Positions 1 to 32,000 of a DNA stretch of 32,000 nucleotides are shown piece after piece. The first letter of the stretch is position 1. Each line of letters starts with the position of its first letter. The notes under the pieces were generated by a model. That model was given only the letters and a program-made list of their open reading frames with translations. It made no database searches and was not told where the DNA came from. The DNA comes from Methylophaga frappieri (GTDB lineage: Bacteria; Pseudomonadota; Gammaproteobacteria; Nitrosococcales; Methylophagaceae): positions 810,001 to 842,000 of the forward strand of contig NC_017856.1 in assembly GCF_000260965.1 (NCBI RefSeq). Reading direction: 5' to 3'. The translations under genes and the position numbers were made by a program.

Positions 1-2
1 CA

Positions 3-359
3 CAAATAGCCAGCACTGATTCGAATTTGCAACGCGTATCCAAAGCCATTCGCTGGTTAAGAACACACTTCAAAGAGCCAATGAAAGTAGATGATCTCGC
101 CAATCTCAGTAATATGAGCGTGTCCGCCTTTCATCATCATTTCAAAACCGTCACCAGTATGACACCGTTGCAGTTTCAGAAAGAGTTGCGCCTACATGAG
201 GCTAAACAAGTCATGCTCAACCGGATGATGGATGTCAGTACGGCCTGCATGCATGTAGGCTATTCCAGTGTTTCACAATTTAGCCGTGAGTACAGCAGAT
301 TGTTTGGCGTTTCGCCAAGGCAACATGCTAAGGCAAACGTGGATAGCGCCTTGATGTAA
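3..359 (+). CDS. AraC/XylS-family transcriptional regulator, C-terminal HTH domain only (5' end lies outside the window)
   Basis: The reading frame is open back to the window start. MSVSAFHHHFKTVTSMTPLQFQKELRLHEAK and VGYSSVSQFSREYSRLFGVSPRQ match the double helix-turn-helix signature of AraC-family proteins. Confidence 0.8.
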   Translation, partial: QIASTDSNLQRVSKAIRWLRTHFKEPMKVDDLANLSNMSVSAFHHHFKTVTSMTPLQFQKELRLHEAKQVMLNRMMDVSTACMHVGYSSVSQFSREYSRLFGVSPRQHAKANVDSALM

Positions 360-1464
360 TGATCGGCAATAATCTGGGTAATCCTGACCATGCAATCAAG
401 TGATGACTTATTCGGCAGCCTAGTCCACCAAGTTCATCAATCAGACGGTCCCAACAAGTTTCGACATGAAACAACGAAGGCTGAAAATTGTTGTCATCTG
501 GCTTCTTCTGAAACAGCATTTCCAATCGGCTTTCTGTGACTCTTGTTTCAGAAAAAGCATGCGTTAACTGATTTCCGACAGCATTAATCATCATGGTGCC
601 GTCACGGGTTTTCATCACCGCTTTACACCGGTCTGGTTTGGTTATATGACACCATTTCATTAACGCTAGTGAATCAAAGTACCAGTCATCGGCAAACCGC
701 CAACCAAAGCTGAACCATCCATCCAATTCCTGTGTTTCGGCTAACCACCCCTTTTCTGATATCGGTGTCTCGTTTAATTCAAATGGAGTGATTAAGGCTG
801 AGTGAGTCCATTTCGTCTGTCTGGACTTGGCTATTGGGCTCAGCCAGGCCAGTTTAATCTCACCTTGCTCACAATCGTATATTGGGAAATCCTGTAAATT
901 CATCGCTTTGAGCGTTTTGTGCATTTGGAAGAAATCAGCTGCATCGGATAAATCTGTTTTATTGACAACCAGTGCGTCAGCAATCCGCAACTGTTGTTGA
1001 AACACCGCATGCTCGATATACCGTGTATCTCTAAAATGACGTGCATCGACAAGCGTGATGGTTGCTCGAATATCCAACAGCCCTTGATAATCGGGACCAC
1101 GCAATGTCGCGATGACCTCTTTGGGATGTCCTAGTCCGCTAGGTTCAATAATCAGACGATCCCATTTTCGAATTCTTAATAATTGATTTAAGGCGACTTG
1201 CATTGGTAATACGGCAGTACAGCACATACAGCCACCCACAACCTCGCGAATTTCAATCTGACTTTTTTGATTGGCCTGGCTGGTTAGCAATTGTCGATCA
1301 ATGCCAACTTTGCCAAACTCATTGATGAGGATCGCCCAATGCTCATTATCGGGCTTTTGTTTTAACAATTGCTGAATTGCAGAGGTTTTACCTACTCCAA
1401 GAAACCCGGTAATCACGTTAGTGGCAACACCACGTTGAATGCGACCGAGTGTCAATTTCGTCAT
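328..1464 (-). CDS. COG0523-family G3E GTPase (CobW/YjiA/ZigA-like putative metallochaperone), copy 1
   Basis: Walker A GFLGVGKT, CxCC metal motif GGCMCCT, IIEPSGLG and NKTD are present. The preferred start is the ATG at 1464 (MTKLTLG...) rather than the ORF-track start at 1515. The 3' end overlaps the convergent AraC gene by 32 nt. Confidence 0.8.
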   Translation of the reverse strand: MTKLTLGRIQRGVATNVITGFLGVGKTSAIQQLLKQKPDNEHWAILINEFGKVGIDRQLLTSQANQKSQIEIREVVGGCMCCTAVLPMQVALNQLLRIRKWDRLIIEPSGLGHPKEVIATLRGPDYQGLLDIRATITLVDARHFRDTRYIEHAVFQQQLRIADALVVNKTDLSDAADFFQMHKTLKAMNLQDFPIYDCEQGEIKLAWLSPIAKSRQTKWTHSALITPFELNETPISEKGWLAETQELDGWFSFGWRFADDWYFDSLALMKWCHITKPDRCKAVMKTRDGTMMINAVGNQLTHAFSETRVTESRLEMLFQKKPDDNNFQPSLFHVETCWDRLIDELGGLGCRISHHLIAWSGLPRLLPIITSRRYPRLP

Positions 1465-1567
1465 CTTAAATTTGTATTTATTTGAATACGGTAATGGCCT
1501 GGGCAAGTCGACCAATCTCGCTGGATAGAGACTATATCGACTTAAAAAAGCTGACTCTAACTGTCAT

Positions 1568-3226
1568 TTAATGTGAGAAAGCCCCATGAACGTTATGAAG
1601 CTGCAAGCGTGCTTCAGTTGCCTCGCTTTTCGCCAAACCATAATTACTCAAGCGGAGACTATAAAAGCGATCAAAATAGTCTTGGATATGGCCTTCAATA
1701 TTTCGGTCATAGCCCACATTAAGTGCCAAGGTTTTACCTGCCGCACTCACCATTATTTCTCCATTATCCAGTACTAATTGACCATTTTTAAATACTTTCT
1801 CTGCCCGCCGAAACATGGCTGCTTTATCTGCTTGCTCACGATAAATTGCGATATCTGCTTTCGCTCCTGGTTTAAGATGCCCCCGATCTGTCTGACCTAA
1901 TAATTTCGATGGGGCAGCACGTGTCATAATCGCAATATCGTTAAGACTGTACTCGCGTTTAATTTCTTTGAGTAACGTCATTTCCGCAATATCGGGATGC
2001 AGATTGCAGAGACATTCCATTCGATAGTCATAATCCATCAGCAATCTGAGTAAATCCGGATATCTTGTGAATGGTGCACCATTAGGATGATCTGTTGTAA
2101 AAAACAAACGCCAAGGATCATCACATAATAAAAAAATTTCCAGGCCGATGGCCCACTGTAAGCCATTAATGAAACTTGCTGACTTATATTGATAAGGCAC
2201 AATCCCCCCACTGCCCTCATTTTCAGCATGCCAAATATGCCATTTTTGCGGTGAGGCATCATGTCGACGATCAAATTGCGCCATCACATCACCAGAAAGT
2301 GTGACCGTCTGGCCGAATAAAACTTGACCTACATCCATCGTGATATTGGGGTGGCGATTAAAAGCGGTCATTAATTTCGCAGCGGAAGAGGAAAAACCAT
2401 ATTTGCCCTCATCGCCATATCCGTAGAATTGTACATGCGCTAAATGCATAGGCAGACCTTGCGCTGCCTCCATGGTATCGACTATGGTCTGGATGTTGCC
2501 CGGTGTCCCCAGATTGTTGCAATGGACATGTACAGGGTGCGGTAATCCGGTCTGAACGACGGCGGTTTGTAATTTCTGTAATAAGGTACGCGATGAAATA
2601 CCATAATCAGGTACGGTGTCATCCAGACCGAATGTCTCAACACCTTTTTTGAATGCCTGCGACCCACCAGCATTAATCACTTTTAAACCTAGCGCTTTGG
2701 TGACATTCATTGTCCAACTGACATAATCGTTAATTTGATTCTGACTGGCGTCAGCCCGTAATAATCTGACCAAAAAGTCATCGCTACCCAGCACTGCCAA
2801 TGCCGCTGTATCAATGATAGGAATATCAGCCAACTCGGCATGAACTTGCGGGGCATTAATTGGCAACATCGCTGGCTCAAGAACCATGCTATAGCCCATT
2901 TCAGTGTATCGATATCCGGTTTCAAATGAAGACCATTTGGCATTGTGAAACGGCTTTAAGCGATTACGCTGCAAATGATTACGGTGTTGATCCGGCAACA
3001 TGAGTCGAGCGGTATTTACATTGCCCCCTGCAATATGACTATGAATATCTAAGGCCCCTGCCATCGTCACTGCGCCTTCGAGATCGATCACCGTGGCCTG
3101 CTGTTGAAGACTTTGGCTTGGCTCATCAATAATTCTGTCATCACCAATCCACAATGTCTTTTTCTGGCCATCAGCATGTTGCAGTGGATCATAGACACAA
3201 GCATTTTTTAAACAGACGATATTCAT
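1568..3226 (-). CDS. FwdA/FhcA-family (formylmethanofuran dehydrogenase subunit A-like, COG1229) metal-dependent amidohydrolase
   Basis: 552 aa. The N-terminus MNIVCLKNACVYDP...MAGALDIHSHIAGGNVNTARLMLP resembles FwdA/FhcA proteins as I recall them. It carries an HxH motif (HSH) and further ligand-like motifs HVHCNN, HLAHVQF and TTDHPNG. An AAGGAG RBS lies 5 nt upstream of the ATG. No fwd/fhc partner genes are nearby. Confidence 0.7.
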   Translation of the reverse strand: MNIVCLKNACVYDPLQHADGQKKTLWIGDDRIIDEPSQSLQQQATVIDLEGAVTMAGALDIHSHIAGGNVNTARLMLPDQHRNHLQRNRLKPFHNAKWSSFETGYRYTEMGYSMVLEPAMLPINAPQVHAELADIPIIDTAALAVLGSDDFLVRLLRADASQNQINDYVSWTMNVTKALGLKVINAGGSQAFKKGVETFGLDDTVPDYGISSRTLLQKLQTAVVQTGLPHPVHVHCNNLGTPGNIQTIVDTMEAAQGLPMHLAHVQFYGYGDEGKYGFSSSAAKLMTAFNRHPNITMDVGQVLFGQTVTLSGDVMAQFDRRHDASPQKWHIWHAENEGSGGIVPYQYKSASFINGLQWAIGLEIFLLCDDPWRLFFTTDHPNGAPFTRYPDLLRLLMDYDYRMECLCNLHPDIAEMTLLKEIKREYSLNDIAIMTRAAPSKLLGQTDRGHLKPGAKADIAIYREQADKAAMFRRAEKVFKNGQLVLDNGEIMVSAAGKTLALNVGYDRNIEGHIQDYFDRFYSLRLSNYGLAKSEATEARLQLHNVHGAFSH

Positions 3227-3313
3227 GGAAACTCCTTGGCGGCCGTCGGTAAAGCATTAAACATTTTCAAGCCGATAAGGCCCAGCAGACGCATGGCATA
3301 AGCCATGATTAAT

Positions 3314-3330
3314 ACGATACATCGTATCAT
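3314..3330. promoter_or_regulatory. Candidate Fur-family (Zur) operator, box A: ACGATACATCGTATCAT
   Basis: 17-bp palindrome with 6 of 8 arm pairs complementary and a central T. It lies 88 nt upstream of the amidohydrolase start, just downstream of the zur stop. It shares the GATAyAT..TATCAT core with boxes B and C. Confidence 0.4.
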
Positions 3331-3343
3331 ATAAGGTCATACA

Positions 3344-3802
3344 TCATAGATCGGATACCTGGCAGTTCTCGCATAACCCGTGAAGCTCAAGCTGCGTATC
3401 AATGAGCTTAAAATTGTTATCACCGATATCCTTCAGTAATTGAGCAAACAAATCGTGGTCAATATTAATTTCATTAACCGACTGACACTTATCGCAGATT
3501 AAAAATTGTGATGTCTGGCCGAGCTGTTCATTCCCGATAGACGAACAGGCGATAAATTTGTTTGCCGAAGTTAATTTATGCGCCAAGTTATGAGAAATGA
3601 GAAATTCCAACATCCGATAAACGGACATAGCCGGGATGCTTTGGAAATATCTCTGTTGATATGAGTCAACAATATCATAGGCAGATAGCGGCCTGGACTC
3701 TGTCAGTATAATTTCCAGCACTTTTCGACGTTTAGGTGTCAATTTTGCCCCCCGCTCAAAGCAGGTTCTTTCGGCTCGATTTAAAATTTCATCCACTTCC
3801 AT
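3344..3802 (-). CDS. zur: Zinc uptake regulator, Fur family (Zur)
   Basis: By-eye alignment to E. coli Zur: AERTCFERGAKLTPKRRKVLEIIL / AEKICAQRNVRLTPQRLEVLRLM; LSAYDIVD / ISAYDLLD; SVYRMLEFL..AHKL / TVYRALDFL..VHKV; LICDKCQSV / FICDRCGAV; LHGLCENC / AHGLCAAC. The ORF-track start at 3829 is TTG, so the ATG at 3802 is preferred. Neither start has a strong RBS. Confidence 0.8.
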   Translation of the reverse strand: MEVDEILNRAERTCFERGAKLTPKRRKVLEIILTESRPLSAYDIVDSYQQRYFQSIPAMSVYRMLEFLISHNLAHKLTSANKFIACSSIGNEQLGQTSQFLICDKCQSVNEINIDHDLFAQLLKDIGDNNFKLIDTQLELHGLCENCQVSDL

Positions 3803-3883
3803 TGAAAGAATCCATTGCGCCTTACCCAAGCAAATTCACTGAAAATTACCACTAGAGTTGAATAATCTGTCAAAACATATGAT

Positions 3884-3900
3884 ATGATACATTATATCAT
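3884..3900. promoter_or_regulatory. Candidate Zur operator, box B: ATGATACATTATATCAT, in the zur / sufE-like divergent promoter region
   Basis: 17-bp palindrome with 7 of 8 arm pairs complementary and a central T. It lies 22 nt upstream of the sufE-like ATG and 82 nt upstream of the zur ATG. The 15-bp core matches my recalled E. coli Zur core TGTTATAWTATAACA at 12/15, against 10/14 for the Fur 7-1-7 core. Confidence 0.55.
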
Positions 3901-3921
3901 TAAATAGTTAATTAAGAGAAC

Positions 3922-4374
3922 ATGTCACAGTCCTCCAGTCACGAGAGCATTCAAGATGCACAAACCCAGATTATTCATAATTTTCGGGCATTCAATGATT
4001 GGGTAGACCGCTATGCCTACTTGGTTGATATGGGGAAAAAAATCATTCGTGATGGCAACCACCTAAAATCCGATCAGTACAAAATCACGGGTTGCCAATC
4101 AAATGTATGGCTTTGCACGGAGGTTACTGACAATAAATTGTACTTTTCAGGTACCAGCGACTCAACCATCGTCGCAGGGCTAATGGCATTATTATTCCGG
4201 GTCTATTCAGGCCACACCGCTGATGAGATACAACGAGCATCGCCAGACTTTATTACGCAAACGGGTCTTCTTCACAATTTGACCTCTCAGCGTTCAACCG
4301 GTCTTGCTCGCATGATTGAACAGATTTATCTCTCTGCCCATCAATCCTACCAACAGCAGGCTTTATCGAAATGA
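3922..4374 (+). CDS. SufE/CsdE-family sulfur-acceptor-like protein
   Basis: 150 aa. It aligns by eye with E. coli SufE: NFRAFNDWVDRYAYLVDMG / NFLRCANWEEKYLYIIELG; active-site region ITGCQSNVWL / IQGCQSQVWI; SDSTIVAGLMALL / SDAAIVKGLIAVV; LTSQRSTGLARMI / LTPSRSQGLEAMI. Confidence 0.8.
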   Translation: MSQSSSHESIQDAQTQIIHNFRAFNDWVDRYAYLVDMGKKIIRDGNHLKSDQYKITGCQSNVWLCTEVTDNKLYFSGTSDSTIVAGLMALLFRVYSGHTADEIQRASPDFITQTGLLHNLTSQRSTGLARMIEQIYLSAHQSYQQQALSK

Positions 4375-5495
4375 ATTCCTCCTACGATGTGATCATTGTT
4401 GGTGCAGGTGCTGCCGGTGTTGGCATGGCAACAAAACTGCAAATGATTCCGGAGTTGTCATTTGTTGTTTTAGAGGCGGGTGAGATTGGCGAATCGTTTC
4501 GACGCTGGCCAAAACAAACCCGATTCATTACGCCATCATTTCATAGCAATCCGTTTGGACTCGCTGACCTTAATGCCATCACAGAATACAGTTCACCAGC
4601 CATTTTTTGTCAATCACAACACCCGACGGGTAAACAATATGCCGATTACCTGACATTTATGGCACAGGGATTTGAGTTGCCAATTATTGAAGATTGTCAG
4701 GTAACGACCGTCAAACGGCTTAACGGACAGGGCTTTAGCTTAGAAACATCACAAGGACAAATCCAATCTCGATACCTTATCTGGGCAACCGGTGAATTTC
4801 AGTTTCCAGATGTCAATCCATTCATGGGTGCTGAATATTGTATTCACTATGCGACAGTCAGTGACTGGGCTGATTATGAGGCCGAAGAATTTATTGTGAT
4901 CGGTGGATATGAAAGCGGCGTTGATGCGAGTGTCAATTTAATCAAACAAGGACATGTTGTTCGCTTATTGGTAAAAAAAGATAGCTGGGAAGCGGAAAAT
5001 ATGTATGACCCCAGTCTATCGCTTTCCCCCCACACCCGAGATCGACTTAACGAGGCGCTCGCATCGGGGAAATTATTGTTGGAGTTTGGCGTACATGTTG
5101 ACCAAGTTCTTCAACATACAGACCAAACCTTTCATGTTCATGCTGAGGATGGCCGGTCTTGGTCAATCAATCATGCTCCGATTTTGGCAACCGGATTTTT
5201 ATCTGGTGGTGGCGCACAGCAAATCGCGTCGTTATGGGCTTGGGATAACGATGGCCATTTATTGTTAACCGAAGCAGATGAATCGACCATCACACCAGGG
5301 CTGTTTTTGATTGGGCCACAAGTTCGTCAGGAAGATCGACTCTACTGTTTTATTTATAAATTTCGCCAACGATTTACTCAAATGGCCAAACTCATCGCAC
5401 TTTGTCTAAATTATGACGATAGTCAGCTGCACAGTGAGTCTGATCCTTGGGGACCTTATGGAAATAGTGACTGCTGCGAGGGCTGCGAATGTTAA
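4371..5495 (+). CDS. FAD/NAD(P)-binding oxidoreductase (two-dinucleotide-fold flavoprotein, FMO/CzcO-like) with a C-terminal Cys-rich tail
   Basis: N-terminal DVIIVGAGAAGVG Rossmann motif, second nucleotide fold FIVIGGYESGVDAS, and an ATG motif (ILATGF). It ends in GNSDCCEGCEC. The start overlaps the sufE-like stop (ATGA, 4371-4374). Confidence 0.7.
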   Translation: MNSSYDVIIVGAGAAGVGMATKLQMIPELSFVVLEAGEIGESFRRWPKQTRFITPSFHSNPFGLADLNAITEYSSPAIFCQSQHPTGKQYADYLTFMAQGFELPIIEDCQVTTVKRLNGQGFSLETSQGQIQSRYLIWATGEFQFPDVNPFMGAEYCIHYATVSDWADYEAEEFIVIGGYESGVDASVNLIKQGHVVRLLVKKDSWEAENMYDPSLSLSPHTRDRLNEALASGKLLLEFGVHVDQVLQHTDQTFHVHAEDGRSWSINHAPILATGFLSGGGAQQIASLWAWDNDGHLLLTEADESTITPGLFLIGPQVRQEDRLYCFIYKFRQRFTQMAKLIALCLNYDDSQLHSESDPWGPYGNSDCCEGCEC

Positions 5496-6487
5496 ACCTA
5501 ATTACACCAATTTATCGAAACGGTTTGGGCCTTACCGCTCTCCTGCTTTTAACAGGCATTGTAGTTGGTTCTGTGACTGGCTATCTGGCTCCCAACATAG
5601 CCACTTATATCAGCGACTTTATGGATCCAACACTGTTTGTGTTGATTGTATTACTGTTTTTCACGATACGTTTTAACCCAATTATTACCGATAAGCGAAA
5701 GCTGAAATTTATTGCCATCGCGGTTATCGCGAATTTTGTGTTTGTGCCATTGATTGGCTTCGCCATTGCGTCGGTCTTTTTAAACCATTACCCCCTGTTT
5801 ATGTTGGGGTTAATGATTTATTTCATGTCACCTTGTACAGATTGGTTTTTAGGCTTTACCCGTCTCTGCCGAGGCGACACGATGCTCGGTGCGGCGCTAA
5901 TGCCGATCAATATGACATTACAATTATTGCTTTTCCCGCTTTTTTTATATTTATTCAGTCAAAATATTGTTGAATTAGAAACCGGCATTATCACCGATAC
6001 CTTATTGAACTGGTTTATTGAACCCGTCCTGATTGCGCTGACTGCACGATTGGCACTGAAGCTTGTGTTAAATCATGACCAAATTACACGGCTGCTGGAT
6101 AAAGTGAATCGACTTATCCCATTCATCATTGCCTTGCTGATTATGCAAATTTTTGCCGGCAATATTGATGTGTTGCTGGGCCATATTGATGTTTTCATCT
6201 GGATGTTACTGGCAGTGTTTTGCTTTTTTGTACTGACCTTTATGCTCAGTGAGTTTGTCAGTAAGCGATTTTCTCTGCCTTATTCAGAACATGTTTTACT
6301 CACCATGACCGTAGCAGCACGAAATGCGCCATTAATGTTAGCGGTCACCATGGTTGTTTTACCATCACAGCCCTTAATTTACGCAGCCATTGTTATTGGC
6401 ATGCTCCTGGAGTTTCCACACCTTACCTTGTTAAGCCATTTGCTGATGCGTTCATCACACTCAAAAACAGCAGAACGATTGGCATGA
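5489..6487 (+). CDS. Polytopic inner-membrane permease, ACR3 / bile-acid:Na+ symporter (SBF-like) superfamily
   Basis: 332 aa and almost entirely hydrophobic, with about 10 predicted helices. General resemblance to ACR3/BASS permeases, including the SPCTDW segment. The start overlaps the flavoprotein stop by 7 nt. The family call is by resemblance only. Confidence 0.6.
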   Translation: MLNLITPIYRNGLGLTALLLLTGIVVGSVTGYLAPNIATYISDFMDPTLFVLIVLLFFTIRFNPIITDKRKLKFIAIAVIANFVFVPLIGFAIASVFLNHYPLFMLGLMIYFMSPCTDWFLGFTRLCRGDTMLGAALMPINMTLQLLLFPLFLYLFSQNIVELETGIITDTLLNWFIEPVLIALTARLALKLVLNHDQITRLLDKVNRLIPFIIALLIMQIFAGNIDVLLGHIDVFIWMLLAVFCFFVLTFMLSEFVSKRFSLPYSEHVLLTMTVAARNAPLMLAVTMVVLPSQPLIYAAIVIGMLLEFPHLTLLSHLLMRSSHSKTAERLA

Positions 6488-6502
6488 TGAAATGAAATCA
6501 AC

Positions 6503-6540
6503 CCCACCTGAGTGACCTATCTATTTAGGTGGGCGTTTTA
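6503..6540 (+). terminator. Possible weak intrinsic terminator after the permease gene
   Basis: CCCACCT (6503-6509) pairs with AGGTGGG (6527-6533) across a 17-nt loop, followed by CGTTTTA. The large loop and short T tract make it weak. Confidence 0.35.
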
Positions 6541-6610
6541 TAGTACGGCTTTTGTTCACTCTCGCAACGTACTGATGGCGAAAGCCCCCTTCAAATGAGT
6601 TTTAAGCACC

Positions 6611-8626
6611 ATGTCATTATCCTCATCACACGCTAGTTCCTTGATCAAAGTTCAACTCGCATCAGGACAAGCGCACACCTTCAGTGAACCTGTACGTATC
6701 GATGAAGCACTGCAGGCCCTGATGCCGACAAAAACGCGCTTTGTCGTAGCAGCCACAGTAGATGGGCAACCCCATGATTTATCGGACGTTCTCCATAGCG
6801 ACTGTGTGGTTGAGCCGGTGTTTGCCAACACGGAGCAAGGCATCGACATCATTCGTCATTCCACAGCACATTTGTTTGGTCATGCCGTCAAACAACTGTT
6901 TCCTGACACTAAAATGGTCATAGGCCCGGTCATTGATAATGGCTTTTTTTATGACATCGACAGTGAGCACCGCTTTACGCCGGAAGACTTAGCCACCATT
7001 CAAGAGCGAATGGAAGCCCTGGCTAAGACCGCTTATACCGTTGTCAAAAAAATGACCGCCAAGGCTGAAGCCCGGGCAATATTTGAAGCCCGGGGCGAAA
7101 GCTACAAGGTGCGGCTCATTGATGATATGGCTGAGGACATCAAAGAAGTCGGCCTGTATTACCACGAAGAATACATTGATATGTGTCGTGGCCCGCATGT
7201 GCCGACTATGTCCTTCTGCAACGCCTTTCAATTAACCAAGCTGGCCGGCGCCTACTGGCGTGGCGATGCCAACAACGACATGCTGCAGCGTATTTATGGC
7301 ACTGCATGGTCGGATAAAAAAGCCCTCAAGGCCTACTTGCATCAGCTTGAAGAAGCGGAAAAACGCGACCACCGCAAGCTGGGCCGTCAACTCGATCTGT
7401 TTCATTTTCAGGAAGAGGCGCCGGGCTCGGTATTCTGGCACCCCAAGGGCTGGCAAGTCCTGCAGCAGTTAATTGCCTACCTGCGCCGTCGCCAGTCAGC
7501 CGAAGACTATGACGAAATCAATTCGCCAGATGCGATGGACAGAAGCCTCTGGGAAACCTCCGGTCACTGGGAAAACTACCGCGAGCATATGTTTACCACG
7601 GAGACCGCCGACGGTCGTGTATTGGCGATGAAGCCGATGAACTGTCCAGGCAGCGTGTTGCTCTACAAGCAGGGGGTAAAAAGCTACCGTGACCTACCGG
7701 TTCGCATGAGTGAGTTCGGTAAAGTGCACCGCTATGAGCCGTCTGGAGCCTTGCATGGTTTGTTGCGAGTCAGACACTTTACTCAGGATGACGCCCATAT
7801 CTACTGCACCCCTGCTCAAATGCAGCCGGAGTGTGTTGCTGCCATTGCCCTGTTGTTGGATATCTATAAACAGTTAGGCTTTGACGATATCCGCATCAAG
7901 CTGTCTACCCGGCCAGACAATCGCATTGGTTCGGATGAGACCTGGGATCGCCTAGAGCAGGCCCTCATTGACGCACTGGATGAGTTACAACTGCACTACC
8001 AAGTCAATGAAGGTGAAGGCGCATTTTATGGCCCCAAACTGGAATTTGTCTTACAAGACGCCATCAAACGCGACTGGCAGTGCGGCACCTTACAAGTGGA
8101 TATGAACCTGCCTGCCCGTTTTGAGCTCAGCTACATTGATGCCAGTGGCGCGCCTCAAGCACCGGTGATGCTGCATCGTGCCATTCTGGGCTCACTGGAG
8201 CGCTTTATCGGTATTCTTATCGAACAGTATGAAGGCAAGCTGCCCGTCTGGTTATCCCCTGTTCAACTGGTTATCTGCACCATACATGAAGGCCTCAGCG
8301 GTTACGCAGAGCAGGTTGCCCAGCTACTGCGTAATGCGGGATGTCGTGTCGATATCGATAGCCGTTCAGAAAAAATAGGCTACAAAATTCGTCAGCACAC
8401 CTTGCAGCGTATCCCCTACATTGCCGTTATCGGTGATAAAGAAAAAGAGAATCAGACACTCTCACTTCGCCAGTTGAACGGTGACAACCTGGGAACGCTT
8501 CAACTGAATGAGGTTGTCGCGATGATGAGCGAAGCGATTCAACCACCCGACCAGAAAGCGCAGGCTCAGCAACTTCAGGCTGTGCTGGAAGCATTGCAAC
8601 CCAAACAGGCTGACACCCATGAATGA
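6611..8626 (+). CDS. thrS: Threonyl-tRNA synthetase (full length: TGS, editing, catalytic and anticodon-binding domains)
   Basis: Editing-domain motifs [10 protein letters not shown] and DMCRGPH. Catalytic-site Zn ligand contexts [14 protein letters not shown] and MLHRAILGS are all retained. It is not followed by infC-rpmI-rplT. It has a Gln/Ala-rich C-terminal tail. Confidence 0.95.
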
Positions 8627-9971
8627 TACGCAAGCAGTATCCCGTCACGCTGACTTACTGATCACTGACGGCACCGTCATCACCCCATCCGGTGAACGGC
8701 ACATTGATATCGCCTGCCGACATGGACGTGTTGTGGCATTAGGTGATTTGCAGTCTCAGTGGTCAGCAGACACCACCTTATCCGTGAAGGGCCTGCATAT
8801 GATGCCCGGTGTGATGGACACACAGGTGCACTTCCGTGAACCGGGTTTAACCCACAAAGAGACGATTGAAGCGGGTACCCGAGGTGCCGTGCTTGGCGGG
8901 ATCACCGGCATCTTCGAGATGCCCAACACCAACCCGTTGACGATGCATAAAGCCGATCTTGATGCCAAGCTGGATATCGCTAAACGCTCCGCCTGGTGTG
9001 ACTATGCCTTCTATCTCGGTGGCTCTGCCGTGAATGCTGAGCAATTGGCCGAATTGGAATTGCTCCCCGGTTGCTCCGGCGTAAAAGTGTTTATGGGTAG
9101 CTCCTTTGGTGATTTGTTAACCGATGATCAAACCATACTTGAGCGTATTTTGATGTCGGGCCAGCGTCGTGTGGCAATTCATGCTGAGGATGAACAACGT
9201 CTGCGTGAGCGTCGTCAGCTTGTTGAAGCCGATCAAGACGTTCGTCAGCACCCTTTTTGGCGCGATGTCGACAGTGCCTTATTTGCGACCAAACGCATCG
9301 TCGCTTTGTCTGAAAAGACCTGTCGTCGCTTGCATGTGCTTCATATCAGTACTGAAGAAGAGATCACTTTCCTGGCAGAACATAAGCACCATGTCAGCGT
9401 TGAAGTCACGCCTCACCATCTGACCATGAGTGCGCCAGCGTGCTATGAACGCTTGGGTAGTCTCGCTCAAATGAACCCACCGGTCAGGGAAAAACGCCAT
9501 CAGGACGCCTTATGGCGTGCCATCAACAATGGCATTGTTGATGTGATTGGCAGTGACCACGCCCCGCACACTCTGGAAGAAAAAGCCAAGCCTTATCCAA
9601 ACTCACCCAGCGGTATGACTGGAGTGCAAACCCTGCTGCCGGTGATGCTCGATCATGTCCACCATGGTCGACTGACCCTGCAGCGTTTGGCCGATTTAAC
9701 CAGTGCAGGTCCTGCGCGTTTATTCAATATTCAGGGCAAAGGACGTATTGCCGTGGGCTACGACGCCGACTTTTCTATTGTTGATCTCTCAGCCAGGCGC
9801 ACCATTGAAAACAGCTGGATTGCCAGCCAGTCAGGCTGGTCACCTTACGATGGCAAAGCCATCACCGGTTGGCCGATTCATACCATCGTACGCGGCAATA
9901 TCGTTGTTCGGGACGAGGCATTGTCGACCCGGCCGGACGCTCAGCCTATCCAGTTTGATTATCACCAGTAA
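8619..9971 (+). CDS. pyrC: Dihydroorotase-like amidohydrolase (long, class I type)
   Basis: [60 protein letters not shown] and GSDHAPH. The start overlaps the thrS stop by 8 nt (ATGAATGA). Confidence 0.85.
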
Positions 9972-9989
9972 CGACTTTAGGACTTTACC

Positions 9990-10478
9990 ATGACCGAAAC
10001 ATCACCGTCCCTGTTTCACGACAGGAAAACCATCGAGCAGGTCGAGGAAGGCAACGAACTCGCGCCAAAATTTGATGAGCAGGGCTTGATTAGCTGTATT
10101 ACCACCGACCATGCCTCAGGCGAGGTATTGATGCTGGGCTATATGAACCAGGAAGCGCTCAGCAAAACCATTGAAACCGGCGAGGCACATTATTGGAGTC
10201 GTTCACGGAAAACCTTGTGGCACAAAGGTAAGACCAGTGGCCTTGTCCAGCAGGTCATCGAAATGCGTATTGATGACGATCAGGATGCGATCTGGCTGGC
10301 AGTGAAGGTACTGGGCTCAGGCGCAAGCTGCCATGTTGGCTATCGCTCCTGCTTTTATCGTCGTGTCCCGGTCGGACAAGACCGTGAGCAACAAGCAGAT
10401 CTGGTCTTCACCGAACAGACAAAAGTGTTTGAGCCGGAAGACGTCTACGGCGATGCGCCCAACCCAACCATACTCTAA
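9990..10478 (+). CDS. hisI: Phosphoribosyl-AMP cyclohydrolase (monofunctional HisI)
   Basis: [32 protein letters not shown] and [11 protein letters not shown] match the HisI domain of E. coli HisIE. An AGGA RBS precedes the start. There is no HisE fusion and no neighbouring his genes. Confidence 0.9.
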
Positions 10479-10480
10479 TC

Positions 10481-13400
10481 TTAGTGTGTTGCTCGCTCTT
10501 GTTTAACGGAGTCGAGCAACACCTCTACCGGGTGTTTTAACCTCACATCCTGCATTCTTTTTACTTGCGAACGACACGAATAGCCGGTCGCTAACACTTC
10601 TTCATTCGGCTGCGTCTGTGCTAATTGTGGCGCCCAGGATTGCTGGAAAATCGTAGTCGAGGTGTCAAGATTTCGCAGTTCATGACCATAGGTACCTGAC
10701 ATGCCACAGCAGCCTGTAGACACCACAGACATAGGCAGACCGCGACGTTTGAATACAGCTTGCCACTGTGCAGTGCTGCTGGCCGCATTGGTTTTTTCAG
10801 TACAGTGCATGAATAGCTTATAGGTGGCTGACGCAGTCGACGCACTGCTTTCAGGTAAATGTTTCATCAACCATTCCTGTGGCAGTAACACCTCTGGCAC
10901 TGATCCAGCATTCGTAAGGGCTGCATATTCTTGTCGGTAAATTAAGGTCATCGCCGGATCCAGCCCGACTAAGGTCACATTCAACGCCGCCAAGGCATTC
11001 AACGCGTCGATATTACGCTGTGCCGTTTTAGCAAAAGCTGTTCTAAAGCCCTGAACATGTAAAGGTTTGCCGTTGGGAAGATGTTTGGCCAACCACACCG
11101 AGTAACCTAATTCAGACATCAACTCGACCAATGCCGCTAAAACACGCGTATCAAAATAGCGGGTAAAGGTATCCTGAACCAAGACCACACAGCGTTCTTT
11201 CTCAGCGGCACTCAGCTGAGATAATTCTTCAGCGGTAGCCGTTTTAACGCCCCATTGCTGTAAGTTCGCTTGAAAAGCCGGATGTTCTGAATCAAATAGC
11301 GGGCTGTCCACCATACCAATGGTTTTCGCCAACAGTCGCTTCACCCACGCCTGCCCCATCACACCGTTGTAAAGCGGTGAAACACGCGATAGATAAGGGA
11401 TAAAGAACTCCAGCGAGGCCACCAGATACTCCCTCAATGGCCGGAAGTAGCGTTGATGATAGAGGAACAAAAACCGTGATCGCAGCTCAGGAATGTTCAC
11501 TTTAACAGGGCATTGACCGACACAGGATTTACAGGCCAGACACCCCGCCATTGCATCGTAAACTTCATGGTTAAAGCTGTCTTCCGCCTTTCGCCTTTTT
11601 TTCGTCACAGCCTGTTTGAGTTGCTGCCACGATGAGTAATCAGCTGATGCACGCTCTTTTTCAGCGGCATCCACACCACTCAGTTGCTGCAGTCGTAACC
11701 ACTCGCGCATTGCCGAAGCACGGCCTTTGGGAGAATGGATACGTTGCCGTGTCGCTTTCCATGATGGACACATGGCATCGTTGACGTCGTAGTTATAGCA
11801 GGCGCCATTGCCATTACAGTGCATGCTGGCACCAAAGCTTTGCCAGTTTGACGGTGCGATTTGTCGATCATACTCACCGCGTAGAGCAACACCATCAATC
11901 TTAAGTAAGGCGTCTTTGGCAGACCCCAAGGGCGAGGCAATCTTGCCGGGATTCAACTGGTTATTGGGATCAAACAGGCTTTTGACTTGCTGAATAGCCG
12001 GGTACAAGTCGCCAAAGAATTGCGGCACATACTCAGAGCGCAACCCTTTACCATGCTCACCCCATAACAGGCCGCCATACTTTTCAATCAGTTTGACCGC
12101 GTGATCGGTGATCGGTCGTATCAGCGCCGCCTGCTCCGGGTCTTTCATATCCAAGGCCGGCCTGACATGCAAAACACCGGCATCAACGTGTCCGAACATC
12201 CCGTATTGCAGTTCGTGGCCATCCAGTAAATCACGAAGCTCAGCAATAAAATCGGCCAGGTTTTCCGGCGGTACCGCCATATCTTCAATAAACGGCTGCG
12301 GCCGGGCTTCACCCTGCGAGTTACCGAGCAAACCCACGGCGCGTTTACGCATCCCATAGACCCGCTTCACCGCATCTTCACCTGCAGCCAGGGTATAACC
12401 CGATCGTGCTATGGACTGATCCTGCTCCAGATACGCCAAAAAAGCACTCACCTCGGTATCAACCGACGACTTGCTGTCGCCGCTGAACTCGATCAGGTTA
12501 ATACCCAGAACATTACCACTGTCATCAGGGAAATATTCACAAACGCTCTGCCAAACACTGTCTTTTTGTGCCAATTGCAGCACCCGCGAATCAACCGTTT
12601 CAATCGAGAGTGGTTGGTGCTCCATCAACGTTTTGGCGTCACGTAATGCGTCCATGAAGCTCGGGTAACGAAGGTTGATGAGCACGGAGTAGTTGGGAAT
12701 GGGGAGTAAATTCAGCTTGGCTTCAACCACAAAGCCCAAGGTGCCCTCAGAGCCACAGATAACACTGTTTAGATTGAACTCACCCTTCTCATTCAAGTGC
12801 GCCAAGTCATAGCCGGTCAAGCAGCGATTCAACTTAGGAAAGGTTGACGCTATCAATGCCGCATTTTCGCTGCTGAGCTTATCCAGGGATTGATAAATTG
12901 ATGCCTCACGTTCACTAAGGCTCGCGGTATGTTGCGCGAGTTCTGTCGCAGTAATGGCCTGCGTATGCAGCTGCTCACCACCGACAACAACCGTATCCAG
13001 TTCAATCACATGATCACGTGTTTTGCCATACACACAGCTACCCTGGCCGCTGGCATCGGTGTTGATCATGCCGCCAATTGTTGCTCTGTTTGATGTCGAT
13101 AACTCAGGTGAGAAAAACAAGCCATGAGGCTTCAGTAAGGCATTTAACTGATCTTTGACCACACCGGCCTGCACCCTGGCCCAACGCTCATCCACATTGA
13201 TCTCCAGTACCCGGTTTAAGTGGCGAGACAGGTCCACCACAATGCCATCTGTCAGTGACTGTCCATTGGTACCCGTACCGCCGCCTCTTGCGGTAATCAC
13301 GATTTCAGTAAACGCTGGCTGCGCCATCAAGCTAGCCAACAGACTTACGTCTTCTACGGTGGCCGGAAAGACAATGGCCTGCGGCAGACGTTGATAAATA

Positions 13401-13540
13401 GAGTTATCCGTCGCAAACACGGTACGCGTGGCGTAGTCGCTCTCTATTTCACCGACAAAGCCTGTTTGCTGGAGTGTGTGCAAAAAGTCCTGGTAGACGG
13501 AAGAAATCAGGGATGATGAATTAACTGCCTGAATAATCAT
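10481..13540 (-). CDS. ydiJ: FAD-linked oxidase fused to Fe-S / CCG-domain oxidoreductase (YdiJ-like D-2-hydroxyglutarate dehydrogenase family)
   Basis: 1019 aa. It has an N-terminal FAD-binding oxidase domain (ARGGGTGTNGQS), a central ferredoxin-like cluster (CLACKSCVGQCP) and a C-terminal Cys-rich CCG-like motif (GCCGMSGTYG). Size and architecture match E. coli YdiJ as I recall it. Confidence 0.75.
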   Translation of the reverse strand: MIIQAVNSSSLISSVYQDFLHTLQQTGFVGEIESDYATRTVFATDNSIYQRLPQAIVFPATVEDVSLLASLMAQPAFTEIVITARGGGTGTNGQSLTDGIVVDLSRHLNRVLEINVDERWARVQAGVVKDQLNALLKPHGLFFSPELSTSNRATIGGMINTDASGQGSCVYGKTRDHVIELDTVVVGGEQLHTQAITATELAQHTASLSEREASIYQSLDKLSSENAALIASTFPKLNRCLTGYDLAHLNEKGEFNLNSVICGSEGTLGFVVEAKLNLLPIPNYSVLINLRYPSFMDALRDAKTLMEHQPLSIETVDSRVLQLAQKDSVWQSVCEYFPDDSGNVLGINLIEFSGDSKSSVDTEVSAFLAYLEQDQSIARSGYTLAAGEDAVKRVYGMRKRAVGLLGNSQGEARPQPFIEDMAVPPENLADFIAELRDLLDGHELQYGMFGHVDAGVLHVRPALDMKDPEQAALIRPITDHAVKLIEKYGGLLWGEHGKGLRSEYVPQFFGDLYPAIQQVKSLFDPNNQLNPGKIASPLGSAKDALLKIDGVALRGEYDRQIAPSNWQSFGASMHCNGNGACYNYDVNDAMCPSWKATRQRIHSPKGRASAMREWLRLQQLSGVDAAEKERASADYSSWQQLKQAVTKKRRKAEDSFNHEVYDAMAGCLACKSCVGQCPVKVNIPELRSRFLFLYHQRYFRPLREYLVASLEFFIPYLSRVSPLYNGVMGQAWVKRLLAKTIGMVDSPLFDSEHPAFQANLQQWGVKTATAEELSQLSAAEKERCVVLVQDTFTRYFDTRVLAALVELMSELGYSVWLAKHLPNGKPLHVQGFRTAFAKTAQRNIDALNALAALNVTLVGLDPAMTLIYRQEYAALTNAGSVPEVLLPQEWLMKHLPESSASTASATYKLFMHCTEKTNAASSTAQWQAVFKRRGLPMSVVSTGCCGMSGTYGHELRNLDTSTTIFQQSWAPQLAQTQPNEEVLATGYSCRSQVKRMQDVRLKHPVEVLLDSVKQERATH

Positions 13541-13714
13541 TTAACTTGTGAAATTGGGCATAACAACAAAAAACACCGACGATCATCTACAACTGCACTG
13601 TCATTCACGCGTTTGAAAAGCATTGATAACGGGCAACATGCCGCTCTCAATCAAAAACGTAATATGATGGGGAAATAGCGAACAATCTTGGTAGGTGTTT
13701 GTTAAATATGCTGG

Positions 13715-14926
13715 CTAAGCAGGTTGCCATTGAGGAAATGGATCCGTCATGGTTTCCCACAATGATTTACCTGCGAGTAACTCTTCATCGCTGATAAGGC
13801 ACTCATCCAGCATGTTTCTGACCTGACCTTCATCCATATTCTGGCCAATAAATACCAGTTCCTGACGCATATCGCCGAACGGTTCCACCCAGTGCTCTTT
13901 GATGATTTTCAGTGACTCTTCATCCTGTGGCCAGCGACTTTCCGGTACCGCACGCCAGAACATGCCCGCAAAGCCATGCCGCGCAATACCGCCCGCCTGA
14001 CTCCACTGACCTGCAAATTGCGGTCGGCTGGCCAGCCAGAAATACCCCTTGGAACGAATCAGTTTTCCACACGGCCACTCTTGGTGCAGAAAGTCATAAA
14101 ACTTCTGTGGGTTGAACGGTTTACGCGCCGTATAAGTAAAGCTGCTTATGCCATACTCTTCCGTCTCCGGTTTGTGTTCACCGCGTCCTTCCTGCAACCA
14201 ACCTGCTGATTGTTCTGCTTTTTCAAAATCGAACTTGCCGGTTGCCAGCACTTTATCGAGGGCGACCTGTCCTTGCTCGATGGGAACAATCTCGGCGACG
14301 GGATTTAAGCCTTTGATAACACCGATGACAGCATTGAGTTGTTCTGGGCTACAGAGGTCGGTTTTGCTAATCAAAATCACATCACAGAATTCAATCTGAT
14401 CCACCAGCAGATCAGCGACACTTCGCTCATCGTCTTCGCCCAGTGATTCACCGGCATCCTGTAGCATGTCTGCCTGCTGGAAATCATTCAGAAAGTTGGC
14501 GGCATCCACCACCGTGACCATCGTATCCAGACGCGCCACTTCTGACAGGCTCTGTCCATCCTCATCAGCGAAGGTAAAGGTTTCGGCTACCGGTAACGGC
14601 TCAGAAATACCGGTAGATTCAATCACCAGATAATCAAAGCGGCCTTCATCAGCCAGACGACGAACCTCTAGCAATAAGTCCTCACGCAAGGTGCAGCAAA
14701 TGCAGCCATTGCTCATTTCTACCAACTTTTCTTCAGACCGGTTGAAATCAACCTCGTTATTGACTTGCTGAGCATCAATGTTGATTTCGCTCATATCATT
14801 AACAATGACGGCTACCTTTCGGCCCTCACGGTTGTTGAGAATATGATTCAGAACGGTGGTTTTGCCAGCCCCAAGGAAACCTGACAAAACGGTAACCGGC
14901 AGGCGTTTGTCCTGTTCAATGGTCAT
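13715..14926 (-). CDS. COG0523-family G3E GTPase (YeiR/ZigA-like zinc metallochaperone candidate), copy 2
   Basis: Walker A GFLGAGKT, CxCC motif [16 protein letters not shown] and SKTD, plus a CobW C-terminal-like domain. The preferred start is the ATG at 14926 (MTIEQ...), with an AAGGAA RBS about 6 nt upstream. This start overlaps the dksA-like stop by 11 nt. Confidence 0.85.
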
Positions 14927-15314
14927 AGTGGCTTTCCTTTTTTTCATTTATCGTTTTTGCATCAGTCGAAAACTCGGCCGTTGGTCGAAGCAATAGACGT
15001 TGAATGCCTATTGGCTCTCCAGTCTGCGTGCAATACCCATAATCACCCATACGAATTCGGTGACGTGCAGCATCAATTTTAGGAATAAGCTGGCGTTTTC
15101 TGTCTGCGATTCGAATGGCAATAATTGCTTCTTCCTCTAATGTCGCCCGATCACTAACATCACTCACCCTGGCTTGTGAAATTTCAGCGCGAAGTGCTTC
15201 TATTTCCTGTAGCGTTTCCTGCCGAAGCTGTTGCAAGCGAAGATCAAAAAATGCCAGTTGTTCTGCATTCATGTACTCATCGTCTGATGCATTTAATAAG
15301 GTTTTTTCATCCAT
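14916..15314 (-). CDS. dksA2: DksA-family RNA-polymerase-binding protein lacking the Cys4 zinc finger (DksA2-type)
   Basis: Coiled-coil tip DVSDRA (DxxDxA) is present. The C-terminal region [31 protein letters not shown] aligns with E. coli [31 protein letters not shown], but only the first of the four Cys is kept. The preferred start is the ATG at 15314 (MDEKTLL...). Confidence 0.8.
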
Positions 15315-15443
15315 CTTTCTGATCCAACATTCGTTTGGCCACTGAGAACACATCTTGATTTTTATTTACAAATTGATTTCTGGTTCTCAGTTCAGCGCTC
15401 GATTTGATATTGAGAATCCAACTAAGGAAAGTCACTTGTATTT

Positions 15444-15464
15444 ATGATATATCATATCATTATA
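15444..15464 (-). promoter_or_regulatory. Candidate Zur operator, box C (ATGATATATCATATCAT, 15444-15460), abutting a perfect -10 hexamer for the dksA2-COG0523 operon
   Basis: 17-bp palindrome with 7 of 8 arm pairs complementary and a central T. On the minus strand, TATAAT (15459-15464) overlaps the operator edge by 2 nt, so the likely transcription start falls inside the box. The core matches the recalled Zur core at 12/15. Confidence 0.55.
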
Positions 15465-15811
15465 GATCACTAATCTTTCACGTGCATTTTTAACTAGAAA
15501 ATTGATTTGCATAAGCCAACAGATGTTTACATCTTACATAGATAAACTTGCGGCAATAGCTATTAAGCTGCAGCCAGCTAACCTTGGTAGATAATGCAGA
15601 TGGCAATGCATTCATTCGACAGAGTAGATGGCCACCCTGCATGCCTAGACATTGCGGGAGCCACCTGTCGGAACATTGATGACAAGGATTTTGCCGTTTT
15701 AGATATGGCGCTCTATTCTGTACCTGATCTAATCAAGTCAGTGAGCCATTAGCAGCAAGGAAATCACGTTCGCTGTGCAGCATTATTGTTATCGGCTGCC
15801 ATAAAAGCATG

Positions 15812-15857
15812 TAAAAAATGATGAAAAGCGCTCTCAAAAATTATAATGAGAGCGCTT
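15812..15857 (-). terminator. Intrinsic terminator downstream of the TonB-dependent receptor gene
   Basis: 10-bp stem AAGCGCTCTC (15826-15835) / GAGAGCGCTT (15848-15857) with a 12-nt loop. On the minus-strand transcript it is followed by TTCATCATTTTTT. Confidence 0.55.
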
Positions 15858-15872
15858 CATTAATCCGTAAAT

Positions 15873-18011
15873 TTAAAATTCCGTTTCAAAAGTCAGGGTG
15901 ACTTTCAGTGGATCACCGAAATAACTTTGCTGGGGAGGACCGGAAACCCGGCTGTAATAGCGTTTATCGGTCAGGTTGGTGCCATTCAGAATAAAACGGC
16001 TGTCAGGACTTATCTGATAAGCCACCATGGCAGACAAGGTGGTGTAACCGCCCTGCTCCCATTTCACATTGCCTGATTCATAGAAGGTGCCACTGTTGTA
16101 CTCGACGCCCAGCCCGGCAGCCCACTGCTGGTTAAAGTTATATTTACCCCACAGTTTCAGGCTGTGCTCCGGTGCGTCGGGATTAAAAACGTTGCCTTCC
16201 GCATCAGGATCAGCCGCTTTGAGTTGCTCGGTATCGATGTAGGCATAGCCAGCCAATACATCCAGCTTGTCAAACAGGGTACCGGAAATCTCGGTTTCAA
16301 AACCCCGGGCGCGAACCTTGCCACCGGCAATTGAGAAAAGAGGATTGTTGGGATCACTGATGGCACGGTTCTCATCCGTCAGTTGGAATACCGCCAACTG
16401 GTAATTGGCTGCGCCGTTATTGAGCACTCCTTTCATCCCCACTTCATACTGGGTGCCGGTTCTAGGGTCGAGTAGTTTTTCGTTGGCATCCAGATTGGTT
16501 TGCGGCACAAATGACTCGGCCGCACTGACATAGACTGTGGTGGTGTCATTCAGATCATAAACCAGCCCGCCATATGGAGTGAACTCGTTATCAAACTCGG
16601 AAACAGAGCCCATGGCATCGGTTTTCCAGTCGGTAAAGCGGCCGCCCAGGATCAGTTTGGTCGCCTCTGTGAGGTTGGATGTGGTTTTGAAATACAGGCC
16701 GCGTTCACGGGTATCAGTTTTGCCAAATGAAAAGGCAGGAACCAGATTCGGTCTGGGATTGCTGGCAGAGTCCGGATCAAACACATTAATAGAGGGATAG
16801 GCAGTGTCGACCATGTAGCCTTTATTGTTATTTTCGGAATGGCTGCCATTGGCGCCCAGCAGAACCTTATGCTCCATTCCCAGAAAGGTCACTGGCAGGT
16901 TGATATGCGCATCAAAGCTGCTTTCCTCAAGTTCCTGATCCGCCGACAGCGACCAACGATCAACATCACCAGTCACCGGATCAATTGGCGAAGTAGTGTA
17001 GTTGAGCAGGTATCTCATATCACGGTCGCTGTGATTCAGGGTTACGACCGCTTCGGCACCGGAGTCAAAGTGATGTTCAAGCTCGACAAATTGACGACGC
17101 AAGCGACTTTCTTTGTAGTTGAAACCCGTACCGGTATATAAATCACGAGAAATTGGCGCAAACGAGCCATCAGCATAAAGCGGTACACCGACATACGGCG
17201 TGTCATCAGTGTCTTCCAGGCTGGCACCGACGGAAACCGTAGTGTCACTGCTCAGATCCAGTTCCAGCGTGCCGTAGAATACTTTCTTCTCCATATCCAC
17301 ATCATCGATATGCGAATCGCTATCTTCATAGGCGGCAACGGCACGACCACGTAATGTACCGGCATCATTCAAAGCGCCGGTCACGTCCAGATTCGTGCGG
17401 TAACCGGGCCAAGAGTTGGCAGATCCACGAAATGCAACTCTGTTCTCAGCCAGCGCCCGCTTACGAACCAGGTTGATAAAGCCACCCGGTTCACCGGAAC
17501 CTTGTAGCAAACCAGCCGGACCACGTAAAACTTCAACACGTTCATAAGCTGCCAAATCAGGCGCACCGTGTCCGTGTGTGCCGGAACCACTGGCTGAAGT
17601 TTCGATCCCGTCAATGTTGATCGTGTTGAGTTCAAAACCACGCATGATGTAGTTAGCGGTGCCAGTGCCAAATGTCTTGACGGTGACACCGGTGGTGTTC
17701 TGTAACGCATCGTTCAGGGTTAACAGGTTTTTGTCCTTGATTAACTGGCTGGTGATAACACTGACCGATTGCGGGATTGCACGTAAATTCTCTGCGCCTT
17801 TACCCAAGGTGACTGCACCGGTCGCATAAGAATTCGTTCCCTCAGTATTCAATGCCATATGCTCGGCTTGAACTTGAATCGCGGGCAGATCGTAGTTTTC
17901 TTTTTCTTCCGTGTCAGCAGCTGAAACGGCTACTGGCATAAGAGCAGAAGCAATTGTGGCAGAGAGAATGTGAGGTTTGTAATGTGTTAAAAATCGCTTT
18001 TGATTGGCCAT
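15873..18011 (-). CDS. TonB-dependent outer-membrane receptor (siderophore/metallophore-receptor type)
   Basis: 712 aa. It has a signal peptide (...ALMPVAVSAADT), plug-domain motifs (ERVEVLRGPAGLLQGSGEPGGFINLVRKR), a long beta-barrel region and a C-terminal aromatic residue (...TFETEF). Confidence 0.9.
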   Translation of the reverse strand: MANQKRFLTHYKPHILSATIASALMPVAVSAADTEEKENYDLPAIQVQAEHMALNTEGTNSYATGAVTLGKGAENLRAIPQSVSVITSQLIKDKNLLTLNDALQNTTGVTVKTFGTGTANYIMRGFELNTINIDGIETSASGSGTHGHGAPDLAAYERVEVLRGPAGLLQGSGEPGGFINLVRKRALAENRVAFRGSANSWPGYRTNLDVTGALNDAGTLRGRAVAAYEDSDSHIDDVDMEKKVFYGTLELDLSSDTTVSVGASLEDTDDTPYVGVPLYADGSFAPISRDLYTGTGFNYKESRLRRQFVELEHHFDSGAEAVVTLNHSDRDMRYLLNYTTSPIDPVTGDVDRWSLSADQELEESSFDAHINLPVTFLGMEHKVLLGANGSHSENNNKGYMVDTAYPSINVFDPDSASNPRPNLVPAFSFGKTDTRERGLYFKTTSNLTEATKLILGGRFTDWKTDAMGSVSEFDNEFTPYGGLVYDLNDTTTVYVSAAESFVPQTNLDANEKLLDPRTGTQYEVGMKGVLNNGAANYQLAVFQLTDENRAISDPNNPLFSIAGGKVRARGFETEISGTLFDKLDVLAGYAYIDTEQLKAADPDAEGNVFNPDAPEHSLKLWGKYNFNQQWAAGLGVEYNSGTFYESGNVKWEQGGYTTLSAMVAYQISPDSRFILNGTNLTDKRYYSRVSGPPQQSYFGDPLKVTLTFETEF

Positions 18012-18143
18012 TAGGAAAATGTCTCGTTATTTGTAGTTGTGTTGTCGACATATCGATCTATCAATCTGGCAGACAGAGACATCGATTTGAACCGTTTTCA
18101 ATAGGAAATTTACAGAAATCTTACGAAGTGTAAATATTTGTAA

Positions 18144-18160
18144 ATGATAATTGTTATCAT
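18144..18160. promoter_or_regulatory. Fur-box-like palindrome, box D: ATGATAATTGTTATCAT, in a divergent promoter region
   Basis: 7 of 8 arm pairs are complementary. The core TGATAATTGTTATCA matches the Fur 7-1-7 consensus TGATAATnATTATCA at 13 of 14 defined positions, but the recalled Zur core at only 9/15. It lies 133 nt upstream of the TBDR start and 104 nt upstream of the oxidoreductase ATG. Confidence 0.55.
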
Positions 18161-18263
18161 AAACAATTGCAATGCGAATTGTAAAAAAACTGAAAATTTG
18201 TCGTCACTTTGCGGAAACCAATCGATATTGAGTCTGTCCCAAGGCCAACATCGGGATAAAAAC

Positions 18264-19250
18264 ATGTCTGAATCGTTAGCCATCATTGGCGCCGGGTTAA
18301 GTGGTTTAACCGTGGCCAGAGCATTAGATAACCGGTTTAATATCAAGATATTTGAAAAATCAACCAAACCGGGCGGCCGGATAGCAAGTCGGGCTGTTTC
18401 AGGGACTACTTTCGATCATGGTGCCCAGTTTTTCACCGCCAAATCAGCGTCTTTCCAGCAATTTATTACACCGTTGCTTAGAGCAGGTCTGATTGCGGAT
18501 TGGCAGGCACGTTTTGCAGAGTTTGATGCAGGGAAAATGGTAAATGCACGCAAATGGGACGCTGCGTTTCCACATTACGTTGGCGTTCCCGCAATGGCTG
18601 CCATTGGTGAAGCGTTGGCGACAGATTTACCGATAGAATACAACTGTCAAATAGTGAGCGTGTTTCAAGACGATCAGAAATGGTACTTAGTCGATAAGAC
18701 CGGCAAGATATCCCCCCCTTTTGATTGGTTAATTATCGCTTTGCCTGCTGAGCAGACACGCGAGCTCATTCCAACTGAGGTCAGTTTTTATCAAGACATG
18801 TTACAAATTAACATGTTGCCTTGTTATGCTCTGATGGTTTCGCTGACTCAGGATCCTGAGTTTGAGTGTGATGCCGCATTGGTCAAAAATAGAAAACTAA
18901 GTTGGATTTCGGTTAATCACACCAAGCCCGGCAGACAGGGGTTTGGCATCGTCGCGCATGCCGCCAATCATTGGGCCCTGGAAAACCTCACCAAACCGCT
19001 ACCAGAGGTGAAAGCATCTCTGCTTAGAACGCTCATAGAGATAACCAATCTCAGTTCATCAATCATTCAGGAAACAGATGTTAAACGCTGGGTTTATGCT
19101 AATAGCCCACGGCAGGATGGCTCTGCTTATTTTATTGATGATAAAAAGCATATTGCCGCATGTGGCGACTGGTGTCTTATCGGTCGAATTGAGGCCGCTT
19201 ATACCAGTGCTTCTCTGTTAGCAGAGCGTCTTTTTGTAGTCATGCACTAA
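18264..19250 (+). CDS. NAD(P)/FAD-dependent oxidoreductase (renalase-like, COG3380-type)
   Basis: N-terminal LAIIGAGLSGLTVA dinucleotide fold, EKSTKPGGRIASR and FDHGAQFFTA. The preferred start is the ATG at 18264 (MSESLAIIG...). The 40-codon extension back to 18144 runs across the palindromic operator. Confidence 0.6.
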   Translation: MSESLAIIGAGLSGLTVARALDNRFNIKIFEKSTKPGGRIASRAVSGTTFDHGAQFFTAKSASFQQFITPLLRAGLIADWQARFAEFDAGKMVNARKWDAAFPHYVGVPAMAAIGEALATDLPIEYNCQIVSVFQDDQKWYLVDKTGKISPPFDWLIIALPAEQTRELIPTEVSFYQDMLQINMLPCYALMVSLTQDPEFECDAALVKNRKLSWISVNHTKPGRQGFGIVAHAANHWALENLTKPLPEVKASLLRTLIEITNLSSSIIQETDVKRWVYANSPRQDGSAYFIDDKKHIAACGDWCLIGRIEAAYTSASLLAERLFVVMH

Positions 19251-19447
19251 ATCATTGGTATAAATTTCAATCTGTTTCGCTTTGTAAAAAAACAACGGCC
19301 TGCTCATTGGGAATCGATTCACTTTACTTGCGTCTTCACTTGGTATTCTTGAGTTCTACGGCTCATGGCGCTATTGCCGCGAAAAATAACTTGATTGAAA
19401 ACATGTTTTAATGGACCTCATCGTGATCTCAATGAAAAGGTTACATT

Positions 19448-20863
19448 ATGGGCAAAATGAACCGTGCATTGATGCTTGATACGTTGACACATCAGCGTCA
19501 GTCATTTTTGACGAAAGGCACCCCAACCGTACAAAAGCGTCGTTCTGATTTAAAAAAACTCCGCCTTGCGATTGTGAGCAATAGACAAGCCATAGAGGAT
19601 GCCTTAATTGCTGATTTTGGCAGCCGATCTCGACATGAAACAGTCATTACGGAAATCATGACCTTGCTTAATGGCATTGACTATCTGCACAAAAATTTAC
19701 GTCGCTTTATGCGTTCGGAACGCCGACATGTTCCCTTGAATTTTCAACCTGCCAAAGCATATGTTACCTATCAGCCTTTAGGCGTAATCGGCATAATCAG
19801 TCCGTGGAATTTTCCGGTCGCATTGGCTTTAATGCCATTGGCAACGGCTTTGGCAGCAGGGAACCGGGCAATGCTCAAGCCCTCTGAACTGACGCCTCAT
19901 ACCAGTCAGCTTTTGGAAGAGATACTCTCCGATTCCTTTAGCCCAGAAGACGTGGCTGTCGTCCAGGGCGACGCCGACACGGGTAAACAGTTCTCTCAGC
20001 TTCCATTTGACCATTTATTCTTCACGGGCAGTACTCAGGTTGCCCGTCACGTTATGCGCGCAGCGAGCGAAAATCTCGTTCCGGTGACGCTTGAGTTGGG
20101 TGGTAAATCGCCCGTTGTTATCGATCCTGATCATCCAATAGATCATGCTGCCAAACAAATAGCTTATGGCAAATTAGCGAATAGTGGACAAGTCTGCATC
20201 GCACCAGATTACGCTTTTGTACCTGAAAGCAAATTGGCGCAATTTATTGCTGATTATGATGCTGCGGTAAAGTCGGCCTATCCCGATGGCCCAGACTCCC
20301 ATGAGTTTACATCACTTATCAACCATGCTCACTTCGATCGACTCACTGCTTTAATCGAAGATGCCAAACAACATGGTGCACGTATTGAAAACGTTGGTTT
20401 TTCTCCAGAGCACGCAAAAAATCGGGAAAAAACGATTGCGCCAAGCTTGGTGCTTGACGCAACCAATACCATGAAAATCATGCAAGAAGAAATTTTCGGA
20501 CCAATTCTTCCGGTGATTACTTATCAGAACATTGACCAAGTCATTGACTTTATCAATGCGAAATCCCGTCCCTTGGCTCTTTATTATTTCGGGCCTGAAA
20601 ATAAAAACCGTCAGCGGCTGTTGACGCAAACTACCTCAGGCAATGTGACCGTGAATGGCACAATTTTGCATGTCGCAATAGATGATCTACCTTTTGGCGG
20701 TGTTGGATTAAGTGGCATGGGCGCCTATCACGGTATTGAAGGTTTTCGAACCATGTCTCATGCAAAAGGCATTTTTGAGATGAAAAAGTGGAATTTAAGC
20801 CAGGTGCTCACGCCCCCGTTCGGTAAGTTTGCCAACCTGCTCATGAAACTGCTGATTAGATAA
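19448..20863 (+). CDS. NAD(P)+-dependent aldehyde dehydrogenase (ALDH3 / coniferyl-aldehyde dehydrogenase-like)
   Basis: 471 aa with SPWNFP, FTGST, catalytic Glu context LELGGKSP, catalytic Cys context GQVCIAPDY, and EEIFGP. Confidence 0.8.
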   Translation: MGKMNRALMLDTLTHQRQSFLTKGTPTVQKRRSDLKKLRLAIVSNRQAIEDALIADFGSRSRHETVITEIMTLLNGIDYLHKNLRRFMRSERRHVPLNFQPAKAYVTYQPLGVIGIISPWNFPVALALMPLATALAAGNRAMLKPSELTPHTSQLLEEILSDSFSPEDVAVVQGDADTGKQFSQLPFDHLFFTGSTQVARHVMRAASENLVPVTLELGGKSPVVIDPDHPIDHAAKQIAYGKLANSGQVCIAPDYAFVPESKLAQFIADYDAAVKSAYPDGPDSHEFTSLINHAHFDRLTALIEDAKQHGARIENVGFSPEHAKNREKTIAPSLVLDATNTMKIMQEEIFGPILPVITYQNIDQVIDFINAKSRPLALYYFGPENKNRQRLLTQTTSGNVTVNGTILHVAIDDLPFGGVGLSGMGAYHGIEGFRTMSHAKGIFEMKKWNLSQVLTPPFGKFANLLMKLLIR

Positions 20864-20924
20864 AGTTAATGCTCTCACCAGCAGATATGGCGAAAGGAGT
20901 TTTTGACTGTAAAGCCAGTAAAAA

Positions 20925-21001
20925 TGGCACGCCCGGCAGGACTCGAACCTGCTACCCTCGGCTTAGAAGGCCGATGCTCTATCCGGATGAGCTACGGGCG
21001 C
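20925..21001 (-). tRNA. tRNA-Arg (anticodon UCU)
   Basis: The reverse complement, GCGCCCGTAGCTCATCCGGATAGAGCATCGGCCTTCTAAGCCGAGGGTAGCAGGTTCGAGTCCTGCCGGGCGTGCCA, folds as a cloverleaf. The anticodon loop is CTTCTAA, the T-loop is GGTTCGAGTCC, and CCA is encoded. Confidence 0.9.
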
Positions 21002-21040
21002 ATCGTGTTGGCAAAGCGTTATGGTAACGTATTCAGGAAG

Positions 21041-21117
<77 letters not shown>

Positions 21118-21152
21118 ACATTTCAAGGACAGACATCCCCGAAGAAGGCGAA

Positions 21153-21181
21153 ATAATACGCTGACCCTGTTCTTGAGTCAA
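21153..21181 (-). promoter_or_regulatory. Sigma70-type promoter for the tRNA-Pro / tRNA-Arg transcription unit
   Basis: On the minus strand: TTGACT (21176-21181), a 17-nt spacer, TATTAT (21153-21158), then a GC-rich discriminator-like stretch about 30 nt upstream of the mature tRNA-Pro 5' end. Confidence 0.5.
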
Positions 21182-21256
21182 CAGGATGCCGATATTTTTT
21201 GCCGTGATTTTCGTAACGTGCGATCATGGGCGCTTTTTCTTCGCCGGAATTGATTG

Positions 21257-22114
21257 ATGACCGCCCAAATCCTCGATGGCAAAGCCATTGCCACTGAACT
21301 CAAACAAAAAATCCGAGCAGCTACCCAAATGCGTCTTGCTACGGGTAAACGTGCACCAGGCCTTGCTGTGGTTCTTATTGGTGATAATGCCGCCTCACAA
21401 GTCTACGTAAATAATAAAAGAAAAAGTTGTGAACAGGTCGGCTTCAAATCCGTTGCTTACGACTTACCGGCCGACACCTCAGAATCCGCGTTAATGGCAC
21501 TGATTGATAAACTGAACGCTGACGATGAAATTGATGGCATTCTCGTACAGCTACCTCTTCCAGCACAGATTGAAACCGATGCGGTAATTGAGCGGATTGC
21601 GCCCCATAAAGATGTTGATGGCTTTCACCCTTACAATATTGGTCGACTGGCACAACGTGCCCCTGTTCTTCGGCCTTGTACGCCAAAGGGAATCATTACC
21701 CTATTAAAAAGCACAGAAATCGACCTAAAAGGTAAAGAGGCGGTTGTTGTTGGCGCCTCAAATATCGTGGGTCGCCCAATGGCGCTAGAGTTGCTATTAG
21801 CCGGTTGTACTACGACCGTCTGTCATCGCTGGACAAACAACCTTGAAGAACAGGTACGGCGAGCTGAAGTATTGGTTGTTGCCGTTGGTAAACCTGGCTT
21901 TATTCCTGGCGATTGGGTTAAACCGGGCGCCATTGTGATTGATGTCGGTATTAACCGGTTGGCTAGTGGCAAATTGACTGGTGATGTGGATTTTGAGGTC
22001 GCCAAGCAACATGCCTCTTGGATTACACCGGTTCCAGGCGGGGTGGGACCAATGACAGTCGCAACCCTGCTCGAAAATACACTCTATGCGGCAGAACATC
22101 TGCACGACGCATAA
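21257..22114 (+). CDS. folD: Bifunctional 5,10-methylene-tetrahydrofolate dehydrogenase / cyclohydrolase
   Basis: [48 protein letters not shown] and [12 protein letters not shown]. The ATG at 21257 is preferred over the TTG at 21254. Confidence 0.95.
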
Positions 22115-22127
22115 TAATCGCTGCAAT

Positions 22128-22156
22128 AAAAAAGCCCGGGGTGACCGGGCTTTTTT
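22128..22156. terminator. Bidirectional intrinsic terminator between convergent folD and cysS
   Basis: AAAAAA-GCCCGG-ggtga-CCGGGC-TTTTTT: a perfect GC-rich hairpin flanked by an A6 run and a T6 run. Confidence 0.85.
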
Positions 22157-22183
22157 AAATTATGGCTATAAGCAGCTCTGCTT

Positions 22184-23578
22184 TTAGCTTCGTCGCCAGC
22201 TGGTTTTACCCGCCGCATCCTCCAGCACTATGCCCATCTCTGTTAACTGATCACGAATTTCATCGGCACGAGCCCAGTTTTTATCCGCTCTTGCCTGATT
22301 ACGTTCGGCCACCAAAGCGTCTATCTCTGCCGCTTCATCATCTGAGCCGGTATCGCCGACCAGAAAGGCATCCGCATTTTGCTGGAACAGACCCAGTACA
22401 TCACCGAATGACAATAACAGACCGGCATAATACGCCGCCTGCTCAATGCCCTGACCACGTTCAAAAGCTTTGTTCAGCGCTTGGCGAACATCAGCCATAA
22501 CTGACAAAGCCAGAGCGGTGTTGAAATCATCATCCATCGCCTCCTTGAAACGTGGCCCGAATTCTTTATCCTCCTGCCAGCGGACTTCTTCCTGCGGTTG
22601 CACTTCGCGCAGTGAAGTATAGAAACGGGTCAACGCCGCTTTCGCTTGCTCCAGTTGATCTTCTGCGTAATTCAACGGGCTGCGGTAGTGACTCGACAAA
22701 ATAAAGTAACGCACGGCTTCTGCCGGATACAGCTCCAGCACTTCGCGGACGGTGAAGAAATTGCCCAGTGATTTGGACATTTTTTCATCATCAATGCGGA
22801 CAAAACCGTTGTGCATCCAATAGTTTACTGACTGACAGCCATGTGCGCCTTCAGACTGCGCAATTTCATTCTCATGATGTGGGAACTGCAAATCCTGACC
22901 ACCACCATGAATATCAAAATGCTCACCCAGGCAGTTGGCAGACATCGCTGAACACTCAATATGCCAGCCGGGACGTCCCAGCCCCCAAGGTGATTCCCAC
23001 GCAGGTTCACCGGCTTTGGCGGCTTTCCACAATACAAAATCCAGTGGGTCAGTTTTGGCTTCATTCACCGCAACGCGTTCACCGGCACGCAGTTCATTCA
23101 CATCGCGACCGGACAACTTGCCGTAGCTAGGAAACTCACTGACATCATAATAGACATCGCCATTGTCGGCAGTATAGGCCAGCCCCTTATCAATCAGAGT
23201 CTGAACCATTTCCAGAATTTCACCCATCGACTCAGTGGCTTTAGGCTCATAATCAGGCTTCAAAACACCAAGCGCATCGGCATCACGATGCATTTCAGCG
23301 ATATAACGCTCCGTTAATGCCTCGATGGTTTCACCATTTTCTGTAGCGCGTTTGATGATCTTGTCATCGATATCGGTAATGTTGCGTACATAAGTCACGT
23401 CATAGCCTGATGCACGGAGATACCTTGTCACCACATCAAACACCACCATGACACGGGCATGACCAACATGACACAAGTCATACACGGTCATCCCGCAGAC
23501 GTACATATTGACCTTGCCTTCCTGCAAAGGCTTAAAGACTTCTTTCTCTTTAGAGAGTGTGTTGTGGATTTTTAGCAT
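22184..23578 (-). CDS. cysS: Cysteinyl-tRNA synthetase
   Basis: HIGH-type motif (CHVGHAR), KMSKS, and canonical Zn-ligand contexts retained ([30 protein letters not shown]). The start shares one nucleotide with the glnS stop (TAATG). Confidence 0.95.
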
Positions 23579-25251
23579 TACTTATTTTTTGAAATATCTT
23601 CTTTTAGACCAATGGTCAGGTTGAATACTGGCGAGTCAGCGCTATGATCATAGCGGTCACTGACAAAGTAGCCCTCGCGCTCAAACTGAAACGCCGTTTC
23701 CGGTTCACAGCCTACAATCGCTGGCTCTGCAATCGCTTTAATGACTGTTAAGGAATCCGGGTTGATGTCATCCAGATAGTTGCCAGTGACTTTACCCGGC
23801 GCTTCCGTCTGGAACAGTCTCTCATACAAGCGTAATTCGACTTCTTTTCCTTCTGTCGCTGACACCCAATGAATAACACCCCGCGGTTTCATTTCTGGCG
23901 GTGGGTTCTGGCCAACGGTATCAGGAACCAGTGAAGCAATCACCTCAATCACCTCACCCTTATCATTTTTGATGACCTCATCGGCCTTGATGACATAGGC
24001 GCCGCGTAATCGCACGTAATCGCCGATGACCAGCCGTTTAAACTTTTTACGGCTAAGACTTATGTCTTCAGTAAAGTCCGACGCATCAATAAAGATGTCT
24101 TTTGTAAACGGCAACGAACGGTTACCCATCGCTTCCTGTTGCGGGTGATTTGCCACCTCAAGCCACTCCGGCGTATCAGCCGCGTTGGTAATCGTTACTT
24201 TCAACGGATTAAGCACACACATTGCACGCGCGGCGTTGTCATTCAGATCTTTACGGATCTCAAATTCCAATTGTGCAATGTCGACGACACCATCGGTTTT
24301 CGCTACCGCGAGACCGTCACAAAAAGCTCGTAACGCCGCCGCGCTGTAACCCCGTCTTCTCATCCCTGAAATCGTTGGCATTCTGGGATCATTCCAGCCA
24401 GCAACAATCTGCTCGTCAACCAGTTGCTTCAGGTTGCGCTTGCTGGTCACTGTGTAGTTGATGTTCAGACGGCCAAATTCATACTGCTTTGGTTTTGAAG
24501 GCACCGGCAGGTTATCGATAAACCACTCATACAACGGACGGTGATCCTGAAACTCCAATGTACAGATGCTGTGGGTAACACCCTCAATCGCATCGCCCTG
24601 GCCATGGGCAAAGTCATAGCTCGGGTAAATACACCACTTATCACCGGTTTGATGGTGGTGCTTCTTACGGATGCGATACAGAATCGGATCACGCATATTC
24701 ATATTCGGTGATGCCATGTCGATTTTCGCGCGCAGCACACAAAAACCTTCATCGAACTCGCCCTGCTTCATTTTTTCAAACAGCACGAGGTTTTCATCGA
24801 CTGTGCGATCGCGAAAAGGTGACTCTTTACCGGGCTTGGTCGCCCAGCCGCGGTATTCACTGGCCTGTTCGGGGCTCAGATCACAAACATAGGCTTTGCC
24901 TTGCTTGATAAGGTGAATAGCCCAATCGTAAAACTGCTCGAAGTAGCTTGATGCGTAACGTTCCTGACCAGTCCATTGAAAGCCAAGCCACTGCACATCT
25001 TCTTTAATCGCTTCGATAAATTCCTGCTCTTCTTTCGCAGGGTTGGTGTCATCAAAGCGTAAGTTGCATTCGCCGCCAAATTCCTCAGCGAGGCCGAAAT
25101 TCAGACAAATCGACTTGGCATGTCCAATATGCAGATAGCCGTTGGGTTCGGGAGGAAAACGGGTAACCACTTTTCCGGAGACCCTACCAGCATCAAGGTC
25201 TTCCTGAATAATAGGACGAATGAAATTATGATTAACAGCAGTTTCCGACAT
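23578..25251 (-). CDS. glnS: Glutaminyl-tRNA synthetase
   Basis: [16 protein letters not shown] (HIGH), VTSKRNL (MSK-type), with length and overall pattern typical of GlnRS. Confidence 0.95.
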
Positions 25252-25417
25252 AGCGAATGATAAATTTAGATAAAAACGCGCATTATACGCTGTCAGTCGT
25301 GTCGGAAGTAGCGCTGTTTCGTGGTCTTTTGTCTGATAAAAGCGCTTTGTAGTGTTCGCCTGAATCCCTCAGATGCACTATGATGACGGTTTTCAACGAA
25401 CTCGGACGCAAGCTGAT

Positions 25418-25993
25418 ATGAAATTACTCTACCGCCACCTGGCTCCCCTGTTTTTTGCCTCATTCTCTCTGGCAGCGAATGCTGAAGGTGTTGCTGCACC
25501 TCAGGTTAAGCTGGAAACCAGCATGGGTGACATCGTCATCGAATTGAATAAAGACAAAGCCCCCAACACGGTGGCTAACTTCATCAGCTATGTGGAAGAC
25601 GGTTTTTACAACGGCACTATCTTCCACCGCGTCATTGAAAACTTTATGATTCAAGGCGGTGGTTTTACTGAAAGCTTTCAGCAAAAACAAACCCAAGCTG
25701 CCATTGAAAACGAGGCGGATAATGGCTTGACCAACAAGCGTGGCGCTATCGCCATGGCGCGGACTAATGATCCCCATTCGGCCACCGCGCAGTTTTTTAT
25801 AAACACTGTCGATAACGATTTTCTCGACTTTAAAAACAAAACCTCAACTGGCTGGGGCTATGCCGTATTTGGTGAAGTCATTGAAGGCATGGATGTCGTG
25901 GATAAAATTCGCACCGTCGACACGACGATGCGTGGACCACACCAGGATGTACCAGCGGAAGATGTGGTCATCATCAAAGCCAGCATGATTTAG
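25418..25993 (+). CDS. ppiA: Periplasmic cyclophilin-type peptidyl-prolyl cis-trans isomerase
   Basis: Signal peptide [22 protein letters not shown], then [33 protein letters not shown] and GYAVFGEV. The ATG at 25418 is preferred over the ORF-track start at 25373. Confidence 0.9.
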
Positions 25994-26035
25994 AGAGCGC
26001 TTGCCCGCTTTCAGCGAGAGAGTGGGCAATCTGCA

Positions 26036-26791
26036 ATGCGTAGTCTGTTTATCTCCGATCTGCATTTGAGTCCGACGCAACCGGAATTAACCAAATGCGT
26101 CTGTGACTTTTTATCGCAACAAGTCGGTAAGATTGCCCATCTCTATATCCTTGGAGATATTTTTAACACCTGGTTAGGGGATGATTTAGTTGAACCTGCT
26201 TACAGCCCTTTTCTGAAGGTGCTGAACACGTTGGCTGACAACCACACGCAAATTTTCCTCATGCAAGGCAATCGGGATTTTATGCTTGGCAAACGATTTG
26301 CCCGATCAGTTGGTGCAACATGGCTGGCAGATCCCACGCGGCACGAATTAGATGGCTTGCCGGTTTTATTGATGCATGGCGACAGTCTTTGCACTGATGA
26401 CATCAGTTATCAACGCTATCGGCGTATTGTCAGAAACCGCCCGTTGCAGTGGCTATTTCTTCGCTTGCCGAAAGGCGTTCGCATGCGGATTTCCGATCAA
26501 ATCAAAGCCAGCAGCCAGCGTCAAAAGCAATATAAAACCAAGGCCATTATGGATGTTAATACCGATGCCGTAAGCCAGACTTTTCAACACTTTGACGTAC
26601 CCATCATTATTCATGGTCACACGCATCGGCCAGCCATTCATCACGTCCCCTTTAAAAACCAGCCGCACTACCGGATTGTGTTGGGGGACTGGCAAACGAC
26701 ACCAACGTATTTGCTTGTTGAAAACGGCAAATTTACGTTGGTTGACGTGCGGTTAGCAGCGGGCGAAGAAACGATTACGGTGCCAAACTAG
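26036..26791 (+). CDS. lpxH: UDP-2,3-diacylglucosamine diphosphatase
   Basis: Calcineurin-like phosphoesterase motifs LFISDLHL, GDIFNTWLGDD, GNRDF, MHGD and HGHTH. The ppi-lpxH synteny seen in E. coli is conserved. Confidence 0.9.
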   Translation: MRSLFISDLHLSPTQPELTKCVCDFLSQQVGKIAHLYILGDIFNTWLGDDLVEPAYSPFLKVLNTLADNHTQIFLMQGNRDFMLGKRFARSVGATWLADPTRHELDGLPVLLMHGDSLCTDDISYQRYRRIVRNRPLQWLFLRLPKGVRMRISDQIKASSQRQKQYKTKAIMDVNTDAVSQTFQHFDVPIIIHGHTHRPAIHHVPFKNQPHYRIVLGDWQTTPTYLLVENGKFTLVDVRLAAGEETITVPN

Positions 26792-27503
26792 CGTATTCAT
26801 CCAGAATTTCACGCAGCTTCGCTGGTGGCACATAGCCCGGTAACATCTGACCATTATTCAAAAACAAGGCAGGCGTTCCCTCTACCCCAAGGCGACGACC
26901 CGTATCAAACTGAGCCAACACCGGATTGTCTTCACAAACCTTGCCATTGATGTCGCGATTAGCTTTGGCATCGGTCATCGCTTGCTGGCGGTCTTCAGCA
27001 CACCAGACTTGTTCCAACTTGGTTGCCGACTCTGAATCGGCCCCGGCACGTGGAAATGCCATATATCGAATACCAATACCTTGGTCATTGTATTCTGCGA
27101 TTTGCTCATGCAATTTACGGCAGTAACCACAGTCAACATCGGTAAATACCGTCAACATATAATCAGGATTCTCTGGAGCGAATACAATCAAGTCTGACTC
27201 TGGCTGGCGCGCTAAAACAGCCTGTTTAATCTCAAGTTGTCGTTGTTGCGTGATATTTTCTCTACTGGCCAGCGCAAGGACATTACCTTGGATAAGGTAA
27301 TCACCGTCTTTAGTAAGATAAAAAATACGATCATCAATGACCGCCTCGTACAAACCACTGTCGCCGACTGGCTTGAGTGATTGGATTTGCATTTCTGGTA
27401 CATCCTGACGCAATTTATCTTTTAGCGCTGTTACCTCTGCATCAGCGGCATAGACAGTGGGAATGAATAATAAGGCCAGCAATGGCCAGAGAAAATATTT
27501 CAT
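26775..27503 (-). CDS. dsbC: Thiol:disulfide interchange protein DsbC
   Basis: Signal peptide MKYFLWPLLALLFIPTVYA, an N-terminal dimerisation region, and a thioredoxin fold with the CGYC active site (DVDCGYCRKLH). Confidence 0.85.
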   Translation of the reverse strand: MKYFLWPLLALLFIPTVYAADAEVTALKDKLRQDVPEMQIQSLKPVGDSGLYEAVIDDRIFYLTKDGDYLIQGNVLALASRENITQQRQLEIKQAVLARQPESDLIVFAPENPDYMLTVFTDVDCGYCRKLHEQIAEYNDQGIGIRYMAFPRAGADSESATKLEQVWCAEDRQQAMTDAKANRDINGKVCEDNPVLAQFDTGRRLGVEGTPALFLNNGQMLPGYVPPAKLREILDEYASLAP

Positions 27504-27511
27504 TGTGCGAA

Positions 27512-27997
27512 TTAATCCCGAAAATTGTTGAATTGCAATGGCATATCCAAGTCATCGTTGGCTTTAAGCATGGCCATAACCTGTTGCAGGTCATCTCTTT
27601 TTTTACCGGTAACTCGAACGCTATCGCCTTGAATCGCTGCCTGCACTTTTATTTTGCTGTCTTTAATGCTTTTGACAATTTTTCTGCTGGTATCACTGTC
27701 CAGACCTTCACGAACCAGCACATCCTGTTTCCGTTGTTTACCCAAGCCCTGACTATCCTTGACGTCCAGACACTTAACATCAATGCCGCGTTTAGCAAAT
27801 TTGAGCCGCATGATATCCAGCAGTTGTTCCAGTTGAAAATCACTATCCGCAAACAGGGTAACCACTTTTTCTGACTGTTCAGCGCGAGCGTCAGTTCCAC
27901 GAAAATCAAACCGATTCGCTAACTCACGATTGGTTTGATCGACCGCATTGGTTAATTCGTGTTTATCGACTTCAGAAACAATATCAAAAGATGGCAT
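27512..27997 (-). CDS. yajQ: YajQ-family nucleotide / cyclic-di-GMP-binding protein (UPF0234)
   Basis: MPSFDIVSEVDKHELTNAVDQTNRELANRFDFRG is the characteristic YajQ N-terminus. 161 aa. Confidence 0.9.
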   Translation of the reverse strand: MPSFDIVSEVDKHELTNAVDQTNRELANRFDFRGTDARAEQSEKVVTLFADSDFQLEQLLDIMRLKFAKRGIDVKCLDVKDSQGLGKQRKQDVLVREGLDSDTSRKIVKSIKDSKIKVQAAIQGDSVRVTGKKRDDLQQVMAMLKANDDLDMPLQFNNFRD

Positions 27998-28046
27998 TTC
28001 GATCCCCTCATTATCAAGCGGCAGAGTTTAGCACGATAGCGATATA

Positions 28047-28964
28047 TCAGCCTCGCGGATGAAAGCGCTGATGTAAACTTTGTAACCGGGCATTGGCAAT
28101 ATGTGTGTAGATCTGGGTGGTTGATAAATCACTATGACCTAACAATAATTGCACCACCCGTAAGTCAGCACCATGATTCAACAAATGGGTAGCGAAAGCG
28201 TGGCGCAATGTATGTGGTGACAAAGGTTTGGTGATGCCTGCCTGATGCGCATAACGCTTGATCAAATACCAAAATGCCTGTCTGGTCATGGCATGCCCGC
28301 GTCGCGTTGGAAACAAATCCTCACTGGCATAGCCATAAATTAATTGTGGTCTGCTTTCCAGCAGATATTGCTGACAATAATCCAGTGCTGTTTCACCCAG
28401 GGGTACCAATCGCTCTTTATTGCCTTTGCCAATACAGCGGATTAGCCCCTGTCGCATATTTAGTTGTTCCAGGGTCAGGGTAACCAGTTCAGATACCCTA
28501 AGCCCCGTCGCATATAGTACCTCGAGCATCGTTTTATCTCTGAGCCCCAGCATCGTATAGACCTCGGGCTGAGCCAGCAGATCATCCACCTCCTGTTCAG
28601 AAAGACTATCCGGTAAATGTCGGTTTAATTTCGGTGAGTCGAGTAATGCGGTCGGATCGGATTGCCGCCAGCCTTCGCGACATAAATACCGATAGTAACG
28701 TCTCAAACTTGAAATCAGTCGCGCGTCACTGGTCTTTTTTCTGCCCTCGCGAAGCCGGCTGACCAGATACGCTTCAATATGGTTTTTCTCGGCACTTGCC
28801 AGACCAATTTCCTGTTTTTGCAACCAACTGGAAAAGGCCAGAAGATCACGGCGATAGGCCCAGACCGTATTATCACTCAGGCCGGCTTCTAACCACAGAC
28901 TGTCCAAAAACGCGGCCAAATAACCGTTCTGATCTTTTGTTGTCGATTGATCATCTTGCTGCAT
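28047..28964 (-). CDS. xerD: Site-specific tyrosine recombinase XerD (chromosome dimer resolution)
   Basis: ATGLRVSELV, HTLRHAFATHLL and LLGHSDLSTTQIYTH (catalytic Tyr). The xerD-dsbC neighbourhood is conserved. Confidence 0.85.
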   Translation of the reverse strand: MQQDDQSTTKDQNGYLAAFLDSLWLEAGLSDNTVWAYRRDLLAFSSWLQKQEIGLASAEKNHIEAYLVSRLREGRKKTSDARLISSLRRYYRYLCREGWRQSDPTALLDSPKLNRHLPDSLSEQEVDDLLAQPEVYTMLGLRDKTMLEVLYATGLRVSELVTLTLEQLNMRQGLIRCIGKGNKERLVPLGETALDYCQQYLLESRPQLIYGYASEDLFPTRRGHAMTRQAFWYLIKRYAHQAGITKPLSPHTLRHAFATHLLNHGADLRVVQLLLGHSDLSTTQIYTHIANARLQSLHQRFHPRG

Positions 28965-28989
28965 GCGGTGAGTTTAGCAGGTGACGCAC

Positions 28990-29019
28990 AAAAAAAAGGA
29001 CCGCTAACGCAGTCCTTTT
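28990..29019 (-). terminator. Intrinsic terminator after rplS
   Basis: The minus-strand transcript reads AAAGGAC-tgcgttagcg-GTCCTTTTTTTT. Confidence 0.5.
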
Positions 29020-29038
29020 CATATCTTGGCGGTGCGAT

Positions 29039-29383
29039 TTACAGTTTTTCTTTGATACGCGCCGCTTTACCTGACAGGTCTCTCAAATAGTAAAGTTTAG
29101 CGCGTCTGACATCACCGCGGCGTTTCACTTCTACGCTGGCAATGGTTGGACTATGTGTCTGGAAAACACGTTCAACGCCAACACCACTTGAAATCTTGCG
29201 AACGGTAAATGCCGAATGCAATCCACGGTTACGTTTAGCAATCACCAGACCTTCAAATGCCTGTTCACGCTCACGCTCACCTTCTTTGATTTTAACTTTG
29301 ACCACAACCGTATCGCCTGGGGCAAAGTTTGGAATATCAGAGCGTAATTGCTCAGCATTCAATTGTTCAATAATGTTGCTCAT
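29039..29383 (-). CDS. rplS: 50S ribosomal protein L19
   Basis: [28 protein letters not shown]..., 114 aa, last gene of the rpsP-rimM-trmD-rplS operon. Confidence 0.95.
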
Positions 29384-29401
29384 CGTTTTCTCCCACTCAT
29401 C

Positions 29402-30145
29402 CTAATCTTGCCCGCTCTCGGCAATAAATTCTGCTAACAAGGCGGCTTGTTCCGTATCCAGCGATTTGGCTGTCAACAAATCAGGTCGCCGTAACCATGT
29501 GCGTCCCAGAGCCTGTTTCAGGCGCCACCGGCGAATCGCCTCATGGTCACCCCCAAGCAAAACTGCCGGTACGCTATCATCCTGTAATCTCTCAGGGCGG
29601 GTGTAATGTGGATGATCCAGCAGACCTTGCATAAATGAATCCTGCTCTGCGGATTCAGCATCCCCCAATACACCCGGTAGCAATCTTGCCAGGCCATCAA
29701 TGACAACCATGGCCGGCAACTCACCACCGCTGAGGACATAGTCACCAATCGACCATTCCTCATCCACCTCTTGTTCAATCAGCCGCTCATCAACCCCTTC
29801 ATAACGGCCAGCCAGCAAAATAACTGCTGACTGTTGGGACCACAATTTAAGCTTGCCCTGAGTCAGCGGCTGGCCTTGTGGCGACAGATAAACAACCTTC
29901 GTTTGCTGTCCCAATGTCAATTTAGCCGCCTGAATCGCTGCTAACAATGGCGATACTTTCATGACCATACCTGGTCCGCCACCATAAGGGCGATCATCGA
30001 CTGTTTTATGCCTGTCTTCCGTGAAATCTCTCGGATTCCAGACATCAACTTTTAACTGCCCTTTGTTTACTGCACGGCCAGTCACTCCATAATTGGTGAC
30101 CGCCAAAAACATTTCTGGAAACAATGAAATCACCCCAAGGTGCAT
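29402..30145 (-). CDS. trmD: tRNA (guanine37-N1)-methyltransferase
   Basis: [17 protein letters not shown] and [10 protein letters not shown] motifs, in the conserved operon position. Confidence 0.95.
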
Positions 30146-30154
30146 TTCACTACC

Positions 30155-30676
30155 TCACAAATAGTCTGTCTGCCAGTCGACTTGGATCAGCTTTTTGTCC
30201 ATGTCTACTGAAAGCACAACCTCATCCAGAACAAAAGGAATCAACAACGATTCATCTGCCGAATCAGACTGGATAACCAGAACATCATGTGCACCGGTTT
30301 CCAGTAAATGATCTACTTTCCCCAGCACACTTTGTTGCGCATCGACGACGGTCATACCGATCAAATCAGCCCAGTAAAACTCATCTTTGTCGGCCTTTGC
30401 CAGTTGCTCCCGCCGAATAGCCAGCTCAGCACCAACTAACGCCAGCGCCTGATCCCGGTCAGTGACGTTGCGAATACTTAGCACAACGGCTTTACCTTGT
30501 AATTGCCCGCCCGAAATCGCTACTTCCAACCATTGCCCCTGACGCTTCATGAGCAATGGCGAATAATTCAAAATATTGTCGCGTGGCTCTGTGTAGGAAA
30601 ACACTTTCACGCCACCTCTGACGCCAAAAACGCCAGAAATCTTACCGACCGGAATCAAATCGCCGGCTTGTGCCAT
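30155..30676 (-). CDS. rimM: 16S rRNA processing protein RimM
   Basis: GKISGVFGVRGGVKVFSYTE, and its position between rpsP and trmD. Confidence 0.9.
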   Translation of the reverse strand: MAQAGDLIPVGKISGVFGVRGGVKVFSYTEPRDNILNYSPLLMKRQGQWLEVAISGGQLQGKAVVLSIRNVTDRDQALALVGAELAIRREQLAKADKDEFYWADLIGMTVVDAQQSVLGKVDHLLETGAHDVLVIQSDSADESLLIPFVLDEVVLSVDMDKKLIQVDWQTDYL

Positions 30677-30700
30677 CGCGAGTATCTCCGGTCGTTTAAA

Positions 30701-30952
30701 TTAAGCTGCTTGCTTTTTAGCTTGCTTGATCAGTTGCGCAACACGCTCAGAAGTTTGTGCGCCTTGGCTGACCCAATGCTCAACGCGTTCGAGATCCAAA
30801 CGCAGCGTTTCTTCCTGGCCTTTAGCAATCGGATTGAAGAAGCCGATACGCTCAATGTAGCGACCATCACGCTTACTACGTGAATCTGTGACTACGATGC
30901 CGTAAAAAGGACGCTTTTTCGCGCCACTGCGCGTCATTCGAATTGTTACCAT
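30701..30952 (-). CDS. rpsP: 30S ribosomal protein S16
   Basis: [41 protein letters not shown]. Confidence 0.95.
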
Positions 30953-31038
30953 AAACCTGCCCGTTCAAAAATCGGATGGAAAATATTGTTATTTTACGCA
31001 CTTATATCAAATTTGCATAGCTACTTATTGCTTTAATT

Positions 31039-32000
31039 TCAAAATGGCAAGCCACCGCCACCCATGGGTAATTTACCGCCCATGCTACGCATTAATTTGG
31101 CCATGCCGCCTTTTTGCCCCATTTTTTTCATCATTTTTTGCATTTGTGTAAATTGTTTAAGCAACCGATTCACATCTTGTATTTGCGTACCAGAGCCCGC
31201 TGCAATACGTTTTTTTCGAGATCCCTTGATGATATCCGGGCGTCGACGTTCTTTCACGGTCATAGAGTCAATCATTGCCTCCATTTTACGTAACTGGCCA
31301 TCATTGGCTTGTTGCTTTACCGCGTCCGGTATTTGCCCCATTCCGGGCAACTTATCCATCAACGCGCCTATGCCTCCCATTTTGCCCATCTGTCTCAGTT
31401 GTTCTCGAAAATCTTCAAGGTCAAAGTTCTTACCACTTTTCAACTTGCCGGCCAGTTTTTCGGCAGACTCGGTGTCGATATTTCGTTGCGCTTCTTCGAC
31501 AAGTGATAACACATCGCCCATACCGAGAATTCTTGAAACCAGACGGTCTGGATGAAATGGCTCCAAAGCTGTGGTTTTCTCACCGACACCGAGAAACTTA
31601 ATGGGTTTGCCGGTAATATGCCGGATTGACAGTGCGGCGCCCCCCCGAGCATCACCATCCGTTTTGGTTAGAATGACCCCGGTTAATGGTAAGGCTTCGT
31701 TAAAAGCTTGTGCGGTATTTGCCGCATCCTGGCCGGTCATGCTATCAACTGTAAATAAGGTTTCTGACGGCGAGATAGCCGCATGAATAGCCTGGATTTC
31801 GCTCATCATGTCGGCATCAATATGTAGGCGACCTGCGGTATCCACAATAAGCACATCGACATATTCTTTTTTAGCCTGTGCCAAGGCATTGCGTGCAATC
31901 TCTACTGGCTGCTGGCTCGACTCACTGGCGAAAAACTTAGCATCTACTTCTGCCGCCAGCGTTTTCAATTGCTGAATCGCTGCAGGCCGATAAACGTCCG
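31039..32000 (-). CDS. ffh: Signal recognition particle protein Ffh (C-terminal about 320 aa; 5' end lies outside the window)
   Basis: NG-domain motifs DTAGRL and TKTDGDARGG, and a Met-rich M domain (MQKMMKKMGQKGGMAKLMRSMGG). The frame stays open to the window end. Confidence 0.95.
   Translation of the reverse strand, partial: DVYRPAAIQQLKTLAAEVDAKFFASESSQQPVEIARNALAQAKKEYVDVLIVDTAGRLHIDADMMSEIQAIHAAISPSETLFTVDSMTGQDAANTAQAFNEALPLTGVILTKTDGDARGGAALSIRHITGKPIKFLGVGEKTTALEPFHPDRLVSRILGMGDVLSLVEEAQRNIDTESAEKLAGKLKSGKNFDLEDFREQLRQMGKMGGIGALMDKLPGMGQIPDAVKQQANDGQLRKMEAMIDSMTVKERRRPDIIKGSRKKRIAAGSGTQIQDVNRLLKQFTQMQKMMKKMGQKGGMAKLMRSMGGKLPMGGGGLPF

Follow-up and report, generated by a model that had tools for sequence, protein, structure and literature searches.

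Known pairs of a G3E GTPase and its client include UreG and urease, the COG0523 activators of nitrile hydratase, ZigA, and Zng1 with MetAP1. Urease, like FhcA, belongs to the amidohydrolase superfamily and holds a carboxy-lysine-bridged binuclear site. To our knowledge, COG0523 proteins are widespread, but for most of them no client is known, and the identification of clients has been the main difficulty of the field. Zinc limitation also has a described genetic counterpart in the Zur-regulated paralogs of zinc enzymes, namely PyrC2, HisI2, ThrRS2, QueD2, FolE2/FolE1B, and DksA2 (PMC2770081, PMC11672702). One of the closest known systems is FhcA of Methylorubrum extorquens (6S6Y; PMC6926001), which shares with the protein described below the TIGR03121 family, a full-length alignment, and six metal ligands. 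In the literature searched, we found no paper on a pairing of such an FhcA paralog with COG0523, which agrees with a preliminary description of this DNA that called the pairing undescribed, and FhcA is absent from the published lists of Zur-regulated paralogs that we searched.

The stretch of DNA analyzed here, referred to as the window, comprises 32,000 nt of the genome of Methylophaga frappieri. This organism is a methylotroph. Three consecutive minus-strand genes encode a Zur-like regulator, an FhcA paralog that we name FhcA2 (our own label for a distinct FhcA paralog clade), and a COG0523 GTPase (Table 1). The three reading frames of the preliminary description were found again at the same coordinates, together with the gaps of 117 nt between zur and fhcA2 (3227–3343) and 103 nt between fhcA2 and the COG0523 gene (1465–1567, counting from the ATG at 1464). 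Neither a separate Zur box nor a terminator-like site was found in the latter gap, which suggests that fhcA2 and the COG0523 gene are co-transcribed. No homolog of fhcB, fhcC, or fhcD was found within the 32-kb window, as had also been claimed.

Table 1. Coordinates of the features discussed, in positions of the window
Feature	Position	Strand	Basis or remark
COG0523 (G3E) GTPase	1464–328	minus	cobW-domain match; ORF start at TTG 1515
FhcA2, 552 aa	3226–1568	minus	ORF list and profile match
Zur-box-like 9-2-9 palindrome, TGATACGATGTATCGTATTA on the minus strand	3310–3329		84 nt upstream of fhcA2
Zur-like Fur-family regulator	3829–3344	minus	ORF list
Second Zur-box-like palindrome, TGATATAATGTATCATATCA	3880–3899		pattern scan; divergent zur/sufE-like promoter region
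Divergent gene string under predicted Zur control	3922–10478	plus	domain and profile matches
ZigA, after the DksA2-type gene	13715–14947	minus	NF038288, 701 bits against a cutoff of 600
DksA2-type protein	14916–15353	minus	DksA domains; without the CxxC zinc finger
Weaker third Zur-box-like site	15440–15459		3 mismatches; 87 nt upstream of the dksA2-zigA pair

Homology searches bear out the assignment of the 552-residue protein to the FwdA/FhcA family. It matches the TIGR03121 profile (FwdA/FhcA; COG1229) with 648.8 bits against a cutoff of 392.75 and aligns end to end (497 bits) with 6S6Y_A, the FhcA chain in the structure of the Fhc complex, residues 11–526 pairing with residues 10–524 in this sequence-level comparison; at the same level of comparison, matches to five FwdA structures likewise extend over about 525 residues. 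The HSH, HVH, HLAH, and TTDH motifs, together with K182, supply the six ligands H62, H64, K182, H235, H264, and D379, which align with H57, H59, K176, H229, H258, and D377 of M. extorquens FhcA and agree with the ligand set of the FhcA binuclear site (PMC6926001). The site in FhcA2 consists of four histidines, one aspartate, and the lysine that is carboxylated in FhcA. The ligand motifs had been reported as intact, and all six residues are indeed present and invariant across the compared sets of 147 and 114 sequences. Judged by its sequence, FhcA2 is a binuclear-metal amidohydrolase paralogous to FhcA, the subunit that hydrolyzes formyl-methylofuran. None of its metal ligands has been lost, in contrast to PyrC2, DksA2, and FolE2, and this rules out a metal-independent replacement like FolE2 or DksA2; with a complete binuclear site, FhcA2 should still need metal, unlike the zinc-independent FolE2 and DksA2.

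The gene had been regarded as an orphan with an unknown substrate, and both views have to be revised. A full canonical fhcB-fhcA-fhcD-fhcC operon exists apart from the FhcA2 gene in two sister genomes. Methylophaga sp. SB9B carries one locus (L002) in which a cobW gene precedes FhcA2 with a 17-nt overlap and another (L034) with fhcB, fhcA (555 aa), fhcD, and fhcC, and M. muralis encodes FhcA2 at locus L016 as well as a canonical FhcA (WP_069294867.1). The two Methylophaga FhcA copies are 47–49% identical. A simply displaced FhcA, the alternative that the preliminary description had set against its own reading, is ruled out because the fhc operons of the sister genomes already hold their own fhcA. 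The window gene is best read as a second FhcA paralog, neither an orphan nor a displaced FhcA. The housekeeping FhcA of M. frappieri probably lies elsewhere in its genome, given these two sister genomes and the statement that the genus, M. frappieri included, has the H4MPT pathway (PMC6548844); cluster look-ups for an M. frappieri FhcB returned other Methylophaga only. In Methylococcales, a canonical fhcA in addition to FhcA2 was not demonstrated in the sequence comparison or the literature search. As for the substrate, the host is a methylotroph of a genus with the H4MPT pathway, and formyl-methylofuran appears the likeliest candidate.

The paralogs also separate in trees, all of which are neighbour-joining trees without bootstrap support: the window gene falls in the FhcA2 clade, and this clade is nested inside the gammaproteobacterial FhcAs, whose canonical clade consists of Sedimenticola, Thiohalocapsa, and metagenome-assembled genomes (MAGs). 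The window protein is 47.5% identical to the canonical FhcA of Methylophaga and 59.8% identical to the zinc-island copy of Methylotuvimicrobium buryatense. Three features distinguish it from M. extorquens FhcA. First, its gene lies apart from fhcB, fhcC, and fhcD and beside zur and COG0523. Second, the clade to which it belongs is separate and is marked by A316/R320/C405. Third, FhcA2 is a second copy in genomes with an operon-encoded FhcA.

Gene context divides the family sharply. In a survey of 115 unique FhcA loci, with COG0523 scored within 3 kb, 42 loci had COG0523 and none of these had fhcBCD, and 46 loci had fhcBCD and none of these had COG0523 (Fisher p = 4e-26, with loci counted ignoring kinship). 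Nearly all COG0523-linked copies fall in one clade, and fhcB, fhcC, and fhcD are absent within 8–10 kb of all 53 FhcA2-clade loci. The linkage is also found in M. buryatense, Methylomonas rapida, and many metagenomic contigs, and it outlasts changes of gene order, the COG0523 gene either overlapping fhcA2 from upstream, following it directly downstream, or lying two genes away. All FhcA2 genes with a named host come from methylotrophs or methanotrophs. Conservation of the pairing extends across marine representatives of both groups, so that the neighborhood first seen in M. frappieri is kept far beyond this species, with GTPase subfamilies dedicated to it. A nested FhcA2 subclade without COG0523 (L040, L041, L052, L065–L067, L071) indicates that the linkage is not obligatory; the scan found no Zur-box-like site in these loci.

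The window GTPase, 378 residues long from its ATG, matches the Pfam cobW domain (PF02492) with 153.5 bits and carries the Walker A motif GFLGVGKT and a CxCC motif in the form GGCMCC; Pfam detected no CobW_C domain. It stays under the cutoffs of all three named subfamilies, with 73.9 bits for ZigA (NF038288; cutoff 600), 87.1 bits for the YjiA type (cutoff 361), and 108.6 bits for CobW (cutoff 332). The FhcA2-linked GTPase shares family, motifs, and island with ZigA but is shorter, lacks a detectable CobW_C, and occupies another branch of the COG0523 tree. Three FhcA2-adjacent COG0523 subfamilies were recognized apart from ZigA, all with Walker A and CxCC motifs. In the one that contains the window GTPase, each of the 22 members has an FhcA2 gene beside it or no more than 3 kb away; FhcA2 neighbors account for 11/13 and 9/13 members of the other two.

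The Zur-like protein, which probably begins at the ATG at 3802 (the ORF as listed opens with a TTG at 3829), has a Pfam FUR match and two CxxC motifs. Its best NCBIfam match is Zur (NF008646), at 96 bits under the cutoff of 167, and its best solved relatives, 7DH7 (deposited as a Fur-family regulator) and E. coli Zur (4MTD), rank ahead of Fur and PerR. The preliminary description had placed a box between zur and fhcA2, and this corresponds to the palindrome at 3310–3329. The pattern TGATAnnATGTATnnTATnA occurs in the 32 kb only there and at the second palindrome (≤2 mismatches), beyond the chance expectation of 0.07. When the regions upstream of fhcA2 in diverged Methylophaga loci are aligned, the palindrome at 3310–3329 is the sole conserved block, and similar boxes lie 79–101 nt upstream of FhcA2 in L001, L007, L008, L042, L043, L048, and L049, being kept in the last two although COG0523 is absent. 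Boxes equivalent to the second palindrome sit between the sufE-like gene and zur in L001 and L006. We regard the conserved site upstream of fhcA2 as a predicted Zur box.

The surroundings fit this prediction. The divergent string encodes a SufE-like protein, a Pyr_redox_3 flavoprotein, an SBF-family transporter, ThrRS, a PyrC2-type dihydroorotase (QxH), and a HisI-like cyclohydrolase, and it recurs in L001 and L006. Genes of the Zur-regulon type in the window are zur and those for ZigA, the PyrC2-type, DksA2-type, and HisI-like proteins, ThrRS, and a TonB receptor; related loci add ZIP, FolE2, QueD-like, and ZrgA genes. The setting near zur was thus correctly seen, fhcA2 lying inside a zinc island of the Zur type whose paralogs fit the Zur-regulated families (PMC2770081, PMC11672702). 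Like these paralogs, fhcA2 is a zinc-enzyme duplicate behind a Zur-box-like site, in an island shared with COG0523, ZIP, a TonB receptor, and the classic paralogs; unlike them, it is specific to C1 metabolism.

We favor, with a probability of roughly 60%, the reading that FhcA2 is a spare FhcA under Zur control, which receives its metal from its own COG0523 and sustains formaldehyde oxidation under zinc scarcity. FhcA2 would be an additional isoform of the metal-dependent subunit that hydrolyzes formyl-methylofuran and would enter the Fhc complex of the H4MPT formaldehyde-oxidation pathway, the housekeeping FhcA being encoded in the fhcB-A-D-C operon and FhcA2 in the zinc-starvation island. 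When zinc is sufficient, Zur would bind the upstream palindrome and repress both fhcA2 and the COG0523 gene that follows it; zinc scarcity would allow the two to be expressed. The dedicated GTPase may then use GTP hydrolysis to load the FhcA2 site directly with scarce zinc, or possibly another metal, much as UreG loads the carboxy-lysine binuclear site of urease. FhcA2 would stand in for under-metallated FhcA, so that formaldehyde continues to flow to formate.

The strongest competitor, although we consider it unlikely, is that the two genes are only co-regulated: FhcA2 would be a zinc-starvation isoform, and the COG0523 proteins would be general zinc-allocation or buffering GTPases that make no specific contact with it. 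As many as three or four COG0523 genes occur in these zinc islands, near HisI-like, FolE2, QueD-like, and other paralogs, so adjacency alone could mean co-regulation only, and the FhcA2 subclade without nearby COG0523 fits the same view. Against it, the generic ZigA-type GTPases, a subfamily of their own, never occur directly beside FhcA2, whereas the adjacent subfamilies are almost confined to FhcA2; in addition, stop/start overlaps suggest translational coupling, and the linkage persists through rearrangements.

Improbable, in our judgment, is the view taken by the preliminary description, in which FhcA2 is a neofunctionalized amidohydrolase acting on a different amide, one of importance when zinc is limiting, with no part for formyl-methylofuran or FhcBCD. 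FhcA2 is never beside fhcB, fhcC, or fhcD. R316 is present in 47 of 47 fhcBCD-linked FhcA sequences and lost in FhcA2; the position is alanine in 51 of 53 FhcA2 sequences, with arginine at 320 instead. R320, C405, M252, and M297 are further clade-specific changes, and four of the ten signature positions are bunched at 297–323, after the ligand H264. Loss of R316 and the other changes could mean an altered partner or substrate. Arguing for retained function, however, the named source organisms are all methylotrophs or methanotrophs and the genus has the H4MPT pathway (PMC6548844); FhcA2 is co-linear with FhcA over its full length at about 50–60% identity, with all ligands intact, and its clade nests inside the gammaproteobacterial FhcAs; and the other enzyme paralogs of the island are all of the same-reaction backup type (PMC2770081, PMC11672702).

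That FhcA2 is instead a metal-swapped isozyme, still hydrolyzing formyl-methylofuran but supplied by COG0523 with iron, manganese, nickel, or cobalt in true zinc sparing, is very improbable: it is compatible with all the evidence for a zinc-regulated spare FhcA, the clade-specific Cys405, Met252, and Met297 could change metal handling, and a relaxed metal preference has been discussed for the analogous PyrC2 (PMC11672702), but the first-shell ligands are those of canonical FhcA, the bound metal is not readable from sequence, and the island COG0523 genes lie among zinc-uptake genes (ZIP, ZrgA, TonB receptor).

Returning to the spare FhcA with its own GTPase, a close parallel is UreG and urease, in which a G3E P-loop GTPase is likewise encoded beside the metalloenzyme. 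The FhcA2 locus differs in having no UreD/E/F-like accessory genes, in its GTPase being COG0523 and not UreG, and in that two different COG0523 genes often flank FhcA2; contact and metal transfer are at present proposals. A bolder version, which we put forward tentatively and hold to be doubtful, is that FhcA2 and its one or two dedicated COG0523 proteins form a self-sufficient, urease-like metallocentre-assembly module around the carboxy-lysine binuclear site, in which the GTPases would metallate FhcA2 specifically, possibly with a non-zinc metal, and would thereby allow methylotrophs zinc-independent formyl-methylofuran hydrolysis. If true, this would be the first bacterial COG0523 with a client legible from gene order and the first link of zinc supply to C1 oxidation.

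The gene order of FhcA2 points to one COG0523 client, a well-characterized enzyme for which both a structure and an assay are available. Because methanotrophs amenable to genetics, M. buryatense among them, carry the pair, the specificity of COG0523 for FhcA2 is directly testable. Both FhcA paralogs are annotated as 'formylmethanofuran dehydrogenase subunit A', so that metabolic reconstructions and meta-omic counts of 'fhcA/fwdA' merge two genes that are predicted to be differently regulated. Zinc scarcity is common in sea water. fhcA2 would bring an enzyme of C1 metabolism into the predicted Zur regulon, and its existence implies that zinc scarcity may imperil formaldehyde detoxification in marine methylotrophs and methanotrophs enough to select a backup.

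The three minus-strand ORFs in the first 3.9 kb of the window are confirmed as genes for a Fur-family regulator, an FwdA/FhcA-family amidohydrolase and a cobW-domain (COG0523) GTPase, separated by the gaps of 117 nt and 103 nt given in the preliminary description. We refer to the amidohydrolase and its paralog clade as FhcA2, and to the copy encoded in fhc operons as canonical FhcA. The closest solved structure to FhcA2 is Methylorubrum extorquens FhcA (6S6Y_A, 497 bits, residues 11-526 aligned), and archaeal FwdA structures score ~315-350 bits. Among solved structures, 7DH7 and E. coli Zur (4MTD) match the regulator best, with Fur and PerR ranking behind. The GTPase falls under the cutoff of every named COG0523 subfamily among the NCBIfam profiles; its long C-terminus and its overlap with the neighboring gene may reflect loss of a stop codon or a frameshift.

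Features of the FhcA2 region and the surrounding zinc island, in window coordinates
Feature	Position	Strand	Assignment and remarks
AraC-family gene	27-359	plus	Convergent; overlaps COG0523 3' end by 32 nt
cobW-domain gene (COG0523)	1515-328, likely start ATG at 1464	minus	Pfam cobW
C-terminus of the same COG0523	328-470	minus	~35-40 aa longer than 335-345-aa relatives
fhcA2 (552 aa)	3226-1568	minus	Amidohydro_3; TIGR03121 (FwdA/FhcA) 648.8 bits, cutoff 392.75
Palindrome	3310-3329		84 nt upstream of fhcA2
Fur-family gene (zur)	3829-3344	minus	Pfam FUR; best NCBIfam Zur, 96 bits (cutoff of 167 not reached)
Palindrome	3880-3899		Between zur and divergent sufE-like gene
Divergent string	3922-10478	plus	SufE-like, Pyr_redox_3 flavoprotein, SBF-family transporter, ThrRS, dihydroorotase, HisI-like cyclohydrolase
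SufE-like, flavoprotein and transporter genes	3922-6487	plus	First three genes of the string
ThrRS	6611-8626	plus	Full-length
Dihydroorotase	8619-9971	plus	NF006559 711 bits
Second COG0523	13715-14947		ZigA 701 bits, cutoff 600
DksA homolog	14916-15353	minus	Overlaps ZigA start by 32 nt
Weaker predicted site	15440-15459		3 mismatches; precedes dksA2-zigA pair

The window's FhcA2 protein is on record from Methylophaga frappieri, and Methylophaga are marine methylotrophs. The H4MPT formaldehyde-oxidation pathway is present in all six genomes compared in PMC6548844, including M. frappieri JAM7, and fhcA, fhcB, fhcC and fhcD are listed there for M. thiooxydans. With M. thiooxydans FhcB (PMC6548844 supplement) as the query for Methylophaga FhcB proteins and their loci, the order fhcB, fhcA (555 aa), fhcD, fhcC was found in Methylophaga sp. 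SB9B on contig SSXS01000005 (compared locus L034; L035 is a related read set), and the same operon lies on two more Methylophaga-type contigs (L036, L037). SB9B also encodes the ortholog of the window gene on contig SSXS01000003 (L002; 547 aa, 75% identical), where an upstream cobW gene overlaps fhcA2 by 17 nt, and M. muralis has FhcA2 (L016) together with a canonical copy (WP_069294867.1). Within Methylophaga, FhcA2 and canonical FhcA are only 47-49% identical. Because SB9B and M. muralis hold both copies, the window gene is best read as a second FhcA paralog, with the canonical operon seen in sister genomes: the early view of an orphan of unknown substrate was mistaken, and the gene is not a displaced FhcA either, since the sister-genome operon has an fhcA of its own. 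Public annotation gives both paralogs one name, 'formylmethanofuran dehydrogenase subunit A', and an omics study of M. thiooxydans lists a single fhcA (MDMS009_1429). The reading we favor, with a probability of roughly 0.6, is that FhcA2 is a Zur-repressed, COG0523-loaded spare subunit of the formyltransferase/hydrolase (Fhc) complex used at low zinc.

Matches to the 9-2-9 palindrome TGATAnnATGTATnnTATnA with at most two mismatches occur in the window only ahead of fhcA2 and between zur and the sufE-like gene, with 0.07 expected by chance. The sister MAG (L001) and L007, L008, L042, L043, L048 and L049 have related palindromes 79-101 nt ahead of FhcA2, and such palindromes are also found in front of other island operons. 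The equivalent sites in Methylococcales-type loci are TGATATGTTATAACATATCA, which resembles the Zur-box core of proteobacteria, GTTATAnTATAAC. Where diverged upstream regions were aligned, the palindrome was the only conserved block. Scanning of the gap between fhcA2 and the COG0523 gene revealed neither a Zur-box-like nor a terminator-like site, which suggests that the two genes are co-transcribed.

The dihydroorotase of the divergent string carries QVH at the expected metal-binding HxH motif, and Gln in this position is the signature of Zur-regulated PyrC2 (PMC11672702). The DksA homolog has three Cys in total and no CxxC motif, and is thus of the zinc-finger-less DksA2 type; further along the island come ZigA and a TonB-dependent receptor. 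The nine paralog families that Haas et al. (PMC2770081) gave as Zur-regulated are HisI, PyrC, Cam, HemB, CysRS, ThrRS, AmiA, QueD and DksA; FhcA is not in this list, and our literature search found no paper tying FhcA or FwdA to Zur or COG0523. The full-length ThrRS inside the string predicted to be Zur-controlled is probably a ThrRS2-type backup. In two Methylococcales-type loci, too, FhcA2 is immediately followed by a ThrRS-like gene (L050 4477-6201; L069 3716-5431), and only a 141-aa anticodon-domain fragment of ThrRS is left in Methylomonas rapida (L038 9802-10227). The SufE-like, flavoprotein and SBF/ACR3-like transporter genes form a conserved trio right behind the divergent Zur-box-like site (also in L001, 6595-9167), and none is a recognised zinc-starvation gene. 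Identity to L001 is high for the HisI-like protein (94%), dihydroorotase (94%), FhcA2 (87%) and ThrRS (86%) and low for the SufE-like protein (70%), flavoprotein (70%), transporter (67%), COG0523 (60%) and Zur (59%), and G+C rises from ~0.44 to ~0.52 near position 7000 (1-7000 versus ~7000-14000). This unevenness suggests modules of differing history or recent exchange.

FhcA loci were pooled from a one-genome-per-species scan, a metagenome scan and targeted look-ups, and reference proteins were placed on them by tblastn. A COG0523 gene lies within 3 kb in 42 of the 115 unique loci, none of them with fhcB/C/D, and another 46 have fhcB/C/D, none of them with COG0523 (Fisher's exact test, p = 4e-26, with loci treated as independent despite shared ancestry). 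The pairing seen earlier in one genome is robustly conserved, and the 42 loci include all Methylophaga loci with sufficient flank. Gene order varies, from cobW, DUF1826, HisI-like, cobW, ZIP, FhcA2, cobW, FolE2 in Methylotuvimicrobium buryatense to Fur-family, TonB receptor, cobW, ZIP, DUF1826, FhcA2, QueD-like, FolE2, HisI-like in Methylomonas rapida, and a 515-kb metagenomic contig has cobW genes on both sides of FhcA2. By neighbor-joining without bootstrap, the COG0523-linked FhcAs other than L074 and L075 form one large clade, made up of a Methylophaga branch and a branch with Methylococcales as its named members; it sits among operon-encoded gammaproteobacterial FhcAs, and canonical Methylophaga FhcA lies apart on a long branch of its own. 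A nested subclade of FhcA2 (L040, L041, L052, L065-L067, L071), in which our scan found no nearby COG0523 and no Zur-box-like site, has lost the linkage; it may reflect secondary loss of zinc control or supply the sole FhcA of its lineage. Metagenomes contain one of its members in abundance, with 69 blocks of the collection indexing it. In the closest relatives of the window locus (L001 11724-12711; L007, L008, L009, L042, L043), genes for a MerC-like membrane protein and ZrgA, both absent from the window, stand between FhcA2 and COG0523, with a further Zur-box-like site ahead of the MerC-like gene. A third deep FhcA-like clade (L080, L083, L084, L093, L095, L106, L108, L112, L113, L120, with L076, L098, L103 and L109) has 47-52% identity, all ligands, neither fhcBCD nor COG0523 nearby, and a divergent HisI-like gene ~700-800 bp upstream in 10/14 loci.

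The 82 COG0523 proteins of the FhcA loci that were placed in a tree resolve into four groups, all with Walker A and CxCC motifs. The ~402-aa type, to which the generic zinc metallochaperone ZigA belongs, passes the ZigA equivalog cutoff (the L039 copy scores 656 bits) and is never immediately adjacent to FhcA2. The ~329-aa type, YjiA-like and under the YjiA cutoff, lies immediately upstream of FhcA2 in 11/13 cases, and the ~325-aa type immediately downstream in 9/13. All 22 members of the window-GTPase clade are FhcA2-linked: some overlap FhcA2 from the upstream side, some adjoin it downstream, and others are two genes away on the downstream side, past the MerC-like and ZrgA genes. Co-regulation alone, with no direct chaperone-client tie, would also place both genes in one zinc island. 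Linkage has outlasted rearrangement and starts overlap stops, both of which favor a functionally specific tie over mere co-residence, and we consider co-regulation alone rather unlikely.

The binuclear-site ligands of FhcA are His57, His59, His229, His258, Asp377 and carboxy-Lys176 (PMC6926001). In sequence alignment H62, H64, H235, H264, D379 and K182 of FhcA2 match these six, as expected from the intact motifs noted at first, and all six are invariant in FhcA2 and canonical groups alike, which argues that FhcA2 remains a metalloenzyme. FhcA2 thereby differs from the zinc-starvation paralogs PyrC2, DksA2 and FolE2 in keeping its full ligand set. R316, present in 47/47 fhcBCD-linked FhcAs, is Ala in 51/53 FhcA2 proteins, with Arg at 320 in 50/53; other clade signatures are W405 to Cys, I252 to Met and V297 to Met, and the stretch 297-323, flanked by ligands H264 and D379, contains four of the ten signature positions. 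A new substrate for FhcA2 might be read into such replacements, some of which are expected anyway in a monophyletic clade, and we hold it to be improbable. A metal-swapped isozyme, set beside six invariant ligands, is the least credible reading.

As a Zur-repressed spare hydrolase subunit of the Fhc complex, FhcA2 would be made under zinc scarcity and receive metal from its dedicated COG0523, and the loaded enzyme would sustain formyl-methylofuran hydrolysis and hence formaldehyde oxidation. The likeness to urease and UreG is one of analogy, apt because urease and FhcA are both amidohydrolase-superfamily clients with carboxy-lysine binuclear sites. FhcA2 and its COG0523 would add to the known class of Zur-regulon paralogs with an associated COG0523. 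The pair is chiefly of value because it offers an unusually clean candidate for identifying a COG0523 client, and FhcA2 would tie zinc supply to C1 metabolism.

Follow-up and report, generated by a model that had tools for sequence, protein, structure and literature searches.

Few metal regulons have been studied as thoroughly as those of Zur, yet the classic comparative surveys do not include the flavoprotein family examined here. MerT, a membrane transporter bearing cysteines, hands Hg(II) to the flexible C-terminal cysteine pair of the NADPH flavoprotein MerA. KefF/KefC and CzcO/CzcD are precedents for an ancillary subunit of a transporter, and ACR3 carriers contain a conserved cysteine in the TM4 crossover region, to which Cys116 of the permease described below is likened. 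For the flavoenzyme Bdr, direct reduction of the disulfide by the flavin has been proposed. A member of the flavoprotein family, NWMN_2483, is encoded in Staphylococcus aureus by the operon NWMN_2483-2482-2481 (SA2370-2368, within HG001_02621-02624), whose three genes were induced 152-, 83-, and 43-fold by calprotectin, respectively (PMC5480029). Exogenous sulfide was also found to induce the zinc-limitation regulon of S. aureus, including the ortholog (5.5-fold), and the authors put this effect down to zinc limitation (PMC5480029). A Zur box was reported 5' of HG001_02621-02624, which was listed as a new Zur target, and the partner transporter was named 'putative iron transporter' (PMC13586535). 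The survey of COG0523 neighbourhoods mentioned neither the flavoprotein nor its FeoB-like partner nor SufE (Haas et al., 2009; PMC2770081). No functional study of the flavoprotein, the permease or the SufE-like gene was found in the literature.

In our study, the window (the whole stretch of 32,000 nucleotides of Methylophaga frappieri that was analysed, NC_017856.1:810001-842000) was found to contain a SufE-like gene, a flavoprotein gene and a permease gene, divergent from a zur-like gene and placed behind a Zur-box-like palindrome common to both (Table 1). The SufE-like, flavoprotein and permease genes lie closest to the promoter in an operon of six genes and are followed by paralogs of thrS, an amidohydrolase and hisI. 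The ATG of the SufE-like gene lies approximately 21–22 nucleotides past the end of the palindrome. The three gene identities and coordinates given in a preliminary description of this DNA held for all ORFs and Pfam domains, and both overlaps claimed there are present in the sequence: the SufE-like stop and the flavoprotein start share 4 nucleotides (ATGA, 4371–4374), and the 3' end of the flavoprotein gene shares 7 nucleotides with the 5' end of the permease gene (5489–5495). The description also states that genes for a cysteine desulfurase or an Fe-S scaffold are lacking next to the three genes; none was found in the whole 32-kb window. The hairpin after the permease gene (fold z=-1.9, not significant) may act as a partial terminator or mark a processing site; in a related contig (L083), a gamma-CA-like gene fills this spacer and the operon is continuous. 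The ThrRS cluster was present in 8 loci, the same amidohydrolase gene, with a weak DHOase match, followed ThrRS in L081, L083, and L085, and HisI was recurrent among the flavoprotein loci.

Table 1. Features of the M. frappieri window, with positions counted from its first nucleotide.
Feature	Position	Strand	Evidence or remark
CobW-type GTPase gene	328-1515	-	cobW Pfam match; 3' of palindrome A
FmdA-like amidohydrolase gene	1568-3226	-	TIGR03121, 648.8 bits; 3' of palindrome A
Zur-box-like palindrome A, ACGATACATCGTATCAT	3314..3330	.	pattern search, 1 mismatch
zur-like Fur-family repressor gene, two CxxC motifs	3344..3829	-	PF01475, E=2.6e-11
Zur-box-like palindrome B (box B), ATGATACATTATATCAT	3884..3900	.	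exact ATGATA-N5-TATCAT match; common to divergent zur and SufE-like promoters
SufE/CsdE-fold protein, 150 aa	3922..4374	+	PF02657, E=1.3e-38, 131.9 bits vs threshold 27
NAD(P)H/FAD two-Rossmann flavoprotein, 374 aa, Bdr/YpdA-like fold	4371..5495	+	Pyr_redox_3, E=2.6e-99, full model length
Inner-membrane permease, 332 aa, BASS/ACR3 (SBF) fold	5489..6487	+	PF01758, E=1.4e-15, 58 vs threshold 24.3
12-bp hairpin, then weak T-run	6503..6533	+	terminator-like scan; within 123-nt spacer after permease
Threonyl-tRNA synthetase (thrS) paralog, zinc-island type	6611..8626	+	60% identity to ThrRS after flavoprotein pair in L005
Amidohydrolase (dihydroorotase-like) paralog	8619..9971	+	PF01979, 1.7e-22; 8-nt overlap with thrS
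Phosphoribosyl-AMP cyclohydrolase (HisI) paralog, final gene of operon	9990..10478	+	PF01502, 8e-32
COG0523 GTPase gene, after dksA2-type gene	13715-14947	-	Pfam; second unit of zinc island
dksA2-type gene	14916-15353	-	Pfam and translation; one Cys at the C4-finger site of DksA
Zur-box-like palindrome 5' of dksA2/COG0523 unit	15444..15460	.	exact match
TonB-dependent receptor gene	15873..18011	-	Pfam; palindrome 18144-18160 in upstream region
Zur-box-like palindrome between TonB-dependent receptor gene and divergent amine-oxidase-like gene	18144..18160	.	exact match

The operon belongs to a zinc-starvation gene island of approximately 18 kb, in which zur is accompanied by two COG0523-type genes, the DksA2-type gene, the gene for the TonB-dependent receptor and the paralogs of ThrRS, HisI and the amidohydrolase. 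The regulator is probably Zur, as suggested by its gene context and by a top NCBIfam match to Zur PRK11639 that falls below the cutoff (96.3 bits vs 167); its true start may be an ATG approximately 27 nucleotides inside the mechanically called TTG. When the whole window was searched for ATGATA-N5-TATCAT with at most 1 mismatch, 4 sites were found against 0.09 expected, all of them intergenic and beside genes of the zinc-starvation type. Palindrome A is flanked by the 3' end of zur on one side and by the beginning of the FmdA-like amidohydrolase/CobW operon on the other; its equivalent was kept in L081–L083 and L085, and the FmdA-like/CobW pairing was also seen in L083, together with MerC and ZrgA. 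Box B coincides in part with a -10-like hexamer in a promoter-like site of the minus strand, and in seven related contigs (L081–L086, L091) it was kept 24–25 nucleotides 5' of the SufE-like start. With a predicted operator in its promoter and the hallmark association with zinc genes, the operon is a predicted member of the Zur regulon. The Zur link proposed for the three genes is thus borne out by the box B match, its conservation in relatives and the zinc-gene surroundings.

The flavoprotein was similar to PDB 3D1C over residues 1–373 (profile E=7.2e-86), and in the Foldseek comparison it matched 3d1c with E=1e-36 and a TM score of 0.86–0.90. Bdr was the closest characterised fold (TM 0.72–0.85). 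The motifs for FAD and NAD(P)H were fully conserved, as was a Bdr-like active-site architecture. The C-terminal end reads CCEGCEC, the family pattern being CC-x2-3-C-x-C; among 73 sequences, Cys326 in the C[FY]IYKFR motif was 100% conserved and the tail cysteines were 93–99% conserved. On these sequence features, namely full-length similarity, the cysteine tail and Cys326, the protein is assigned to the 3D1C-type family. The tail is predicted to be disordered or flexible: the AF2 model had a pLDDT of 89, with residues 361–374 below 50, and 358 of the 369 residues were modelled in 3d1c. One eukaryotic homolog carried a thioredoxin domain, with a CGHC motif, at its N-terminus. The family comprised 306 clusters at 50% identity (E<=1e-30) and at least 548 confirmed genome matches, with members in S. 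aureus, E. faecalis, Burkholderia pseudomallei/multivorans, Achromobacter, and Akkermansia. The Bdr/YpdA equivalog was rejected (TIGR04018, 75.9 bits vs cutoff 339.9; fold similarity only), as was the ArsO flavin monooxygenase, which matched in the N-terminal half alone (NF040505, 55.5 bits vs 425).

The permease contained approximately ten hydrophobic segments, an invariant Cys116 within YFMSPCTDWF and a conserved AARNAPLML motif, and it matched ASBT/NTCP-type structures of the PDB with E values of 1e-6 to 1e-4. ACR3 arsenite efflux (TIGR00832, 58.3 bits vs 282.8) and the BASS bile acid:sodium symporter (TIGR00841, 41 bits vs 326.3) were rejected, and no ars genes (arsR, arsC context) were found in the window or the related loci. 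In the SufE-like protein, the persulfide-acceptor cysteine, Cys58 of the GCQS motif, aligned with the active-site cysteine region of CsdE and was invariant among 11 relatives, with the other SufE motifs also kept. The match to CsdE/SufE structures of the PDB had an E value of ~1e-18, and by its domain and conserved acceptor cysteine the protein belongs to the SufE-fold superfamily (PF02657). It was not assigned to the SufE equivalog (NF006792, 90.4 vs cutoff 160; suf genes absent from the window) or the CsdE equivalog (TIGR03391, 79.2 vs 136.4; NF011594, 68.4 vs 252; csdA absent from the window).

Across genomes, the conserved core was found to be the flavoprotein together with a membrane transporter and not the set of three genes. 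The flavoprotein gene was directly 5' of the permease gene in 50 of 65 metagenomic permease loci. This coupling is strong yet not obligate, because the flavoprotein was missing from 12 of the 65 permease loci and about one third of the flavoprotein loci, some of them on short contigs, had no transporter within 4 kb; the permease was at times found alone beside COG0523 or ThrRS. The partner was the SBF/ACR3-fold permease in Proteobacteria and a FeoB-like transporter with FeoB_N and Gate domains in Firmicutes, cyanobacteria, Chloroflexi, Planctomycetes, Verrucomicrobia, and enterics, and this non-orthologous swap occurred even inside Proteobacteria (L018, L023, L026, L027). The 7-nucleotide gene overlap was seen with both types of transporter. 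Among 80 genome loci of the flavoprotein, COG0523 was a neighbour in 27 and Zur in 15, followed by ZnuABC, FolE2, DksA, HisI, CysRS, ThrRS, and gamma-CA; at least one zinc-type neighbour was present in 48 of the 80. Lineage-typical Zur-box-like sites preceded the orthologous operons, in 23 of 75 loci within -400..0 vs none of 80 within 0..+400. By gene context, PDB 3D1C is S. aureus NWMN_2483, and a perfect AATCGTAATTATTACGATT box lies 50 nucleotides 5' of this ortholog.

The SufE-like gene, by contrast with the pair, is a lineage-specific member of the operon. Methylophaga-type contigs (L001, L083–L085, L090, L091) were the only ones in which it stood beside the pair, and it was absent in the other 79 genome loci. 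In L081 it occupied the same zur-divergent position without flavoprotein or permease, and in L109 it was found between two COG0523 genes, away from the flavoprotein. The SufE-like protein cannot be an obligate substrate carrier, because it is absent from nearly all pair loci and persists alone in L081. The proposal of the preliminary description that the three genes form one functional unit, made subject to their synteny in other genomes, is therefore not supported, the trio being largely non-syntenic. The gene combination, which the preliminary description did not recognise, is claimed by no characterised pathway, and the NCBIfam scores of the three genes are far under every equivalog cutoff.

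We propose, as a tentative reading that we rate at slightly less than an even chance, that the pair is a thiol-based module for the acquisition and hand-off of metal, namely zinc, induced by zinc starvation. The transporter would bring Zn(II), or another thiophilic cation in its stead, to the cytoplasmic side of the membrane by way of a cysteine in the translocation path, which may be Cys116 in the permease and may lie in the GCNVPA gate motif in a representative FeoB-like partner (L059). The Cys4 tail of the flavoprotein would take the metal from the transporter in the manner of MerT and MerA, and NAD(P)H/FAD would maintain the tail in the reduced state, possibly along with the transporter cysteine, by direct transfer from flavin to disulfide as proposed for Bdr. 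The metal would pass from the tail to COG0523 chaperones or apo-enzymes. Zn(II) is redox-inactive, and therefore the hand-off model explains the requirement for a flavin only indirectly. The SufE-like protein may be an additional cysteine carrier that feeds or uses the relay, or merely another starvation-induced paralog in the operon. The wider reading, in which the pair would be a phylum-spanning thiol-redox relay for zinc resembling MerT and MerA by analogy, with the Methylophaga SufE-fold protein recruited as an extra cysteine carrier, is rather doubtful.

The pair could instead import Fe(II) or Co/Mn for the zinc-independent or cambialistic paralogs that are co-induced under Zur, with the flavoprotein as a reductase keeping Fe(II) or as a chaperone. 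The neighbours are exactly such paralogs (FolE2, gamma-CA, PyrC-like, HisI), and the alternative partner is FeoB-like (FeoB_N, Gate) and has been named an iron transporter (PMC13586535). However, the loci contained no Fur-type context or iron gene, Zur-box-like sites were present across phyla, the commonest neighbour was COG0523 of the zinc subfamily, and an SBF/ACR3-fold carrier has no Fe(II) precedent; this reading is quite improbable. The idea of sulfur chemistry put forward in the preliminary description is, in our estimate, still less probable. The SufE-like persulfide would here be passed to the flavoprotein as a reductase of persulfide, polysulfide or low-molecular-weight disulfide, and the permease would move a sulfur or thiol species, freeing zinc or removing sequestering sulfide. 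The intact acceptor cysteine and SufE motifs, the low-molecular-weight disulfide reductase that is the nearest characterised relative of the flavoprotein, and the handling of thiophilic metalloids by ACR3-type carriers are in keeping with it. The 5.5-fold sulfide induction of the S. aureus ortholog (PMC5480029) would also fit, but its authors read it as zinc limitation; the SufE-like gene is missing from nearly all pair loci and stands without the pair in L081, and cysteine desulfurase is absent nearby.

That the flavoprotein is an ancillary gating or regulatory subunit, tuning the transporter by NAD(P)H/redox or by zinc sensed through the cysteine tail without carrying metal, is unlikely. Its translational coupling to two unrelated transporter folds and a flexible cysteine tail that could serve as a zinc switch would suit such a subunit, and a JGI source names one family member (P0023) 'CzcD-associated flavoprotein CzcO'. 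This label, however, is an annotation at the COG level and not a demonstrated homology of function; the complete FAD/NAD(P)H motifs and Bdr-like active-site conservation favour turnover over mere sensing, and the frequent COG0523 neighbours suit a hand-off better. We also consider it unlikely that the three genes are functionally uncoupled, that is, independent zinc-starvation genes that share an operon in the way the paralogs of thrS, hisI and the amidohydrolase do, with overlaps that reflect compaction. Such independence does hold for the SufE-like gene with respect to the pair (absent elsewhere; apart in L081 and L109), overlaps are common between clearly unrelated paralogs (FolE2/COG0523/CysRS in L010), and the permease is sometimes alone beside COG0523 or ThrRS. 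The adjacency of the pair is far too consistent for it, with the same order in 50 of 65 loci and either transporter fold directly downstream.

The flavoprotein family is moderately large and phylogenetically broad, and the listing of its S. aureus member as a Zur target is very recent. The family occurs in pathogens and commensals, and its S. aureus member is one of the genes that calprotectin induces most strongly in that species. The pairing with two unrelated transporter folds, the Cys4 tail and the disulfide-reductase fold lead to testable hypotheses on zinc transfer from the membrane to COG0523 chaperones. The Methylophaga version adds two unreported features, an SBF/ACR3-fold partner and a SufE-fold protein under predicted Zur control; if the relay reading is true, the SufE fold would have a role outside Fe-S assembly.

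The S. aureus operon, which is strongly induced under zinc limitation, resembles that of M. frappieri in the flavoprotein family, the C-terminal cysteine tail (CC-x3-C-x-C in S. aureus), the transporter directly downstream with a 7-nucleotide overlap and the upstream Zur box or Zur-box-like site. It differs in its Gate-domain (FeoB-like) partner and in a COG0523 gene inside the operon; a SufE-like gene is missing from it, as are paralogs of tRNA synthetases and HisI, and its flavoprotein shares only ~34% identity with that of the window. Bdr/YpdA (PDB 7A7B, 7A76) is likewise an NADPH/FAD two-Rossmann enzyme with no CxxC/CxxxxC pair beside the flavin, but the identity is ~20% and Bdr has no C-terminal cysteine tail, transporter partner or Zur context; to our knowledge, bacillithiol is not expected in a proteobacterium such as the host. 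With MerA/MerT a working analogy may be drawn in the membrane cysteine transporter and the flavoprotein with flexible C-terminal cysteines. The likeness is drawn on function and not on sequence. MerA, which has a CxxxxC redox pair, is of another flavoprotein class, Hg(II) is reduced whereas Zn(II) cannot be, and the M. frappieri locus contained no mer genes. The permease shares the ten-helix fold family (SBF, PF01758) with ACR3, BASS and ASBT and differs from ACR3/BASS in its own invariant motifs, PCTDWF and AARNAPLML, and in a zinc-starvation and not an ars context. The SufE-like protein has the fold, the persulfide-acceptor cysteine motif and the remaining motifs of SufE/CsdE, whereas its gene has no SufS/CsdA or SufBCD nearby and its scores are under the cutoffs; we know of no description of a Zur-divergent placement for SufE. 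As a whole, the locus and the related loci resemble the zinc-sparing paralog islands of Zur regulons, with which they have in common COG0523, DksA2, FolE2, HisI, CysRS/ThrRS paralogs, gamma-CA, PyrC-like genes and Zur boxes.

Tblastn searches with the window proteins were carried out in the genome loci of the flavoprotein. The loci were obtained by a flavoprotein-alignment scan with one genome per species, in which 548 matches among the first 600 to the pattern passed confirmation; 80 loci were retained. The permease was present directly downstream of the flavoprotein in 19 proteobacterial loci, and a FeoB-like protein of approximately 550 amino acids, with FeoB_N and Gate domains, took the same place in 37 other loci. 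The loci with the FeoB-like partner were from cyanobacteria, Chloroflexi, Bacillota, Planctomycetes, Verrucomicrobia (including Akkermansia), enterobacteria, and a Stutzerimonas. The 7-nucleotide overlap between the flavoprotein and the transporter was seen with both types of partner. In the metagenome loci found with the permease as query, 65 had enough upstream sequence; the flavoprotein was immediately upstream on the same strand in 50 of them and nearby in 3 more, and in the remaining loci the permease often followed COG0523 or ThrRS.

The preliminary description had treated the SufE-like gene, the flavoprotein, and the permease as one set, and as a conserved unit this set did not hold. 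The SufE-like gene was present in one of the 80 kept genome loci, that of Methylophaga muralis. The Methylophaga-type contig L081 contained zur, a divergent SufE-like gene, gamma-CA, ThrRS, amidohydrolase, and HisI genes, with neither the flavoprotein nor the permease. A word-indexed search gave nine homologs of the SufE-like protein, a number that under-samples its wider distribution; the close relatives (66-74% identity) came from Methylophaga-like contigs, and the complete trio was repeated in L083-L085. In the locus L109, a 43%-identical SufE-like gene was found between two COG0523 genes, approximately 1.7 kb from the pair. The flavoprotein and the permease thus form a module; the SufE-like gene, separable and restricted in lineage, rides as a passenger in the same islands.

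The three genes themselves, and the overlaps described for them, were confirmed in the ORF list and the sequence (ATGA at 4371-4374; 7 nucleotides at 5489-5495). The Zur-box-like site between the zur-like gene and the SufE-like gene, box B, was ATGATACATTATATCAT (3884-3900), with 21 nucleotides between its end and the SufE-like ATG. The top NCBIfam match of the Fur-family protein was Zur, with a score of 96 bits (cutoff, 167). The flavoprotein was 100% identical to a protein of Methylophaga frappieri, and on this basis the window was assigned to that organism. Genes for a cysteine desulfurase or an Fe-S scaffold were absent from the 32-kb window, in agreement with the earlier reading. The SufE-like protein was at the same distance from SufE as from CsdE (E~1e-18) and under both equivalog cutoffs; with no desulfurase nearby, a canonical SufE/CsdE role was rejected. 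The acceptor cysteine and the other SufE motifs were retained in all SufE-like relatives; the E. coli SufE row of this alignment is illustrative only.

Genes of the zinc island in the window
Feature	Coordinates	Strand	Remarks
FmdA-like amidohydrolase and CobW-type GTPase genes	328-3226	minus	
Fur-family (zur-like) gene	3344-3829	minus	Pfam FUR, E=2.6e-11
SufE-fold protein, 150 aa	3922-4374	plus	Pfam SufE, E=1.3e-38
Flavoprotein, 374 aa	4371-5495	plus	Pyr_redox_3, E=2.6e-99, entire model matched
Membrane protein (permease), 332 aa	5489-6487	plus	Pfam SBF, E=1.4e-15
thrS paralog	6611-8626		operon gene after a 123-nt spacer
Amidohydrolase (dihydroorotase-like) paralog	8619-9971		overlaps thrS
HisI paralog	9990-10478		completes the operon
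DksA2-type gene and overlapping COG0523 GTPase gene	13715-15353	minus	
TonB-dependent receptor gene	15873-18011	minus	

The operon was found to extend past 6487. The spacer after the permease contained a hairpin of 12 bp and a weak T-run (6503-6533). This element was not statistically distinctive in the fold significance check; it may have been left by a deletion, or may act as a partial terminator or as a site of processing. In the relative L083, a gamma-carbonic-anhydrase-like gene was present in place of the spacer, and all seven genes were abutting or overlapping. The ThrRS paralog retained the conserved MNCPG, DDAHIY, and MLHRA stretches, which are probably zinc-site residues; it therefore resembles a second zinc-binding ThrRS and not a zinc-free one. 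The translated DksA2-type protein had one cysteine at the place of the C4 zinc finger, where it reads CxxT...S..A, and the exact palindrome ATGATATATCATATCAT was found upstream of its unit with COG0523 (15444 site; region 13715-15460). The motif ATGATA-N5-TATCAT, with at most one mismatch, occurred at four sites in 32 kb (3314, 3884, 15444, and 18144) against 0.09 expected, and all four were in promoter regions of zinc-island units. These units form a zinc-starvation island with a common predicted operator. An Rfam search of the window gave two tRNAs and nothing else, and so no riboswitch was found in it.

A few other features of the window were recorded. The FmdA-like protein (552 aa) scored 648.8 against the curated cutoff of 392.75 for TIGR03121, 'formylmethanofuran dehydrogenase subunit A'; its gene was directly downstream of the Zur-box-like palindrome A, followed by the CobW-type GTPase gene (328-3330), and in L083 genes for MerC, ZrgA, and CobW came after the same amidohydrolase. 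Instead of an enzyme of C1 metabolism, the protein may be a client of COG0523 or a zinc-starvation paralog. The TonB-dependent receptor gene shared the palindrome ATGATAATTGTTATCAT (18144-18160) with an amine-oxidase-like flavoprotein gene that diverges from it (15873-19250); because the palindrome overlaps the mechanically called ATG of this plus-strand ORF, the true start of the ORF is probably further downstream. The two tRNA genes were on the minus strand at 20928-21117, and the mechanically listed ORF 20903-21253 (plus), which overlaps both, is probably not a gene.

The association with zinc was found across the phyla. In the 80 loci, the recurrent neighbors of the flavoprotein were COG0523 (27 loci), Zur (15), a CysRS paralog (10, in most cases immediately upstream), a gamma-CA-like protein (9), and a ThrRS paralog (8), along with ZnuA/B/C, DksA, HisI, and FolE2; at least one recurrent zinc-type neighbor was present within 4 kb in 48 loci. 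A Zur-box-like palindrome was present in the 400 nucleotides before the flavoprotein start in 23 of 75 loci and in the 400 nucleotides after it in none of 80, with 0-1 in every downstream bin. The palindromes were thus sharply localized to the upstream region, and their type followed the lineage. The enterics and pseudomonads contained TGTTATGTTATAACA at about -35 to -300 from the flavoprotein start, the cyanobacteria contained GTGATAATGATTATCAT at -62 to -151, and S. aureus contained a perfect AATCGTAATTATTACGATT 50 nucleotides before the ATG; in Methylophaga, ATGATA-N5-TATCAT was upstream of the SufE-like gene. In E. faecalis, the island around the flavoprotein comprised AdcA, ZnuCBA, two COG0523 genes, an Amt-like gene, and a DCD-like gene. 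The Amt-family membrane protein and the DCD-like protein were directly upstream of the flavoprotein (L089, 4399-7137), and the former may represent a third type of partner in the membrane. In Chloroflexi and Planctomycetes, a protein family of approximately 200 amino acids with no Pfam match, 'u214', recurred next to the flavoprotein and COG0523 (L030, L031, L038, L042, L048, L067, L069, and L074) and is another uncharacterised zinc-island gene.

The flavoprotein family comprised 306 representatives at 50% identity (E<=1e-30), and both dinucleotide motifs were kept. In 73 members, Cys326 in the motif C-F-I-Y-K-F-R was 100% conserved, four terminal cysteines with the consensus CC-x2-3-C-x-C-COOH, the last residue being a cysteine, were 93-99% conserved, and Cys109 was only 27% conserved. 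The AlphaFold model had a core pLDDT of 89, and residues 361-374 were below 50, the tail being predicted as disordered. The first Foldseek match was 3D1C, an S. aureus structure (TM 0.86-0.90; 358 of 369 residues modelled), which the family profile also matched with E=7e-86. It was followed by Bdr/YpdA (TM 0.72-0.85, approximately 20% identity), then by type II flavin monooxygenases and TrxR-like FNRs. Bdr has no redox cysteine at the flavin, and direct reduction of bacillithiol disulfide has been proposed for it. Membership in YpdA/Bdr was rejected (below cutoff, proteobacterial host), as was the ArsO identity (partial match only). Four eukaryote-looking homologs (P0290, P0293, P0302, and P0313; 540-660 aa) contained long N-terminal extensions, mostly without a Pfam domain, and Cys-rich C-termini such as ...CEACC and ...EEGCC. 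Only one of them contained a signal peptide-like start and an N-terminal thioredoxin domain (CGHC), a single fusion that is weak Rosetta-stone evidence.

The permease contained about ten hydrophobic segments and showed distant similarity to ASBT/NTCP structures; the ACR3/ars and BASS identities were rejected, being far below the equivalog cutoffs and without matching context. In the alignment of its relatives, YFMSPCTDWF, with Cys116, and AARNAPLML were invariant, and the ASBT alignment and knowledge of the fold would place both in two discontinuous crossover helices.

The 3D1C entry is a structural-genomics structure from S. aureus Mu50, labelled 'flavin-containing putative monooxygenase'. 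Its gene was followed, with a 7-nucleotide overlap, by a Gate-domain membrane protein and COG0523; next, the opposite strand carried genes for an alpha/beta hydrolase and an amidohydrolase. This context matched NWMN_2483-2479. NWMN_2483, 2482, and 2481 were induced 152x, 83x, and 43x by calprotectin, and the induction by sulfide in S. aureus was part of the zinc-limitation response (Peng et al., 2017, PMC5480029). In the literature, no functional study of the flavoprotein family was found, and its genes were listed in just two papers, both on S. aureus. The family was unmentioned in the classic COG0523 neighborhood survey, the marine cyanobacteria survey, and the B. cenocepacia zinc-starvation and Anabaena ZepA papers, and the ZigA paper contained no discussion of it. 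The cg0795 gene of C. glutamicum, a Zur-repressed 'oxidoreductase' divergent from COG0523 whose domains are not given in the paper, could be a member.

On the basis of the predicted operator, the context, the cross-phylum footprinting, and the published S. aureus induction, it is highly probable that the operon is a zinc-starvation (Zur-type) operon. The flavoprotein was shown to be tightly coupled genetically to a transporter, which has one or the other of two folds. The view that the genes of the trio are not functionally coupled holds for the SufE-like gene and is unlikely for the pair. COG0523 chaperones have a CxCC metal site. Both types of transporter carry a cysteine along what is presumed to be the path of translocation, and the flavoprotein provides a flexible Cys4 arm, its scaffold being of the disulfide-reductase type. 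Because of these cysteines, the arm, and COG0523 as the commonest neighbor, we favor a thiol relay, put forward tentatively as plausible and somewhat short of probable. At the cytoplasmic face, the transporter would deliver Zn(II) or a different thiophilic cation; the Cys tail of the flavoprotein would accept the metal and hand it on, and NAD(P)H/FAD would maintain the tail, and possibly the transporter cysteine, in the reduced state.

Other readings of the same pair compete with the thiol relay. The flavoprotein might be a gating subunit of the KefF or CzcO kind, or the pair might supply Fe(II), Co, or Mn to cambialistic paralogs. The handling of sulfur or persulfide, suggested in the preliminary description, is weakened since the SufE-like gene is dispensable and separable.

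A Zur-regulated zinc-starvation operon is, as a kind, known already, and the flavoprotein family, though uncharacterised, has been noted in one species as a Zur target. What is new in our study is how broad the family is, the invariance of its Cys4 tail, the obligate-looking pairing with two alternative transporter folds, the presence among the partners of an SBF/ACR3-type carrier, not tied to zinc before, and a SufE-fold gene in Methylophaga under predicted Zur control. We see here no strange new system, but a gap in zinc biology that is well defined and widely distributed.
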